Assembly (NCBI GenBank): GCA_963733195.1
Contig: CAVTCR010000012.1
Span: 32,001 to 96,000 of the forward strand
Length of the DNA stretch: 64,000 nt
From: an uncultured delta proteobacterium
Lineage (GTDB): Bacteria > Desulfobacterota > Binatia > Bin18
Reading direction: 5' to 3'
Below the pieces are notes generated by a model, which saw only the letters and a list, made by a program, of their open reading frames with translations, did no database searches and was not told where the DNA came from. The position numbers were made by a program, and so were the translations under genes. The number at the start of each line of letters is the position of its first letter. The first letter of the stretch is position 1. Shown one piece after another: positions 1 through 64,000 of this stretch.

Positions 1-575
1 GGGATGAATGCCGAGCACAAATTGAGAAGTTTCTCGCCACCGGACTCCATTTGGGACATATTGATGGCCATCTCAACATTCACATGCACCCCACCGTCCT
101 GGATATCCTGATTCCACTGTTGCTGGAATACAACATTCCTGCCATGCGAGTTTCGCATGAACCCCTCGCACTCAGCCTCGCGCTTGATGCTCGCTCCGGG
201 ATGCGAAAGCGGTGGGAATCGTTAATTTTTACTCGTCTTGCGCTGCGGGCGAAGAAAAAATTGCACGCTGCGAGAATTGCTTTTCCTTCTGTGCTTTTTG
301 GCCTACACCAAAGCGGAGAGATCACCGAGAGTTATCTCCTCCGCCTTATTCCTCAGCTGACAAGCGGAGTAACGGAGATCTATTGTCATCCTGCTTTCCT
401 TCCGTGCCTAGAAGTCCAACGCTGGACGCCTACCTACCGTCGCGATGTTGAACTTGACGCGTTGACGCGACGGTCAATCCGTAACGCCCTTGAAGAGCGT
501 GAAGTGAAGCTCATCAGTTATCGAGAGTTGCCACTCGTATCCGCCAATGAACGTCATGAGGCGTTGAGAGTATAG
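1..575 (+). CDS. hpnK: Hopanoid biosynthesis-associated protein HpnK (YdjC/ChbG deacetylase family), 5' end outside window
   Basis: HIDGHLNIHMHP and TEIYCHPA motifs of YdjC/HpnK; hpnI and hpnJ nearby. Confidence 0.8.
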   Translation, partial: DECRAQIEKFLATGLHLGHIDGHLNIHMHPTVLDILIPLLLEYNIPAMRVSHEPLALSLALDARSGMRKRWESLIFTRLALRAKKKLHAARIAFPSVLFGLHQSGEITESYLLRLIPQLTSGVTEIYCHPAFLPCLEVQRWTPTYRRDVELDALTRRSIRNALEEREVKLISYRELPLVSANERHEALRV

Positions 576-896
576 GATAAGCGGTAGTTTATATTGAATG
601 TGATGATAGGATGTTATGTGATGGCGTGAGGGAAGAAGTGTTGGTAGTTAGGGTTGGATGTTGATATGATTTTCATCTTAAATTTGATGAGAATTAAGCA
701 GTGGATGGAGTTTTTCTCGATGTTAATGTCTTCTTCTTAGCGGTTTATCGCTTAGATAGCGGTTTGTGGTGGTTGTGGTAACTTTTTGATGTCGGCTCTT
801 TTTTATGTCTTCTGCTTATGTGGTGGTAGATGATTGGTGGCGTTGGTGGCTTCGAATGAATATAGGAGATAAACAAAAGCGAGAGGAGGAAGGACC

Positions 897-1696
897 ATGC
901 CTTTTGTCACAGCCTCAGATGGAACGGAACTCTACTACGAAGTGGAAGGCGACGGCTTCCGCTCGTCTTTACTCACGGCAACATGGGCTTCGGCCAACAA
1001 TTCTTTTTGCAAACTCGCATTTTTCGCCAGCACTACCGCTGTATCCTGCATGACTCGCGTGGGTGTGGCCTCTCAGGGAAACCTGAAGCTGACATTTATG
1101 ATACGAAAACCTACGCCGCAGACCTGCATACCATCTTGCAAGCACTCGGTGTGCGAAAGGCCGTCATATTGGCCACTCCTTCGGTGGCCCGATCGCGCTG
1201 CAATACTATTTTGACTACCCGGATGAAGTCACTGGGCTTGTGTGTATCGGCTCACATTCGGCTGGTACCCAACTGGCTATTACCGAAGAGCAAGTGCTAC
1301 AGCTCTACGAGACTGTTCAGGGAAGGCGCACAATTTTTGAAACCGTTATCACTCATGAGAAGTTTCGCAAATATCAATCCCTACGGGGCTGACATCGAGG
1401 CGATGCTGCAGCGAGAAGCGTGCAAGCCGCCGATCTACGCGAGTAAAGCGACGTGCCGCGGGTTCTTCCGTCTCGATTTTACTGAGCGCTTACCGACGGT
1501 GAGGGTCCCTGCGCTCATTATCTGTGGGGATACGGATAAACCTGTTCCGCTGGAGACGGCCAGTCGGGTGCTGGCCGAACGTATCCCGGATGCACAGTTA
1601 GTGACTGTGAAGGACACAGGGCACTTCCCACACATGGAAAAGCCTGAGATTGTGAATGAAGCCATGTGGCAGTGGCTGGAAGAGAAGATTAAATAG
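897..1696 (+). CDS. Alpha/beta hydrolase (enol-lactonase-like), several frameshifts
   Basis: DGTELYYEVEG start, DSRGCGLS, GHSFGG nucleophile elbow at about 1171-1188 in another frame, GHFPHME catalytic His; GAGGA RBS upstream. Confidence 0.75.
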
Positions 1697-1920
1697 TAGC
1701 TATAGGGAAGTTAGAGGAGTTACAGGTTTTTGATGTGTTGTATTACGGATTGGTATGAAGTGAATGGGTGTAGTTGGGTGGTAGGTGATTGTATGGAACA
1801 AGTAAGAGGGAAGAAATAGTGATGATTTTTATTACTAACTTCGTTTTTCTCTCACCTGTGCTTTTATATATTTTCTCAGGATGTCGTAATGTAAATATTT
1901 CACCAGATATTAGGAATACG

Positions 1921-2337
1921 ATGTCTGCCGAAGAAAACAAGGCGACTCTGTTACGGTTATTGAACGAACTCAAGAAAGGCAATCTGGACTTTATAGATGA
2001 AGTGTTCTCACCGAACTTTGCGTTTTACTGTCTACCTCTCCGACTGGCCTCGCGGACTCGAAGGTGCACGAAAAATGATCACGCAGACGCGTTCGGTCCT
2101 TCCTGACAGTAAGTGACAGTGGAAGACATTTTCGCCGAAGGAGACAAAGTTGCGATCCGGTGGACCTTTCGCGGGACCTATGAGGGGGAAGCCAGGCCGG
2201 GATTTCCTAATCCAGGAGAGCGTTGTGTCTTGGTCGCATCAGTATGTACCGCTTTGCCGATGGGAAAAATTGAGGACGACTGGGGTGTGACCGCACCTGG
2301 CAGACTGGGAACGCGTGGAGTAAACGTATGGGTTGAA
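1921..2337 (+). CDS. SnoaL-like ester cyclase (NTF2 fold), frameshifted; 3' end approximate
   Basis: MSAEENKA...DEVFSPNF then TVEDIFAEGDKVAIRWTFRGT...GKIEDDW split across ORFs 1789 and 2113. Confidence 0.7.
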
Positions 2338-2760
2338 TTAGCGCCCGGCAGACGCCATACGAGCCGCAACCATCGAGCGCAAGGCAAGGCGGGCCTGGGT
2401 CGGAAGGTCAACAAACTTACAGCCGAGGTGAATGCGATGCCCCTGACGCTTCTCACTGCGCACTATCTCTACAACAACGTGACGAAGCTCGATAGCATCG
2501 AGAAAGAATTCGATGGTAAAACGAGCGCCAAGAAACGGCGGGAGGTAGAGCGAGAACCGTTGGTCCGTCACAAGCTGTATTCCTGAGGCACTGACGTTGG
2601 TGACCATGACAGGAATGACGTCGTCGCTCACCCCAGGCGATGATCGGACCAAGCGTCCTGGCACAGACACTTCAGCACGTTCTTCGCGTGATTTGACAAA
2701 GTCCTCATCGGGTAGGTCATTGTTGAAATCTGTAGAAAAGGATGAGTGCGGTCTCTCCAT
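2338..2760 (-). CDS. PilZ domain protein
   Basis: Degenerate RxxxR (KSREER), NVSASG matching D/NxSxxG, C-terminal LGCKF; GAGG RBS. Confidence 0.7.
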   Translation of the reverse strand: MERPHSSFSTDFNNDLPDEDFVKSREERAEVSVPGRLVRSSPGVSDDVIPVMVTNVSASGIQLVTDQRFSLYLPPFLGARFTIEFFLDAIELRHVVVEIVRSEKRQGHRIHLGCKFVDLPTQARLALRSMVAARMASAGR

Positions 2761-2859
2761 AATACCTCTCAGGTCCGGGAAAAAGCCCCGGTTCCTTGAG
2801 CGTATCGGCAGGAGAAGGAAGAGACTTAAGAGAGGCGGCTCGAAGGGCTCAGCGGATCC

Positions 2860-4047
2860 TCACAGCGAGGCCGAATGCTGTGGCGACACGGAGGCGGAAG
2901 ACAATTCTCCCAGGCGGATTATTTTTCCATTACGCTGCACGCGAAAGGTATGCTCTCTCCACTGGACAGTGTTCCCCCACAAGCTCGCACCCCAGATGAA
3001 AAAAGAGAACAGATCAGTGAACGGCACCAGCCACAGCGCCTTGAGGGTGAGGAACGATCGTAAGAAGATACCATTCACGACACTGACAGAAAGCAAACGA
3101 AAAAAGAACGTGCTCCACGAAAGCAGCTGGATCAATGGTGATGCGCCATACAGCAGCCAGCCGAGCATCGCCCAGACGGTACCAAATGTTACTATCGTAC
3201 CAATGTGACCACTGGGGCGACAATTGCGTTGGGTTCGAGCCCATCGGAGTTGATGCTGAAATAACTCACGTACTGAAGCCACTCCAGGGTTGGTTTCAAC
3301 TACATGCGGCACAATCCGTACGTCATACCCAGCTTTGCTCACGAGGTATCCAAGGTAATAATCGTCAGCAAGATAGTCGGCAATTGCTGGAAACCCACCA
3401 ATCGCCTCGACACAGTGGCGCTTCACGGCCATTGTTGCACCAAACGCGTAGGTGGTTTTCTCGACTTGGCTCGCCACTATCACTAGTGGTGAAAAAGATG
3501 TATTGATGATCAGCGATTCGAATAACGTCGGGAGTGACGTTGCGGCCCCGCCTCGATACAGACATGTGACGATACCAACCTGCACATCAGTAAGCGGAGG
3601 AATGATAGCGCGGAGATGCCCAGGCTCTACTCGCACATCTCCATCGCTGATGACAAAAAGGTCGTATGACGCTACGGCAGCCAAGCGATGCAGCGTATCA
3701 ACCTTCGCGTTACTCCCAAGCGGTTCCGGGTTAACGACAAGCATAATATCGTGCGATGGAAAATCTCGCTGCAGACGTTCGACCACCGCAACTGCCGGGT
3801 CAGACGGATCATGCACTCCGCACAGGAGTTGATAGACTGGGTAGTCGAGGCGACAAAAACTGGCGAGATTGTCGTAGAGGTCGGCTGAAGCTCCCTTGAG
3901 GGGTTTGAAGAGAGACACTGGGGGAAGCGCGTCAATAATTACTGGACGAAAGCGAAAAAGCTTCCAGGCGGCATATAGCGTAAAGAGTGAATACCCACAC
4001 GCAATGAGAAGAAGAAAAGAGAGAAAAAAGGAACCATCAGTGATCAT
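2860..4047 (-). CDS. hpnI: Bacteriohopanetetrol glucosamine biosynthesis glycosyltransferase HpnI (GT21/ceramide glucosyltransferase-like)
   Basis: KPLKG, GSNAKV, SDGD, LADDYYLG and QLRWART motifs; directly downstream of hpnJ. Confidence 0.85.
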   Translation of the reverse strand: MITDGSFFLSFLLLIACGYSLFTLYAAWKLFRFRPVIIDALPPVSLFKPLKGASADLYDNLASFCRLDYPVYQLLCGVHDPSDPAVAVVERLQRDFPSHDIMLVVNPEPLGSNAKVDTLHRLAAVASYDLFVISDGDVRVEPGHLRAIIPPLTDVQVGIVTCLYRGGAATSLPTLFESLIINTSFSPLVIVASQVEKTTYAFGATMAVKRHCVEAIGGFPAIADYLADDYYLGYLVSKAGYDVRIVPHVVETNPGVASVRELFQHQLRWARTQRNCRPSGHIGTIVTFGTVWAMLGWLLYGASPLIQLLSWSTFFFRLLSVSVVNGIFLRSFLTLKALWLVPFTDLFSFFIWGASLWGNTVQWREHTFRVQRNGKIIRLGELSSASVSPQHSASL

Positions 4048-4067
4048 GGCATGAAGGAAACACACCT

Positions 4068-4091
4068 AGGGGCACGGTTCGCCGTGCCCCT
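4068..4091. repeat. REP-like palindrome AGGGGCACGG-TTCG-CCGTGCCCCT
   Basis: Perfect 10-bp stem between hpnJ and hpnI; similar to the other GTAGGGGC...GCCCCTAC elements in the window. Confidence 0.6.
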
Positions 4092-4123
4092 CCATACAAT
4101 CAACCACTTTTCGTCACGAACCC

Positions 4124-5582
4124 TCATGCCGCTGAAGAAGAAGCCACCTGCGGTTTTGCTGCAACGACCTCGCGACGTTTGCGCATCGTGCGGAAGAAGT
4201 CTTTGCCTTCTTGCCACATGCGTTTGCGTTCATCCGAATGTAGGGCCATCTTTTTGAGCGATTTGAAAATATAACGCGGTCGTAAGTAATACGACTTGTA
4301 GAACTTCTCGACTGCCGTATAGATCTCATCACCAGACAAGCCTGGATAGTTAATCACACACCGTTGATAGCCGGTCTCATCAACCATGTCCTCGGGTTTG
4401 ATGTAGCCATGCTCAATTGCGTAGTCGTAAAAAGCCGTCCCTGGGTACGGAGAGGCCAAAGACACCTGGATCGTCTCAGGGTTCATCTCTTTGGCAAAGC
4501 GCATCGTCTGTTGAATGGTTTCGCGCGTCTCTCCTGGTAAGCCGAGAATGAAGGTACCATGAATCAGAATACCCAACTTGTGACAATCTTGGGTAAACCG
4601 ACGAGCAGACTCAAGCGCAACACCTTTCTTAATGTTCTTCAAGATTTCCGCATTCCCTGATTCGTAGCCAATGACGAACAGACGTAGTCCACCGTCTTTC
4701 ATAATTTTGAGCGTCTCGTAATCAACATTTGCTCGTGAATTGGTTGACCAGCATAAGCCGAGCGGCTTCAATCGCTGAGCAATCTCACGGGCACGATTAC
4801 GATCAGCCGTGAAGGTATCATCATCAAAGAAGATCTCTTTCATACCGGGAAAGAGCCGTTTCATCTCTTTGACTTCTTCGATTACGTTGTTCACCGATCG
4901 CGTACGATATGAATGACCAGTCGTCACTTGTGGCCATAGGCAAAAAGTACACCGAGCAGGGCAGCCACGACCAGTGTAGAGGGAGACGTACGGGTACTGG
5001 CAATACGGACTGTTGTATTTGCGAAAGTCGAGATCGCGATCGTAGATCTGTGTGACGAACGGGAAGCTTATCCAAGTCCTCGCTCAGCAGCGGCGCACGG
5101 TCAAGATTGTGGTGAATCTTACCATCTTTCTGATAGCTAATGCCTTGAATTTTCGCCCAATCCCATCCTTCGGCTACTTCCTTCATTGAAAAGTCGAACT
5201 CTTTTCGTGCCGCGATATCGATCGCTGGCGAAGCCTTCAGGGTTTGGTCGGGTATGGCAGTCGCGTGACCACCAACAAAAGCAATAACACAATTGGGGTT
5301 TTCCGCCTTGATCATCTCCGCTGTGCGTACATCCATCTTGAACGACGGCGTACTAGTGTGGAGTACGACGAAATCATATTCCTTGGCGATGGCAACTGTT
5401 TGTACTTGGTTGAGTTTCTCAGGCGGCGCATCAAGTACTCGGCTGTCTTTAATCATCCCGGCTGGATAACACAGCCACGTCGGATACCAGAACGACCACA
5501 CTTCACGCGTGGCTTGATAACGAGACCCCGCACCCCCGTCGAAATTCTCATATGCGGGAGGGTTTAAGAACAACGTCCGCAT
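4124..5582 (-). CDS. hpnJ: Hopanoid biosynthesis radical SAM protein HpnJ, one frameshift near 5060
   Basis: MRTLFLNPP..FDGGAGSRYQA.RE..SFWYPTWL signature; GRGCPARCTFCLWPQ (CxxxCxxC) read on the minus strand at about 4930-4975. Confidence 0.9.
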
Positions 5583-5688
5583 TCCCTTCTCCTTCCCAGT
5601 CTGCGTAAAGTTGGCATTATACCTACACTTTTAGAGAAAGAAAGGCGTTAAAGCCTGCGGAATGCAGATCAATTTTCTGCCTCAGCGC

Positions 5689-5737
5689 TGTTCACACTTT
5701 AGGCAATCCCTTTTCCCTTCTGCCGTTCTTCTAGGCA
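5689..5737. promoter_or_regulatory. Pair of NtrC-like enhancer sites (TGY-N11-GCA)
   Basis: TGTTCACACTTTAGGCA (5689-5705) and TGCCGTTCTTCTAGGCA (5721-5737), 32 bp apart, upstream of a sigma54 promoter. Confidence 0.55.
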
Positions 5738-5796
5738 GCATAGTCCCAGCGAAAAAATAACTCTTTGATTCTTTTACGATTTTTCCCCGCATAACC

Positions 5797-5813
5797 CTGG
5801 TACGCCATTTGCT
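5797..5813 (+). promoter_or_regulatory. sigma54 (-24/-12) promoter of the porin-PII operon
   Basis: CTGGTACGCCATTTGCT, GG-N10-GC. Confidence 0.75.
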
Positions 5814-5879
5814 GCTTCTTTGGCTGACCTAAATTCATTCGCTAGGCAGGGAAGCAAATTTTTCTGAGGGGGTTCATGA

Positions 5880-7185
5880 ATGAAGCGATTTACTACCGTT
5901 CTGTGTGTGAGTCTTGTAATGGCCACGGGAGGCCCCGTATGGGGTGGAGGAGAAGGAGAAGAGGAATCCTTTAAGGACACTATTCGCGCCATGCAGGAGC
6001 GGATTAAACAGCTCGAAGGTGAAGTACAACAACTGAAAGGTGCTCCCCCTGGAGCAGTAGCCGCAGCTCCGAGTAACGGCTATGACGATCGGATCAAAAA
6101 ACTGGAAGACGGCTTAGGACTTCTCAACGGCCTCAAGTTTGGTGGCATGATTTACAGCTCCTACAATTACAACTACAACAGCCCAGATTCTCATAATAAC
6201 GACCTACGTATCTTCGACAACAAAGCTAACAACTTCACCTTCGACCTTGCCCAGATCGTCTGTTTCAAAAGAGGAGGAAGGTGGAGTCGGATTTAAGTTA
6301 CTGCTCGACTACGGTCGCACCGCTAGAGGCATCGCTTCCGATTGGAACGGTGACGGTAGTTTCTCGAACGGAACCGACAACTTTGAAGTCGAGGAAGCCT
6401 ATATCACCTACACTGCCGGTATCGGTAAAGGATTGGGGCTCAAAGCTGGAAAATTCGTGACTTTGCTCGGGCAAGAAGTCATCGAATCACCAAATAACTT
6501 CAACATTTCGCGATCCTTCTTATTTGGGTTTGCCATTCCGTTTACTCATACCGGCATGCTCCTTTCATATCCATTCCTGGATTCTGTCAGTCTCTCTGCT
6601 GGTATCGTCAATGGATGGGATAACGTTATCGATTCTAACAAAGGCAAGACATTCCTTGGCGGTCTGACCTGGAAGCCGCTCGATGCACTGACTTGGACCT
6701 TCAACGGTACCTTCGGTCCTGAGCAACCAAATCGTGGCGGGTCGAAACGCGGCGTATTCGATACGGTTCTCTCTTATAACTGGAACGACAATATCACCCT
6801 CGCAGCCAACTACGATCACGGGTCAGAATCAGACATTGCTTCAGACGGTGGAACTGCCATATGGCAAGGCGTCGCCGGCTACGTCAGCATAGGTGGCGCA
6901 TTATTCCATCCTGATTTGGCCCCTTTCTCATTGTCCCAGCGGCTCGAATGGTTCTCTGATGAGGATGGCGTTCGCACCGGCACAGCCCAAGACCTGTGGG
7001 AAGCCACCACCACTCTCAAATGGAAGATAACGGATCATCTGCATGCGCGCTTTGAGTACCGACATGATGATTCCAGCAAGAAGGTCTTCTCGAAGCAGAT
7101 CTACCATCGTGGTGATGAAACGATCACCCAATTCATAGGTCATCAGAATACCGTCGCCGCTGAGTTATCGTACTTGTTCTATTAG
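5880..7185 (+). CDS. Outer membrane beta-barrel porin (putative BBP2/OmpL-like) with N-terminal coiled coil, frameshift near 6255
   Basis: Signal peptide, coiled coil, GKFVTLLGQEVIE..NFNISRS..FG.AIPFTHTG motif, C-terminal aromatic strand SYLFY. Confidence 0.75.
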
Positions 7186-7200
7186 GAAGCTCTGTCTTAG

Positions 7201-7605
<405 letters not shown>

Positions 7606-7915
7606 TTATTCGCCTTCCTTCAGAGAAGAGGGGAATGTCCAAGAGCAGGATGATTCCCCGTTTCTTCTTCTCTCTTACCTGACCATACAACCGTCTTGCC
7701 CTTTACTTTTCTCCCGTCCAATCAAAAAGATCTCAATCCCGCCTTACTTTCCCATTGGAAATATAGCGATTCTCAGTTGAGTGAGTCCTGGTAGAGCAGG
7801 CATCCTGCCTGTTCAGCGAGCAACACGACCACGATGACGCAGCCATCGTGAGGATTGAATGATGCAGCCAAGTGAGGACCGCCGGAGCACGACAATTGCC
7901 GAGGCCACCGCGCCC

Positions 7916-7954
7916 TGCCTAGACTGTGAGCAGATGCTGACTATTTCCTAAGCA
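7916..7954. promoter_or_regulatory. Pair of NtrC-like enhancer sites upstream of amtB
   Basis: TGCCTAGACTGTGAGCA (7916-7932) and TGACTATTTCCTAAGCA (7938-7954), 22 bp apart. Confidence 0.55.
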
Positions 7955-8192
7955 TCGAGAAGCTGTCGTCCTCTATCTAGTTCCCTTTTCAAGCACCCTT
8001 AACATCGATAGCCAAAAGTCTCAAACCTCATCGCACATATCGTGTGCGCCTGCTCGACCACAAAAGAAAGCCGATTTCATTGTAGATTCTCTCATGTTGC
8101 GACGATCTCCCGAGGCACACGCACTCCTCCCTTTCTCTCGTGGGGTCAATGAAGAAGCCATCTCAGTGTTAAGTTTTTATGTGGTCTGAGCT

Positions 8193-8209
8193 TTGGCGCG
8201 GACTTTGCG
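8193..8209 (+). promoter_or_regulatory. sigma54 promoter of amtB
   Basis: TTGGCGCGGACTTTGCG, GG-N10-GC. Confidence 0.75.
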
Positions 8210-8301
8210 AAGACATGAGACTGCGGCATCAGAGCGAATTCGTCTTCTCACGACGAATGTTCAGAGGAACAACCAAAGCAAAAGGAAGAAGGAGGTATAA
8301 T

Positions 8302-9738
8302 ATGTTCACGGGATCTCGGCTATTGAGAGTTGGCAGCAACACTATTCGAGCAGCGGCCTTGTTATCGGCGCCTCTCTATAATGCTACGGCCTGGGCAGAG
8401 GAAGCAGCGGCAACAGCCCCGGTTATCGACACCGGTGATACGGCCTGGGTACTCACAGCGTCTGCTTTAGTCTTGATGATGACACTGCCCGGCCTTGCCC
8501 TCTTCTACGGAGGCTTGGTCCGTGCCAAGAATATCCTCAACGTACTGATGCAGTGTTTCCTGTCCGCTGGCGTAGTCGGAGTGCTGTGGATTCTCGTCGG
8601 CTACAGTCTGGCGTTCGGCACTGGCAATGCTTTTATCGGCGACCTCTCGAAACTCGGGCTGAACGGCGTTACTCTTGAATCCGTATCTGCGAACTTCGCA
8701 ACACCACCCCGAAACATTCCCGAATACGTCTTCATCATGTTCCAGGCGATGTTCGCCATCATCACGCCAGCCCTCATCCTCGGTGCTATCGCAGAGCGGA
8801 TGAAATTCAGCGCCTGGATTGCCTTCATCTCGATCTGGTTGCTCCTTGTCTATTGCCCGATCGCCCATATGGTATGGGCTTCCGAAGGATGGATTTTTAA
8901 GGCGAGCGCGATTGACTTCGCCGGTGGACTTGTCGTGCACATGTCGAGCGGATTTTCAGCTATCGTAGCTGCTCTCATGCTTGGCAAACGGCGCGGGTTC
9001 GGTAAGGATCCCATGCCTCCTCATAATCTGCCACTGTGTCTCGTCGGGGCAGGTCTATTGTGGGCCGGATGGTTTGGTTTCAATGCCGGCAGCGCACTGA
9101 GTGCGAGCCCTCTTGCCTCACTCGCTTTCCTGAACACTGGAACAGCTACCTCGACTGCTGTCGTCGTGTGGGCACTGATTGAGTGGATGCATCGTGGTTA
9201 TCCTACCGCACTGGGCGGTGCCACCGCAGCCGTTGCCGGTCTCGTTGCTATTACTCCAGCGTGCGGCAATGTCGGTCCTATGGGGTCGATCTACATTGGC
9301 ATAGGGGTAGCAGTCATCTCTTATGCTGCCTGTACGTTCCTCAAGCCCGCACTTGGTTACGACGATTCACTAGATGTGTTCGGCGTCCATGCCCTTGGTG
9401 GAGCGTGGGGAGCGTTGGCCTCAGGTATCTTTGCGGTCACTCTCGGCTCAGGCATCGAGAGCAACGCCCAACAGATCATGGTTCAATTGAAGGGGATTGC
9501 GTTCGTGGCGATCTTTGCCCCAGTCATGACGTTCGTCATCCTCTCGATTCTGAAACTCGTTTTCGGGTCTCTTCGTGTATCAGAAGAAGAAGAGTTTGAG
9601 GGTCTTGACCTCTCGCAGCACAGCGAGAATGCCTACACATTTGGCGCTGGTGGATCGTCATTCGCAGACGCAGGCTCTCTCAAACGCGAACAGGCAGTTC
9701 CTATGGGAGCCTTCGCTGAATCAACAAAATCTGCCTAG
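8302..9738 (+). CDS. amtB: Ammonium transporter AmtB
   Basis: GGAGGT RBS at 8291; signal peptide, DTGDTAW, DFAGG.VVH, GWFGFNAGS and DDSLDVFGVH motifs. Confidence 0.95.
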   Translation: MFTGSRLLRVGSNTIRAAALLSAPLYNATAWAEEAAATAPVIDTGDTAWVLTASALVLMMTLPGLALFYGGLVRAKNILNVLMQCFLSAGVVGVLWILVGYSLAFGTGNAFIGDLSKLGLNGVTLESVSANFATPPRNIPEYVFIMFQAMFAIITPALILGAIAERMKFSAWIAFISIWLLLVYCPIAHMVWASEGWIFKASAIDFAGGLVVHMSSGFSAIVAALMLGKRRGFGKDPMPPHNLPLCLVGAGLLWAGWFGFNAGSALSASPLASLAFLNTGTATSTAVVVWALIEWMHRGYPTALGGATAAVAGLVAITPACGNVGPMGSIYIGIGVAVISYAACTFLKPALGYDDSLDVFGVHALGGAWGALASGIFAVTLGSGIESNAQQIMVQLKGIAFVAIFAPVMTFVILSILKLVFGSLRVSEEEEFEGLDLSQHSENAYTFGAGGSSFADAGSLKREQAVPMGAFAESTKSA

Positions 9739-9769
9739 GTCGTAGCGCGAACGATGATGGTCACAGATA

Positions 9770-9808
9770 CAGCGACATACTCGTGTCCCAAACATGAGTA
9801 TGTCGCTG
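9770..9808. other. 17-bp RNA hairpin after amtB (stabiliser or partial terminator; no U-tract)
   Basis: CAGCGACATACTCGTGT-CCCAA-ACATGAGTATGTCGCTG. Confidence 0.5.
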
Positions 9809-9853
9809 CTAGCGACGATCTCCTACTGACAGCTGATAGCTCAAGATTCTGCC

Positions 9854-11044
9854 ATGAACGCATTGCACGATCGGCTCGAAGCTCTATTCTCCATCAGTAG
9901 TGAAATCTCTTCTACCCTCCAACTTGAAGAAGTCCTCAAACGTGTTGTTGCTCATGCCTGCCGACTCATGGAAGCACGTATCGCTTCACTCCTTCTGATC
10001 GATAAAGACGGCGGAGTGCTTCGCCCTGCGGCAACGTACGGAGCAAGTGACGCATATCTCGCTCTTCCAGACCGTGATGTGACCGAAAGTCTGACTGGTG
10101 AAGTCATCAAGAGTGGACGTCCCCTCTATATTCCGGACGTTCGTGCGGAAAGCCAGGTGCGGCTTTCTCAACTGGCCCGTGAGGAGGGCCTGTGTACGCT
10201 GCTCTCAGTACCTCTCCGAACTAAAACTGCTATTATCGGCGCACTTAACGTGTACACGGCAGAGTTACGCCACTTTGATGAGAGTGACATTCACCTCTTA
10301 GCCTTACTCGCGAGCCAATCTGCCATCGCCATCGAAAATGCGCGGCTACATGCTGAAGAAATGGAAGTGCGTGAGCGGTTACGTCAATCAGAAAAGTTAG
10401 CAGCGCTCGGCAAGCTCTCGGCGGGGTTAGCTCACGAACTGCGTAACCCACTGAATACAGTTAGTATGCTTATGTATGCGATGGCTCAGGAACTGCCTGC
10501 GGATGGCTCATGTGGTGCAGACCTCCGTGTCGTACAAGGCGAGTTGCGGCGCATGTCGCTGCTGATTGAACAGTTTCTCGAATTTGCCCGCCCACAACCG
10601 CCCCATTTCCAACGGGATCGTCTCGACGAGATCATGGAGGAAACGCTACTCCTCATTGGCCCCGAAGCACGGACACGCGGGGTCACGATTCACAAAGAGT
10701 GGGAAAAAGTCTTACCTCCGGTCTGGGTCGATGGGGCACAAATCAAGCAGGTTTTCCTCAATCTTCTACTGAATGCTCTGCAGGCGATGTCAAAGGGAGG
10801 GACCTTGACCGTGCGACTACACGTCAGTGGCGGCAGTCTCCTGGCCTCGATCACCGACGAAGGAGAGGGCATTCCGCCCGAGGTGCGTGCAAATCTGTTC
10901 GAGCCATTTTTTACCACTAAAGCTGGAGGTACCGGTCTCGGACTGTCGATCTCGCAACGCATCGTTGAAGGGCATAACGGCCGGCTGCGGCTATTCTCAC
11001 AACCAGACGTGGGAACCACAGCAGTGGTGCGGCTTCCTTTATAA
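9854..11044 (+). CDS. Cytoplasmic GAF-domain sensor histidine kinase
   Basis: N-terminal GAF (SVPL...AIAIENARL), H-box LAHELRNPL, N box QVFLNLLLNA, FEPFFTTK and GTGLGL; no TM segment. Confidence 0.9.
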   Translation: MNALHDRLEALFSISSEISSTLQLEEVLKRVVAHACRLMEARIASLLLIDKDGGVLRPAATYGASDAYLALPDRDVTESLTGEVIKSGRPLYIPDVRAESQVRLSQLAREEGLCTLLSVPLRTKTAIIGALNVYTAELRHFDESDIHLLALLASQSAIAIENARLHAEEMEVRERLRQSEKLAALGKLSAGLAHELRNPLNTVSMLMYAMAQELPADGSCGADLRVVQGELRRMSLLIEQFLEFARPQPPHFQRDRLDEIMEETLLLIGPEARTRGVTIHKEWEKVLPPVWVDGAQIKQVFLNLLLNALQAMSKGGTLTVRLHVSGGSLLASITDEGEGIPPEVRANLFEPFFTTKAGGTGLGLSISQRIVEGHNGRLRLFSQPDVGTTAVVRLPL

Positions 11045-11175
11045 GAAAGGGGAAAAGGGTCAACGGCGAAATGGGGAAATGACAAAAAAGGAAAATCAGA
11101 ATCAGATTGATGAAGTACCTTAACATATTTACCCATTTTCCCTTTGCCCCCTTTCCCCTTTTGTCTTAAAAACGT

Positions 11176-12570
11176 ATGGAGAAAATTCTCGTCGTCGACG
11201 ACGAACGCAATGTCCATTACTCGTTTCGCCGAGTGCTGGGAAACGATTATGAGATCGTCTCTGCATTCTCAGGGAGAGAGGCTACCCAGCATTTGCTCGA
11301 CGAGGCTCTCCAGCTTGTGCTGTTAGACGTACGCATGCCCGGGGAAAGCGGACTTGATACACTCCAGGAAATCAAACGCCTGCGACCAGAACTGCCGGTG
11401 ATCATGATGACCGCCTTTGCGTCGGCGGAAACTGCGATTCGTTCAACGACATTCGACGCCGAAGATTACCTCATCAAACCGCTTGATGTTGATAATCTGA
11501 AGCACGTGATCGCCACTACTTTGCAGCGGCGACGACCTCAGCCTACTGTCCCACCATCCTCGCTCGAAATGCCAGTATCCGGTGCCGTCCCTATGCTCGG
11601 TCATAGTCGCGCCATGCAGGAGGTCTATAAAATTATTGGTAAAAGTGCCGCGCGTGATGTGACCGTCCTGATTACAGGAGAAAGTGGAACCGGCAAGGAA
11701 CTCATTGCTCGGGCTTTACATGCATACTCTGATCGGTCGCAAGGGCCGTTTCTCGCCATCAACTGTGCAGCTATTCCCGACACACTGCTGGAAAGCGAGC
11801 TTTTTGGTTACGAGCGAGGGGCATTTTCTGGAGCAGTCGAAGCCCGTCCAGGAAAGTTTGAGATCGCACAGGGAGGTACGCTGTTTCTTGACGAGATCGG
11901 TGACATGCCCATCCTCTTGCAAGCGAAGTTACTCCGGGTCTTGCAAGAACGTGAGTTATACCGGCTCGGTGCCCGTGAATCGCGAAGGGTTGATGTGCGC
12001 ATTATCGCGGCGACGAACCAAGAACCAGAGGGCTTGATTCGTGACGGTCGCTTTCGTGAGGACCTGTATTATCGGCTCAACGTGGTGCGCATTTCCCTGC
12101 CCCCACTACGCGAGCGCGGAGAGGACATTTCCTTACTCGCCGATTATTTTCTTGAGAAACATCATCAAAGCAATCCTCAAGGACCACGTGGATTCTCGGA
12201 GGATGCGCGTCAACAACTGCTTGCCTACTCGTGGCCAGGAAACGTCCGAGAGCTAGAAAACGTCATTGCCCAAGCAGTGATGAATGCCCGTAGCGGAGTC
12301 ATCACGTCTGAGGATCTCACCCTCAACGGCGACCTCCTCCAAGGCGAGAGTCACTCGGCAGAACCTGTCAGTCCATCAGCCGTAACACTTGATACGATCT
12401 TTGACCAGGAGGCAGGGAACGTATTTGCTGCCACCGAACGCTTGCTGATCACCAAAGCCCTCGAACGCACCCGGCAGAATCAAGTGCAAGCTGCACGCCT
12501 CTTGGGTGTCAGTCGCAATGTCCTCCGTGATCGCATGAAGCGATATCAGTTGTTTGACGTTGGCCCGTAG
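11176..12570 (+). CDS. sigma54-dependent NtrC-family response regulator (REC-AAA+-Fis HTH)
   Basis: VVDDE/LLDVRMP receiver, GESGTGKE, ESELFG..GAFSGA, FLDEIGD, WPGNVRELEN, NQVQAARLLGVSR. Confidence 0.93.
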   Translation: MEKILVVDDERNVHYSFRRVLGNDYEIVSAFSGREATQHLLDEALQLVLLDVRMPGESGLDTLQEIKRLRPELPVIMMTAFASAETAIRSTTFDAEDYLIKPLDVDNLKHVIATTLQRRRPQPTVPPSSLEMPVSGAVPMLGHSRAMQEVYKIIGKSAARDVTVLITGESGTGKELIARALHAYSDRSQGPFLAINCAAIPDTLLESELFGYERGAFSGAVEARPGKFEIAQGGTLFLDEIGDMPILLQAKLLRVLQERELYRLGARESRRVDVRIIAATNQEPEGLIRDGRFREDLYYRLNVVRISLPPLRERGEDISLLADYFLEKHHQSNPQGPRGFSEDARQQLLAYSWPGNVRELENVIAQAVMNARSGVITSEDLTLNGDLLQGESHSAEPVSPSAVTLDTIFDQEAGNVFAATERLLITKALERTRQNQVQAARLLGVSRNVLRDRMKRYQLFDVGP

Positions 12571-12607
12571 AGATGCCTAGGCGGGGTATCTCTACCTCAT
12601 CCCAGAG

Positions 12608-12634
12608 TCAGTTGCTTCCCCAGCAACACCTGTT
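12608..12634. promoter_or_regulatory. Candidate upstream activator site shared with the nirB promoter
   Basis: TCAGTTGCTTCCCCAGCAACACCTGTT, 19/27 identical to 18813-18839. Confidence 0.45.
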
Positions 12635-12753
12635 GGCTTCTCTGCCTTTGCCTTAACCAATCTCCACCCCTCACCACTCCCTTCATAATTGAGTAACGAA
12701 CGCTTCCTCTGTTTTTCTCCTGAATTATCCTTCTCCTTCATTGGTCAATATCA

Positions 12754-12770
12754 TCGGCACATCTCTTGCT
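12754..12770 (+). promoter_or_regulatory. sigma54 promoter of the nitrate ABC transporter operon
   Basis: TCGGCACATCTCTTGCT, GG-N10-GC. Confidence 0.75.
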
Positions 12771-12840
12771 CTCTCAGAACTGATCGCCACCATTCATAAA
12801 CTAGGGGCTGGTTCACAAGAGAAGGAGGCTGTTGTTGCGC

Positions 12841-14109
12841 ATGAAAAAACCGAAGACGCAATCACTGTCGCGTCGTCAGTTTCTACACGTCTCAGGCATG
12901 ACAGCATTGCTCGCCGGTCTGCCGACAACATGGGCCGGTCGCGTTTTTGCGTCCGATGCTCCCGAAACACCACAGATCCGCATCGGCATTATTGCACTCA
13001 CTGACTGTTCATCAATTGTGATGGCCTATGAAAAAGGCTTCTTCAAACAACACGGTCTCGATGTCACGGTATCGAAAGAGGCCTCATGGGCAGTGATTCG
13101 TGACAAACTTCAGCTTGGGGAAAATCATGCGACTCACATGCTGTACGGCATGCCGTACGCCTCAACCATGGGGCTCTTTGGTGCACCAGTCAAGCCGATG
13201 ATCATCCCATGGGCAATCAACTACAACGGCCAAGCCATCACCCTCAGTAAAGACTTGAAAGAAAAAGGCGTTCGCACTGCCGGTGATCTCAAGAAGTTGC
13301 TGGATGAAGAAAAAAGTGCGGGGAAAGAGCCTCGTACCTTCGCTATGACCTTTCCCCCAGGTACCCACGCCATGTGGATTCGCTATTGGCTCGGGTCTGG
13401 TGGGATCAATCCCGATAAGGACGTTTCGTTGATTACTATCCCTCCTCCACAAATGGTCGCCAATATGAAGGTGGGCAAGATGGACGGGTTCTGTGTGGGT
13501 GAACCGTGGAATGCGCGTGCTATCGCCGATGGGATTGGGTTTACAGCGACGACCACACAGGCGATTTGGCTGAATCATCCTGAGAAAGTGTGTGCATTTA
13601 CCGCCGAGTTTGCCGAAAAGAACCCCAGAACCGTCAAAGCCGTACTGAAAGGGCTCCATCAAGCCAGTGAATTCATTGACAAACTGGAGAATCGGCCCGA
13701 AGTTGCAGAAATCGTCTCTCGTCCTGCGTATATCAACTGTCCCAAAGAAATTATCCTCGGTCGTCTGCTGGGGAAGTATGACCACGGCGACGGTACAGGT
13801 GAGCACGAGGATAAAGACTACATGCGTTTCTTCGAGCGCGGTGTCAATTTTCCGTGGAAATCACATGGAGTGTGGTGGCTGAGTCAGTTTCGCCGCTGGG
13901 GCATGGTAAAAGGCACGCCTGATTACAAAGGCATCGTCGATAAAGTGCACCGCCCGGACATCTACCGGGAGATGGCCAAAGAGATGAGTATTGAAGCATC
14001 AGCCGAAGATTTGAAGTCGGAAAAACTCTTCGACGGCATCGCTTTCGATCCTTCCAAACCGGACGAATACGCTAAGGCGTTTACAGTGAAGAACAGTATG
14101 GAAGCGTGA
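12841..14109 (+). CDS. nrtA: Nitrate/nitrite ABC transporter substrate-binding protein (NrtA/CmpA family)
   Basis: TAT signal SRRQFL; IALTDC, TFPPGTHAMW, PPPQMVANMK and FCVGEPWN motifs. Confidence 0.9.
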   Translation: MKKPKTQSLSRRQFLHVSGMTALLAGLPTTWAGRVFASDAPETPQIRIGIIALTDCSSIVMAYEKGFFKQHGLDVTVSKEASWAVIRDKLQLGENHATHMLYGMPYASTMGLFGAPVKPMIIPWAINYNGQAITLSKDLKEKGVRTAGDLKKLLDEEKSAGKEPRTFAMTFPPGTHAMWIRYWLGSGGINPDKDVSLITIPPPQMVANMKVGKMDGFCVGEPWNARAIADGIGFTATTTQAIWLNHPEKVCAFTAEFAEKNPRTVKAVLKGLHQASEFIDKLENRPEVAEIVSRPAYINCPKEIILGRLLGKYDHGDGTGEHEDKDYMRFFERGVNFPWKSHGVWWLSQFRRWGMVKGTPDYKGIVDKVHRPDIYREMAKEMSIEASAEDLKSEKLFDGIAFDPSKPDEYAKAFTVKNSMEA

Positions 14110-14173
14110 GAAAAAGTAAGTCAGGTAGTCAGCATTCAGTAGACAGTAGAAAAACTCGGAAAAGTGAAAAGGA

Positions 14174-14956
14174 ATGACAGAGATGACACACGGACAACGA
14201 TTAAAGGCATTGGGGTTTCCTCTCATCGGGATCGCCTGTGTGGTAGCATTGTGGTCGCTGCTCAGCGCTACTGTCGCGCCCGATCTTCCCTCGCCATTGC
14301 GAAGTTGGGACGAGTCCAAGCGTTATATTCTGGACCCATTCTTCAAAGAAGGGGAAATGAATCAAGGAATTGGGAGGCTCGCCTATTACAGTCTCATCCG
14401 CGTCGCTCAAGGCTATTTCCTTGCGATTTTGATCGGGACTCCACTTGGATTTCTTCTTGGGCTGTCTCGCAATTTTACCCAGGCGTTTGATCCCCTCATC
14501 CAGATTCTCCGTCCGATTTCTCCGCTGGCATGGCTGCCACTCGGACTGATTCTCTTCCAACGCTCAGAACCCGCAGCGCTGTTCACCATCGCAGTCTGTG
14601 CCATGTGGCCGACGGTTATTAACACTGCCGTCGGTGTCCGCAATATCAATCAGGACTACTTGAACGTCGGGCGTGTGCTACGGCTCTCACGTTGGCAGAT
14701 GCTTACCAAGATCATTATACCTGCCACAGTTCCCTATCTCTTCACCGGTTATCGATTGAGCCTCGGTATCGCCTGGTTAGTGATCGTTGCCGCAGAAATG
14801 CTTACCGGGGCGGTTGGTGTCGGGGGTTTCCTCTGGCAGGAGTACAACAGCCTTGTCTACTCCCACATTATTCTCGCCATCGTCACAATTGGTTTAATCG
14901 GCTACATCCTCGATCGGCTGATGGCGATGGCCGAACTACGGTTCCAACGGGCATAA
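14174..14956 (+). CDS. nrtB: Nitrate ABC transporter permease
   Basis: LRPISPLAWLP and GIAWLVIVAAEML motifs; multiple TM segments. Confidence 0.9.
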   Translation: MTEMTHGQRLKALGFPLIGIACVVALWSLLSATVAPDLPSPLRSWDESKRYILDPFFKEGEMNQGIGRLAYYSLIRVAQGYFLAILIGTPLGFLLGLSRNFTQAFDPLIQILRPISPLAWLPLGLILFQRSEPAALFTIAVCAMWPTVINTAVGVRNINQDYLNVGRVLRLSRWQMLTKIIIPATVPYLFTGYRLSLGIAWLVIVAAEMLTGAVGVGGFLWQEYNSLVYSHIILAIVTIGLIGYILDRLMAMAELRFQRA

Positions 14957-14961
14957 GAGAC

Positions 14962-15816
14962 ATGAATTTACTTGAACTCAAAAATGTTGAGAAAAGTTTT
15001 CCTGGGCGTGAAGTTCCTGTCCTCGTAGATATCAACCTCAACATCCCGGAAGGACAGTTTACTGCAATTGTCGGATGCTCAGGCGCCGGAAAAACAACCC
15101 TAGTCTCGTTGATCGCGGGACTGACCACTCCCGACCATGGCAAGGTGATCTTCGATGGCCAACCGTCACGCGAGCCGGGGCCAGAACGCGCCATCGTCTT
15201 TCAGAATTACTCATTATTACCCTGGTTCACCGTCCTGGAGAACGTCGCTTTGGCCGTCAGCGCTGCTTCTCCTCGTTTAGGGAAGAAAGAAGTCACTGAA
15301 CAAGCGCAGTATTTTGTTGACCTGGTCAAGCTCTCTGCCGCAATGAGCAAGCGGCCACGAGAACTGTCTGGCGGCATGCGGCAACGCGTTGCGCTCGCCC
15401 GCGCTCTGGCAATGGAACCACGCATGCTGCTGCTTGATGAACCACTCAGCGCACTCGACGCGCTGACACGCGCGACGTTGCAGGATGAGTTAGCCCGGAT
15501 CTGCGGGGAAGCAAAGACTACCGTCATCATGGTCACCAATGACATCGATGAGGCCATCTTACTTGCCGATTGTGTCTATCCGTTAACTCGCGGGCCACGC
15601 GCAACCCTGGGTCACGCGATTCCTGTTGCCTTGCCACGGCCACGCACCCGTACTGGACTCAGTCTCAATCCTGAATATCAACGAGCCCGTCGGGAAATCA
15701 TTCGCTCGCTGGAAGGAACAAAAGAATACGTGGCGCCGGCTGATGCCAAGCACGAACAAACGCATCCTCTCATGGCCAGCGCCCAACCCCTCACCCCTGA
15801 CCCGCAAATTCTATGA
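14962..15816 (+). CDS. nrtC: Nitrate ABC transporter ATP-binding protein
   Basis: GCSGAGKT, VFQNYSLLPW, LSGGMRQR, LLLDEP; ATG at 14962 follows the nrtB stop. Confidence 0.85.
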   Translation: MNLLELKNVEKSFPGREVPVLVDINLNIPEGQFTAIVGCSGAGKTTLVSLIAGLTTPDHGKVIFDGQPSREPGPERAIVFQNYSLLPWFTVLENVALAVSAASPRLGKKEVTEQAQYFVDLVKLSAAMSKRPRELSGGMRQRVALARALAMEPRMLLLDEPLSALDALTRATLQDELARICGEAKTTVIMVTNDIDEAILLADCVYPLTRGPRATLGHAIPVALPRPRTRTGLSLNPEYQRARREIIRSLEGTKEYVAPADAKHEQTHPLMASAQPLTPDPQIL

Positions 15817-16703
15817 GCACCGTAATGATCGATATTTGGCAGCTCCGCAAAGTCTACGACACGCCAACCGGTCCTGCAGTAATTGTTGATGACTTCACCC
15901 TCAAAGCCAAGGAAGGTGAGTTCATCTGTGTTATTGGTCACTCTGGGTGTGGCAAATCGACGGTCCTGTCGATTGTGATGGGTCTCAACGAACCGACCTC
16001 TGGCAACGTCATCGTCGCTGGGAAAGAAGTGACTGGTCCTGGCCGAGATCGTGGTGTCGTTTTCCAATCTGCCGCCCTGCTTCCCTGGATGACGGTTCGA
16101 GATAATTTGTTGTTAGCCATCGACCAAGAAAGTACCCACGCAACAAAGAAAGAACGCGAGCAGCTTGCCGACCGGTATCTGACGCAAGTCGGGCTCGAAG
16201 GACAAGGGGAGCGGATGCCTGAAGAACTGTCTGCAGGGATGCGACAACGAGTAGGGATTGCGCGTGCCTTTGCCGTAGAACCGCGCGTGTTGTTGCTTGA
16301 TGAGCCGTTTAGTTTACTTGATGCCTTTACTCGCATGGAGTTGCAGGATCAACTCATTGACCTATGGGAGCGTACTCGCAAAACCGTGATGATGGTCACC
16401 CATGATGTTGATGAAGCGTTGCTGCTCGCTGATCGTATTGTGATGATGACAACTGGCCCTGCGGCTCGCATCGGTGGCATTCTTGAAGTGCCACTGCCAC
16501 GTCCACGCAAACGCGACCGTCTCCTCGAAGATCCAGCGTATTATCCCGCCCGCGATCAGCTCCTGACTTTTCTCGAGACTGGTGTTCCTCCAGCGCCACC
16601 TACGGACAGAAAGGATGCTAAGGATGAAGTCTCCCAGGTATCTCCTGCTCTCACTGGCCGCACTGTTCGCGACAGTCGTCTCTCCGCACCATGTCAAAGC
16701 TGA
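15813..16703 (+). CDS. nrtD: Nitrate ABC transporter ATP-binding protein
   Basis: GHSGCGKS, LSAGMRQR, LLLDEPF, THDVDEA. Confidence 0.85.
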   Translation: MSTVMIDIWQLRKVYDTPTGPAVIVDDFTLKAKEGEFICVIGHSGCGKSTVLSIVMGLNEPTSGNVIVAGKEVTGPGRDRGVVFQSAALLPWMTVRDNLLLAIDQESTHATKKEREQLADRYLTQVGLEGQGERMPEELSAGMRQRVGIARAFAVEPRVLLLDEPFSLLDAFTRMELQDQLIDLWERTRKTVMMVTHDVDEALLLADRIVMMTTGPAARIGGILEVPLPRPRKRDRLLEDPAYYPARDQLLTFLETGVPPAPPTDRKDAKDEVSQVSPALTGRTVRDSRLSAPCQS

Positions 16704-18102
16704 AGTCGCACTGCCTTCAATCTCACCAAAACTCTCTGTCAGTGGCAGTCTCCGCATCCGAACCGAGGTGTGGAACTGGTTCGATCCTAGAGGATCTTTT
16801 GACGACGGGTATGTTTTTTCCGCTTTTCTCGGGCGCGGCGCCCTGCAATGGAAAGACGACAGCTTCGACGTGATGGTCGAAGCCCAGAGTTCCTCGCTGC
16901 TGGGCTTGCCGACAAGAGCAAGTGCACCGGCACCACAGGGACTCTTGGGTCTCGGCGCGGTGTACTACGCGCATAATCGGAGTGAGGATGATTCGCATTT
17001 TTTTCTTAAGCAAGGCTTCGTTCTCTTCAAAAATTTGGGCCTGGAAGGATTTACGCTGAAAGGCGGACGTTTCGAGTTTTCCGAAGGAAACGAAATCCTG
17101 ACTAAAGAACCGACGTTGGATTGGTTAAAAAATATCCGACTTTCACAACGTCTGATCGGTCCGTTTGGTTGGTCACATGTTGGTCGTTCGTTCGATGGTG
17201 GTGTTGCCAGTCTCACCAACGGACCTTTGAATCTCACAGTGATGGCGTCTCATCCAACACAAGGCGGGTTTGATTTGCAAGGTATGAAAGAGATGGACGA
17301 AATCGATTTGCTCTACACCTCGTTCAATATTACTCGCCCATCGTTTGCCGAGAATAGCGACGCCCGTTTCTTTTATATCTATTACAAAGACGACCGTGGG
17401 TTGTTGAAATCGGACAATCGGCCACCGGCAGTGCGCCAGGCAGATACCCGCCATATCGATGTACATACCGAAGGCGGCCACATCATTTCCGTGTTCCCAA
17501 CCAGTGCTGGACCAATTGATGTACTGGCGTGGGGAGCATTGCAACAAGGTGATTGGGGAACGCTCGACCACAATGCCTGGGCATGGGATCTGGAAGTTGG
17601 GTGGCAACCGAGCATGCTGCCATGGAAGCCGTGGCTGCGTATTGGTTATGGTCGCTCATCGGGAGATGACAGCCCAGGTGACGGAGACCACGGCACGTTC
17701 TTCCAACTTCTTCCCACTGCTCGCGTTTACTCTTTCTCCACGTTCTATAACTTGATGAATAATGAAGATGGCTTTGTGCAACTGATTCTTCGTCCTATCC
17801 CTGGTCTCGTTTCCCGCACGGATTTTCACAATATTCGCGTCACCGAGGCTCGTGACCTGTGGTACCAAGGCGCAGGTGCGACGCTCTCTGATCGCAACGT
17901 CGGGTTTGGTTTTCCTGGCCGTCCAGCTTTCGGCAAACGCAATTTATTTCAAGTGATCGAGACCTCACTCAGTTATGATCTGAACAAATTTATCAATCTC
18001 AATGTCTACTACGGTCACATCTTCGGTGGAGGTATTGTCCGTTCGATTTTCGCCGGCGATCAGGCTGATTTCGGCTATGTAGAAGTGCTGTTCAAGCTGT
18101 GA
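16624..18102 (+). CDS. Outer membrane beta-barrel (alginate export/AlgE-like family), putative anion porin
   Basis: Signal peptide, GRSFDG, SSGDD.PGDGDHGTF, alternating beta-strand pattern; last gene of the nitrate uptake operon. Confidence 0.7.
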   Translation: MKSPRYLLLSLAALFATVVSPHHVKAEVALPSISPKLSVSGSLRIRTEVWNWFDPRGSFDDGYVFSAFLGRGALQWKDDSFDVMVEAQSSSLLGLPTRASAPAPQGLLGLGAVYYAHNRSEDDSHFFLKQGFVLFKNLGLEGFTLKGGRFEFSEGNEILTKEPTLDWLKNIRLSQRLIGPFGWSHVGRSFDGGVASLTNGPLNLTVMASHPTQGGFDLQGMKEMDEIDLLYTSFNITRPSFAENSDARFFYIYYKDDRGLLKSDNRPPAVRQADTRHIDVHTEGGHIISVFPTSAGPIDVLAWGALQQGDWGTLDHNAWAWDLEVGWQPSMLPWKPWLRIGYGRSSGDDSPGDGDHGTFFQLLPTARVYSFSTFYNLMNNEDGFVQLILRPIPGLVSRTDFHNIRVTEARDLWYQGAGATLSDRNVGFGFPGRPAFGKRNLFQVIETSLSYDLNKFINLNVYYGHIFGGGIVRSIFAGDQADFGYVEVLFKL

Positions 18103-18195
18103 GGCCGAGGAACGGTTTCTTCGCATCCCTCAGCTCTGCCTTGCTCCATCTACGCTCCTTTTCCTAATCCAAAAATTCTTACTCTCCGCAACTGG

Positions 18196-18223
18196 TTGAC
18201 ACCCAGCCTGCCAGGGGTACCAT
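18196..18223 (+). promoter_or_regulatory. sigma70-type promoter of bfr
   Basis: TTGACA-16 nt-TACCAT. Confidence 0.5.
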
Positions 18224-18273
18224 GTCAGGTACTGGTAGCGATCTGCCAACCAACCAGCAGAGGAGGATGAGCC

Positions 18274-18748
18274 ATGAATGGATCACGAGAAGTGATGAAA
18301 ATGCTCAATGAATTACTCCAAGGAGAACTGGCAGCTATCAACCAATATTTTTTGCATGCTTCCCTATGTAAGAAATGGGGGTATCTGCGTCTTTACAAGA
18401 AGATTTATGATGAATCCATCGAGGAGATGAAGCATGCCGAACAGTTGATCGATCGCATTCTCTTCCTTGACGGGCGCACCAACCGTGAAAGATTCGTTAA
18501 AAATTACGATTGGGAAAAACGTAAAAGAGATTCTTGAGAATGATTTAGCATTAGAGAAAGAGGGATTACCTGAATTGCGAAAAGCGGTTGCGCTGTGCCT
18601 TGAGCACGCTGACACCGGAACACGAGAACTTATCGAACATATTCTCGTCAGTGCGGAAGAGCATATCCAGTGGCTTGAGTCGCAAACATTTTTGATACAG
18701 CAAGTCGGCTACGAGAATTACTGCGCTCAGCACATCCAACCGGCTTGA
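18274..18748 (+). CDS. bfr: Bacterioferritin, frameshift near 18470
   Basis: ELAAINQYFLH, ESIEEMKHAE.LI.RILFL (heme-ligand Met), LALE, EEHI.WLE. Confidence 0.9.
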
Positions 18749-18751
18749 GAT

Positions 18752-18774
18752 GTAGGCGCGTGCTACGCACGCCT
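18752..18774. repeat. GTAG-type REP-like palindrome
   Basis: GTAGGCGCGTGCTACGCACGCCT immediately after the bfr stop. Confidence 0.5.
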
Positions 18775-18812
18775 TATACTTACTCGTTCTTCTTTGCCTG
18801 AAATTTCACCTC

Positions 18813-18839
18813 TCAACTGTTTCTCCAACAACATCTTTC
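18813..18839. promoter_or_regulatory. Candidate upstream activator site shared with the nrtA promoter
   Basis: TCAACTGTTTCTCCAACAACATCTTTC, 19/27 identical to 12608-12634. Confidence 0.45.
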
Positions 18840-18904
18840 AATCCCACTGTAATCGGCAAGGTAAAAATCCCCTGACTTTTCCATACGAATCCGGCTCTAA
18901 GGCA

Positions 18905-18921
18905 ATGGCATAGTTCCTGCT
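18905..18921 (+). promoter_or_regulatory. sigma54 promoter of the nirB operon
   Basis: ATGGCATAGTTCCTGCT, GG-N10-GC. Confidence 0.7.
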
Positions 18922-19057
18922 CGATAGGGCTCAGAGCGTACAATGCGCTGATGCCCAAAGGGAGGAAATCCCCTCAATACTCCTCCCATTGTTCAGGAGA
19001 CGGTGTTCCCTCCACCGTCTCCTGCCCTCCTGAAAGGAGGAAAAGGAGCCGTAGGTA

Positions 19058-21568
19058 ATGTCCACTGTCCACCGCGAACGACTGGTTGTGGTTGGGAACG
19101 GCATGGCGGGCGCACGGGTTGTCGAAGAAATCCTGCAACGTGACGCGCAACGTTTCAGCATTACCATGTTCGGCGCGGAACCCTATGGCAATTATAATCG
19201 TATTCTCCTCTCCAACGTGCTGAATGGCTCTCAGAAAATGGAGGAGATCTTCCTTAATCCTCTCGCTTGGTACGAACAGAATTGCGTCACATTACATGCT
19301 GGTGTCAAAGCGACGCTGATCAATCGCTCAAAACGGGTTGTCGCCGGCAATCCTTTACGACGTGAGGCATCTCCGTATGGACTCGATGGCTGCGACCCAC
19401 ACGGGATGGCGATCGAAGAACCATACGATAAAGTCATTATTGCAACCGGCTCGCGTCCGTTCATCCCACCACTCGAAGGGATGGACAAACCAGGAACATT
19501 CCTCTTTCGCACGATCGACGACTGCGAGCAGATCGCGGAATACGCAAAAGGTTGTCGCAAAGCTGTGGTGGTAGGTGGTGGTCTGTTGGGTCTCGAAGCA
19601 GCCCGAGGCCTCCTCACCCACGGGGTCGAGGTAACGGTGATTGAAGCGCTGCCTCAGCTCATGGCCGCGCAACTCGACCCCGAATCGGGTGAGATGTTGA
19701 AGACCACGATCGAGCAGATGGGCATTCGCGTTCTTCTGGCTAAATTCTCTTCGCAGATTCTTGGCGCAGAGCGGGTCACTGGCATACAATTCAACGACGG
19801 CACAACGCTCGACACCGACATGGTCGTAGTCAGTGCGGGCATTCGCCCGATCACGGAAATTGCCAAGGATTCAGGTCTGACCGTCGAGCGCGGTATTGTC
19901 TGTGATGATCAACTTCGTACTAGCGACCCTGACATCTTTGCCGTTGGTGAATGTGTCCAGCATCGTGGAGTGATCTACGGTTTGGTCGATCCCATTTGGC
20001 AACAGGCAAAAACTATCGCCGATGTGTTAACAGGCACCGATCCACGGGCAGCATATCAGGGGTCAAAGCTCGCGACTAAACTGAAAGTGATGGGCGTTGA
20101 ACTCGCGTCGATGGGAGATGCCAAAGCTGTGCAGCCTGACGACGAGGTCGTGATCTACCGCGAACCCTCGCGTGGCGTCTACAAAAAAATGGTCATCCGC
20201 GACAACAAACTGACCAACGCAATTCTCTTAGGAGAAACCGATACGGCTGGCGTCCTAACCCAGATGTTCACGCTCGAAGCCGCAGTACCAGAACGACGTG
20301 CAGACCTCTTGTTTGGCACGTCGAGCGGTGCGCCAATCCTGTCGGTGTTCGATTTGCCGGATCAAGCGCAGATTTGTAACTGCAACGGCGTCGCCAAAGG
20401 CAAGATCAAAGACGCGATCATGATCGGCAAGTGTAAATCAGTCTCGAAAGTCGGCGTGCATACCAAGGCAGGCACCGGCTGTGGGAGTTGCAAAAGTCTG
20501 ATTCTGCAATTGTTGGAGGTCTACGCGGGCGAAGTACAAGACGATCCCAGCGAGCACTACTATGTACCGGGAGTTCCACTCACTAAGCCAGAATTGATTA
20601 CTGCTATCAAAGCGCAAAGCCTCAAGAGTGTGAGTGCGGTGTTTCGTGCACTTGCTGGTGGCAAAGAAGATCCGGGTAGTAAACCTGGACTTGCCTCGTT
20701 ACTCAAATCACTCTGGCCGCATGACTACGAAGACGAGCGTGATGCTCGCTTCATCAACGACCGCGTACACGCAAACATTCAACGCGACGCCACGTTCAGC
20801 GTCGTTCCGCGTATCTACGGTGGAGTCACCTCAGCTGCGGAACTCAAGCGCATCGCCGAAGTCGCGGAAAAATACCACGTCCCGATGGTCAAGTTTACCG
20901 GTGGTCAACGTATCGACCTGCTAGGCATCAAAAAAGAAGACTTGCCAGCAGTATGGAAGGATCTCGGTATACCAAGCGGCCACGCCTACACCAAAGCGTT
21001 TCGTACCTGCAAAAGTTGCGTTGGTACTGATTTTTGTCGCTATGGTCTAGGAGATTCTATCGGTCTCTCGCAGAAAATCGAGCGCCGTTTTCAGGGCATC
21101 GAGTCGCCACACAAGATGAAGCTCGCAACCACCGGCTGTCCGCGTAATTGCTCAGAAGCGTACGTCAAAGATCTCGGCGCGGTCGCGATCGAGGGCGGAC
21201 AATGGGAAATTTATGTTGGTGGTGCAGCCGGCAGTTCGGTACGGAAAGGCGATCTGCTGTGCACGGTCAATACGCATGATGAAGTCTTGAAGTTTATGGG
21301 GCGCTTCATGCAGTACTACCGCGAGAACGGCAAGTACCTGGAACGTAGTTACGGCTTTGTTGAACGTCTTGGAATCGAACGTTTACGTGACGTGCTTGTT
21401 GAAGATACGGAAGGAATCTGCGCACGACTCGATGCGGAGATTGAGGCCGCAGTCGCTGCCTATAAAGACCCGTGGCTGGAAGCAATCGAGCCTGTTCACG
21501 TCAGCCAGTTTGCTGATCCTGTTCCCGTCGCTGCAACAACCAGCCAGTCACAAGAGACGCTTTCATGA
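19058..21568 (+). CDS. nirB: NAD(P)H-dependent assimilatory nitrite reductase large subunit
   Basis: VGNGMAG, GGGLLGLE, BFD-like ICNCN...GTGCGSC, siroheme/FeS motifs CKSCVG..FC and GCPRNC. Confidence 0.95.
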   Translation: MSTVHRERLVVVGNGMAGARVVEEILQRDAQRFSITMFGAEPYGNYNRILLSNVLNGSQKMEEIFLNPLAWYEQNCVTLHAGVKATLINRSKRVVAGNPLRREASPYGLDGCDPHGMAIEEPYDKVIIATGSRPFIPPLEGMDKPGTFLFRTIDDCEQIAEYAKGCRKAVVVGGGLLGLEAARGLLTHGVEVTVIEALPQLMAAQLDPESGEMLKTTIEQMGIRVLLAKFSSQILGAERVTGIQFNDGTTLDTDMVVVSAGIRPITEIAKDSGLTVERGIVCDDQLRTSDPDIFAVGECVQHRGVIYGLVDPIWQQAKTIADVLTGTDPRAAYQGSKLATKLKVMGVELASMGDAKAVQPDDEVVIYREPSRGVYKKMVIRDNKLTNAILLGETDTAGVLTQMFTLEAAVPERRADLLFGTSSGAPILSVFDLPDQAQICNCNGVAKGKIKDAIMIGKCKSVSKVGVHTKAGTGCGSCKSLILQLLEVYAGEVQDDPSEHYYVPGVPLTKPELITAIKAQSLKSVSAVFRALAGGKEDPGSKPGLASLLKSLWPHDYEDERDARFINDRVHANIQRDATFSVVPRIYGGVTSAAELKRIAEVAEKYHVPMVKFTGGQRIDLLGIKKEDLPAVWKDLGIPSGHAYTKAFRTCKSCVGTDFCRYGLGDSIGLSQKIERRFQGIESPHKMKLATTGCPRNCSEAYVKDLGAVAIEGGQWEIYVGGAAGSSVRKGDLLCTVNTHDEVLKFMGRFMQYYRENGKYLERSYGFVERLGIERLRDVLVEDTEGICARLDAEIEAAVAAYKDPWLEAIEPVHVSQFADPVPVAATTSQSQETLS

Positions 21569-21933
21569 GTCTGCATACCCTTCAGAGAAGTGGAGGGCAA
21601 GCCATGGCCCTACAGCAACCTTCTCCAAAACGATTAGTAAATCTCGGTTCAGTAGACTTCATTCCGCTTGGCGAAGGGCGCGCATATAAGGTCGGAGACG
21701 TAGGCATCGCAGTCTTTCGTCAACGTGACGGAAAACTGTTCGCGACTCAAAGTCAATGCCCGCATCGTCAAGGGCCTTTGGCTGACGGCATTGTTGGTGC
21801 AGGAACAGTGATTTGCCCGTTTCACGCCTGGAAGTTTGACCTCGCGACCGGTCGTTGTGCTGGGGAAGAAGTCACGTTGCTCACGTTTCCAGTCCACGAA
21901 CTCGAAGGTCGCCTCATCATTGAAATCGAGTAA
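21565..21933 (+). CDS. nirD: Nitrite reductase small subunit (Rieske ferredoxin)
   Basis: CPHRQGPLADG...CPFH; overlaps the nirB stop. Confidence 0.85.
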   Translation: MSLHTLQRSGGQAMALQQPSPKRLVNLGSVDFIPLGEGRAYKVGDVGIAVFRQRDGKLFATQSQCPHRQGPLADGIVGAGTVICPFHAWKFDLATGRCAGEEVTLLTFPVHELEGRLIIEIE

Positions 21934-21942
21934 CTCGCAACT

Positions 21943-23172
21943 ATGAATCTACAAAAATCCGCGACTGCTATCGTGTCAATATTGGCCCTCGACCGCACCG
22001 CCGCCACTGCCGCACTAGTGGCCGGTGGACTCGTCACCCTTTTCATCATTATCGGCTCGCAAGGACTCAGACATTTCGACTGGATGCTACTTCACTACGC
22101 ATTAGCAACCGTGTTTGCCATCGCCGCCAGCACCTACCGTATCGTGCTGTGGATACGGCGTCCGCCCACGCTCCGTTATTGGCAGCAAAACTGGCGGCTG
22201 TTTCGCAGCGGTGGAATTATACAGAACAGTATCTATCTCGGTCAGTTGCTGTTCAACAATGTTGGCACCCAGAAATTCATCGCGCAACGTAGCCGCTATC
22301 GTTGGTTTACGCACCTGTGCCTGTCCTGGGGTGGCATGCTGGCTTTTGCCATTACCTTCCCCTTGGTGTTCGGTTGGGTGCATTTCGAGACCCCGCCCGA
22401 CGATCTGGAAAAGTATCATGTCGTGTTCCTAGGTATGCACGTACAAGAGTTCTCGATCCACTCGCTCATCGCGTTTGTCACTTTCAATGCGCTCAACATC
22501 TCCGCCATTATCATGCTGATTGGCGTTTCGATGGCACTCTACCGCCGCCTAACTGATGGCGGAGCCATTGCGTTGCAACGCTTCAGCAATGACATCCTGC
22601 CACTCCTCCTGCTTTTCGTCGTCGCCGCCAGTGGATTAGGACTCACGATTAGTGCGCATTTCATGAATGGACGAGGGTTCCCTTTTATCGCTGCCACCCA
22701 CGCCGCATCAGTCATCATTCTTCTGCTCTCGTTACCGTTCGGTAAGTTGTTTCACATTTTTCAGCGTCCTGCCCATATCGGCGTTGGCTTCTACAAGCGT
22801 GCGGGACAAATGGGGCAGCAGGCTCACTGCGGACGTTGTGGCGAGGCGTTCGCCTCACAAATACATGTCGATGACCTCAAGCAAGTGTTCGCTGAACTCG
22901 GCATGGATTCTCACTTAGACGGTCCGGTAACGCATTATCAAGAGATTTGTCCTCCCTGTCGCCGTCGATTATTAGCGCTCAACCAAGGCAAGACGATGTC
23001 AGGGCTGAAGAATCAATGGACAGGGATAGAGGCGTTGGTGAACCACGAGTTAGAAGCTGAATGGGAGAATGGGCGAACGGGTGATTCGGCGCAAGAAATT
23101 TCGTCTCCTTCCTTCGCCCACTCGCTCAGTCGCCCAGTCGCCCAGTCTCGGGTGGATATTCCAGCAACATAA
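21943..23172 (+). CDS. Polytopic membrane protein, NarI/DsrM-like b-type cytochrome with C-terminal 4-Cys module
   Basis: RWFTH in one helix; H-x17-H ending in PFGKLFH (compare NarI H187/H205); CGRC...CPPC. Confidence 0.6.
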   Translation: MNLQKSATAIVSILALDRTAATAALVAGGLVTLFIIIGSQGLRHFDWMLLHYALATVFAIAASTYRIVLWIRRPPTLRYWQQNWRLFRSGGIIQNSIYLGQLLFNNVGTQKFIAQRSRYRWFTHLCLSWGGMLAFAITFPLVFGWVHFETPPDDLEKYHVVFLGMHVQEFSIHSLIAFVTFNALNISAIIMLIGVSMALYRRLTDGGAIALQRFSNDILPLLLLFVVAASGLGLTISAHFMNGRGFPFIAATHAASVIILLLSLPFGKLFHIFQRPAHIGVGFYKRAGQMGQQAHCGRCGEAFASQIHVDDLKQVFAELGMDSHLDGPVTHYQEICPPCRRRLLALNQGKTMSGLKNQWTGIEALVNHELEAEWENGRTGDSAQEISSPSFAHSLSRPVAQSRVDIPAT

Positions 23173-23188
23173 GAGGGAAATACAGACG

Positions 23189-25413
23189 ATGGCACTGCTC
23201 CCATTCCCAGAAGAAACGTCATCGACCGTTACGGTCCGCATTTAAACTACGAACCTGCTGGCGGTTGGCAAACCAGTGGAGCGCCAGATCGTTTAGTCAA
23301 AACACATTGTTGCTTTTGCGGCGTGCAGTGTGGCATCCAACTCAAAGTACGTGATGAAAAAGTTGTTGGCTTCGAGCCGTGGACGGATTTTCCGGTGAAC
23401 CAGGGTAAGCTCTGCCCTAAGGGAGTGAAGCGGTATTTACAGAACAATCACCCAGACCGCATTCTTGCGCCCTTGATTCGGACCAACGATGGCTTCCGCG
23501 AGGCGGATTGGAACGAAGCGCTGACGCAGGTGACCGAGAACATTCGCCGTATTCAGCAGACCTACGGTAAAGATGCGTTTGCGCTCCTCGGTGGTGCCTC
23601 ACTTACGAATGAGAAAGCCTATCTGATGGGCAAATTTGCTCGGGTGGCACTGGGCACAGCCAATATCGATTACAACGGTCGCCTGTGTATGGTCTCGGCT
23701 GGGGCAGGCAACAAGATGGCATTCGGCATCGACCGTGCCGCTAATCCCTGGAGCGATATTCCCCTCGCCAAATGCATTATTGTCACTGGCAGTAACATTG
23801 GTGAGTGCTTTCCGATTCTTACGGATTATTTATGGCGGGCACGTGACAACGGTGCCAAACTCATTGTTATTGATCCACGCATAACACCGATTGCGCGTAC
23901 GGCGGATCTGTTTTTGCCAGTGCGACCTGGTCGGGATAGCGCCCTCATGAACGGCATCTTGCATGTAATGATCGAGCGCGACTGGATCGACCATGAATTT
24001 ATCGCTGCACACACGCTCGATTTCGAGAAGGTCCGTGAAGCTGTCGCAACCTACACACCCCAATACACCGCCGAGATTACTGGTGTACCAGCGGTAAATA
24101 TTATAAAAGCCGCGGAACTGTGGGGTGAAGCGCCGACCTCGATGTTGTTACACGCACGCGGTATCGAGCACCACACCAAAGGGGTCGAGAACGTTCTCTC
24201 TTGTATCAACTTGGTGTTGGCAACCGGGCGTATTGGTCGTCCTGGTTGTGGATACGGCACCATCACGGGTCAAGGCAATGGTCAAGGTGGACGCGAGCAC
24301 GGGCAACGTTGCAATCAGCTTCCCGGCGGACGCGACATCGAAAACCCACAGCATCGACAAGAGATCGCCTCGTTTTGGGGGATTCAGGAGCAGGAGCTTC
24401 CACTAAAGGGACTCACCGCAGTCGAGCTATTTGACGCGATCAACGAAGGGAAGATCAAAGGGTTGCTCTCGATCTCTTTTAACCCAATGGTGTCGTTACC
24501 CAACGCTGCCTTAACCCGGTCAGCCTTAGAGAAGCTCGAGTTCTACGCTGCGATTGAACCATTCATGTCGGAGACTGCACGACATGCCAATGTCGTCCTC
24601 GCTGGCTCACTTCAGGAAGAAGATGAAGGAACTGTCACTAATGGTGAAGGACGCGTAATCCGCTTACGACAGTCGGTCAAACCGCCAGCCAATGCTCGGG
24701 TAGATTGGCAGATTATTGTTGAGATCGCGCAACGCTTAGGGAAAGGCGAATTCTTTCCGTATACCCAAGCTGAAGATATGTTCCGTGAACTGAGTCATGC
24801 TTCGGCTGGTGCGCCAATTGACTATGCAGGTATTACCTACAAGCGTATCGAAGAGAACAAAGGCGTCTTTTGGCCTTGTCCAACACCGGAACATCCCGGT
24901 ACTCCGCGTTTATTTGAAGGTGGGAAATTCGCACATCCAGATGGCAAGGCACGCTTCCATGCCATTCAGTACCGTCCACCGGCGGAGGATATCGACACCA
25001 ACTATCCACTGTTCATGACCAGCGGACGTGTGGTGTCACAGTACTTGAGTGGTACACAAACGCGACGGATTGGTCCGCTCGTAGACCAGTATCCCAATCC
25101 GCAGGTCGAGATGCATCCCCAGCTCGCGCAGAAACTCGGAGTGAAATCCGGCGACCAAGTCCGGGTTGAAAGCCGTCGCGGTGAATTAACGTTACCCGCA
25201 CTGGTAGTGAAGACAATTCGCCCAGATACGATCTTTATTCCTTATCACTGGCCGGGCAAGCAATCGGCAAATCTTGTCACTAATCGAGTCCTGGATCCCG
25301 TTTCTAAGATTCCTGAGTTTAAAGTGTGTGCAGTCCGAGTGAGCAAGATCGGTACAATACCATCCTCTCCTCTCAATGGCAGCGGTCACCACTTGGAAAG
25401 AAATAACCTATGA
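23189..25413 (+). CDS. nasA: Molybdopterin assimilatory nitrate reductase catalytic subunit (Nas/Nap clade), frameshift near 23210
   Basis: [11 protein letters not shown]...LCPKG FeS motif, GRLCMVSA (Mo-ligand Cys), [21 protein letters not shown]; no TAT signal. Confidence 0.85.
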
Positions 25414-25997
25414 GCATGGAATTCTTTGTTGACCCATCACGCTGTATTGGCTGTCAAGCGTGTTTCCATGCTTGCGCGGAGTGTGAAAGTCATCGTGGCA
25501 TTTCGATGATCCACCTCGACTTTGTTGACCGCTCCAGTTCTCCACAAACCACACCAACTGTATGCATGCACTGTGAAGATCCAACGTGCGCACGCGTATG
25601 TCCTGCTGATGCGATCAAACAAACCGCAGAAGGTATCGTGCAATCAGCGCTCAAGCCACGCTGCATCGGTTGCTCGAACTGTGTGTTGTCCTGCCCCTTT
25701 GGGGTGCCGCGCTACATGCCAGCGCAAGATCAGATGATGAAGTGCGACATGTGTTACGATCGCACTTCAGTAGGATTAACCCCTATGTGCGCCACAGTCT
25801 GTCCAAGTGGTGCATTATACTACGGCCCTCGCGAGACGGTTGTGCAGACGCGGCGCGAAACATCTACTAACACCTTCGTGTTTGGCCGTCGGGTCGTGAA
25901 GACTAAAGTGAGCATGATGGTCGGACAAGAAGCCGAAGCATTGGATATCGATGTTGCCAGCTTTATGGAGGGGTCTGGGCTAGGAACTGGGAGTTAG
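25410..25997 (+). CDS. 4x[4Fe-4S] electron transfer subunit (DmsB/NrfC-like)
   Basis: [18 protein letters not shown]...CP, CIGCSNC...CP, CDMC...C...CP. Confidence 0.9.
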
Positions 25998-26025
25998 GAT
26001 TTGGGATTTAGCAAGGAAAAAGCCA

Positions 26026-26574
26026 ATGGATGCAAACTATCACGCTATGTCACCTTCCGTCTCACACAGCACAGAAAACCAATCCCCAATCCCCAATCCC
26101 CAATCTGCTGCCTTCCCCATCCCGTGGGAAGAAGAGCAGACCGTGACACGTCGGACTTTTCTGTCGTTTGTGTTGCTGCTCTCAACCACCCTTCTCGCAA
26201 GTACTGGTCTCCTTGGTCTCGTCGATTGGTTGCGCCGCAGGTCAGTTTCTCAGCTTGCGCCTGCGCTGATCGCATCGGTCCAGGATGTTCCGGTCGGCGG
26301 TGTAAAGCTGTTTTCCTATCCGACTGCTCATGATCCTTGTCTGCTCATTCGTCTCTCACAAGACCAGTTTGTCGCCTACAGCCAGAAGTGCACCCATCTA
26401 TCCTGCCCGGTCACCTACAAAGCACAAGAGAAAGAATTTTTCTGTCCGTGTCACGCTGGGCGTTTTGCGTTAGAGGATGGGCGCGTGCTTGGAGGTCCAC
26501 CGCAACGGCCACTCCCGAGCATTCTCCTCAACATCTCTGGTAACGAGATTTGGGCGACTGGAGTACGAGTATGA
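26026..26574 (+). CDS. Membrane-anchored Rieske [2Fe-2S] protein (QcrA/AioB-like)
   Basis: TRRTFL twin-arginine motif plus TM helix; CTHLSC and CPCH boxes; GPPQRPL. Confidence 0.85.
   Translation: MDANYHAMSPSVSHSTENQSPIPNPQSAAFPIPWEEEQTVTRRTFLSFVLLLSTTLLASTGLLGLVDWLRRRSVSQLAPALIASVQDVPVGGVKLFSYPTAHDPCLLIRLSQDQFVAYSQKCTHLSCPVTYKAQEKEFFCPCHAGRFALEDGRVLGGPPQRPLPSILLNISGNEIWATGVRV
26079..26105. repeat. Heptamer tandem repeat (CCCCAAT)n in frame within the Rieske N-terminus
   Basis: CCAATCCCCAATCCCCAATCCCCAATC; complementary G-rich heptamers at 25970-26010. Confidence 0.7.
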
Positions 26575-26810
26575 ACACTCTTCCAACGACGGCACACCAG
26601 CAACGGAACACTATTTTTTCCTTGGTCGCATTCTCGATGATCGTTTTGTTCAGTCTCCAGCTCTGGCTCTTTATCGAAGTCCTTCACGGGTCGTTAGGTA
26701 GTGAAGGAGGATATTCTTTACTGGCAACACTAGTTTCGGTCCTCTGTGTCGCTGGCAATTGGCAATTGTGGCATCTTCTTCATAGTAGAATTGACAACTT
26801 CAGCCGATAA
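26571..26810 (+). CDS. Small two-TM membrane protein (DUF6755-like)
   Basis: ATGA overlap with the Rieske gene; LQLWL motif; two hydrophobic helices. Confidence 0.65.
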   Translation: MNTLPTTAHQQRNTIFSLVAFSMIVLFSLQLWLFIEVLHGSLGSEGGYSLLATLVSVLCVAGNWQLWHLLHSRIDNFSR

Positions 26811-26840
26811 ACAAGGAAAGCCTGCTATTGAGGAGTAAAC

Positions 26841-27083
26841 ATGCAAAAGACCGCCTTCCAACCCGAACATATTGTTGATCAGGTCAAGACTTTTTTTAAC
26901 GGCGTCCACGATATGTCTGATTTCTACTACCGTATGTATATGCTGAGTGGTCTGTGTCGCACCTGTGACGGTCGCGGGTATGTAAATAACGCGGAAGAAC
27001 CATGCCCGACGTGCCACTCCAGTGGCAGCAGTGACGTCTGGCGCAATGCGGCATTGGCAAAGCAGAACGAACCACACCGATAA
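26841..27083 (+). CDS. Small protein with a DnaJ-type CxxCxGxG zinc finger
   Basis: GAGGAG RBS; CRTCDGRG...CPTCHSSG. Confidence 0.6.
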   Translation: MQKTAFQPEHIVDQVKTFFNGVHDMSDFYYRMYMLSGLCRTCDGRGYVNNAEEPCPTCHSSGSSDVWRNAALAKQNEPHR

Positions 27084-27120
27084 ATGGGCAGAGAAAGGGG
27101 AGGAGTTAGCAGTGTCTTTC

Positions 27121-27312
27121 ATGCAGAATGATTGTGATTCGGAGGAAGTTACGGCTGATGCACGGATCCCACTTCGTGAGGCACAAAAGAAACAGCCCGA
27201 GCAGCTGTGGTGGACAGTACTAGATGATCCGTCGTTTCGTCGGCTGCTTCGAGATGGACATCGTGCCGACGCAACTGCATACCTTCTTACCCAGCTAGAG
27301 AAGGAAGAATGA
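27121..27312 (+). CDS. Small protein resembling the CysG/SirC dimerisation helices
   Basis: GGAGG upstream; WWTVLDDPSFRRLLRDGHRADATAYL; ATGA overlap with cobA. Confidence 0.45.
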   Translation: MQNDCDSEEVTADARIPLREAQKKQPEQLWWTVLDDPSFRRLLRDGHRADATAYLLTQLEKEE

Positions 27313-28145
27313 CATATTCACCGGTGTACTTGGTCGGGGCTGGGCCAGGCGATCCAGGGCTCATTACCGTTCGTGGACTGAACGCCGTACGACAAGCGAC
27401 AGTCGTTATATATGATCGTTTGGTTCACCCCTCTCTCGTAGAAGAAGCACCACCCACTGCACAGCGCATCTATGTCGGGAAAGAGTCTGGAATTCACTGT
27501 GTCCCACAAGCGCAGATCAACCAGCTCTTAGTGAAATACGCAGGGCAAGGAGAGCGGGTAGTCCGCCTCAAAGGCGGCGATCCGTTTGTCTTTGGCCGTG
27601 GTGGAGAAGAGGCTGAGGCTTTGGTTGCTATGGGAATCCCTTTCGAGATTATCCCTGGTGTCAGTTCTGCAGTCGCTGTCCCTGCGTATGCAGGCATTCC
27701 AGTCACCCATCGCAAAGTTGCCTCGTCGTTCGCTGTGATCACCGGCCACGAGGAAGGGAGCAAGGAACATACTGCGATTGATTGGCAGCGCCTCGCAACT
27801 TCCGTAGATACTCTTGTCATTCTTATGGGAACAAAAGGGCTGGGACGGATTACGGCGCAGTTGATACAGCATGGTCGCCCCCCAGAGACACCAGTAGCAC
27901 TCATCCGTTGGGGAACAATGAGTGAACAGTTCACCGTAATTGGTACACTCGTAGATATTGTCGATAAAGCTGCAGCAGTTGGCCTAGAGCCACCAGCAGT
28001 CACAGTAGTCGGAGATGTCGTCAATCTCGCCGAGCGGTTGCGTGGTTTTTCCCTCAGGCGCTGCCTTCTTCCTTATCTGTCATCCCTGATGACACGGGGT
28101 TCCTCAATTCGACCGTCAAGGGTTGGCATCTGTGGTTTGATTTAG
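27309..28145 (+). CDS. cobA: Uroporphyrinogen-III C-methyltransferase (siroheme synthesis)
   Basis: VYLVGAGPGDPGLIT, RLKGGDPFVFGRGGEE, PGVSS, GIPVTHR; the C-terminal tail may be frameshifted. Confidence 0.92.
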   Translation: MTYSPVYLVGAGPGDPGLITVRGLNAVRQATVVIYDRLVHPSLVEEAPPTAQRIYVGKESGIHCVPQAQINQLLVKYAGQGERVVRLKGGDPFVFGRGGEEAEALVAMGIPFEIIPGVSSAVAVPAYAGIPVTHRKVASSFAVITGHEEGSKEHTAIDWQRLATSVDTLVILMGTKGLGRITAQLIQHGRPPETPVALIRWGTMSEQFTVIGTLVDIVDKAAAVGLEPPAVTVVGDVVNLAERLRGFSLRRCLLPYLSSLMTRGSSIRPSRVGICGLI

Positions 28146-28174
28146 TCCAACTACACCTTTGCTGTGACAAGAAG

Positions 28175-28896
28175 TCACTTGCGGTGTGCCACAATCAACT
28201 GCGCAATACCACCGGAGAGTTGATGACGGACACCTGCTGAAATCCAGCCTGCTCAATTATCACAGCAAAATCCTTCGGGTTCGGAAGATAGGAAACTGAA
28301 CGCGGCAAGTAGGCATACGCTTGACTATCTGAAAGCAGGGCACCGAGGAACGGTACAACTCGATTAAAATAAAACTGATGCCCCCAACGTAAGACCGGGT
28401 TCGCTGGGGTATCGACTTCTAGCAGAGCCAATCTCCCGCCCGGCTTCAATATGCGTGCAGCTTCGGCCAGCACCGTTGGAATCGATACAAAGTTACGCAA
28501 GGCAAAACCAGAAAGTACAACGGTTACCGAAGTGTCTGGTAGCGGAATACAACCCGCATCGGCTTGTACGAACATTGCGTTGATTCCTCGTCGTCGTGCG
28601 CCGGCAAGCATATTCCCGGCAAAATCAACTCCTACAACTCGCGCTCCCGAGTGCGCTGCAAGTTCACTAAGGTCGCCAGTACCACACGCAAGGTCAACGA
28701 CAACATCCTGTGCAGTCACTGCTGCCGCCTGAATCGTCTTGCGTCGCCATGATTGATCAAGTTGGAAGGAAAAGAGGCGGTTAAGAGTATCGTACCGTGG
28801 GGCGATGCGGTCGAACATGGTTCGTACATATACGGCCTTTTCACTTTGTTCAGGAAGTATCTTCTCTAATTGCGGATTAACCATTTCACTCATCAT
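28175..28896 (-). CDS. ubiE: UbiE/MenG family C-methyltransferase, frameshift near 28228
   Basis: MFDRIAPRYD.LN, DLACGTGD, GFALRN, AYAYLPRSV; tail LSGGIAQL in an alternative frame ending at 28175. Confidence 0.8.
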
Positions 28897-28936
28897 TGTG
28901 TCAGTTTGCTCACAAGGAACGTAATCCTGAGGTCAT

Positions 28937-29764
28937 CTAGACGATCTTTTCGCTCGGCGTGGTGATCTTGCGCATCGGCTCGTAACGCGCGGACGGTACC
29001 CGCAGGGGGTAGAGGGTATCGCCGCCATCCCAGTGCGGATCTTCCAAGCTATCGAACACCTCTCGCAAGCGCTGGCCCCAGGTGCTGCGGATCATCTGGA
29101 AATACGGGTTGCCGTCATCGATGCAGACGACCTGGTTGCTGCGCAAGGCGCCCTCGCGGTAGACGAGCAGGTCAAGCGGCAGACCCACGCCCAGGTTGGA
29201 TTTCAGCGTGGAATCCATCGACACCAAGGCGCACTTGGCGGCCGTGTCCAGCGGCGTGGTCGGCACGATGAGACGATCGAGCACGGGCTTGCCATATTTG
29301 GACTCGCCAAGCTGGAAGTAACAGGTTTCGCGCGTGGCCTCGATGAAATTGCCGGCTGAATACACGAGGAACATCCGCATAGCCTCGCCCTTGATCTGGC
29401 CGCCGAGAATCAGCGACGCGTTGAATTCAATGCCGGCGGTCTGGAACGCCGCGCCATCGTCGTGGTGTACCCGGCGCACGGTGGTGCCGAGCACGCGCGC
29501 GGCATCGAACATGTTGGTCGCGTTCCAGATGGTCAGCGGTTCCTCGTCAGGGCCGCGAGCGAGTCTCTCCACTTGCAGCAACTCGCGTATGGACTGCGCC
29601 ACGGACAAGTTGCCGGCCGACAGCATAACCATAAAGCGGTCATCTGGCTTCTCGTAGATCATCATTTTCCGGAACGTGCTAATCTGGTCCATCCCCGCGT
29701 TGGTGCGCGAGTCGGACAGGAAGACCAGCCCAGCATTGAGTCGGATGCCAATGCAATAGGTCAT
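28937..29764 (-). CDS. Anbu proteasome-type (Ntn) protease
   Basis: M-T-Y-C N-terminal Thr nucleophile, SDSRTNAG, FRKM, GESKYGKP, SMDSTLKSNL. Confidence 0.93.
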   Translation of the reverse strand: MTYCIGIRLNAGLVFLSDSRTNAGMDQISTFRKMMIYEKPDDRFMVMLSAGNLSVAQSIRELLQVERLARGPDEEPLTIWNATNMFDAARVLGTTVRRVHHDDGAAFQTAGIEFNASLILGGQIKGEAMRMFLVYSAGNFIEATRETCYFQLGESKYGKPVLDRLIVPTTPLDTAAKCALVSMDSTLKSNLGVGLPLDLLVYREGALRSNQVVCIDDGNPYFQMIRSTWGQRLREVFDSLEDPHWDGGDTLYPLRVPSARYEPMRKITTPSEKIV

Positions 29765-29848
29765 ATCGAATCTTCAGATCTTGTTTCCCATTTGACAACC
29801 TGTCGGTATGGGCAATTGAGACTCCCAGACTCCAGGACTCTCAGACTC

Positions 29849-30874
29849 CTAGACTATTTTTTCCTGCCGTTGCACACTGCCTTCGCTGCTACGTTGACTC
29901 TGAGACTTTACGGTAACAGCTCCACCAATCGGTTGCAAAGCAAAGAAAGTGTTAAAGATGCTCTCTCCAACCAGATTCAGTTTGGTTTGAAATGCATCGA
30001 GGAATTCATGGAGCCCTGAACCAATGATATCGCCTACTTGCGCATACGCTAACTCGGCTCGGAGTTGGCCCAGGTGCTGCTCGGCAGGATTACAGAAACT
30101 CCCAATCGGCGTGCTCGATACCGCATGGAGCGATTCGTCAGCCTTGATCAAGCAGTAGTGGAGCGAGCGAGGAAACTCACGCTCAAGCAGCAGAAATTCA
30201 ACAATGCGATCGGGACTCAGATCCTGGTAACGCTGGCGATACATTTCCAATGCGCTGGTAGAACGCAATACTGCTGCCCACTGAATATCATCGAAAGGAG
30301 TACCAACATCGGCAACCGACGGGAGTAAAAGAAAATACTTAACATCAACCATACGTGACGTTTTGTCAGCACGTTCAAGCAACCGACCCATGCGACAAAA
30401 ATGCCATCCTTCACTATGTGACATGGTTGCATTCGTCAGTCCTTCAAACAGATGACTGGCCATACGGATATCACGAAAGAACTCATATGGGGCTTCGCGA
30501 ACCCGAGTTGCCGCCGCTAAGTCATGGACCATCAGATAAAAGACGTTGACCTGCTCCCACATTTCTGAAGAAATGATTTCCCGCACCGATCGGGCATTTT
30601 CGCGTGCGACTCGGAGACAGGACAGAATTGAGTTAGGGTTCTCCTTGTCGAATGTCAAAAATTCCACGACATTCTCTCGCGTTGCCTCCTTGTACTGTTT
30701 GACAAAAGGGCCGTCATCACCAGTCGTAATGACCAGCGGTTTCCATTGTTCGCTCGCGCCCGCGGGTAAATCTAACATTAAGTGTAGATTGACATCGATG
30801 AAGCGCGCCACATTTTCTGCACGCTCGATATAGCGGCTCAACCAATAGAGGCTATCAGCAACACGCGAAAGCAT
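29849..30874 (-). CDS. Alpha-E domain protein (DUF403)
   Basis: MLSRVADSLYWLSRYIERAEN, RENARSVR, ERADKTSR, FPRS. Confidence 0.93.
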   Translation of the reverse strand: MLSRVADSLYWLSRYIERAENVARFIDVNLHLMLDLPAGASEQWKPLVITTGDDGPFVKQYKEATRENVVEFLTFDKENPNSILSCLRVARENARSVREIISSEMWEQVNVFYLMVHDLAAATRVREAPYEFFRDIRMASHLFEGLTNATMSHSEGWHFCRMGRLLERADKTSRMVDVKYFLLLPSVADVGTPFDDIQWAAVLRSTSALEMYRQRYQDLSPDRIVEFLLLEREFPRSLHYCLIKADESLHAVSSTPIGSFCNPAEQHLGQLRAELAYAQVGDIIGSGLHEFLDAFQTKLNLVGESIFNTFFALQPIGGAVTVKSQSQRSSEGSVQRQEKIV

Positions 30875-30883
30875 ACATCTCTC

Positions 30884-32321
30884 TTATCCGTACAATACCC
30901 AGGTATCTTTACTTCCTCCCCCTTGAGAGGAGTTCACAACTAGAGAGCCTTTCTTGAGTGCAACACGAGTCAGACCGCCGGGAAGTACATAAATGTCAGA
31001 GCCATACAAAATGTACGGTCGCAAATCGACATGCCGCCCTTCAAAATGATCATCAACGATCACCGGCACCCGTGATAAGGATAAGGTCGGTTGCGCGATG
31101 TAGTTGCGTGGATTGGCCCGAATGCGTTCTGCAAACTGTTCACGCTCGGCAGCAGTCGCATGTGGACCGACCAACATTCCGTATCCACCTGATTCGTTGG
31201 CAGCTTTGACGACGAGTTGGTCAAGGTGATCAAGGACATAGGCACGTTCTTTCTCATCCCAGCAGACATAGGTGGGGACATTGGGAATGATACTGTCTTC
31301 ACCGAGATAGTATTTGATGATCTTCGGGACATAGGCATACATGACTTTGTCATCGACAATGCCTGTGCCCGGTGCATTTGCCAACGCGATTCGTCCGGCT
31401 TTGTAGACATCCATCAACCCAGGAACGCCTAAGGACGAATCAGGCCGGAAGGTCAGCGGATCAAGAAAATCATCGTCGATACGCCGATAGAGGACATCAA
31501 CCTGCTTGAGCCCTCTCGTCGTGCGCATTTGGACCAGACCGTCAGCAACAACGAGGTCTCGTCCTTCGACCAGTTCCACTCCCATCTGTTGGGCCAAAAA
31601 CGAGTGCTCGAAGTAGGCCGAGTTGTATGTCCCAGGAGTAAGACACCGCCACGGTCGGGGATTGGATATACTCAGCCGCAAGCGCTTGGAGCATAGCTAA
31701 GAGATGACCAGGATAATCATCAACTGGCCGGACACGGGACTCTCCGAAGACTTGCGGAAACGTCCGCTTGAGAATCTGGCGACTTTCCAAGACATAAGAA
31801 ACTCCAGACGGACAGCGCAGGTTGTCTTCCAGCACATACATTTGTCCGTTACGGTCACGAACCAGGTCCGTACCAGTGATATGACACCACACGCCGCGAG
31901 GCGGGTTGAGCCCAACGCACGCCTGACGAAACGATCGCGCTGAATAGACGATCTCTTCAGGGATGATCTTATCTTTGAGCAGTTTCTGCTCATGATACAT
32001 GTCGTTGATAAAGAGATTCAGAGCGTACACACGCTGCTTGAGCCCCCGCTCTATCCATTCCCATTCTGCCGATTCAATAATGCGGGGAACTATGTCGAAA
32101 GGGAAAATGCGTTCTGTTCCTGAATTGTCACCATACACATTAAAGGTAATACCCCGGTGCAACAAAGCACGTTCAGCAGCCTGCTGACGCTGGAGCAGTT
32201 CACCCTTAGATAGTGAATCAATTCGCTGTTGGAGGAGGCGCGCGCCAGGACGAGGCTGATCACTGGCCGCGAACATCTCGTCGTAAAAATCCCCAGTGTC
32301 GTAACTGTGAAAACTCGTCAT
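30884..32321 (-). CDS. Circularly permuted type 2 ATP-grasp protein (COG2308), frameshift near 31640
   Basis: [53 protein letters not shown]. Confidence 0.93.
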
Positions 32322-32363
32322 AGTAAGTATCCCAGCGAAATACAGGAAATCCCTTAAAGGCAG

Positions 32364-32380
32364 AGCATAGGTCATGCCAA
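32364..32380 (-). promoter_or_regulatory. sigma54 promoter of the ATP-grasp/alpha-E/Anbu operon
   Basis: Minus strand TTGGCATGACCTATGCT, GG-N10-GC, about 40 nt before the ATG. Confidence 0.7.
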
Positions 32381-32494
32381 CAAGTCAATCAGCAAGAAGC
32401 TCTGAAAGTCTGGACCTGTGATCGCAAAAGTTCAACGATGGTAAGGAATTTCTATTAGATGGTTTTTTTAACCAAGTGAAGAGCTGAATCTTGA

Positions 32495-32533
32495 CGCATA
32501 AATCTTCAGCACCGTGTGCCCCATCTTTGGGCA
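32495..32533. promoter_or_regulatory. Pair of NtrC-like enhancer sites
   Basis: CGCATAAATCTTCAGCA (32495-32511) and TGCCCCATCTTTGGGCA (32517-32533), 22 bp apart. Confidence 0.55.
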
Positions 32534-32662
32534 CACGGACCTGAGTAAGGTCTCCAATCAATCTTGATTATTCCCATCCGACCTGCTCTGCTGTCGCCAA
32601 ATATCTCTCCATAAAAGGAAAACCTACGCATTAGGGCAATGGCATTCAGTTAAAGGAGCCCT

Positions 32663-32760
32663 TGTCATTGCGAGGGACGGAACGACAAAGTAATCTCCAG
32701 CAAAACAAGGATTGCTTCGCGAAGTTTATCCTGAGCTTAGTCGAAGGGCGAGCAATGACA
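32663..32760. repeat. Palindromic dispersed element TGTCATTGCGA...GCAATGACA
   Basis: Terminal inverted repeats with internal AATCT/GATTGCTTCG; second copy at 52005-52091. Confidence 0.6.
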
Positions 32761-32801
32761 CTTCTGTCGAACTTAACATCCTTGCCTATTTAGGGACGGC
32801 T

Positions 32802-35800
32802 ATGACGATCATTGAGGTACTGGATTTAGTCCGAGAGTTACTCCAAAGCAAAGGACGCATCACCTATCAGTTGCTCAAGTTACAATTCCACCTTGATGAC
32901 GAACAACTGGACGCAATCAAAAACGAGTTGCTCTTCTCATCTCCGCAAGTGCGAGACGAAGATGGACGGGGACTGGTGTGGGTCGGCGCTTCACCAATTC
33001 AAAGTTCAAAGTTTCAGGTTCCAAGTCAAGACACCGAACACCGGACACCGACCCCCGAACTTCCTCCTGTGAGCTACACACCTGCCCATTTGGCTGAGCG
33101 GATTCGCGCAGTGTCAGTGACCGACGGCGAACGTAAAACCATCACGGCGCTGTTTGCCGATCTCAAAGGCTCAACGGCATTGATTGAAGGGCTCGATCCC
33201 GAAGAGGCGCGCGCGATTATTGATCCCGCGTTGCAAGTGATGATGGACGCGGCCCATCGCTATGACGGCTATGTGGCTCAGGTATTAGGCGATGGCATCT
33301 TCGCTCTGTTCGGTGCGCCGCTTGCCCATGAAGATCATCCCCAGCGGGCACTCTATGCTGCGTTACTCATGCAGGAGGAGATGCGGCGATACGCTGATAC
33401 CTTACGCACCAAAGGGTACCCCCCACTGCTCATGCGAGTAGGCATCAACACCGGCGAAGTGGTGCTGCGCTCGATTCGCAAAGATGACTTGCATGCAGAT
33501 TATGTCCCAGTCGGCCATTCGACCAACCTAGCCGCACGGATGGAACAACTGGCTGCGCCGGGTTCGATCTTGGTCACTGCCTACACCCATAAGCTTACGG
33601 ATGGCTATTTTGCGTTCAAGGATTTGGGCAAGGCACAGATCAAAGGGGTCGAAACGCCGGTCAGTATCTACGAACTACTAGGTGCGGGGCCGTTGCGTAC
33701 CAAACTGCAGGTTGCCGCTCGTCGCGGCCTCACCCGCTTTGTCGGACGACAGAGTGAAATGGACCAATTGCACCATGCCTTGATCCAAACGAAAGCCGGG
33801 CATGGACAGATCGTCGGCGTGATGGGTGAGCCGGGGTTGGGGAAATCTCGTCTCTTCTATGAATTCAAACTGCTCTCCCAGAGTGGTTGTCTGGTGTTAG
33901 AAGCGTATTCGGTGTCGCATGGCAAAGCGACAGCGTATCTGCCAGTGATTGAACTGCTCAAGAGCTACTTTCGCATTGAGTCACCAGACGACGAACGCAC
34001 GCGACGGGAGAAAGTTACCGGCAAAGTGCTGACGCTCGACCGCAGCTTAGAAGACACATTGCCCTATCTGTTTGCCTTGCTGGGGATTGAAGAGCAACCC
34101 TCACCGTTGCAGCAGATGGATGGCCAGATACGACGGCGACGGACGTTCGAGGCGCTCAAGAAGCTGTTCCTACGCGAGAGTCTCAACCAACCGTTGATCC
34201 TCATCTTTGAGGACTTGCATTGGATTGACGGGGAGACACAAGGTTTCTTGGATGTGCTCAGTGAGAGTGTGGCCAGCGCTAGGCTGCTGCTGCTTAACCA
34301 ACTACCGCCCGGAATACCGGCATGAGTGGGGGCAGAAAACGTACTACACGCAGCTCCGTCTGGCGCCATTGGGGCGCGAGGAAGCGGAAGAATTCCTGGA
34401 TATATTGTTGGGTCATACCGTAGGGGCAGGCCTTGTGCCTGCCCAAAGCGAGGGCGCCCACAAGGGGACGCCCCTACAAGCTCTGAAACGCCTCATTTTG
34501 GAGAAAACCCAAGGCACGCCCTTCTTCATGGAAGAGATCGTGCAGGAGTTACGAGAGCAGGGTGTGTTGATGCCCGATTCTCTTGTAGGGGCAGGGCTTG
34601 CCCTGCCCACGGAGGGCGCAGCCAGCAGCGCCCCTACAAACATCCATATTCCCCCGACCGTGCAAGGTGTGCTGGCTGCTCGTATCGATCGCCTCGCGCC
34701 AGACGAGAAAGCCTTGCTGCAGCAGTTGTCTGTCATTGGCCGAGAGTTTCCCCTCAGCCTCGTGCGCCAGGTCATCGCTCAACCCGAAGCCGACCTCTAC
34801 CGGCTACTCGCGTCGCTGCAGCACAAGGAATTTCTCTACGAACAGCCGGCGTTTCCGGAAGTCGAGTACATCTTCAAGCATGCCCTGACGCAGGAAGTCG
34901 CCTATGGAACGGTACTCCAAGAACAGCGTAAAGCTCTCCATGAGAAAACCGCGCAGGCGATAGAAGTGCTCTACCAGGCCAACCTCGACGAGCACTACAG
35001 CGACCTGGCGCATCATTACAGTCGCAGTGGCAATGCCGCCAAGGCTGTAGAATATCTCAGCCTGGCGGGACAGCAAGCAGCGCGGCATTCAGCGAACGCG
35101 GACGCCGTCACCCATCTCACCGCGGCTCTTGCATTGCTCAAGACCCTGCCCGATACTGCCGCCCGAGCCCGACAAGAACTCACCCTCCACCTCAGTCTCG
35201 GCGCTTCATTGATGGCCACGAAGGGGTTTAGTGCCGCCGAAATGGAACACACCTACACCCGCGCGCAGGAGCTGTGTCTACAGGTGGGGGAGCCGCTCCA
35301 GGTCGCGCAAGTCCTGTATGGTCGGTGGGTATTTTACACTACGCAAGCAAATCACACCGCAGCGCTCGCCTTGGGAGAACAGTTTCTCAGCGTCGCCCAC
35401 CGACAGCAGGATGCCACCCTGTCCCTTGTGGCCCATGCCGTGGTGGGGGTAGCCTTGCTCTTTCTCGGAGAGTTTACCCGCGCGCAAGCCCATCTTGAGC
35501 AAGCCGTTGCTTTCTACGATCCTGAGCACCACCGCGACCTGGCCTACCAGATGGGACAGGACCCGGGGGTAGTGGCTCTGGGCTGTGCAGCGGAGACCCT
35601 CTGGTATCGTGGCTACCCAGACCAGGCCCTGGAGCGAGCCCGTCACGCGCACTCCGTAGCCCAAGCCCTGTCGCATCCCCTGAGCTTGGCGGTGGCGCTG
35701 AGTGCTGTTGGCTTCGTGCATCTGTACCGCCGCGAGAGCCAAGAGGCTCAAGCCCACGCGGAGGCGTTACTGACCCTCGCTCGCGAGCACGAGTTTGCAT

Positions 35801-36454
35801 TGTGGTTGGGCTATGGACCTAGCCTGCAGGGCTGGGCACTGGTCGAACGTGCTGCGCGGTCGGGGGCACGGGAGCAGAGAGAAGCAGGACTCGTGCAGCT
35901 CCGAGAGGGGCTGGCTGCTTTGCGAGCCATGGGGGTAGAGGTGTGGGTCCCACTCTTTCTGGGCGCGGTGGCCCAGGCTTATGCGCAAGGCGGCCAGGTG
36001 GAAGAAGGGCTGAGGGTGATCGCCGAGGCGCTGGCAATGGTGGAGAAAAATGAAGGACGCTGGACCGAAGCGGAACTGTATCGCTTAAAAGGCGAATTGA
36101 CGCTTCAGCAGGTCAAAGTTCGAAGTTCAAAGTTCAAAGTCGAGGTCCGCAACCGCATCGCCCGATCCCTGAGTCGATCCGCAATCGGAGGCCGAGGCGT
36201 GTTTTCTCAAAGCCATCGAGATTGCCCGGAAGCAGCAAGCCAAGTCCCTCGAACTGCGCGCGGTGATGAGCCTGGTCCGGCTGCGACAACAGCAAGCCAC
36301 GCATAACGCGCCACGTAACACGCAACACGAATCACGCACCAGGCTCGTCGAAGCTCACAAGATGTTATCTGAGGTTTACACTTGGTTCACCGAAGGGTTT
36401 GACACGAAGGATTTGCAAGAGGCCCAGGGGTTGTTGGAGGAACTGAGTGAGTAG
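32802..36454 (+). CDS. Class III nucleotide cyclase-STAND ATPase-TPR protein, frameshifts near 34290 and 36150-36180
   Basis: ALFADLKGST, LGDG, NLAARME; GEPGLGKS, IFEDLHW; FKHALTQEVAY; TPR helices ending WFTEGFDTKDL. Confidence 0.88.
34420..34477. repeat. GTAG-type REP element inserted in frame in the STAND gene
   Basis: GTAGGGGCAGGCCTTGTGCCTGCCC...GGGCGCCCACAAGGGGACGCCCCTAC, encoding VGAGLVPAQSEGAHKGTPL. Confidence 0.75.
34585..34637. repeat. Second in-frame GTAG-type REP element in the STAND gene
   Basis: GTAGGGGCAGGGCTTGCCCTGCCC..GGGCGCAGCCAGCAGCGCCCCTAC, encoding VGAGLALPTEGAASSAPT. Confidence 0.75.
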
Positions 36455-36469
36455 ATGGGTCTGGAAGCG

Positions 36470-36653
36470 TTAACGGATAACAACGTCGTAGTCATGCGGG
36501 AGAGAGAGGAGCAGGATAGAGTTACGACCCCGATCAAAAATCAGTCGAAAGTTGTCAAGCACATCCCTGCCCAGTACTGGCGTGTCACACGTTGATGATG
36601 ACATAAGGACGATGGATTCCATTGATGTTGTCATAGACCCCGCGGAAGACCAT
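36470..36653 (-). pseudogene. Retropepsin-like aspartyl protease remnant with internal deletion
   Basis: MVFRGVYDNINGIHRPYVIINV joined out of frame to PVLGRDVLDNFRLIFDR...*; the DTG core is absent. Confidence 0.55.
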
Positions 36654-36915
36654 AGACGCTCAGCTTTCGCTCCTTGGGGAGGAAAAACACCAGGGGGTCA
36701 CGATCGGGTTTGTGTTGCTTGGCCAACGTGTATGCAGCCTCGCGTGTCGCTGCGGCAAAAGGCTCCCCACCAACCACAGCGACAAAGAGCCCGGCGAAAC
36801 GGTTGTGTAGTTCCTGAGAATGGTCGGCGTACCACTGCTGATCTTCTAAGAGCTGGCGGGCTCGCCGGGCAGATTCTGGAGTCGCAAGCTCATCATGAGA
36901 GAATTGTAGTGACAT
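36631..36915 (-). CDS. DUF5678-like small protein (antitoxin-like partner of retropepsins)
   Basis: W...H..EL..RFAGLFVAVVGGE...A.T..AAY..A pattern; overlaps the protease remnant start. Confidence 0.6.
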   Translation of the reverse strand: MSLQFSHDELATPESARRARQLLEDQQWYADHSQELHNRFAGLFVAVVGGEPFAAATREAAYTLAKQHKPDRDPLVFFLPKERKLSVYGLPRGL

Positions 36916-37034
36916 GAAAATCTCCTTCACCCTCCCGCTTGTCTTCATCCAAGTTTGGGATAGCAGAGAGAGAGAAGAAGCACCATACCTGAGGTGCTGG
37001 CTACGAAGAAGATTCTCCTGACCGGCCCCCGTTC

Positions 37035-37610
37035 TTATCGTGGCGAACTACTCGCCTGCCCCAGCGGGGGAATAAGGCCCAACTGTCGCAGCATGCCCAA
37101 GTCGTCCCGCACGGCCCAGTGCTCTACCATTTTGCCTCCGGCAAAGCGGTAGATTTGGATATGCGACACCTTAAATGCCTTGCCGGTTGCCGGGATCCCA
37201 AGAAATTCACCTCGGTGGGTGCCACTCCACGTGATACGGCCTACCACCTTGTCCCCTGCGGCAATGACATCTTCCACGGTAAAGTGGGAATCAGGGAACG
37301 CGGTGGTGAGCGTGGTCACGAGTTGCTTCATATGCGCGGGGCCAGGCGGGAACGGCGGCGGCGCCGTCTCGGTGACTTGCACAAGTCTCACATGATTCAC
37401 AAAATCTGGCGCAAACAGCTCGTCCGCTACCGCCAGATTTCGTTGATTAAATAGTTCATCCCACATCCGTTGAAAGATGACCGTGTTCTCCTCTGGAGTC
37501 ATGGAATATGTCCTCCTTTCCATCGTTATCGCTATCACCACGGCCATTAGGGCAGCCGCTACGAACACCGGGAGTTTTCCCCAGTTTGAAAAGAAACTTC
37601 GATTACGCAT
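37035..37610 (-). CDS. SnoaL-like ester cyclase with N-terminal signal/TM segment
   Basis: EENT..F, AFPD..FTVED.IAAGDKV, GTHRGEFLGIPATGK, GKMVEHW; GGAGG RBS. Confidence 0.85.
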   Translation of the reverse strand: MRNRSFFSNWGKLPVFVAAALMAVVIAITMERRTYSMTPEENTVIFQRMWDELFNQRNLAVADELFAPDFVNHVRLVQVTETAPPPFPPGPAHMKQLVTTLTTAFPDSHFTVEDVIAAGDKVVGRITWSGTHRGEFLGIPATGKAFKVSHIQIYRFAGGKMVEHWAVRDDLGMLRQLGLIPPLGQASSSPR

Positions 37611-37753
37611 GATATTCCCTCCTTGTCTCAGTCTGAGAGTGCAGACCACATTGCATGAAGATCTCCTTTCTTGCCGCTTGGCATGTTGAGGTTGGTCCAC
37701 CTTGCCTTTCATTCCGTGTGGGAGAAGAATAGCGAACGCGAAGATGTGAAGTC

Positions 37754-37791
37754 GTGAGCAAACAGTGAGATTTTGGTGAGTTTTTGGTGAG
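37754..37791. promoter_or_regulatory. Four GTGAG direct repeats at 11-bp period (OmpR/SARP-type operator)
   Basis: GTGAG at 37754, 37765, 37776 and 37787 between the divergent SnoaL gene and the wHTH-STAND gene. Confidence 0.6.
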
Positions 37792-37795
37792 CACC

Positions 37796-40700
37796 GTGCA
37801 GTCGCAAAACTCCATTCACTTCGACCCTTTTTGCCTCGATAGGGCGAACCAGTGCCTTTGGCGCGGGAAGCAGGCTGTCGCTCTGAAGCCCAAAGCCTTC
37901 GCCGTGCTGCGCTATCTGGTAGAGCATCCTGGTCGGTCTAGTCAGCAAAAACGAATTACTTGACGCGGTCTGGCTTGACGCCGTTGTCAGCGAAGGGGTG
38001 CTCAAGTTTTGCATACGCGAGATTCGCAAGGCGTTGGGTGACAATGCCCAAGCGCCGCGGTTCATCGAGACGCTGCACCGGCGGGGGTATCGGTTTATCG
38101 CCCCGCTGTCAGCGCTCGCTCCAGTTCCAAGGTCCAAGCGTCCGAGCGTCGAGCTTCGAAGCGAGCCTCTCGTCCTGTTAGCTCTCAGCTCCTCGACTTG
38201 ACCTCTACATCTTGGTCGGTCGTGAAGACGGAACTGGCACAGCTCCACCACTGGTTAGACAAAGCATTACGACGGCGAGCGGCAAATCGTCTTCGTCACG
38301 GGCGAGCCAGGGATTGGCAAGACGGCGGTGGTGGAGGCATTTCTGCAGAGTATAGCGTCAGCACAGGTCCAAGGTCCAAAGTCCAGGGTTCAAAGTCGCA
38401 AAGAAGTTCAAGGTTCAACGTTTGCGGTTCAACGTGCTGAACCAAACCCTAATCCCCAGCCCCTAGCCTCCGAGTGTGGCTTGGGCACGGGCAGTGCATT
38501 GAGCACTATGGAGCGAGTGAAGCGTATTTGCCCGTTCTCTCGGCACTGGGCCAACTCTGTCGTGAGCCAAGCGGACAACACTTCATTGATCTCTTGAATC
38601 AACATGCGCCGACGTGGCTGGTGCAAATGCCGACACTGCTGACCGCGACGCAGCTCGAAGTGTTGCAGCGTAAGACGCAAGGTGCGACGCAGGAACGGAT
38701 GCTACGGGAGTTCGCAGAGGCAGTAGAAGCCCTAACAGTAGAGAAACCGTTGGTGCTGGTGCTGGAGGATGTGCATTGGAGTGATGTAGTCCACGCTAGA
38801 CTTGCTCTCGGTCTTGGCCCGGCGGCGGCAACCAGCGCGATTGCTGGTGGTCAGCACCTACCGGCCGGTGGAAGTATTGGCGCGGGAACATCCACTGCAC
38901 TTGGTCAAGCAGGAATTGCAATTGCATGGGCAGTGCGAAGAGATGTTTCTGGGATTGCTGACCGAAGCGGAGGTAGAAAAATATCTGGCGGTGAGGTTTT
39001 CTGTAGAGGCACACCGCGCCGTGCCCTTACAAGAATTTGCTCGGGTGGTTCACCAACGCACGGAGGGCAACCCACTCTTTATCGTCAACCTGGTGGACTA
39101 CTTGTTGGCTCAGGGAGCGCTCGTGCAACGGGATGGACAGTGGGTTCTGCTCGAGGGGGTAGAGGCGACCGGGGCAGGAGTCCCTCAGAATCTACGGCAG
39201 ATGATCGAGAAGCAGCTCGACCGACTGAGCCTGGAAGAACAGCGACTGTTAGAAGCAGCAAGTGTTGCGGGAGTGGAATTTTCTACTGTCGCAGTAGCCG
39301 CAGCCTTAGGATCCGAGGTGGAGCAGATTGAGGAGTGGTGCGAAGGGCTGGCGCGGCGTCATTTCTTTCTGCGACCCAACAAGAAGCGGCGTGTGGCCGG
39401 ACGGGACACTGGCCGCGCACTATGAGTTCTTGCACGCCTTGTATCAAAACGTGCTGTACGAGCGAGTGACGATGACGCGACGGCAGCGTCTCCATCAGCG
39501 AATTGGAGAGCGGCAAGAGGGAGGGTACGGAGAGCAGACGCGAGAGATTGCGGCAGAACTCGCGGCGCACTTTGAACGCAGCCGAGATTACCAACGAGCG
39601 GTCAAGTATTTGGGACAAGCAGGCCAGAATGCCAGCGCCCGGTCTGCTCACCGGGAGGCGATCAATCACCTGACTACAGCTCTGGAATTGCTTAAGACGC
39701 TGCCGGACACTTCTGAACGCACCCGGCAAGAACTCACACTGCAAATCGCTCTGGGCCTGGCTTTGATGGCCACCAGGGGCATTGCGGCCCCCGAAGTAGA
39801 ACAAGCCTATGCCCGAGCGCGGGAGCTGTGTCGGCAGGTGGGAGAGACTCCACAGCTTTTCCCGGTGCTGGTAGGGCTTTTTCGCTTTTACCTAGTGCGG
39901 GCGGAGTTGCAGACAGCACATGAGTTGGGGAAGCAGTGCCTCAGCCTAGCCCAAAAAGTGCAAGACCCGGCCCTGCTTTTGGAAGCTCACATGGCGTTGG
40001 GGCCGCCCTTGCTCTTTCTTGGAGAGATGGCCTCGGCCCGTGAACACACAGAGCGTGGGATTGCCCTCTACGATCCCCAGCAGCACCGCTCTCATGCCCT
40101 TCTCTACGCACTAGACCCTGGAGCGATTTGCTTGTCCATTGCCGCCTTGAGCCTGTGGTGTCTCGGCTATCCGAACCAAGCCCTCCAAAGAATCCACGAG
40201 GCGCTTGCCCTGGCCCAGGAGCTGACTCACCCCTTGAGCCAGGCTTTTACCTTGTTTGTCGCTGCCATGCTTCGTCAGTTCCGCCGAGAGGGACAAGCAG
40301 CAAAAGAGCGGGCAGAGGCAGTGATGGCGCTCTCTAGCGAGCAGGGATTTCAGCAATGGTTGGCGCAAGGGACGATCGTGTGGGGCGCGGCGCTAGCCGA
40401 GCAGGGCCAGGAAGAGGAGGGGATTGCTCAGATACGCCAGGGCTTAGCTGCCCACCAAGCCATGGGGGCAGGGCTGTGGCGACCATGTTATCTTGCCTTG
40501 CTGGCCGAGGTGTATGGAAAGTGGGGCAGGCAGAGGAAGGGCTTACGGCTCTGGCCGAGGCGTTGGCTGTGGTGGACAAAACTGGGGAGCGGTGGTACGA
40601 GGCGGAGCTGTATCGGCTACGCGGCGAGCTAACGCTCGCCCAGTCTAGGGTCCAGAGTCTAGAGTCTGGAGTCCAAGAAAATCAAAAGTCAAAAGGCAGA

Positions 40701-41022
40701 AGGCAAAAAGCAAAAATTACCGACCCTCGACCCCTACCCCCCAACCCCCAAGCGGGGGCGGAAGCCGAAGCGTGTTTCCTGAAAGCCATTGACATTGCCC
40801 GGAAGCAACAAGCCAAATCGCTCGAACTGCGCGCAGTGATGAGCTTAGTCCGACTACGAACAACAAGTCCAGGAGCACGCATCACGTTCCACGCACCACG
40901 AAGCACGCGCCAAGCTCGACGAAGCACACAACATGCTATCTGAGGTCTACACTTGGTTTACGGAAGGGTTTGATACCAAGGATTTGCAAGAGGCGAAGGC
41001 GCTGCTGGAAAAGCTATCATAA
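37796..41022 (+). CDS. OmpR-type winged-helix-STAND ATPase-TPR regulator, multiple frameshifts
   Basis: F.LD.ANQCLW, LKPKAFAVL.YL, IRKALGD...PRFIETLHRRGYRF; GEPGIGKT; LEDVHW; TPR tail WFTEGFDTKDL. Confidence 0.85.
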
Positions 41023-41070
41023 GCGATCATGATCATGCCCGACACAAGAGGGGCACACTTACTAAACCTT

Positions 41071-41087
41071 GCTCCCGGAATGGGAGC
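41071..41087. promoter_or_regulatory. Putative HigA operator palindrome
   Basis: GCTCCC-GGAAT-GGGAGC just upstream of higB. Confidence 0.5.
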
Positions 41088-41103
41088 GTGATAAACGTTA
41101 TTC

Positions 41104-41397
41104 GTGCGGATTATTTCCGTGAAAACTCTACGGGATTTCTGGACTAAACACCCGCAAGCCGAAATACCACTACGGGCTTGGTACGCGCAAACAAGCAGGG
41201 CCGATTGGGCCAGTCCTGTGCAAATCAAAGCCGCGTATCGTAACGCAAGTTTTCTGGCCAACAACCGCATTGTTTTCAACATCAAGGGTAACGATTTTCG
41301 ATTGGTTGTCGCGGTTCACTATAACCGGAGGATGATGTTCATCCGCTTTGTCGGTACGCATCACGAATACGATCGAATTGACGCCCAGAATATTTGA
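41104..41397 (+). CDS. higB: HigB toxin (type II TA)
   Basis: MRIIS..TL.DFW.KHP, W, VFNIKGN.FRL, RFVGTH.EYD. Confidence 0.9.
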   Translation: MRIISVKTLRDFWTKHPQAEIPLRAWYAQTSRADWASPVQIKAAYRNASFLANNRIVFNIKGNDFRLVVAVHYNRRMMFIRFVGTHHEYDRIDAQNI

Positions 41398-41406
41398 GGT
41401 CGCACA

Positions 41407-41781
41407 ATGGAACTACGCCCCATAAAGACCAAGCGAGCGTATCTTGCGGCACTGAAGGAAGCAGAGGCACTCTGGAATGCGCCTGAGGGATCGAAGGAAG
41501 GAGATCGGCTAGAGGTTCTGACGTTGCTTATTCAGGCCTACGAATCAACCCATTACCCGATTCCAGACCCCGATCCAGTGGAGTTCCTTTTGCATGTGAT
41601 GGAAGCGCGCGAGATAACGCGTAAGGATCTTGAGCCGTACCTTGGCTCGCGCGCACGCGTTGCAGAAGTGCTCAATCGTGTACGCCCTCTGACGCTAGAA
41701 ATGATTCGGCGTCTTTCGGAAGGCCTCGGTATTCCGGCTGAAGTCTTGATTCGCAAGTACGAACTTAAGAATGCTGCTTGA
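41407..41781 (+). CDS. higA: HigA antitoxin (HTH)
   Basis: PIKT...Y..AL, LI.AYE..HYPI..PDPVE, RV.EVLNR.RPLTL.MIR.L; toxin-first order. Confidence 0.9.
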   Translation: MELRPIKTKRAYLAALKEAEALWNAPEGSKEGDRLEVLTLLIQAYESTHYPIPDPDPVEFLLHVMEAREITRKDLEPYLGSRARVAEVLNRVRPLTLEMIRRLSEGLGIPAEVLIRKYELKNAA

Positions 41782-41841
41782 GATGAACACCGCGTCGAGG
41801 GAAATTCTGGGACGACGCGGCTGGTTCGAAGGATATTGATT

Positions 41842-42630
41842 ATGACAGATTCAGTTTTACTGATCGAAAAAAATGAAGGAATTGTCACACTAACGTTGAA
41901 TCGTCCCCACGCGATGAATGCGTTGTCACACGAATTACGGCAGGCAATCGTGCAAACGTTCGTGGCTCTGCAAAACGATCCTGAGACTCGGGTTGTTATT
42001 CTTACTGGTGCTGGCAAAGCCTTTTGTGCTGGACTCGATCTCAAGGAACTGGGGCAAACAGGGTTACCTTCGGTTGGCGCGCGCGGCGCGGTCGGTGGTG
42101 AAGATGATATTATTCAGGCGATGTCACAATTTGACCGACCGATTATTGGGGCGATTAACGGTGTTGCTATCACTGGCGGTTTCGAACTGGCCTTGGCGTG
42201 TGACATCTTGATTGCGTCGAGTGCGGCGCGATTCGCCGATACCCATGCCCGCGTTGGTGCGATGCCAGGCTGGGGATTAAGTCAGAAACTCTCTCGTCTT
42301 CTTGGTATCTATCGCGCGAAAGAATTATCCCTGACCGGAAATTTTCTCTCTGCTGAGAAAGCTGAAGCATGGGGATTAGTGAATCGTGTTGTTGCGCCAG
42401 AGGAGTTGCTGCCGACTTGTCGGACTTTAGCAACCGACATGCTTTCGTGTGTGCCTGAAGTCCTACGCAATCTGAAACGAACGATTGATGACGGATTTGC
42501 TGCGACGTTTACTGAGGGAATGAAAATTGAGTATGAAGCCTGGCGTGAACACAGTCGCACGGTCAAACCAGAAGACATTGCAACCCGACGAATCGGCATT
42601 CAGCAACGTGGCCGGGAGCAAGCATCCTAA
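41842..42630 (+). CDS. Enoyl-CoA hydratase/isomerase family protein
   Basis: LNRP.AMNAL, AFCAGLDLKE, TGGFELALACD, FADTH. Confidence 0.9.
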   Translation: MTDSVLLIEKNEGIVTLTLNRPHAMNALSHELRQAIVQTFVALQNDPETRVVILTGAGKAFCAGLDLKELGQTGLPSVGARGAVGGEDDIIQAMSQFDRPIIGAINGVAITGGFELALACDILIASSAARFADTHARVGAMPGWGLSQKLSRLLGIYRAKELSLTGNFLSAEKAEAWGLVNRVVAPEELLPTCRTLATDMLSCVPEVLRNLKRTIDDGFAATFTEGMKIEYEAWREHSRTVKPEDIATRRIGIQQRGREQAS

Positions 42631-42732
42631 CCTCCTCACGAAAGACACTATGGAGCCGGGAGAAAGATCCTTGCTAGACAACGGGAAGAACGCTGACTAT
42701 GCTCCTTCCTAACTTCATAAAGGAGGTGGGTT

Positions 42733-43110
42733 ATGCCAGCACGTAAACCCGAAGAGTGCGATACGCTATTAGGTGAAGCGATCAACCGTGGTGACTTAGA
42801 AGCCGCAGTTGCCTTGTATGAACCAAATGCGGCCTTCGTCCAAGAGCCGGGAAAAGTTGTCACCGGTCATGCAGCGGTGCGCGAAGCCATGAACGGGTTC
42901 TTGTCACTGAAACCAAAATTGTCGATCCAGGTCAATGCAGTGCAGAATGGTGGTGGTGACATTGCGCTCTTGCAGTCCAAATGGAACCTGACTGGCACCG
43001 GTCCAGATGGAAAGCCGATGTCGATGTCAGGGAATGGAGTTGAGGTTGTTCGCCGTCAGGCTGATGGTACGTGGAAGTTTATCATTGATAATCCGAACGG
43101 GGCGGCTTAA
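42733..43110 (+). CDS. NTF2-like protein (YybH/DUF4440)
   Basis: GDLEA..ALYEP.A, EVVRRQADGTWKFIIDNP; GGAGG RBS. Confidence 0.8.
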   Translation: MPARKPEECDTLLGEAINRGDLEAAVALYEPNAAFVQEPGKVVTGHAAVREAMNGFLSLKPKLSIQVNAVQNGGGDIALLQSKWNLTGTGPDGKPMSMSGNGVEVVRRQADGTWKFIIDNPNGAA

Positions 43111-43221
43111 TCTCGCACTCTGGGAGCGCGGGCGTCCCGCCCGCACAAAAGCCTGTCCCGAGCCTCGAAGGGGAGACGGTCGCGCTCCCGGGTTCGTTCT
43201 CAATCCCGAATTTCTCTCTTC

Positions 43222-44433
43222 ATGAGTTGGCAACGCGAAGTCGACGGCATCGAGGAGCGTAAACGCCTCGCACAAGAGCACGGCGGTACCGATCCCGTCT
43301 CTCGCCAACATGCGCAGGGACGCCTCACTATCCGTGAACGTGTGGCTGGATTGGTCGATATTGCTTCTTTCCGTGAACAAGGCCCAATCGCTGGATACGC
43401 AGAAACTGACGAGCACGGGCAGATACAAACGTTTACCCCGGCAAACTACGTCTTGGGTGTTGGCAAGATTGATGGGCGGCTTTGCGTGGTCGGTGGCGAG
43501 GATTTCACCGTGCGCGGTGGATCACCATCGCCCGCCGGATTACGCAAGAGCGTGTTTGCCGAAGAATTAGCCTGGCGCTACCGTGTGCCATTAATTCGCT
43601 TCCTCGAAGGTGGTGGCGGCAGTGTACCACGCGGCGATGGTAAAGGTGGCGGTGGTGGTGAAGCTGTTAACGCTCCGCCGCGTTTCATGTCGATCATGCA
43701 AGTGATGAGCGTGGTACCGGTGGTTTCGGCCGCGCTCGGCGCAGTTGCTGGCCTGCCCGCTGCTCGCTTAGTAGCATCGCACTTCTCCATCATGACAAAG
43801 CACACAGCGCAGGTAATGATCGGAGGTCCGGCCTTAGTTGAGCGCGCCTTTGGGCGGCGTCCGACCAAGGAAGAACTCGGCGGTCCAGACGTGCACTTGC
43901 GCAGCGGGGTTGTCGATAATGTTGCTGACGACGAAGCCGGTGTCTTTGCGCAGATCCGACGTTTCCTCAGCTACCTTCCGACCAACGTCTGGGAAGCTGC
44001 ACCTATAGTGCCGAGTGATGATGATCGTCATCGACAAGCGTCTGAACTGTTAGCGATCATTCCGCGCAATCGCCGTCGCGCTTATGACATGCGTCGGCTT
44101 ATTGAGTATGTGGTCGATCGCGATTCGTTCTTTGAGTTGGCGGCATTGTACGGCCCGTCGCAGATTATTGGACTCGCACGACTCAACGGCCAGTCTGTTG
44201 GTATCTGGGCCAATGATCCAGCCTGGTATGCCGGAGCGATGACCGCCGATGGAGCACAAAAAGTGCGGCGTTTTATCGACCTGTGCGATGCTTTCCATTT
44301 GCCCATCGCCTGCTTTGTTGATGAACCTGGTTTCATGATTGGCCCTGAGGCTGAACAAACTGCGACGATTCGTCGAAGGAATACGATCACACCGCAATCA
44401 CAATCTTGCCGAAATGCGCAGCGCTTTCCATGA
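43222..44433 (+). pseudogene. Acyl-CoA carboxylase carboxyltransferase subunit, C-terminally truncated near 44375
   Basis: GRLTIRER, DFTVRGGS, KEELGG, FVDEPGFMIG.EAE; homology ends at ATIRR where the convergent ADH gene ends. Confidence 0.7.
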
Positions 44434-45397
44434 GCTTCAAGGCTTCGCGAGCTTGGTTGAATGGAAAGACGCGGTCGATCACTGGCTTGGTTTTGTGGAT
44501 CGTCATCGCGCGATTCATGTCCTCGAACATCTCACGTGAGCCAACGTAGATACCTTGGAAACGAAGGCCTTTCATTAGCACAGGCATGGGGTCAATCTGC
44601 CCGCCGAGGCCGCTGAGAATACCGATCAAACCAACCGTACCCCCTACACGCGTAGCACGAAAGGAGCGTTCGAGTGTGCCTGCGCCACCGACTTCGGAGA
44701 CATGATCGACGCCAACACCATTCGTGAGGCGTAGCACTTCCTTGTCCCAATCTGGGGTAGCTTTGTAATTGATCGTAGCCCACGCACCAAGTTGCTTGGC
44801 GCGAGCTAACTTCTCATCACTACTCGAAGTGATAATCACCCGTGCGCCGGCCATGACCGAGAATTGCAAGGTAAAGATCGATACGCCCCCGGTGCCTTGC
44901 ACCAGTACCGTGTCGCCCGCCTTAAGGTTGCCTTTAGGAAACAGATCCTGCCATGCTGTGACTGCAGCGCAGGGTAGAGTGGCAGCGTCTTCGTAGGTCA
45001 TATAGTCGGGAATCGACACGACACCATCCTCACTCAGCATAACTTGTTCAGCGAGCATGCCATCGATGGCACCGCCGAGTGCAGAGGTAAAATGATGGGG
45101 CATGATGTCGCCAGCGAGCCAGTTCTGGAAGAAGATACTTGCTACGCGGTCGCCGGTTTTGACGCGCGTGACGCCTGGTCCGACTTTGATCACTTCTCCA
45201 GCGCCATCAGAGCAAGGAATCCGGGGCATTTTGGTTCCGAGTGCACCACCGTGCTTCACAGTCATGAAGTCACGATAGTTGAGTGACACGGCTTTGACCT
45301 TGACGACGATCTGGCCATGTCCAGGGGTTGGGTCAGGCTGGTCGGAGAGTTTAAGGTTATCGATACCGAAAGAATCGCGAATTTCGTATGCTTTCAT
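44387..45397 (-). CDS. NAD(P)-dependent medium-chain dehydrogenase/reductase
   Basis: AVSLNYRD, PCSDGAG, LPCAAVTAW, QGTGGVS, HFGKIVI; GGAGG RBS. Confidence 0.9.
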   Translation of the reverse strand: MKAYEIRDSFGIDNLKLSDQPDPTPGHGQIVVKVKAVSLNYRDFMTVKHGGALGTKMPRIPCSDGAGEVIKVGPGVTRVKTGDRVASIFFQNWLAGDIMPHHFTSALGGAIDGMLAEQVMLSEDGVVSIPDYMTYEDAATLPCAAVTAWQDLFPKGNLKAGDTVLVQGTGGVSIFTLQFSVMAGARVIITSSSDEKLARAKQLGAWATINYKATPDWDKEVLRLTNGVGVDHVSEVGGAGTLERSFRATRVGGTVGLIGILSGLGGQIDPMPVLMKGLRFQGIYVGSREMFEDMNRAMTIHKTKPVIDRVFPFNQAREALKLMESAAHFGKIVIAV

Positions 45398-45414
45398 AGA
45401 ATCCTCCTTCTTGT

Positions 45415-45493
45415 GTAGGGCGGGCTTGGCCCGCCATGAATATTTGGCAGGCACAGCCTGCCCTACGATTCTGGTGCACAGAGCGCATCCTAC
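45415..45493. repeat. Cluster of GTAG-type REP palindromes
   Basis: GTAGGGCGGGCTTGGCCCGCC...GGCAGGCACAGCCTGCCCTAC...GGTGCACAGAGCGCATCCTAC. Confidence 0.65.
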
Positions 45494-45730
45494 TGTGAGC
45501 AAAATTCTGCCGTTTGACAAGGCGGTGCTCCCTCTTTGGCATTCGCCTTACGGTGTGCTAGCGTCTGCCGTCTATAGAAAACAAGGCGAAACAGGATAAA
45601 GAAAAAGGGAAAAGGGGGAAAAGGGAAGACTACAGAAGAGAATTCGATCTTTGCTTGACAAGTTTTCTTTTTTGCCGTTTCTCCTTTTTGCCTTTTTTCC
45701 TTTTCGCCTAAAGAGAGAGGAGAGAGGGAT

Positions 45731-47344
45731 ATGCCACGTACGTCAGAAGCGATTGTGCAAGCACTGAAGGAAGCTGGAATCACCACAATCTTCGGCATTC
45801 CCAGTATTCATAATATCGGTCTGTATGATGCCATCCGCCGTGATGGTTCATTTCGTCACATTGTCTGTCGTCATGAAGCGGCAGCAACCCACATGGCTGA
45901 TGGGTATGCCCGAGCGAGCGGCAGTACTGCGGTTATTATCTCTTCAACTGGACCTGGCGCAGGATTTACGCTCTCGGCGTTGCAAGAAGCCTGGGGCAGT
46001 TGCTCACCAGTGCTGATGATGACTTCGAACATTGATGCGGCCAAGATTGGCAAAGGATTAGGCGTCCTGCATGAACTTGAAGAGCAAACATCGCTCTTTC
46101 GGACGGTGACGAAACAGACGTTCTCGCTTCGGGCGAGTGACGACCCGTATGCGACCATGAAAAAGGCACTTCATCTCACTCGCAGTAATCGCCCTGGTCC
46201 GGTTTACATGGAAGTGCCGCACGACTTGTGGGGCAATGAAGCGACCGTTTCCCCAGTATCCCAGCGGGACGGGCACTCGGTACCGTTGCCCTCACGTATC
46301 GAAGACGCCGTCGCGTTACTGAGACGCGCAAAACAGCCGGTGATCATTATTGGAACGGATGCAGCGCGAGCAAATCTGGCGGCAGATATTACCGCCTTGG
46401 CCGAAGCGTTATCGGCTCCGGTAGTGAGGTAGTACGCCGCAAAGGGGGTATTGGCAGAAGACCATCCCTTGTCGTTTGGGAATATTGCCCGACGCATGGT
46501 GGTGAAAGAGATTGTGCCAAGTTGTGATGTCGCATTGGTGATCGGCACACGCCTGCGTGAGGTTGATGCTAAGCGTCGTGGTCTCGTACTGCCGGAACAG
46601 GTCATTCATGTTGATTGGGATGATCGCTGGATCGGCAAGAACTTTCCGACGACAGTTCCACTTGTGGGCGACCTTCCAGCTATTGCGAAAGAGCTACGTC
46701 ATCAACTCGAAGGCGAACCATATGCCGGGCAACGACAAGACCGCGTTGCAGAGTGGCGCAAACAAACAGATGCCGAGTTGGCTCAGGTGCGGAAAGACTT
46801 GCACGAGGTCCGCTACCTCGACATCATTCGGCAGATTTTGCCGCGCGATAGTATGATCGTCGGTGATAACACGCAACTTGCCTATTGGGCGGAGTATTTC
46901 TATCCATCCTATCAATCTAACGGCATAATTGCAGCGAAAGGCTCGGGCTTACTCGGCTTTAGTTTCCCAGGGGCGATTGGTGCGAAGGTGGCGCGACCCA
47001 ATAAGCCTGTCGTCGGCATCATTGGTGATGGAGGTTTCCTGTACACCTCACAAGAACTCGCGACGTGTGTTCGTCATAAGATCGGCTTTCCGATGATCGT
47101 AGTAAACGATAATGCTTACGGTGTGATCGGCTATCTACAGCGCACGGCCTTTCAGGAAGAATATGAGGCAAAGCTGACGAATCCGGACTTTGTGGCTTTT
47201 GCTAATTCCTTTGGTGTCGCTGCGACCCGCGTTAATTCGCCAGAGAGTCTTGGTAAAGCTCTAGAGAAAGCGCTAGCGGCTGGTGAAATGCACCTCATCG
47301 AATTGCAGACAACAATCGCCGCGCCACCATTTGGCAAGTACTGA
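45731..47344 (+). CDS. Thiamine pyrophosphate-dependent enzyme (acetolactate synthase-like), disrupted near 46430
   Basis: IFGIP..HN, RHEAAA.HMADGYAR, GDGGFLY...VNDNAYG. Confidence 0.85.
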
Positions 47345-47449
47345 AGACAGGGGTTGGGGGCTAGGGATTGGGGTTGGAAAAAACGTCGAAATCGAGCTTC
47401 AATGTAAGACGTAGTAGACGGTTTTCGTAAACTCAAAGGAGGGTTGGAG

Positions 47450-48094
47450 ATGACACAGGTCTTCACTATTGGGCTTATCATTGCGGTGTTCGGATTCGTT
47501 GCAGGTTGTGACTCCGGGTCTCAGGGGCCAGCGCAAGAGACGAAAAAGGAACCTCCCCCTGTATCTACACCTGCACCAACTGCTGCTGCGCCTGCGTCCA
47601 GCTCAACACCGGCAACTGCAACGGCTACAGCGAAACCACGCAAACCGCCAAAGGAGACACCAGAAGAGGCTCGTAAGCAGTTAGAGACCCTTGGAGTTCA
47701 ATATGACGAGAAGACGTTTTTTAAAACCGCAACTGATGGCAATGCTGCGGCTGTCGAGCACTTCGTGGCGGCAGGGATGAGCCCAAATGTGAAAGATGCG
47801 GGCAATTGGACACCACTTATGTATGCTGCGGAAAAAGGACACACTGCTGTGATTCAAGCTCTGCTTGATGGTGGGGCTGACGTCAACGCCAAAGACGGCG
47901 AAGGGAATACTGCTCTGACTTGGGCAGCCAATGAAGGGAAAGTGGACGCTGCGAAAGCTCTTATTGCCGGTGGGGCCGAGGTCAATATCCAGAACAAAAG
48001 TGGCACGACTCCGCTTACTCGGGCCCTGCTCTACAAGCGTGATGCGGTTGCTGAGGTACTCCGGCAAGCTGGCGCAACAGATCCACGACGGTAA
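47450..48094 (+). CDS. Ankyrin-repeat lipoprotein
   Basis: Lipobox VAGC, Pro/Ala/Thr linker, ankyrin repeats (WTPLMYAA, GNTALTWAA, GTTPL). Confidence 0.85.
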   Translation: MTQVFTIGLIIAVFGFVAGCDSGSQGPAQETKKEPPPVSTPAPTAAAPASSSTPATATATAKPRKPPKETPEEARKQLETLGVQYDEKTFFKTATDGNAAAVEHFVAAGMSPNVKDAGNWTPLMYAAEKGHTAVIQALLDGGADVNAKDGEGNTALTWAANEGKVDAAKALIAGGAEVNIQNKSGTTPLTRALLYKRDAVAEVLRQAGATDPRR

Positions 48095-48246
48095 TGAGTA
48101 AGGAGAAGTAGCTTCGAGCGGTGAGCATCGAGGAACGAGCAAGAGGCCCGTTATTTTCTACTCGGCTCCCGAACCTCGATCCTCGGTTCTTTTTGGATGC
48201 AGATGTTTCCGTGCGCAGAGCGCACGCTACAAAGAGAGGGAAGAAT

Positions 48247-49860
48247 ATGACAGAACGTCGCCTATGCGCATGGGGCTGGGGATACGAAGATCAACAACCG
48301 ACAGCAGATCAACAACAAGCGATGGCGAAAGGGATCGCGGCGAGCCTTGGGCGCGGTGATCTAACAATCGGCAAAACCCCGAAGGTGGATGACCTGGTGC
48401 TGCGCTCACCACGGGTTACGCCGCCTTCTTCTTTGGCGCATCTCTGTGCAACTGCGACGTATGACCGTGCTGTGCATTCCTATGGCAAAGCCTTTCCTGA
48501 CCTGCTGCGCGCTTCACGTGGGGAGTTTCCTAATCCTCCAGATGTTGTCGCGTATCCAAAAACTGAAGCTGATATTGTGTCGCTTCTTGACTGGTGCTCG
48601 CAGGCCAACGCTGCGGTGACACCGTTTGGCGGTGGGTCTAGCGTGACTGCTGGAGTGGAGCCACCCGTGGAGGGACCGTATCGTGGCACAGTGACGATCG
48701 ACTTAAAGCATCTTGATAAAGTGTTGGAGATCGACAAAACCTCGCGAGCTGCGCGTATTCAGGCGGGCGTGTATGGACCAGCTTTGGAAGATCAACTCCG
48801 CCCGCATGGCTATACGCTGCGGCATTATCCCCAATCGTTTGAATTCTCCAGCTTAGGTGGATGGATCGCCACGCGGTCTGGTGGCCACTTCGCCACGCTC
48901 TACACGCACATTGATGATTTTGTTGAGTCGCTGCGTGTTATTACACCTAAAGGAACGATCGAATCCCGTCGCTTGCCCGGCTCTGGGGCTGGCCCGAGCC
49001 CTGACCGCATGTTCATCGGTTCTGAAGGGACGTTGGGGATCATCACCGAAGCGTGGATGCGGTTGCAAGATCGTCCGGTGTATCGTGCCTCTGCTGCCGT
49101 GCGGTTCTCCACGTTTGAAGCAGGCGTAGCGGCCACTCGTGCTATTAGTCAGGCTGGGTTGTATCCAACAAACTGTCGGTTACTCGATCCCGCGGAGGTG
49201 AAGCGGAATAATGTCGGCGATGGTAGTGGCACAATGCTGATGTTGGGTTTTGAGTCGGCAGATCATCCACTGGAGACATGGTTCAATCGGGCATTGGAGT
49301 GCTGCACTGATCATGGAGGCACGACACCGAACGGTGTGATCATTCGTGGTGGAGGCGAGACGACAGGACGCGGTGGTTCAGTCGGCGATTGGCGTGACGC
49401 CTTTATACGCATGCCGTATATGCTTGGTCCGATGGCGGCGATGGGCGCGATTTTCGATACGGTGGAGACCTCCATTCCGTGGAGCCGGTTTGCCGAGTTT
49501 CATGCCGGAGTGATGCAATCGACGCAAAAGGCGCTTGATGAAGTTTGTGGGGGTGGAATTCTCTCGTGCCGCTTTACCCACGTGTATCCAGATGGGCCAG
49601 CGCCGTACTACACGTTCTTGGGAGTAGGGAAGTCAGGTGGAGAAATGGAACAATGGAAAGCCGTCAAAGCTGCAGCCTGTGATGCGATGATTCGCCACGG
49701 CGGAACAATCACCCACCATCATTCCGTTGGTCGTATTCATCGCCCGTGGTACGACCGCCAGCGCCCAGATCTTTTTGCTAGCGCGCTACGCGCAGCAAAG
49801 GCAGCCCTTGACCCGCAAGGATTGCTGAACCCTGGTGTGTTGATTGATCCGCAACGTTAA
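48247..49860 (+). CDS. FAD-binding oxidoreductase, alkyl-DHAP synthase-like (VAO/PCMH family)
   Basis: WGWG, PFGGGSSV, HYPQSFEFSSLGGWIATR, GSEGTLG, THHH, LNPG. Confidence 0.85.
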   Translation: MTERRLCAWGWGYEDQQPTADQQQAMAKGIAASLGRGDLTIGKTPKVDDLVLRSPRVTPPSSLAHLCATATYDRAVHSYGKAFPDLLRASRGEFPNPPDVVAYPKTEADIVSLLDWCSQANAAVTPFGGGSSVTAGVEPPVEGPYRGTVTIDLKHLDKVLEIDKTSRAARIQAGVYGPALEDQLRPHGYTLRHYPQSFEFSSLGGWIATRSGGHFATLYTHIDDFVESLRVITPKGTIESRRLPGSGAGPSPDRMFIGSEGTLGIITEAWMRLQDRPVYRASAAVRFSTFEAGVAATRAISQAGLYPTNCRLLDPAEVKRNNVGDGSGTMLMLGFESADHPLETWFNRALECCTDHGGTTPNGVIIRGGGETTGRGGSVGDWRDAFIRMPYMLGPMAAMGAIFDTVETSIPWSRFAEFHAGVMQSTQKALDEVCGGGILSCRFTHVYPDGPAPYYTFLGVGKSGGEMEQWKAVKAAACDAMIRHGGTITHHHSVGRIHRPWYDRQRPDLFASALRAAKAALDPQGLLNPGVLIDPQR

Positions 49861-49917
49861 TTATCTCTACAATAAAAAGCCGACGGTCGAATTCATCGTA
49901 TTGAGGAGAGTGCATGT

Positions 49918-51303
49918 ATGCCAGGTTCAATGAAAGCTATTCTTGACGCCATTACCTCTAGACAAGCGAGATCTGAAGATTACGCGGCCATGCCCTTGCC
50001 TGAGTCGATGCGGGCGGTGACGACGCACAAAGATGAAATCCAGATGTTCGAGGGACTTCCTTCGGAGAAGAAAGATCCACGTAAAAGCCTGCATATGGAT
50101 GAAGTTCCGATCCCAGAAGTTGGGCCAAATGAAGCGTTAGTGGCGGTGATGGCTACCAGCATAAATTTCAACACCGTCTGGAGTGCGATCTTCGAGCCGA
50201 TCCCAACGTTCCAGTTTCTCGAACGCGCAGCCAAGAGAAGCCCGTGGGATAAGCGTCATAATCTGCCATATCATATCCTCGGGAGTGACGGTTCCGGCGT
50301 TATCTTGAAAGTTGGGCCTGGTGTCACACTATTCAAGCCTGGTGACGAGGTCACGATTCACTGCAACTACGTTGACATGCAGGCCCCCGATGGACACGAC
50401 GATTCGATGCTTGATCCTGATCAACGCATCTGGGGCTTTGAGACTAATTTTGGTGGCATGGCGGAAATTGCGGTTGTGCGCGCCAATCAACTCATGCCCA
50501 AACCACCGCATCTGACCTGGGAAGAAGCGGCATCGATGCCGTTGGTCAACTCGACATCATATCGCATGCTTGTGAGTCCCAATGGTACGCAGATTAAACA
50601 AGGCGACATCGTCCTCATTTGGGGAGCCGTCGGTGGCCTCGGCGGATTTGCCTTGCAGTACGTCCTCAATGCCGGTGCGTTTCCTATCTGTGTGGTGTCG
50701 TCGCAAGAGCGAGTACGCTTATGTGAGACCATTGGCGCACGTTGGGTTATTGATCGGAGAGCGGAAGGGTTTCAGTTTTGGAATGCTGACGGATCGCAGA
50801 ATACACGCGAACTGCGCCGCTTGGGACAGAAAATCCGTGATCTCACCAATGGTGAAGACCCTGATGTCGTCTACGAACATCCAGGGCACGATACCTTTGC
50901 CGCCAGTGTATATATCGCACGCCCCGGAGGCAGTGTGGTCACCTGCGCTTCAACCACCGGCTACATGCACGAGTATGACAATCGCTACTTGTGGATGAAT
51001 AAGAAGCGCATCATCGGTTCACACTTCGCGAATTATCGTGAAGCCTGGGAAGCAAATCGCTTAGTGGGGAAACGCGCGATTCATCCGTTGCTTTCTGAAA
51101 CCTATCCTCTCACTGAAGCTGGCGAAGCCGCCTATCGCGTCCATCACAACATGCAGATCGGTAAAATTGGTGTGTTGTGTTTGGCTCCGCAAGGCGGACT
51201 TGGCGTTCGCGATCAGGCTGGCCGCGCTCGGCACATCGGTCAGATCAACTTATATCGCAATGCCGTCAAAGGGCAGTTCAAGTTGGTGAAAACGGAGCCG
51301 TAA
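49918..51303 (+). CDS. ccr: Crotonyl-CoA carboxylase/reductase
   Basis: SINFNTVW, GSDGSG, WGFETNFG, DNRYLWM, IGSHFAN; the N, F, E, H CO2-binding positions of Ccr are present. Confidence 0.9.
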   Translation: MPGSMKAILDAITSRQARSEDYAAMPLPESMRAVTTHKDEIQMFEGLPSEKKDPRKSLHMDEVPIPEVGPNEALVAVMATSINFNTVWSAIFEPIPTFQFLERAAKRSPWDKRHNLPYHILGSDGSGVILKVGPGVTLFKPGDEVTIHCNYVDMQAPDGHDDSMLDPDQRIWGFETNFGGMAEIAVVRANQLMPKPPHLTWEEAASMPLVNSTSYRMLVSPNGTQIKQGDIVLIWGAVGGLGGFALQYVLNAGAFPICVVSSQERVRLCETIGARWVIDRRAEGFQFWNADGSQNTRELRRLGQKIRDLTNGEDPDVVYEHPGHDTFAASVYIARPGGSVVTCASTTGYMHEYDNRYLWMNKKRIIGSHFANYREAWEANRLVGKRAIHPLLSETYPLTEAGEAAYRVHHNMQIGKIGVLCLAPQGGLGVRDQAGRARHIGQINLYRNAVKGQFKLVKTEP

Positions 51304-51439
51304 GCGTGATGCGAAAGGCGTAAAACGTGAGGGAAGGAGATGGCACATCACGTACCACGACAATACGCAACACGTTTTCCGTGATTCGTGTTCCGTGGCC
51401 TCCATTGATGTATGCCATTGTTTCAGTGAAATTGACCTT

Positions 51440-51954
51440 ATGTCTCACGTATCACCGTTCGTTTTGCCACTGCAGCTGATGTCGAAACGATTCTCCGCTT
51501 CATCAAAGGACTGGCCGAATTTGAAAAAGAGCCAGACGCAGTCAAAACGACCACCGCAGATTTACTCCGCGACGGATTTGGCGAGCATCCCAAGTTCGAA
51601 GTTTTACTGGCAGAAATAAACCAGGAGCCAGTGGGGTTTGCGCTTTTCTTTCCGACCTACTCAACCTGGGAAGGACGTGGAGGAATTCATCTGGAAGACC
51701 TCTTTGTTCCAGAACAGTGGCGTGGCCATGGTGTCGGACAAGTGTTGATGGTTGAGCTGGCAAAAATTGCAGTGGCGCGCGGCTGTGGGCGTTTAGAGCT
51801 TTCGGTCTTGCACTGGAATCCCGCCCGCGAGTTCTATCATCGTCTCGGAATAGCGCATCAGGAAGAATGGTTGCTGTATCGCATCAGCGGAGAAGCACTG
51901 AGCACTTTGGCACGACAAGGAAAGGGACGAAGTATTTCGCTGTCAGAGCAATAG
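51440..51954 (+). CDS. GNAT N-acetyltransferase (diamine acetyltransferase-like), frameshift near 51448
   Basis: LAEFEK, YSTWEG..GIHLEDLFV..WRGHGVG, VLHWNPA..FY. Confidence 0.8.
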
Positions 51955-52004
51955 AGCTTGGGCAAATGCATGCATTCCCTGCGAAACTGCTTCCCCATCC
52001 TAGC

Positions 52005-52091
52005 TGTCATTGCGAAGGAGCTGTAAGCGACGAAGCAATCTCTTTCCCGGGCAAGCGATTGCTCTCGCATCCAGGACCTCTGCCCAATGAC
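52005..52091. repeat. Palindromic dispersed element TGTCATTGCGA...CAATGAC (second copy)
   Basis: GCGACGAAGCAATCT...GATTGCT; similar to 32663-32760; lies between convergent genes. Confidence 0.6.
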
Positions 52092-52108
52092 TACAGCTTC
52101 TGTAATTT

Positions 52109-52306
52109 TTAAGACTCAATCTCCCCTTCACACTTTTTACATTCCAATTCCCACCCTAATCGACTCTGTCGTCCCTCTGGTGTCACTACCCACGGTCGTT
52201 CTTGCCATGGTGGGTCATGGCGGGTGTGTTGCGTATGGCCACATTCGAGATCAGCAACCCAATCACCAATCTCATCTTGGTGAAAGCTGATGATCTTGCG
52301 TTTCAT
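52109..52306 (-). CDS. DUF3565-like small protein
   Basis: FHQD..GDWVA.LECGH.QH.RH.PPW..RPWV...CKKC. Confidence 0.8.
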   Translation of the reverse strand: MKRKIISFHQDEIGDWVADLECGHTQHTRHDPPWQERPWVVTPEGRQSRLGWELECKKCEGEIES

Positions 52307-52854
52307 TACTCAACACCCAGTCGTTTCTTTCCTTCAGCAGACATCATGTCAGGATGCCATTGCGGGTCCCAGACAACCTGTACTTCGACATCGGTGACAT
52401 TGGGCAAGGTTTCAATCCGTTGTTGTGCATCGCGGGCGATAGACGGTCCCATGCCACAACCTTGGGCAGTGAGGGTCATTTGTACGAACACCTTGTATTT
52501 TCCATCAGGAAGTGGATCAAGGCGAAGATCATAAACCAACCCGAGATCAACCACGTTAATAGGAATCTCAGGGTCGAACACCTCGCGCAATTGCGCCCAC
52601 ACCATATCTTCGGTGATAGGACCGTGATTCTGGGTCGATGATCGAGCCCCCTGGGTGCTCTGTTTGCCGATAGCGTCAGCATCTTTCTCCGTAATGCGAA
52701 CGAGTTTCCCCAATGTTGGAAGACGGAGCGTATATGTCTCCCCGAGAGCTTGGGTGATAAATGCTTGAGTCCCTTTGGCGAGGGTGATGGGAGTCCCGTG
52801 AGGAATTTGTGTTCCCTCACACTCTCGCGTAAGAACGACTTCTTCTTGTGCCAT
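52306..52854 (-). CDS. sufT: Fe-S cluster assembly protein SufT (DUF59)
   Basis: ITQALG, FDPEIPINVVDLGLVY, MTLTAQGCGMG. Confidence 0.85.
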   Translation of the reverse strand: MAQEEVVLTRECEGTQIPHGTPITLAKGTQAFITQALGETYTLRLPTLGKLVRITEKDADAIGKQSTQGARSSTQNHGPITEDMVWAQLREVFDPEIPINVVDLGLVYDLRLDPLPDGKYKVFVQMTLTAQGCGMGPSIARDAQQRIETLPNVTDVEVQVVWDPQWHPDMMSAEGKKRLGVE

Positions 52855-52864
52855 GGTTACTCTC

Positions 52865-53266
52865 CTAGTGAAGCGCGTGCGGCTCACTCAATGTAAAGGC
52901 GGCGATGGCGGCATCAAACCGTTCGCCGTTGGTGGTGATCATCTGGTAGGTGCCATGCATAGTTCCGAACGACGTGGTCAGTGGACACCCAGAAGTGTAC
53001 TCAAATGACTGCCCTGGTGCGAGTACGGGTTGTTCGCCGACGACACCAGGGCCACGCACCTCCTCGACTTTGCCATTGGCGTCGGTAATGACCCAATGAC
53101 GGCTAATGAGCTGAGTTGTTGTAGTGCCTTGATTTGAAATGGTGACTGTATAGAGAAAAAACCACTGATTCTGCTGTGGCTGGGAGCGGGATGGATCAAA
53201 CCGTGCTTTCACAGACACATGGATCCCGTTGGTAATGGCTTCAGAAGTAAACACAAGCAACCTCAT
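52865..53266 (-). CDS. apaG: ApaG protein
   Basis: QLISRHWVITD, GPGVVGEQP, FEYTSGC. Confidence 0.92.
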   Translation of the reverse strand: MRLLVFTSEAITNGIHVSVKARFDPSRSQPQQNQWFFLYTVTISNQGTTTTQLISRHWVITDANGKVEEVRGPGVVGEQPVLAPGQSFEYTSGCPLTTSFGTMHGTYQMITTNGERFDAAIAAFTLSEPHALH

Positions 53267-53400
53267 GCACACCAAACAAAGATAGTGGCAGTCTAATGGG
53301 GTGAGGTTGCAACGTCAACGGCAAAGCGAGGGAGTGGATGGAGAGCAACCGAATTCACGTGATAGAACAGGCTTCTAGCCCGTCCCACCAAGAATTGGTT

Positions 53401-54687
53401 TCAACGCCGTGGCTTCTTTAGCAGAAAGAGTAGTGCGAACGCTACAAAGTTCAGAGCAGCGCTGAAGATGAAGGCGAGACTATAACTTCCGGTGATTGTG
53501 TATAAATAGCCAGCGATGAGGGGACCGAAAGCCGCAGGCGCACCAGAGACAGCAAAGATAAATCCAGCGATTGCCCCAACCGACAGCCGGCCAAAGAAAT
53601 CGCCAATGATCGCCGGGAATAATGCCGTAACTCCGCCGTATGACAGACCGAAGATTGCTGCTGCCGGGTACAGTGTCGCTAGACCTGAACTTATCGTGAA
53701 TCCGAGAAACCCAAGCGCTTGCAGCACAAAGCACAGTCCGAGGGTAGCGACCCGACCAAAACGATCGGAAATCGTACCAATGAACAATCGCCCAACTGAA
53801 CCAGCTAAACCGATAACGCTAATCGTCATCGCTGCGCGGAACTGGGGAATACCAAGGTCTACTGCGAATGGGACAATATGGACCATAGGCATAAAGACGA
53901 CGAGCCACGTGAGTGTGAAGATCAGATTAAGCAGCCAGAAAGGAGCCGTTCGTTTTGCTTCGGCTAATGTCCACTCATTGTTCGATGCAACCATTTGTGA
54001 CGTTGATGAGAAGGATGACGGTGAAGCGGGAATTTGACCATCAGGATGCAATCCCATCTGTTCAGGGTCACGTACAGTGAAGGCGGCACACAAGCCAATG
54101 ACGATGAGTCCGATCAGACCTAAGATCAAGTACGCGCTACGCCAACCATAGGCAGCAATCAACGCCGCTGCGAGGGGTGGAAAAAGAAACGTCCCGAAAC
54201 TTGCCCCACTGGACGTGAGGCCCAAGGCTAAACCACGTTTCTCGATGAACCAACGCACGACGGTGGCGTTACACGGGACATAAGCTGCACTCATCCCCGA
54301 CGCAGCGATGATGCCGAGAAATACGTACATGTGCCACAGAGCAGTGGCCTGGCTGGTTAGAATAATACCGATGCCGAGGAGACAGCCCCCAGTCGTAATG
54401 ACGAGGCGAGGTCCCCAGCGGTCAGTCAAGCGTCCACTGACAGCTCCGAGCGCACTATAGAGAAAAATATACAGGGCATAGGGGAGGGACAACGTATCTC
54501 GTCCCCAGCCCGTATCTTTCACAATCTCCGGCATAAACACGCCGAAGCTAAACTGAATACCGTAAGCAACACAGAGGATCGTGAACGCGCAGGCGACCAC
54601 CACCCAGCCGTAAAAAACGCGGCTTTGCTTAGCGATGTCTGCTGGTGCGATTCGCACCTCCATTGTTTCCTGCTCTATCTTGTCCAT
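53401..54687 (-). CDS. MFS transporter (OFA/MCT-like)
   Basis: FYGW.VV, GRLTDRWGPR, RWF..KRGLA.G; about 12 TM segments. Confidence 0.9.
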   Translation of the reverse strand: MDKIEQETMEVRIAPADIAKQSRVFYGWVVVACAFTILCVAYGIQFSFGVFMPEIVKDTGWGRDTLSLPYALYIFLYSALGAVSGRLTDRWGPRLVITTGGCLLGIGIILTSQATALWHMYVFLGIIAASGMSAAYVPCNATVVRWFIEKRGLALGLTSSGASFGTFLFPPLAAALIAAYGWRSAYLILGLIGLIVIGLCAAFTVRDPEQMGLHPDGQIPASPSSFSSTSQMVASNNEWTLAEAKRTAPFWLLNLIFTLTWLVVFMPMVHIVPFAVDLGIPQFRAAMTISVIGLAGSVGRLFIGTISDRFGRVATLGLCFVLQALGFLGFTISSGLATLYPAAAIFGLSYGGVTALFPAIIGDFFGRLSVGAIAGFIFAVSGAPAAFGPLIAGYLYTITGSYSLAFIFSAALNFVAFALLFLLKKPRR

Positions 54688-54963
54688 ACATTTGCCGCGT
54701 CCAATGAAAAATTAAAAATGAAGAATTAAAAATAAATACCACCCTATTCCTTCAATTCTTCATTTTTCACTCGAGGTCATGTCAAATAGTGTGTAAACGA
54801 AGTAGGTGGAGATCCCCTCTGTGAGAGTATCTCGTTAGTCTACAACAAGAGCATCTATTGAGTTTCGTAAAAAGAAAGAAACACTATCGAAGGTCGCAAC
54901 GCTCGATTTAGCATGATTTCTTGAGGCTTGAACCGTTTCATTCTTTACGCGGATTTCAATAGC

Positions 54964-56169
54964 TTACTCTTCTCCAAAAAAGCGTCGCTTCACGGTGGCA
55001 CTGATCGGAGCGTCGGGGCCCATGCCAAAGAGATCTGGCATGCGGGCACCATCTTGGGCGATCAAGGACAGCGCCCGAGTACGGCGTGTGTCGGCTTCAG
55101 GTCCCGTCTCCAAGAACATACTTCTGTACCAGTCTTCCAGCGTGTGAATGACCTGGAAATTCCGGTGCTGCTCCTCGGCGTACGCGTGTCCAGCGGTTTC
55201 CCAGTCCTCGGTCTTGAGCAATTGGTCCCGTAAGAGCCGGACACTGCGGAGCGTCATAGCTAGCCCCTGCCCGAAGGAGGGATCACAGGTCGACGCGGCA
55301 TCCCCTACCAGGGCAACGCCCTCTTTATAAGGATGCTTCACCCAGGAGTCATCAGATCCAAAGCTCGCCAAGGGACCCACTGCTCGTGCGTGCTTGTACA
55401 GGTCAGCCGCCGCTCCTGTGCGGAGCGATTCGTCAATGAGCCGCGGGATATCGGCTACGGTCTGGAACCGGCGATGGATGTCTTTAGGGTAGCCGAGATA
55501 GGCGCGCACCCAGCCACGCCCAACATTCCCTAGAAAGACTTCTTGCCCATTGGTCGGATTCAGCACCGCATACCACGTATCTGATGCCAGCGGTACGTTC
55601 TCCAGTAGTACCCCCGCAAATAGCCGCCGTTGAGGATCATACTGCACTTCGAAGCCGCCCCACTGACGCGTGGGGGAGGAACGTCCATCCGCAGCAACCA
55701 CTAATCGCGCATGCACTTCCTCCCTCTGCCCATTGTGGTCAACCGACACCGTCGGAACTCTGCCAGGTCGCACTTCACGTACCTGCGTGCCACGCCACAC
55801 TTCAGCCCCTGCTTCCTCGGCAGCGGTGAGCAAGACTTCTTGCATGTCTGGATGATAAAAGCCGAACAACGGGGACTGATGCGGTGTGGTGGCAATGAAA
55901 TCACGATGGGCAATCATATCGGGACCCAAGTAGATATCCCACCAGCGCACCTCCAGGCCACAGGTCGTGCGTAACAGCTCATAGATTCCGAGGGCCTTAG
56001 CTTCCGGGACACCCCAGGCGTGCATGCCTTCCCCTCGCACGCGGTCCTTGAAGTGGGTCTCTCGCTCCAGCACCAGCACGCGCGCACCGTGTTCGGCCAT
56101 CGCTTTAGCCAAAGCCGCACCGCCTAAGCCACCACCGACCGTGATGATATCGTAGATCCCGCTTGCCAT
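54964..56169 (-). CDS. FAD-dependent monooxygenase/oxidoreductase
   Basis: VGGGLGG, LERE..F.DRVRGE, AADGRSS, LVGDAA..DP..GQG. Confidence 0.88.
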   Translation of the reverse strand: MASGIYDIITVGGGLGGAALAKAMAEHGARVLVLERETHFKDRVRGEGMHAWGVPEAKALGIYELLRTTCGLEVRWWDIYLGPDMIAHRDFIATTPHQSPLFGFYHPDMQEVLLTAAEEAGAEVWRGTQVREVRPGRVPTVSVDHNGQREEVHARLVVAADGRSSPTRQWGGFEVQYDPQRRLFAGVLLENVPLASDTWYAVLNPTNGQEVFLGNVGRGWVRAYLGYPKDIHRRFQTVADIPRLIDESLRTGAAADLYKHARAVGPLASFGSDDSWVKHPYKEGVALVGDAASTCDPSFGQGLAMTLRSVRLLRDQLLKTEDWETAGHAYAEEQHRNFQVIHTLEDWYRSMFLETGPEADTRRTRALSLIAQDGARMPDLFGMGPDAPISATVKRRFFGEE

Positions 56170-56270
56170 ATTCCTCTCACTTGTCGCGCCGAAGCTTACG
56201 TTCTGCTTTCCGTTTCTGTCCTGCAAAAGCTTTGTTCTAGGCAGAAGGCAGGAGTCGTACCGATGCGGTG

Positions 56271-59200
56271 TCAGGCCAACTCTTCCAGCAACGCCTTCGC
56301 CTCTTGCAAATCCTTCGTATCAAACCCTTCGGTAAACCAATTGTAGATCTCTGCCAACAGCTTGTGAGCTTCGGTCTTCTTACCTTGTTGTTGCCACAGC
56401 CGGCTGAGGCTCATCACCGCCCGCAGCTCCACGACTTCGCACTCTGTCGACGGGCAATCTCGATGGCCTTCTGGAAATACACTTCGCCTCCGCCTCTGCT
56501 TGGCGGACTCGAGATTGGAGGCTTGGGAGCTGGTGACTTGCAGCCTTAGACTTTTGCAGCGTCAGCTTACCTTTCAGCCGATACAGCTCCGCCTCGCTAG
56601 AACCCTCCCCAACTTTCTCCACCTCAGCCAGCGCCTCGGCTAGCATCGTTAAGCCCTTCTTCGGCCTGTCCTCGCTCTGCCATACGCCTCGGCCAGTAGG
56701 GCAAGAAACCATGCGTACTAGTTCCTCTGCTCCTATGGCCCGAAAGGCAGCTAGGCCTTGGCGAATCTGTGCAATGCCCTTCTTCTCCTCGTCCTTGCTC
56801 GGCCAGCGCCCAGCCCTGCAGGATGGTTCCCCATGCCAACCAGAACGGAAACCCCTGCTCGTCGCAGAGTGCAATCACTGCCTCTGCCTGCTCTTGGGCT
56901 GCCTGCACCTCCCGGCGGAACTGATGGAGCATGGCTGCAAAGTCCAGAGCAAAAGCCAGGCTAAAAGGGTGAGACAACTCCTGGGCTAGGGTGAGAGCCT
57001 TATGGCTCTTCTTCAGGGCTTGGTCCGGATAGCCAAGACACCATAGGACCAAGGCCGCATAGGAGAGGCAAACTACCCTGGGGTCCTGACCATAGAGGAA
57101 GGCGAGGGAACGATGCCGATGGGGGTCGTAAAGGGCAATCGCCCTGTTCCAGGTGGTCTTCGGCCAGGGAATGAACTCTCCCAGGCAATGCAAGGTGTCC
57201 CCTAGAGCATAGTGGGCTTTACAAGGAGCCCGGGTCTTGGACGCTCTGGGCTAAGCTGCAGAGCATTGCTCCCCTAGCTCACGCGCCATCTGTACTCCGC
57301 CCGCATCAAATAAAATACCCACAGCCCCCACAGCACCGGGAAGAGCTGCGGGGTCTCGCCGATCTGCTGACAGAGCTCCCGGGCCCGGGTGTAGGTTCTT
57401 TCCACCTCCGGGGCGGCATAGCCCTTGGTCGCCATGAGCGGCACGCCGAGGGCGATTTGCAGCGTGAGTTCTTGCTGAGCGCGCTCAGGCGTGTCCGGGA
57501 GGGCTTCGAGGACCTCGAGCCCCTTGGTGAGATGGCTAATCGCTTCTACATTGGCTGAACTCCGAGCAGCTTTCTCGCCCGGCCTTCTGCCAATACGGAA
57601 CGGCCTGCTCTAGAAGGCCAGCCTCGGTGTAGTGATGCGCCACCAGCTCTGGCTGCGTTTCTTTGATGTCTGGGAATCGTTCGTCTAAAACCCGAGCAAT
57701 CTGTTGGTGATACTGCTGCCGCCGGCTCTTCAGGAGCGATTGATAAGCCGCATCCTGGATCAAGGCATGCTTGAAGACATAGCGGGCTTGTGGGGGCAGC
57801 CCCCGCTGGTACAGCACTTCCGCTTCCACTAGCTTAGCCAGCGCTTGCTGAAGGCTTTTCTCGTCCCCCGGTGCGATTGCTTGAATGATCTCATAAGGAA
57901 ATTCCCGCCCCAAGGTCGCCCCAATCTGTGCGATCTCTCGGGCTGTCGCTAACCGATCGAGCCGTGCCATGAGCGAGTCTTGCAGCGTGGTTGGAATTGC
58001 GAGTGGGGGCAAAGGGCCGGCTAACTCATACTGGCCGTTTGCCTCCTGTAGTAACCCCGACTCTAGCACCATTTTCGTCAGCTCTTCGACAAACAACGGC
58101 ACGCCATCTGTCTTATTGACAATTTGGTTCTGCACCTCAGTCGGTAACGGCTTACCGCCGGTGACCTTCCTGATCATCTCCCCTGCTTGCGTGCGCGGCA
58201 GTCGGGCTAGGGTCAGTGGGGTGAGGTGTGTGCGACTGCTCCACGGCGGTGTAAACTCGGGCCGCGCGGTTAACAGCACCAGCAGCCGGGCTGTCGGCAC
58301 TTGGTCGAGCAGGAGGCCTAAGAGTTCTAAGGTGGAGGGATCAGCCCAGTGCACGTCCTCCCACACACAGTACACCAGGTGCCGCTCGGCTTCTTCCATG
58401 AGCCACGCGACTAACGCTTCTTGAGTCTTCTGCTTCTGTTTCTGTGGACTCAACGTCAGCGGTGGGGCGTCCTCCGGCTGGGGCAAGGAGAGCAAGGCGG
58501 CCAAAAGTGAGGGAGTGTCAGACTGGGGGAAGTGATAGCGCGTCAAAATCTGCTGGAGTTTAGCAAGCTTGGTTTGGGCTATATCGTCCCGCTCAAACTG
58601 TAATACTCGTTGCAGATGAGTGAGCACTGGATAGAGCGCACTATTCTGATGATACGGGGAGCAACGAAACTCCCAGCAGGTGACTCCCTGCTGTACGACT
58701 CGCTCCTTCACCTCCTGCACGAGGCGGGATTTCCCAATGCCCGGCTCACCGTTCAGGAACACCACTTGTCCATCGCCTGCCTGTGCGGCGGTCCACCGCT
58801 CTACGATCAACCCTACCTCATGGGCTCTGCCCACCAAGGGAGTTAATCTGCCCGCGCTGACCTCGATCTCCAGCCGACTTTGGGCGCTGCTCTCTCTCAG
58901 CACCCGATAGATCTGGACGGGAGCAGAGACACCTTTTACGGACTGGAGTCCGCCATCGTGGCAGTCAAAGAAGCCTGCGATGAGCCGCTGGGTGGCGGCG
59001 CTGATGACTACCGTATTCGGCTCCGCAAGTCCTTGCAGGCGAGCCGCGATATTGGGGGTGTCGCCCAAGGCTAACTGTTCGCGCTTACCACTACCAATCT
59101 CACCTACGACTACCAGTCCAGTGTGAATGCCAAGGCGCACTTGCACGCCCTGTGCTTGGAGTAACGGAGCGTGGCGTATGGCCTCCACTATCCCTAAGGC

Positions 59201-59722
59201 TGTCCGTACGGCCCGCTGTGCATCTTCCTCGTGGGCATTGGGATAGCCGAAGTAGATCAGCAGGCCATCGCCCAGATATTGCGCGATATGCCCATCAACA
59301 CGGTGGACCACCTCCGCACAGATCTCCTGATACGTCTGCACTACCTCCCGCCACTCTTCTGGATCCAGGCGCTCGGCGAGCGCCGTGGAGTCCACCAAGT
59401 CACAGAACATCACGGTGAGTTGGCGCCGCTCGGCTTCCGGTGCAGCGGGATGCGATCTCAGAGGAGGTATGGAGTGGTCTGCGCGTTGCCGGGATAAACG
59501 CCCGGCCGGCTGACCCGCGGTTTTCTGGGCTTTGCGCTTGGGACTTTTGGCTTTCGGCGCGGTCTCGCTCGCCCCCAAAGCAGTCCCGCACTCTGCACAG
59601 AAGCGGGCCTGGGGCAGATTCTCTATCCCACAGCTGGGACAGCGGTGTTCGAGAGGCTTCCCACAGCCGATGCAGAACTTGGCTCCCGCAGGATTCTCAC
59701 CCCCACAGCTTGGACACTGCAT
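56271..59722 (-). CDS. Double zinc ribbon-class III cyclase-STAND ATPase-TPR protein, frameshifts in the TPR region
   Basis: CPSC..FCIGC..CPSC..FCAEC; MFCDLVDST, LGDG, NIAARLQ; GEPGIGKS, WEDVHW; FKHALIQDAAY; tail WFTEGFDTKDL. Confidence 0.88.
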
Positions 59723-59778
59723 GGTGTCTCTTTACCTCTTCTGGCTTTCCGGGCAAGGCAAACGACTGGTCCCAGCAA

Positions 59779-60395
59779 TCAGGCAGCGATCCTCTCTCGC
59801 GTGCGCGCCGTCTGCTGCACGCCATCGACATACTGTGCACCGGCATAGACGGCGGGCAGCAACTCCGCTCCTTTGCAGCGTCGAAATGTCGATTCCGCCA
59901 CTTGCAATAGCTTCCAGGTCATCGAGTCGTCGTGCTTCCATGCCTCATACTCCACCTGCCATTGGGTCTTCAGCCGCAACAAGGCGGCAGGAGACAGCGG
60001 CGCACCTTCGCCCAAAAGACCTCGCAACGCTAGCTCGAAATCTCCCAAGGCTAAGCCGTGGAGATCGAGTTGGGGCAGTAACTCTCCCACTTCTTTGGTC
60101 TGGCGTTTGAACAGCGGCAATACGCGACTGCAAACCGCTCGTTGAGGTCGCGGACCGGGGCCGGACGGTAATGTCCCATTGGTCAACGTGAGCCGCCGGG
60201 GCTTGCCATAGCCATTGCGATGCCTGGGCGGCATCGACCGCCTCTCGCCGGGCTGACTTCGTGCGTCCTAATAACTCGTGACTTCTTCTTCCAACAGCGC
60301 TTGGATGAACTGCGGATCTATTCCCGGACAAAGTCTTCTAAGCGCTCCCACGTATTGCTGGCCTTCGGCTCTGGGGTGGTGGCCTTTTGCGTCAT
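59779..60395 (-). pseudogene. IS256-family transposase remnant, internally deleted
   Basis: RNGYGKPR.LT, LPQL.LHGLALGDFELALRGLLG joined directly to WKLLQVAE..FRR; the DDE core is missing; in-frame stop near the 5' end. Confidence 0.8.
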
Positions 60396-60586
60396 GGCGT
60401 TTCTCCTTCTCTGCCCGGGCTCAAAACCCGGTGTGTTAGGTCACCTGAGAGGATACGTCGCCTAACCCGTGTTTCCACACCTTTGGGTTATACCTCTTTT
60501 CCCTCTTAATTCTTCATTAAAGGCCAAGGGCCTTAGCAATGTTCACCCCGCTGAATGTCATCGGTCCGCAGTATCCAACCCGGCAA

Positions 60587-61586
60587 GATGTTGTCAAGGG
60601 AACAGCGTGGGGCTACACCTGCTACTCGATTATGTCAGAATTCGCCCCAATAGGAAGTAAAGTCTTGCGGTGGTCTCACTTCCTGTTCTTTTATGCTGCT
60701 GCCAAGGAGGTCAGGAGAATTCGTGTACGAGCTGTGTGGAGGAGCCGCCGTTGCGCAAGCGATATGACCTCATTCCGGTATGACCTCGGGCGCAGAAAGT
60801 TCCGGACTTCATCATGCACGCGGCAAAAGCGTTTCGCCGACTCGACACTTTTGAAGCCCCCCATCGGCCGTATGCGCTGTTTGATTCCTCTATGGTCCTG
60901 TTCCAGGTGGTTGTTCAAATAGCGGTTCGTGCGATGGCGTACCTCCTCCCCTAACGTGGCTTTGATCGCACCGGGATAGGCGTCGTGTCCATCCCTGGTG
61001 ACCCGCTCCGGGACACGACCGGTGACGGTACGTGCGGAGCGAAAGAAGGCTTCTGCCGCTGCCTTGTCCCGTTTCTCGCTCAACAAGACATCAACGAGAT
61101 TTCCATCCCGATCGATCGCCCGGTACAGGTAGACCGAGCGCCCTTTCACTTTGATGAATGTCTCGTCCACATACCAACTCGGCCCGATTCGTCCCTCGCC
61201 GGTGCTTGCGTAGCGTCTCGCTCAACAGCGGGGCGAGCTGCGCTTCCCACTCCCGCACCGCCTCATGGGTAAAGACCAAGCCCCGCTCCAGGAACATTTC
61301 TGGTAGATCCCGCAGACTCAATTTGTAGCGTACGCGCCAGAGCACCACGAGACACACGACATCGGTGGGATACTGCAGGTGGTTAAAGCGTGTGCCGGTC
61401 CGCTCATTGAATTCCCGCTTGCAGGCACGGCACCGAAAGCGTCGGTAGCCGAGCGCGGTTCGTTCTCGTCGTTCAGTCGTGTCAGCCGACTCACAGTGTG
61501 GACACCCCATCGTCCTCCCCTCCTCAAAGCGAATGGCTACACGCTCCTTTTCTCAGACACAAGTTGGGAGGGTTCCTGACAGAGCC
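60587..61586 (-). mobile_element. IS6-family element; transposase 60691-61511 with frameshift near 61190
   Basis: Zn ribbon, YKLSLRDL.EM, DETFIKV, YLYRAID, LNNHLEQDHR; left end GGCTCTGTCAGG at 61586; right end GATGTTGTCAAG is tentative. Confidence 0.8.
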
Positions 61587-62030
61587 AGCTCCAGAGCTCG
61601 TCTACTTCGGCTTCCAGCCGATGCAGGAGCACTCTTTGGGTGTCTGATGCCGGCTGGACATAGAGATGATCCGGAGCTGCGGGAAAACGTTCAACCATGA
61701 ACTGCAGGAGCCAGCGGAGCCCTACCCCTATCACGCGGCAGATCCCACGCAGTGAGATGCGCTCCAGCAACAGTCGTTCAATCACCGCCCGCTGCTCCTC
61801 CGTGATGACATGATTTTCTGGAACAAGGACAAAGGCACGTCCACAGGTTTTGCACTTGTGGTTTTGTTTCTCCGTGTGAATGCGGCCATTCCTCTTATAC
61901 TGTCTCGATCCACATTGGGGACATACCTCTCTTTTGATCATAGTGCTCCCTCTGACCTCCCTCTAGCAGTTCACGGTTCTGGCCAAGGGTAGCACGAATA
62001 CTATGAGAGCCTTACCCGGATAGCACTACC
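61587..62030 (-). mobile_element. IS1-family remnant (5' part), interrupted by IS6
   Basis: End GGTAGTGCTATCCGGG at 62030; CPQC...CKTC, SLRGICR, then EVDELWS cut by the IS6 end. Confidence 0.8.
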
Positions 62031-62654
62031 ATCTGGTGGATGTCTATCTGAGTGAGAAGCGCGACCGGCTGGCCGCCGAGGCATTCTTTCGGTCGGCTCG
62101 GACCGTCACAGAGAGAATACCGGACCGCGTGACCACCGATGGACACAACTCTTATCCCGGAGCCATCAAAGCTGAACTGGGTGGCACAGTCACTCACCGC
62201 ACGACCCGCTACTTAAATAATCATCTGGAGCAAGATCATCGAGGGATCAAGCAACGGACTCACTCGATGTGTGGATTCAAGAGTTTCACATCGGCTGAGC
62301 GGTTCTGTCGGGTCTATGACGAGGTGCGCCGTTTCTTTCGTCCACGATCCCTGCGAACGAAGCGGTATCATTGGCTTGGCAACGGACCTTGCATCTGGGC
62401 CGGATGCGAGTTCTCTTGGCGACGTTAACACTTGCCTAAGGAGCCGCTCAGAAGAGAGAGATTGTCCTGTCCACGACTTGGAAGGTTATTGTCACCTATT
62501 AAGCAGCCGACCAACGGTAAGCCTTTAAAATCAAGGCCTTAGCAGAACCAGACCACGAGCGGACGCTTGGGATTTTGCTAAAAACTCAGACACTTACTGC
62601 TAACCTTCCAAGTCGTGCCTGTCCCGCATCGTTGGCCTGAAAGTTGACAGAACC
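62031..62654 (+). mobile_element. IS6-family remnant (3' part)
   Basis: LVDVYLSEKRD, VTTDG, LNNHLEQDHR; right end AAGTTGACAGAACC at 62654. Confidence 0.8.
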
Positions 62655-63937
62655 AAGCATTTAGCTTCCTGGGCGGGGATGTGTCCGGGGAACAAAGAGA
62701 GTGGCGGCAAGCGCCTCAGTGGCAAAACTCGCAAGGGCAATGCGTGGCTGCGCCAAGTGTTGATTGAGGTGGCCCATGTGGCAAGCCGAACTAAAGCCAC
62801 CTACTTGGTCGCCCAATACCGGCGGATTGCGGCCCGCCGGGGGGAAGAAGCGCCACTAGTAGCCCTCGGGCATACGATCCTAGTAAGTATCTCTGAGATT
62901 ACGCAGCCTGGGCAAACTCCTGTAGGGCCAAAGGATTTTGCGGAATGGATTGGAAAAATAACGACTGTCGGAACGCATAGATCGTTTGTCCGTGCGCAAA
63001 GGCCGTCTGTTGCGTTAACACCAGCGCATACAATCCTAAGTGTAAATGGGCCCACTGCGCTTGGTGTTTTTGGCACGAACAACTGCCCCAGCCAAACTCT
63101 TGCTTCAGCAAACGAAACGTCTCTTCAATCTGTTGCCGATGGGAGTAATGCGCTTTGACTTCACGTACCGTGAGGGTCAGGTCGTTCGTCCCCCAGTAGC
63201 GGCGGCCGTCTTTGACCACCAACACTGGATGGTCGACGCCCCGTAATTCTCCCTGCGCATGCCCATAGCGATGCGGCCATGTCGTCCGGAGAGACTGGCT
63301 CACCAAACTTGCGGTTACTCTTGAGCCGCATCACATAGTGCCAGCCCCAGCCATCGAGCAGATTCATGATCTCGGCCGCCGCATACCAGCTATCACACAG
63401 GACATACGCGGGCTGCAGCCCACGCCGCCGCGCTTGGCGGAGCAACCCGATCGCTAACTCCACTTTCGACGGTCCACCCTTTGCGCCAGATCCGAATCCC
63501 CAGCGGCACCTTCCACTTCCCATTCGTCCATAACAACAGGACCACTTGCATTCCCCACACCGGCTTGCCCACACTACTCGACCACACCCAACTCACCGCT
63601 TCAGCGACACGGGTGAACCGCTCCCAACTGGTGTCATCAATCACCAGATAGCCGCCCATCTGCACGAGCCCTTGCGCGAAAGATTCCCATAGCCGTCGGG
63701 ACCAGGGGACCTTCTGATAGAGGACACGCCGCAAGGTATCGTGCGACACCTGGGCGCACAGGAGCGCTAAACTCACACAACTCGTCCGTGTGTTGCGATA
63801 CAGTAAGCCCATCAGGTACATTGCCATTGCAGGGGTTATTACAGTGCTGATGTTGTCCATAACACCAACATTTTATTGCGCTTTTTAACTCCTGCGTAAT
63901 CCCAGTATCTATTACATCTTCGACCCGTCGCATACCG
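62655..63937 (+). mobile_element. IS110-family transposase fragment, interrupted by the IS701-like element
   Basis: HLASWAGMCPGN.ESGGK...KGNAWLR; ILVS|IYYI continues after 63905. Confidence 0.75.
62893..63905 (-). mobile_element. IS701-like element, complete ends, frameshifted transposase 62899-63860
   Basis: IRs CTGAGATTACGCAG and CTGGGATTACGCAG (13/14), 5-bp target duplication TATCT; LVIDDT, CDSWY, RQQIEE.FR.LKQ. Confidence 0.8.
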
Positions 63938-64000
63938 GGTAGTGTTACTCTTTGGTATTTCTCCGATTTTATACATTCGCCCTAAACTCAAAGCGGTTGA
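63938..64000 (-). mobile_element. Right end of another IS1-family element (continues beyond window)
   Basis: GGTAGTGTTAC terminus; minus strand encodes NRFEF...* resembling the InsB C-terminus. Confidence 0.5.

Follow-up and report, generated by a model that had tools for sequence, protein, structure and literature searches.

A predicted membrane-bound nitrate reductase complex of the NasC type, with a Rieske protein, encoded in the nitrate-assimilation operon of a Binatia bacterium

Five co-directional, tightly spaced genes on the forward strand downstream of nirBD (positions 21943-26810 of the 64,000-nt stretch of DNA analysed, hereafter the window) appear to encode a membrane-bound, cytoplasm-facing and probably quinol-fed nitrate reductase complex of the NasC type, composed of all five gene products and assimilatory in this genome, a reading to which we give a probability of about 0.55. 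A previous annotation of the window (the sequence-only reading) had described five coupled genes after nirBD, and all five open reading frames were recovered at the coordinates of Table 1. Nine nucleotides separate nirD (end at 21933) from the first gene, Mem, whose end at 23172 is followed by the ATG of Mo at 23189; Mo shares 4 nt with FeS (25410-25413), the Rieske gene begins at 26026 after the end of FeS at 25997, and the Rieske and DUF6755 genes again overlap by 4 nt (26571-26574).

Table 1. Features of the nitrate-assimilation region, in positions of the window.
Feature	Position	Strand	Description
sigma-54-like site	12755-12770		Position suggestive; match count not above chance
nrtA, nrtB, two ABC ATPases, outer-membrane porin gene	within 12755..18102, after the sigma-54-like site	+	Assigned by Pfam
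nirB	19058-21568	+	NAD(P)H nitrite reductase (Pfam)
nirD	21565-21933	+	NAD(P)H nitrite reductase, Rieske-type protein (Pfam)
Mem	21943..23172	+	409 aa; NarI-like, 6 helices, putative di-haem cytochrome b, cytoplasmic Cys4 tail
Mo	23189..25413	+	NasC-like Mo-bisPGD catalytic subunit; body frame open from 23173
FeS	25410..25997	+	4x[4Fe-4S] electron-transfer subunit of the DmsB/FdnH/NrfC kind
Rieske	26026..26574	+	[2Fe-2S] protein; N-tail kept, twin-arginine motif, 1 TM helix
DUF6755	26571..26810	+	Small membrane protein, 79 aa from ATG 26571
cobA	27309..28145	+	Uroporphyrinogen-III methyltransferase, sirohaem branch (Pfam TP_methylase, 182 bits)

The catalytic subunit carries the Pfam domains Molybdopterin, Molydop_binding and Fe4S4, and its best family match is NCBIfam NasC, with a score (841 bits) under the equivalog cut-off of 1100; the narG model gives 25 bits. 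Of 69 homologues, 67 carry the FS0 Cys motif, 67 the motif NGRLCMVS and 68 the nitrate-reductase-like Cys-Met. An RR motif is lacking in 67 of the 69, which, together with the NasC match, bears out the proposal of a Nas-clade molybdoenzyme devoid of a Tat signal.

In Mem, the translation features six hydrophobic segments, RWFTH (H124), the pair H253-x17-H271 within PFGKLFH and the tail C296xxC299...C336xxC339. H253, H271 and the Cys4 set are kept in 81 out of 81 homologues, H124 in all 80 that have a residue there, and 77 of 80 have an outer-face His at position 147, 182 or both (the other 3 have neither). The comparison with NarI proposed in the sequence-only reading places H253 and H271 on H187 and H205 of E. 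coli NarI, the helix-V haem ligands, with weak scores: 17.3 bits against Pfam Nitrate_red_gam (cut-off, 22.9) and an hhalign probability of 43% against NarI. EtfD is the top fold match of the Mem model (VIA-align; Z 11.4) and NarI reaches Z 10.2, in a range where helical bundles reach Z 10-11 by arrangement alone; NCBIfam QmoC and TcuB match weakly. The modelled tail resembles part of HycF (Z 6.1), and the stretches that align with NarI by sequence do not include a conserved beta-hairpin insert on the outer face (model residues 146-171). Mem is thus a putative two-haem b cytochrome, for which we infer haem binding from the conserved His residues.

The FeS translation contains four Cys groups, and each of the 16 Cys is conserved without exception across 29 FeS sequences, consistent with the four-cluster subunit anticipated earlier; a scan for hydrophobic segments detected neither a signal peptide nor a TM helix. 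The Rieske translation comprises TRRTFLSF, a single hydrophobic helix (residues 48-66), then CTHLSC and CPCHAGRF. Its RR pair (family motif (S/T)RRxFxKF) and the CxHxxC/CPCH boxes are invariant in 30 out of 30 homologues, both extra Cys of the bc/Aio-type proteins are present, and the closest solved relative is AioB (1g8j_B; E 5.9e-13), covering nearly the whole domain. The motifs initially noticed in Mem, FeS and Rieske are found in the translations and, being kept across 81 Mem, 30 Rieske and 29 FeS homologues, go beyond chance. DUF6755 scores 35.1 bits in Pfam (cut-off, 27), and 56 of 60 loci have a similar open reading frame 3' of Rieske.

The orientation of the complex is suggested by its neighbours. 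Among 53 loci spanning 15 kb or more, 47 have a NarK-family transporter adjacent to the module, and in 32 of 80 loci the transporter is joined in frame to the Mem N-terminus; Mem also matches 1091 longer proteins in the database, and all 120 of those listed contain an MFS domain. From the fusions, the N-terminus and the Cys4 tail of Mem are cytoplasmic; H124 and H271 lie close to the inner face, H253 and H147/H182 close to the outer one. A cytoplasmic Mo active site is the best reading of the missing Tat motif on Mo (67/69) and the NarK adjacency and fusions. The Rieske cluster domain would lie on the opposite face of the membrane, as had been suggested, because of the invariant Tat motif, the bc/Aio-type boxes with two extra Cys and the topology fixed by the NarK-Mem fusions.

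Relatives of the module occur in 578 or more species genomes from many phyla (578 of the 600 pattern matches listed) and usually adjoin, or are fused with, a NarK-type transporter. The neighbourhood survey called for in the sequence-only reading revealed that the genes co-occur across genomes: in the best 80 loci, Mem is always followed by Mo, and the row extends to FeS in 64 and to Rieske in 61, of which 60 have the order Mem-Mo-FeS-Rieske and one (L025) a permuted order. Crp/Fnr-, NnrS- or hemerythrin-type genes are also adjacent in a minority of loci. In a Mo tree of 65 rows, 59 are without NirB (>50% identity), of which 58 are on the far side of a branch with SH-aLRT 99 that splits off the NirBD-linked loci; this well-supported branch marks the latter as a distinct subgroup.

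Pfam assignments give the operon order ntrBC-like genes, nrtABCD, porin, nirBD, module and cobA, and nirB-nirD-(NarK)-module recurs in five of the five relatives fetched, up to class level. In this genome (93% complete), NarG, NapA and NarI are all absent at their cut-offs, and the second-best Mo enzyme match shares just 39% identity. Operon context and the lack of NarG and NapA support the view that the module serves nitrate assimilation in this genome. The assimilatory label first given to the enzyme holds to that extent; in most other lineages, the module is located away from nirBD and beside NarK, so that assimilation cannot be called the specific role of this enzyme type. In many of these lineages, the module, which looks free-standing, may serve respiration or redox balancing. 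A separate FAD diaphorase, reported as missing from the outset, was not detected by Pfam at 8-36 kb of the window, where only NirB itself was found.

Taken together, the NasC-like Mo subunit and the four-cluster FeS subunit would reside in the cytoplasm, docked on the inner face of Mem, near its inner haem and Cys4 tail. Quinol, on homology the probable donor, would pass electrons from the membrane pool to two b haems across the membrane, from which they would travel via the four FeS clusters and the [4Fe-4S] cluster to the Mo centre, where imported nitrate would be reduced to nitrite; NirBD, encoded next door, would convert nitrite to ammonium. A single helix would anchor the Rieske protein, leaving its cluster domain on the outer side; the protein probably sits, with DUF6755, at or near the quinol-oxidising site; the subunit contacts and any Rieske role are likewise extrapolations.

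The arrangement recalls NarGHI of the E. coli type (PDB 1Q16), with its cytoplasm-facing Mo subunit, four-cluster FeS protein and two-haem NarI-fold subunit, the helix-V His pair of which corresponds to H253/H271 of Mem, and with NarK as a neighbour. However, the module's Mo subunit belongs to the Cys-ligated Nas/Nap/Fdh clade, whereas NarG is Asp-ligated, and its FeS subunit is DmsB/FdnH-like and not NarH (36 bits; cut-off, 524). Judging by the segment count and the fold-match range (43..294), Mem has a Cys4 tail and, set against the helix count of NarI, an extra N-terminal helix. The module further adds Rieske and DUF6755, no narJ-like gene was noticed and, here, it stands within an assimilation operon. 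With the NasC/NarB enzymes (Bacillus NasBC, Paracoccus NasBGC and cyanobacterial NarB) it shares the NasC match, the lack of a Tat signal and nirBD and nitrate-uptake neighbours, but its Mo subunit stays below the equivalog cut-off (841 versus 1100), and where those enzymes have an FAD diaphorase, NasG or ferredoxin, it is accompanied by a four-cluster subunit, a cytochrome-b-like protein and a membrane Rieske protein. Wells et al. (2020; PMC7331816) describe the Nas clade as lacking four-cluster or membrane-anchor partners.

AioAB similarly pairs a Mo subunit of a related lineage with a Tat-signal Rieske protein, but the AioA and AioB models score 166 and 50 bits (cut-offs, 359 and 96), and Aio is a periplasmic enzyme without a four-cluster subunit or cytochrome b that oxidises its substrate. 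The haloarchaeal pNar nitrate reductase cluster includes an outward Rieske protein, NarB, and a two-haem membrane protein, NarC, proposed to oxidise quinol (PMC7754194); its catalytic NarGH is, however, outward-facing and of the NarG type, NarC is no NarI homologue and, in the same study, NarB is absent from purified NarGH. In the NarI-fold anchors (mycobacterial EtfD, PDB 9OJN; HdrE, DsrM and QmoC), the quinone pool is connected through b haems to an Fe-S module in the cytoplasm, and EtfD aligns with Mem over 235 residues; the tail of Mem, in contrast, lacks CCG domains and contains just four Cys, and the partner of Mem is a molybdoenzyme. Our literature searches found no biochemical study of the module, which seems unstudied at the bench, in keeping with the sequence-only reading, although the linkage of nasC, FeS and Rieske genes has been in print since a 2012 genome paper noted it in Bacillus bataviensis (PMC3475470).

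Other readings of the same genes were weighed. In Paracoccus, partners like NirB and NirD (NasB/NasG-like) feed NasC from NADH, as is textbook knowledge and also stated in PMC3475470; with nirBD directly upstream and NirD itself a Rieske-type protein, the same could apply here, the membrane proteins merely tethering the enzyme to a transporter or serving another purpose. Yet NirB is missing from 59 of the 65 tree rows, while FeS and the conserved Mem His and Cys residues are always kept, and a four-cluster subunit plus a two-haem protein would be a costly tether; we consider this the least probable of the alternatives. Slightly less improbable is a periplasmic enzyme, in which the Tat signal of Rieske would carry Mo, with FeS, across the membrane as AioB, its nearest solved relative, binds and carries AioA; nitrate would be reduced outside and nitrite imported by NarK or NrtABCD for NirBD. 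The invariance of the Rieske Tat motif and the relatedness of the Nas and Aio catalytic lineages (PMC7331816) would suit such a scheme, but the NarK-Mem fusions, the cytoplasm-facing Cys4 tail and inner His pair, the low AioA score and an ATP-driven nitrate importer in the same operon argue against it, and an outer-face reductase supplied by quinol oxidation on that same face would have no use for a two-haem wire across the membrane. Electron splitting, raised earlier as a possibility, appears equally doubtful: quinol would be oxidised at an outer-face site common to the Rieske cluster and the outer haem, like the Qo site of bc1/b6f, with the high-potential electron going via Rieske to a periplasmic acceptor and the low-potential one via haems and FeS to a NasC-type centre that requires a stronger reductant than quinol. 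A bc/Aio-like Tat-type Rieske strictly kept beside a two-haem membrane protein and the conserved hairpin of Mem speak for it, as do the operating potentials of cyanobacterial NarB, well under those of quinol couples. Against it, neither the conserved module nor this operon includes a gene for a cytochrome c, cupredoxin or other acceptor, and nitrate/nitrite is a high-potential couple, so that a thermodynamic need for splitting is not evident.

This assembly has a frameshift in the Mo gene, with no in-frame start ahead of the Fe-S motif: the first ATG/GTG/TTG of the body frame is a GTG at 23323, inside the CxxCxxxC motif, while ATG 23189 is in another frame that hits a stop at 23243-23245. In a genome of the same genus (G002), Mo is in one frame with one base more, as in related soil contigs, and the missing base maps near 23212-23220. 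A genuine frameshift, 30 nt into Mo, in a pseudogene cluster decaying in this strain would mean that the enzyme is dead there. The one-base deficit against G002 and the soil contigs is compatible with such decay, but the bodies of all five open reading frames are otherwise intact, and in the same 64 kb a bacterioferritin gene and a CP_ATPgrasp gene are split likewise, which points to assembly indel errors; we consider decay unlikely, if somewhat less so than the preceding alternatives.

On the preferred reading, of a quinol-fed NasC-type complex, the "soluble" NasC type equipped with a membrane wire and an outward Rieske protein would be a widespread enzyme design, found here in the nitrate-assimilation operon of a soil bacterium.

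Five forward-strand genes lie directly behind nirB and nirD and encode a membrane protein (Mem), a molybdenum enzyme (Mo), a four-cluster iron-sulfur subunit (FeS), a Rieske protein and a DUF6755 protein. They are tightly packed: 9 nt part nirD from Mem and 16 nt the Mem stop codon from the Mo ATG, the FeS and Rieske genes are 28 nt apart, and the Mo and FeS genes, as well as the Rieske and DUF6755 genes, overlap by 4 nt. All motifs quoted for these proteins in the sequence-only reading are present in the translations, and its observation of five genes behind nirBD stands with one correction, a frameshift in the Mo gene. The catalytic, four-cluster and membrane-anchor subunits are encoded together, conserved and inherited together, as in complex iron-sulfur molybdoenzymes. 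The module is a real, widespread variant of membrane-bound nitrate reductase.

Features of the window in genomic order, with coordinates where available
Feature	Coordinates	Strand	Profile matches and remarks
Ammonium transporter gene			
GAF histidine kinase gene			
Sigma-54 response regulator (activator) gene			
Sigma-54-like -24/-12 element	12755-12770		62 nt ahead of nrtA, just past the kinase and activator genes
nrtA			
nrtB			
Two ABC ATPase genes			
Outer-membrane porin gene	16582-18102		Alginate-export family; in the nrt-nir operon
Bacterioferritin-like gene, split	18274-18537 and 18467-18748		The two ORFs overlap and differ in frame; they match Pfam Ferritin positions 2-67 and 64-136
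nirB	19058-21568		
nirD	21565-21933		
Mem	21943-23172	+	Pfam NarI 17.3 bits (cut-off 22.9); NCBIfam QmoC, TcuB, HyfH, NarI 17-23 bits; all weak
Mo	23189-25413	+	Pfam Molybdopterin, Molydop_binding, Fe4S4; best family NasC, 841 bits
FeS	25410-25997	+	Four-cluster subunits of FdnH, DmsB, HybA, NrfC type, 63-101 bits
Rieske	26026-26574	+	bc1, AioB, b6f models, 46-56 bits
DUF6755	26571-26810	+	PF20540, 35.1 bits (gathering cut-off 27)
Small zinc-finger ORF	26841-27083		80 aa; DnaJ-type CxxCxGxG motif, 23 bits (under Pfam cut-off); between DUF6755 and cobA
Uroporphyrinogen-III methyltransferase gene			
Quinone methyltransferase gene	28195-28896	-	UbiE/MenG type; adjoins the operon
Circularly permuted ATP-grasp (CP_ATPgrasp) gene, split	30884-31681 and 31542-32375	-	The two ORFs overlap and match profile positions 1-147 and 148-374

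The Mo subunit combines the Mo-bisPGD domain set with an N-terminal [4Fe-4S] Cys motif (...CPKG) and the segment GRLCMVS, as seen in its translation and by Pfam. Of 28 protein families, NasC (NCBIfam NF047855) scored highest with 841.1 bits, under its equivalog cut-off of 1100, ahead of Fdh-alpha (630), haloarchaeal NasA (404), NapA (294) and AioA (166). The segment NGRLCMVS/A occurs in 68 of 69 Mo homologues, and its Cys-Met pair is presumably a nitrate-reductase-like ligand motif, as against the Cys/Sec-His of formate dehydrogenases. That motif and the surrounding nitrate genes reject an assignment of Mo to the formate dehydrogenases, which head its structural matches only because no Nas structure turned up. 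A Tat-like RR motif is absent from 67 of the 69 homologues, and neither Mo nor FeS contains a hydrophobic segment.

Mem has six hydrophobic segments, and its resemblance to the NarI cytochrome is remote. With HMMER, the sole match amongst solved chains was E. coli NarI (E 0.03), in a local alignment that sets H253 and H271 of Mem on H187 and H205 of NarI, which we take to be the helix-V haem ligands; hhalign against the canonical NarI domain encoded in an Obscuribacterales MAG (locus L043) returned the identical register (E 2.5e-4, probability 43%). Scores for family membership stay low: TIGR00351 (NarI) reaches 17.2 bits against a cut-off of 105.6, and in the precomputed Pfam annotation of 120 near homologues, PF02665 occurs once and PF27541 twice. 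The structure model of Mem is of moderate confidence (pLDDT 74); Foldseek gave no match at E <= 0.001, with GPCRs on top and NarI at ranks 26 and 38 (E ~0.3). VIA-align placed mycobacterial EtfD (9ojn_A) first (Z 11.4, rmsd 5.0, 235 residues aligned) and E. coli NarI (1q16_C) fourth (Z 10.2, rmsd 5.3, 187 of 224 residues, 19% identity), though Z values of 10-11 are common for helical bundles and such a fold match alone proves little. The helix-II region of NarI did not align by sequence.

H253, H271 and the four cysteines of the C-terminal CxxC..CxxC tail (Cys4 tail) are present in all 81 homologues compared, and H124 in all 80 with a residue there. Histidines occupy both positions 147 and 182 in 46 of the 81 sequences, position 147 only in 15 (Mem of the window included) and 182 only in 16; three have neither and one is cut short. 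On this pattern, H124 and H271 are the putative ligands of an inner haem, and H253 with H147 or H182 those of an outer one. The Cys4 tail modelled alone folds confidently (pLDDT 83.5). Only one match stands out, to a portion of HycF, which is the ferredoxin-like subunit with two clusters in formate hydrogenlyase (Foldseek TM 0.67, probability 0.99, E 0.1; VIA Z 6.1 over 59 of 67 residues); the next is at Z 3.9.

The orientation of Mem follows from fused proteins. Amongst its longer relatives (1091 proteins of at least 717 aa), all 120 listed have an MFS domain and several are named NarK/NNP transporters; in one such database protein (P0131), residues 18-348 of Mem align to residues 408-737, after the transporter part. 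In 32 of 80 loci, an open reading frame extends at least 400 codons ahead of Mem. MFS transporters end in the cytoplasm at their C-terminus, so the N-terminus of Mem should be inside. With six helices, this places the Cys4 tail on the inside, along with H124 and H271, and a beta-hairpin (residues 146-171), H147/H182 and H253 on the outer face. The name "MFS transporter" attached to Mem stems from this fusion or from adjacency to NarK, and we rejected it as a description of Mem itself.

The Rieske protein has a conserved N-terminal tail with an invariant twin-arginine motif, (S/T)RRxFxKF, and one helix in all 30 homologues compared; its boxes, CxHxxC and CPCH, including the two extra cysteines typical of bc- and Aio-type proteins, are likewise invariant (30/30). 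These features suggest that the cluster domain is exported and lies on the outside; the Rieske protein may belong to the quinol site or serve as the exit for one of two electrons. In a search for fused Rieske forms, the best 150 of 7757 matches were nearly all of 79-250 aa, and one of 393 aa amongst them has no recognisable N-terminal domain. Upstream of the module in L043, the stretch 2702-5217 encodes a 472-aa protein with the canonical NarI domain (198 bits) and a C-terminal Rieske domain, followed by a cytochrome b/b6 gene: another pairing of the NarI fold with Rieske. A treble-clef zinc-finger ORF stands after the module in L043, at the place matching the small zinc-finger ORF of the window.

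Over 3194 database proteins of comparable length belong to the Mem family; where names are given, they read "MFS transporter", "hypothetical" or "nitrate reductase gamma subunit". A scan of one genome per species yielded at least 600 pattern matches, at least 578 of them confirmed relatives, and the best 80 loci come from Acidobacteriota, Verrucomicrobiota, Chloroflexota, Planctomycetota, Gemmatimonadota, Armatimonadota, Actinomycetota, Dormibacterota, Melainabacteria and others. All 80 have Mo downstream of Mem, with an FeS match turning up in 64 and a Rieske match in 61, which bears out the co-occurrence of these genes across genomes. Fourteen of the 16 loci without an FeS match end within or just past the Mo gene; in L006 and L009 (Chthonomonas type), the sequence continues downstream without FeS. 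The order Mem-Mo-FeS-Rieske is kept in 60 of 61 loci, the exception being L025, a relative of L006 and L009. In these Chthonomonas-type loci the order is permuted, with FeS, Rieske and DUF6755 ahead of Mem, and in L025 Mem and Mo are about 1.2 kb apart. Among the 60 loci with enough DNA, 56 have a DUF6755-like ORF behind the Rieske gene; it is further away in L008, and none turned up in L003, L004 or L005.

Of the 53 loci that span 15 kb or more, 47 have a NarK-family transporter gene next to the module (called at 214-226 bits with TIGR00886, against a cut-off of 311.7). Other neighbours counted in these 53 loci are Crp/Fnr-type regulators (13), NnrS (10), hemerythrin (9), SLAC1/TehA-type channels (5), NirD (5) and NirB (4); Pfam was also applied to 76 flanking ORFs of 12 loci. 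As a type, then, the module is not bound to nitrite assimilation, and in many lineages the genes around it look more like the surroundings of a dissimilatory enzyme.

The lineage of the window does use it for assimilation. Mem occurs in 11 of 31 related genomes, the window's own included, and in eight of the 18 of the same family; in all five relatives' loci that we fetched, ranging from the same genus to the same class, the order nirB-nirD-(NarK)-Mem-Mo-FeS-Rieske is retained. In a quick maximum likelihood tree of 65 module Mo subunits and one distant outgroup, the root of which is unsure, a branch with SH-aLRT 99 parts the NirBD-linked sequences (the window, L001, L004, L005, L012 and L060), together with L003, from the other 58. 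NarG, NapA and NarI gave no score over their cut-offs in the 93% complete genome, and the next most similar Mo enzyme encoded there is 39% identical. As to the quinone type, the MenD, MqnA/D (PF02621) and UbiG models likewise gave nothing over cut-off there, despite the UbiE/MenG-type methyltransferase gene beside the operon. The nrt-nirBD-cobA operon, stable across a class-level lineage, makes the window the clearest assimilatory context for the module. The porin gene holds its position in L001 as well as in L111-L114, four of the five loci fetched from relatives, so that its product may be specific for nitrate or nitrite. Matches to a sigma-54 site number two in the window against 2.84 expected by chance, and only the position of the one before nrtA is suggestive; promoter and terminator scans of 18000-28400 gave counts at chance level.

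The frame of the Mo gene is open from 23173, with a GTG at 23323, within the N-terminal cluster Cys motif, as the first ATG, GTG or TTG. Homologues start some 45 residues ahead of that motif, with a conserved segment M-A-x-L-P...YGP-x-L-x-Y; the corresponding ATG in the window (23189) is out of frame with the Mo body and runs into a stop after 18 codons. A genome of the same genus (G002) has one extra base about 30 nt past the ATG and reads through, and two soil contigs of relatives match from 23219 on, their unmatched upstream letters being in frame from an ATG. No public run contained more than 0.32 of the sampled words of the window, and none of the contigs examined from four runs spans 23215-23218. 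One RNA-library contig corresponds to 23064-23214, across the Mem stop and the Mo start, with three differences, which is not proof of transcription. The base missing relative to G002 might reflect a real mutation in a dead locus; we consider this unlikely, because the bacterioferritin-like and CP_ATPgrasp genes are split in like manner, the latter a third frameshift-like break in 64 kb, so that assembly indel errors are very probably the cause.

On the best-supported reading, the module joins unrelated or distantly related parts into an electron path like that of Nar. Quinol, the presumed donor, would reduce the outer and then the inner candidate haem of Mem, from which electrons would pass, perhaps by way of the Cys4 tail, to the four [4Fe-4S] clusters of FeS and, through the [4Fe-4S] cluster of Mo, to the molybdenum and to nitrate in the cytoplasm; the nitrite produced would go to NirBD. 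The sequence-only reading had proposed a quinol-fed assimilatory enzyme with a Rieske on the opposite membrane face, possibly splitting electrons. The co-encoding of a Nas-type Mo subunit with a four-cluster subunit and a NarI-like protein, and the assimilatory context here, both hold; in the case of splitting, the NarI-fold cytochrome b and the Rieske would form a Qo-like site unrelated to bc1 cytochrome b, one electron leaving via the Rieske and the other, of low potential, travelling through two haems and four Fe-S clusters to the NasC-type centre. We judge such splitting quite improbable; if true, cells could draw on the quinol pool for nitrate assimilation and spare both NAD(P)H and ferredoxin. 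As for the bc1 and b6f complexes, the Rieske has the Tat motif and the CxHxxC/CPCH boxes, and Mem has no Pfam match to PF00033, the family of their cytochrome b.

Two further rivals, both quite improbable, concern the enzyme's location and its donor. A periplasmic AioAB-like enzyme would suit an exported Rieske with Aio-type cysteines, yet both subunits fall under the equivalog cut-offs (165.8 against 359 bits for Mo with the AioA model TIGR02693, 49.7 against 95.7 bits for the Rieske with the AioB model TIGR02694). NADH supplied through NirBD would suit the gene order of the window, and NasC-type enzymes take electrons from NADH, through a diaphorase or NirB-NasG, or from ferredoxin/flavodoxin, whereas the partner genes of Mo are those for the four-cluster FeS, the NarI-like Mem and the membrane-bound Rieske.

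The module would work like NarGHI, yet it fails every Nar membership score (25 bits against a cut-off of 1084 for Mo with the narG model TIGR01580, 36 against 524 for FeS with the narH model TIGR01660). NasC is nearest to the Mo subunit, which nevertheless stays under the equivalog cut-off and whose partners run against the published picture of Nas enzymes: Wells et al. 2020 (PMC7331816) describe the clade of Nas, Aio, Nap and cytoplasmic Fdh as without canonical four-cluster or membrane-anchor subunits. Heylen and Keltjens 2012 (PMC3475470) report Bacillus bataviensis nasC (729 aa) linked to genes for iron-sulfur and Rieske proteins, with like linkage in other species, and propose an alternative assimilatory system; a membrane subunit goes unmentioned in the passages on this linkage. 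Haloarchaeal nar clusters, as described in part of PMC7754194, share with the module an outward-facing Rieske (NarB) and a cytochrome b (NarC), but their catalytic enzyme is NarG-type and outward-facing. The menaquinone-linked formate dehydrogenase of Bacillus subtilis, as reported in PMC8808070, shows that unusual partners can connect this enzyme clade to the quinone pool. A literature search, from which subscription journals were mostly missing, found no biochemical or genetic study of the full module, in agreement with the sequence-only reading, and the module is apparently unstudied.

Textbooks sort bacterial nitrate reductases into three kinds: Nar, which is respiratory and membrane-bound, Nap in the periplasm, and Nas, which is soluble and assimilatory. 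In the module, a Nas-type catalytic subunit is wired like Nar and joined by an outward-facing Rieske. This design is present in hundreds of species from phyla that dominate soils, among them Acidobacteriota, Verrucomicrobiota, Chloroflexota, Planctomycetota and Gemmatimonadota. In gene surveys it passes for an ordinary nasA/narB, and its anchor goes under the name "MFS transporter". If the module is quinol-fed, the first step of nitrate assimilation would cost no NAD(P)H and may even conserve energy, tallies of "assimilatory" and "dissimilatory" nitrate reduction in soils would need revisiting, and the Rieske partner would raise a new bioenergetic question.

Follow-up and report, generated by a model that had tools for sequence, protein, structure and literature searches.

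The window, the whole stretch of 64,000 nucleotides that was analysed, contains at positions 54773-60496 an element of 5724 bp with two IS256-family ends and a flanking 9-bp duplication, its target being a palindrome of AT-rich heptamers that lies upstream of an MFS transporter gene. The element's GC content is 0.58-0.61, versus 0.44-0.53 in the flanks. The features of the element and of its target are the following:

54703-54763, no strand: the target's left portion, comprising left arm, loop and beginning of the right arm of a palindromic AT-rich heptamer array; such arrays occur genome-wide, and this one is back in phase without the element
54764-54772, no strand: target-site duplication copy 1, TTTTCACTC, 8/9 match to 60497-60505
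54773-54798, plus strand: cargo-side terminal inverted repeat, distal to the transposase (conventional IRR), recognised by the end profile; likeness to a soil contig ends exactly at 54773
54799-54834, minus strand: relic of the transposase 3' end (the stop and ~12 codons before it), adjoining the terminal repeat, from alignment with plain IS ends (stop ~29 nt from the tip)
54835-54848, minus strand: putative relic of the stop codon and last codons of a STAND gene (profile positions 67-88, high posterior probability)
54964-56226, minus strand: FAD-dependent monooxygenase, second cargo, open frame of 420 aa (Pfam FAD_binding_3, 4.7e-23)
56271-59722, minus strand: Zn-ribbon / class III cyclase / AAA_16 STAND NTPase / TPR gene, first and family-wide cargo (Pfam)
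59723-59778, minus strand: 56-nt spacer from transposase stop to STAND start with a purine-rich ribosome-binding stretch, kept among copies
59779-60395, minus strand: IS256-family transposase remnant with ~0.6 kb internal loss (residues ~141-348) and a frame break
60407-60496, minus strand: transposase-side end (conventional IRL), terminal 26 nt at 60471-60496
60497-60505, no strand: target-site duplication copy 2, TTTTCCCTC, 8/9 match to copy 1
60506-60519, no strand: what is left of the split heptamer array's right arm, TTAATTCTTCATTA, from sequence and restored phase

The three minus-strand genes read here in the preliminary description, a transposase without its DDE core, a zinc ribbon-cyclase-STAND-TPR gene and an FAD monooxygenase, are all present. 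In an open relative of 396 aa, the transposase remnant corresponds to residues 11-140 and 349-396, over which it is 69-71% identical to the L023 transposase; its own ORFs have no Pfam match at E below 0.01. Open transposases of loci L023 and L026 score 271-272 bits against the NCBIfam IS256 model NF033543 (cut-off 150), and PF00872 (Transposase_mut) recognises open relatives' transposases at 7.8e-54 and 2.3e-57. Relative to the open transposase, residues ~141-348 are absent, a stretch containing candidates D154, D218 and E326, which we take from their motif pattern to be the catalytic triad. The DDE region is not intact, as had been described, and the window copy is therefore non-autonomous. 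The adjacent 56-nt spacer has no inverted repeat, and the STAND gene is probably co-transcribed with the transposase. Residues 1-728 of the STAND product are open in one frame (57536-59722) and its TPR part lies in at least three frames, as called against the open 1209-aa relative in L029. These breaks may be consensus errors of the long-read assembly; in this genome (G000) many frames at the NTPase core have 400-900 aa, against more than 1000 aa in relatives. The monooxygenase reaches the cut-off of no NCBIfam model.

The STAND protein shares with TIGR03903 (TOMM system kinase/cyclase fusion protein) the order of class III cyclase, AAA_16 STAND NTPase and TPR, a cyclase-ATPase-TPR protein type that presumably includes the mycobacterial Rv0386-type cyclases. 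Unlike TIGR03903, it has an N-terminal double zinc ribbon, lacks a kinase and is encoded inside a transposon. The L029 STAND matches positions 281-1266 of the profile with 617.7 bits, below the curated cut-off of 705.75, and since the match begins at position 281 the kinase part is absent. PADLOC recognises only the cyclase domain in the element (PycC models, 1e-20 to 1e-4). A known anti-phage Avs/NLR or Pycsar system was considered and rejected: the element has no Avs/NLR model match and no Pycsar effector gene.

The inverted repeats noted earlier at 54773 and 60496 are imperfect, the two 26-nt arms (54773-54798 and 60471-60496) agreeing at 17/26 positions (~65%). Alone the pair does not rise above chance, as it is absent from the best 25 of 108 inverted pairs by length; its significance comes from comparison with other copies and with family end profiles, which support both ends, each kept across copies. 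In searches of the whole 6.9-Mb genome, a 90-nt cargo-side profile built from 7 copies matches 54773-54848 at E 5.2e-11 and the transposase-side profile matches the other end at E 6.7e-22. The leftmost 264 nt of the element have no blastn match elsewhere in G000 and are recognised by profile only. The reported 9-bp near-duplication stands at 8/9; agreement at 8 or more of 9 positions has a chance of ~1e-4 in random sequence, and a higher one here, since the periodic AT-rich surroundings of this imperfect duplication favour partial matches. That the element splits the heptamer array is borne out: excision of 54773-60505, the element and one duplicate, leaves five in-phase heptamers (CTTCAAT, TCTTCAT, TTTTCAC, TCTTAAT and TCTTCAT) that mirror the left arm of the palindrome. 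Arrays of this type are common across the genome (53 matches to an 11-nt core). The empty site looked for in relatives was not found in the two same-genus genomes examined at the MFS locus, where the sequence upstream of the MFS gene differs from that of the window and is orthologous to contig C38 of G000; the two cargo genes are absent at the locus in both. IS6- and IS1-like fragments lie directly to the right of the element.

A genome-wide search for the ends, suggested in the preliminary description, found 8 copies of the transposase-side end in G000, with unrelated flanks, and a second conserved class of 7 strong cargo-side copies; profiles at E<=1e-5 give 10 and 20, respectively. Behind every transposase-side end (8/8) comes a transposase remnant and/or a STAND gene that shares its strand. 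The 3' TPR/STAND part reads towards the end at six of the seven cargo-side copies, and the seventh keeps only an 81-nt STAND terminus. Six inward-facing end pairs, including that of the window, bracket a STAND gene over 3767-6256 bp, and four of them have near-perfect 8-9-bp duplications (window 8/9, C35 8/9, C25 8/9, C66 7/8); C34 reaches about 6/8, the C84 pair has no clear flanking duplication and a doubtful seventh pair, C81, has none. As for the proposed test of whether other STAND genes are bracketed, 12 of 116 AAA_16 loci in G000 are still linked to an end and more than 100 STAND paralogues have none. The end-linked copies are scattered over the STAND family tree. As to the intact IS256 copies also to be sought, no cognate transposase in G000 has an open full-length frame, and nothing therefore shows recent movement there.

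Beyond G000, the lineage has the layout end-transposase-STAND-end over about 4.9 kb (open copies 4.86-4.98 kb). L029, from a relative, has an element of 4975 bp whose STAND gene is open over 1209 aa, and metagenome contig L084 has one of 4883 bp in which both the transposase (423 aa) and the STAND gene (1135 aa) are open; each of the two elements is flanked by a perfect 8-bp duplication. The genes are likewise open in L086, L090 and L097, fully open copies being found on soil metagenome contigs, and L099 has two STAND genes; the complete elements L086, L090, L097 and L027 have no target duplication. Eighty metagenome loci were graded by transposase identity to the query. Among the 32 at >=83.8%, STAND is the next gene in 24 and none is a plain IS (no room in 4, unresolved in 4), and among the 48 at 58-80%, 40 are plain IS of 1.37-1.38 kb and none has STAND. 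A tree of 72 transposases groups the STAND-bearing copies in a single branch (SH-aLRT 100) among plain 1.38-kb relatives, and the STAND label needs a single change. The plain relatives measure 1372-1383 bp, and L035, L040, L114, L132 and L152 have perfect 8- or 9-bp duplications. A sister lineage has an NHL-repeat gene at the same cargo position.

We conclude that 54773-60496 is very probably a decayed, non-autonomous IS256-family transporter IS (unit transposon) with the ancestry, monooxygenase addition and insertion proposed here. The ancestor would have been a plain 1.38-kb IS in which two ends enclose one DDE transposase and which makes target duplications of 8-9 bp. Directly behind the transposase stop, one lineage would have acquired a cyclase-STAND-TPR gene of ~3.4 kb that has a ribosome-binding site of its own and is framed by duplicate copies of the final ~12 transposase codons, giving a ~4.9-kb two-gene element transposing as a whole. 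An FAD-monooxygenase segment (about 54850-56270) would then have been added likewise in a sub-lineage, between the relic and the real STAND terminus. The 5.7-kb unit, or a 4.3-kb precursor, would have inserted into the heptamer palindrome upstream of the MFS gene, duplicating 9 bp, and the window transposase would have lost its catalytic core afterwards. Nested terminal duplications are visible in the end alignments and suggest this manner of cargo capture; the assignment of 54835-54848 to a STAND terminus draws on ~14 nt whose profile positions are STAND-derived in other copies. The earlier claim of a non-autonomous IS256-type transporter inserted as a unit gains support from the same layout with 8-9-bp duplications in G000, L029 and L084. 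The claim of passenger capture needs amending: passengers do lie between the transposase and the far end, but STAND was not captured by the window copy, as it is ancestral cargo of the whole transposase lineage, with one change on the transposase tree.

The monooxygenase is a second, later cargo, special to one sub-lineage, and has a copy of the STAND terminus on either side. The C3 paralogue has the order monooxygenase-STAND-transposase, and its identity to the window copy is a mosaic: 98-99.6% in the monooxygenase, 71-81% in the TPR part, which differs by many indels, 96-100% in the cyclase/NTPase and 69-91% in the transposase. The mosaic points to exchange between copies, and the two flanking STAND termini could act as recombination sites, so that an ordinary 4.3-4.9-kb transposase-STAND unit might have inserted and received the monooxygenase only afterwards at this site, a C3-like copy having donated it through recombination or gene conversion. 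We consider this rather unlikely, since soil contig X3 (2009 nt) holds the tip, monooxygenase and STAND 3' end as one piece with another flank: it is ~95% identical to 54773-56339 and continues exactly from the tip into ~430 nt of unrelated sequence. The monooxygenase form thus exists at another site with the same tip. Whether the gene was carried in or added in place, a single insertion accounts for both ends.

Two-gene transposons with an NTPase helper, as IS21 (IstA/IstB) and Tn7 (TnsB/TnsC), also have a transposase followed by a P-loop NTPase gene on the same strand. It could be proposed that STAND likewise takes part in transposition, regulating it or selecting targets as IstB or TnsC does, as the transposase-NTPase layout, the 56-nt spacer and the shared strand are found in every lineage copy that could be judged and as none of the 32 closest metagenome loci is plain. 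We hold this to be quite improbable. Unlike the IS21 and Tn7 helpers, this NTPase belongs to the signalling class STAND/AAA_16 and has effector and sensor domains, and it is under purifying selection after the death of the transposase (dN/dS 0.07 between window and C3 STAND over 579 codons, both transposases being dead). In addition, the decayed copies C34 and C72 keep STAND without a transposase, the N-terminal effector varies, being a cyclase in the window and a Trans_reg_C DNA-binding domain in C25, and the more than 100 paralogues without ends speak against such a role. STAND appears rather to be a host-useful passenger than a transposition factor.

Insertion of the two ends independently, as IS copies or fragments bracketing chromosomal genes by accident or as a composite, finds some echo in the abundant IS debris (such as the IS6- and IS1-like fragments), in arms only 65% alike and in relics of another gene at the cargo-side end. 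It is highly improbable given the 8/9 flanking 9-mers with restored heptamer phase, the recurrence of this bracketed layout, at least six times within G000 and also as open copies elsewhere that have perfect duplications, and the lack of a second transposase, with only about 65 nt of IS sequence at the cargo side; both ends fit one insertion. Finally, a chimera from collapse of some of the more than 100 similar STAND paralogues in a metagenome-assembled genome of 87 contigs with many broken frames, to which the divergent TPR part relative to C3 might also be attributed, is an extremely weak candidate, as the layout is identical in short-read assemblies and metagenome contigs and as independent public contigs span the critical joints at 95-99% identity (tip/monooxygenase: X3, X1, X2; monooxygenase/STAND 3' end: X3; STAND 5'/transposase remnant: X2, with a larger deletion).

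The type of the IS256 family is the staphylococcal and enterococcal IS256; ISfinder gives 8-9 bp as the family's target duplication, and Tn4001 is an IS256-based composite transposon. Transposase family, imperfect ~26-nt terminal repeats and 8-9-bp duplications are shared with the element. Simple IS256 elements have about 1.3-1.5 kb and a transposase only, whereas the window element is 5724 bp long, lacks the catalytic core and has two further genes, one of them 3.4 kb long, in the interval from the transposase stop to the far terminal repeat. Composite transposons also move non-transposition genes by IS256-type machinery, but in them the cargo is flanked by two complete IS; the window element has a single transposase, and the about 65 nt at the cargo side are a terminal repeat and a relic of the last transposase codons. 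A collapsed composite transposon is a possible origin of the element. In an IS256-family survey, all 109 elements are simple IS and a circular intermediate is cited for the family (PMC3942029), by analogy with which the element would move by copy-out/paste-in through a circle. Among the matches listed for public-run contigs there is no end-to-end joint, these being contigs only and the window copy having no working transposase. The element agrees with the transporter IS as defined by ISfinder/TnCentral (10.1101/2021.05.26.445724, PMC9330008) in its one transposase, one pair of terminal repeats and internal passenger genes, and duplications around whole units in the four G000 pairs, L029 and L084 indicate movement as a unit. 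The catalogue text on this class confines it to two families other than IS256 (10.1101/2021.05.26.445724), whereas the present element is of the IS256 family with a large STAND NTPase as passenger. Our literature search, conducted outside subscription journals and ISfinder, found no description of an IS256-family element with STAND cargo.

IS256-family IS are usually treated as transposase-only; here a bounded lineage carries a sensor gene of 1100-1200 residues. The expansion route for STAND genes put forward in the preliminary description is partly supported by the end-linked AAA_16 loci scattered over the tree, but relatives with 47-51 STAND matches were found to have no cognate transposase. 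As a tentative joint reading, possible rather than probable, this lineage could be a main engine of the STAND (NLR-like) repertoires of more than 100 copies in one uncultured soil-bacterial family, and its IS group could recurrently add transposase-distal cargo, leaving nested terminal duplications. Sensor genes would spread with their own transposase and later shed transposase and ends, and the TPR sensor part would diversify. Recurrent addition fits STAND in the lineage, the monooxygenase next and the NHL-repeat gene of the sister lineage. The nested duplications are a record of cargo entry into an IS, and many annotated "STAND paralogues" in these genomes are transposon remnants. The element shows one way in which STAND sensor genes can multiply in a genome and gives a concrete, testable mechanism for NLR-like STAND copy numbers above 100 in some bacteria, open copies in public metagenomes allowing direct tests.

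The element at 54773-60496 is a decayed copy of an IS256-family transposon (its lineage matches NF033543 at 271-272 bits against a cut-off of 150), which lies between an MFS transporter gene and an IS landing zone:

53401-54687: MFS transporter gene, left neighbour of the element
54773-54798: left 26-nt arm, cargo-side end
54964-56226, minus strand: FAD-dependent monooxygenase (FADmo), open, 420 codons (FAD_binding_3, 4.7e-23)
56271-59722, minus strand: double zinc ribbon/class III cyclase/AAA_16 NTPase/TPR gene (STAND), in a single frame only for its first 728 codons
59779-60395, minus strand: transposase debris
60471-60496: right 26-nt arm, transposase-side end
60691-61941: right neighbours, an IS6-family transposase split over two frames (DDE_Tnp_IS240, 2e-37) and a zinc-ribbon ORF resembling InsA of IS1

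The arms are identical at 17 of 26 positions and flanked by the 9-mers TTTTCACTC and TTTTCCCTC, matching the imperfect inverted repeats and the 9-bp near-duplication of the preliminary description. The three minus-strand genes that it named were all located, including the transposase deprived of its DDE core (residues ~141-348, which include the candidate D, D and E of the catalytic triad, are missing). The GC content of the element is 0.58-0.61 versus 0.44-0.53 at its edges. Taken alone, the arm pair does not rise above chance, being absent from the 25 longest of 108 inverted pairs in an inverted-repeat search.

Comparison across the 6.95 Mb genome (87 contigs) establishes that these are real transposon ends. 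The right end recurs elsewhere in it with unrelated flanks, and a regular-expression search for ends gave 17 sites, of which 15 were kept: 8 transposase-side and 7 cargo-side, the type to which the window left end belongs. The sites C19:142286 and C60:108579 were discarded because they have no end likeness outside the pattern. Profiles made from 90 nt of each end type match the window ends at E 6.7e-22 (transposase-side) and 5.2e-11 (cargo-side), and identify 10 transposase-side and 20 cargo-side ends at E<=1e-5. The left 264 nt of the element give no other blastn match in the genome, further copies being detected by the end profile alone. Each of the eight transposase-side ends leads into a transposase remnant and/or a STAND gene on the same strand. 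The TPR/STAND 3' part points toward six of the seven cargo-side ends, and at the seventh STAND is reduced to an 81-nt terminus. The STAND start and a purine-rich stretch are found within about 56 nt after the transposase stop, an interval devoid of inverted repeats. The unit is end-transposase-STAND-end. The question whether other STAND genes are bracketed by inverted repeats is answered by inward-facing profile pairs enclosing STAND at six places of the genome, in addition to a doubtful one (C81:115088-123177) whose inspected flanks have no clear duplication.

Inward-facing end pairs enclosing STAND (contig; length; flanking repeats)
C12 (window); 5724 bp; 8 of 9 positions
C35; 6256 bp; CTCATGCTA / CTCATGCTG; contains a group II intron
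C25; 4517 bp; GTTCGTACC / TTTCGTACC
C66; 4060 bp; CGTCAAAC / CGTCAAAT
C34; 3767 bp; about 6 of 8 positions
C84; 5079 bp; no clear repeats

A reverse transcriptase/maturase gene of a group II intron (C35:5800-7250, or 5006-6400 of locus L014; RVT_1 9e-40, GIIM 2e-10) interrupts the C35 copy. In the C25 copy (614-3880 of locus L015) the N-terminal effector of STAND is a Trans_reg_C DNA-binding domain in place of zinc ribbon and cyclase, so the effector module of the cargo is not constant across the family of elements.

Among 25 transposase-related loci of species-representative genomes, STAND follows the transposase in five (L023, L024, L027, L029, L045), 13 are plain IS and the remaining 7 were not judgeable. 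In three further genera of the window's own family (genomes G003, G013, G016) it does so in 5/5 judgeable loci, this set possibly overlapping the former so that the two are not independent. A metagenome comparison covered the 80 best loci.

Gene next to the transposase in metagenome loci, by transposase identity to the query
>=83.8%: 32 loci; STAND 24, plain IS 0, no room 4, unresolved 4
75-80%: 15 loci; STAND 0, plain IS 14, unresolved 1
58-67%: 33 loci; STAND 0, plain IS 26, unresolved 7

Several copies are in better condition than that of the window. In L029 (4975 bp) STAND is open over 1209 aa and the flanking 8-bp duplication (CGGCCAAC) is perfect. The duplication of L084 (4883 bp), ATTGTTGA, is likewise perfect over 8 bp, and both its transposase (423 aa) and its cyclase-AAA_16-TPR gene (1135 aa) are open. 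The genes of L086, L090 and L097 are as open as in L084, yet there is no duplication. In L023 an open transposase precedes an open STAND that extends past the contig end, and in L099:6846-15181 (8336 bp) a single open transposase is followed by two cyclase-STAND genes of 1180 and 1208 aa in tandem. Plain IS relatives L035, L040, L114, L132 and L152 have perfect 8- or 9-bp duplications. When 72 transposases are placed on a tree (STAND in 21, plain IS for 48, other cargo in 3; 7/79 were excluded for want of a 330-aa match), a single change accounts for the STAND label, and its branch has SH-aLRT 100. STAND was therefore captured once, by a lineage whose ancestor was a plain 1.38-kb IS. The preliminary description had this element capture its passengers: their position between transposase and far end holds, but the tree makes the STAND capture a single event at the level of the lineage.

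The junctions keep traces of how cargo was acquired. Plain relatives have their transposase stop about 29 nt from the tip. In copies with STAND, homology of the real transposase 3' end to these relatives extends as far as TGATT and is lost beyond it; at the cargo-side end, the terminal repeat is still accompanied by a relic of the final ~12 codons of the transposase, so that about 36 nt occur on both sides of the cargo. The window cargo-side end also retains a relic of the STAND stop region (54835-48), and no end sequence follows the real STAND terminus at 56270-92; the FADmo segment is therefore bordered by a STAND terminus on either side. This layout could have arisen from a composite of two IS copies that collapsed, or from recombination among copies. 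From these relics FADmo appears to be a second capture, in the same style as that of STAND. Positions 54773-56339 are about 95% identical to a 2009-nt contig from a soil run, in which about 430 nt of unrelated sequence begin exactly at the tip. Contig C3 has the order FADmo-STAND-transposase with neither end retained. Its identity to the window element is a mosaic, 98-99.6% in FADmo, 96-100% in cyclase/NTPase, 71-81% with many indels in TPR and 69-91% in the transposase, so exchange between copies has occurred. The alignment of the TPR (sensor) part, window 56250-57250, to C3 has more than 40 gap columns; the STAND repeat region is either hypervariable or swapped through recombination. The C3 STAND paralogue has, exactly at its stop codon, a 680-bp insert (C3:89029-89707) in place of 8 nt. 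A sister lineage (L135-L137, transposase about 63% identical) has a 328-aa NHL-repeat beta-propeller gene where STAND sits (L137:8293-9279), between the transposase stop and the cargo-side repeat, which is found 1261 bp further out. The NHL-repeat gene is a second, independent passenger at the cargo position.

The insertion site is a palindromic AT-rich heptamer array, of a type abundant in the genome (53 matches of an 11-nt core). Such arrays (AATGAAG / AATTAAG units and complements) are present at many gene ends, here at 54703-54772 and 60506-60519, and near-identical 32-nt stretches of them occur in several related genomes. The array had been described as split and resuming beyond the element; indeed, removal of the element with one 9-mer restores five in-phase heptamers mirroring the left arm. 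This argues for a true duplication because 9 bp offset the 7-nt phase by 2. The 8-of-9 match carries less statistical weight in such a periodic context. The empty site that the preliminary description proposed to seek in relatives was not encountered: two same-genus genomes have orthologues of the MFS gene, but their upstream sequence differs from the first base onward and is orthologous to contig C38, so they offer no clean empty site. The covering public-run contigs show none either, nor an end-to-end (circle) joint among the joints listed, and none spans the whole element; the best run contains only 0.21 of the sampled words, all runs were compared as contigs, and uncovered parts are uninformative.

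No cognate transposase of the genome is open. Programmed read-through of an in-frame TGA was ruled out, the stops of C35 (CGA to TGA) and G013:C189 (TGG to TGA) being at different codons. The window STAND differs from that of L029 by at least three frame changes. Its frame breaks are at about 57578-57531, about 57296 and about 56440, where public contigs give no high-identity cover. Open frames spanning the STAND NTPase core mostly exceed 1000 aa in G013 and G016, but often measure 400-900 aa in the present genome, whose breaks may be real decay or consensus/indel errors of assembly.

The genome has 116 AAA_16-like and 134 cyclase loci. The element had been suggested as a route for expansion of the STAND paralogues, and end linkage persists in 12/116 AAA_16-like loci. 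Against a simple expansion stand relatives rich in STAND matches: G011 and G010 have 47-51, a figure distinct from copy number in genomes that are not independent, and a search for the cognate transposase showed none; it is absent too from genera with 2-7 matches. On a STAND tree of 107 loci, restricted to unbroken NTPase cores (end-linked C34, C35, C66, C74, C77:957 and C84 are among those dropped), the 9 end-linked copies represent 9 changes, at least 7 forced by well-supported branches. The shuffled mean is 8.8. End-linked copies thus occur dispersed through all three deep clades, a pattern consistent with an old association as well as with recombinational exchange of cargo. A spacer/transposase-3' profile, which includes one wrongly cut row (L029), has further matches at C60, C16, C77:18599, C44, C61 and C56, only hinting that more STAND loci might descend from the element.

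PADLOC finds cyclase-domain likeness only and assigns no defence system; the match to TIGR03903 is under the cut-off and lacks the kinase part. Over the first 579 comparable codons, the window and C3 STAND genes have 19 synonymous and 4 non-synonymous differences (dN/dS 0.07), so selection still acted on STAND once the transposases had decayed. We take the cargo to be a putative signalling STAND NTPase useful to the host.
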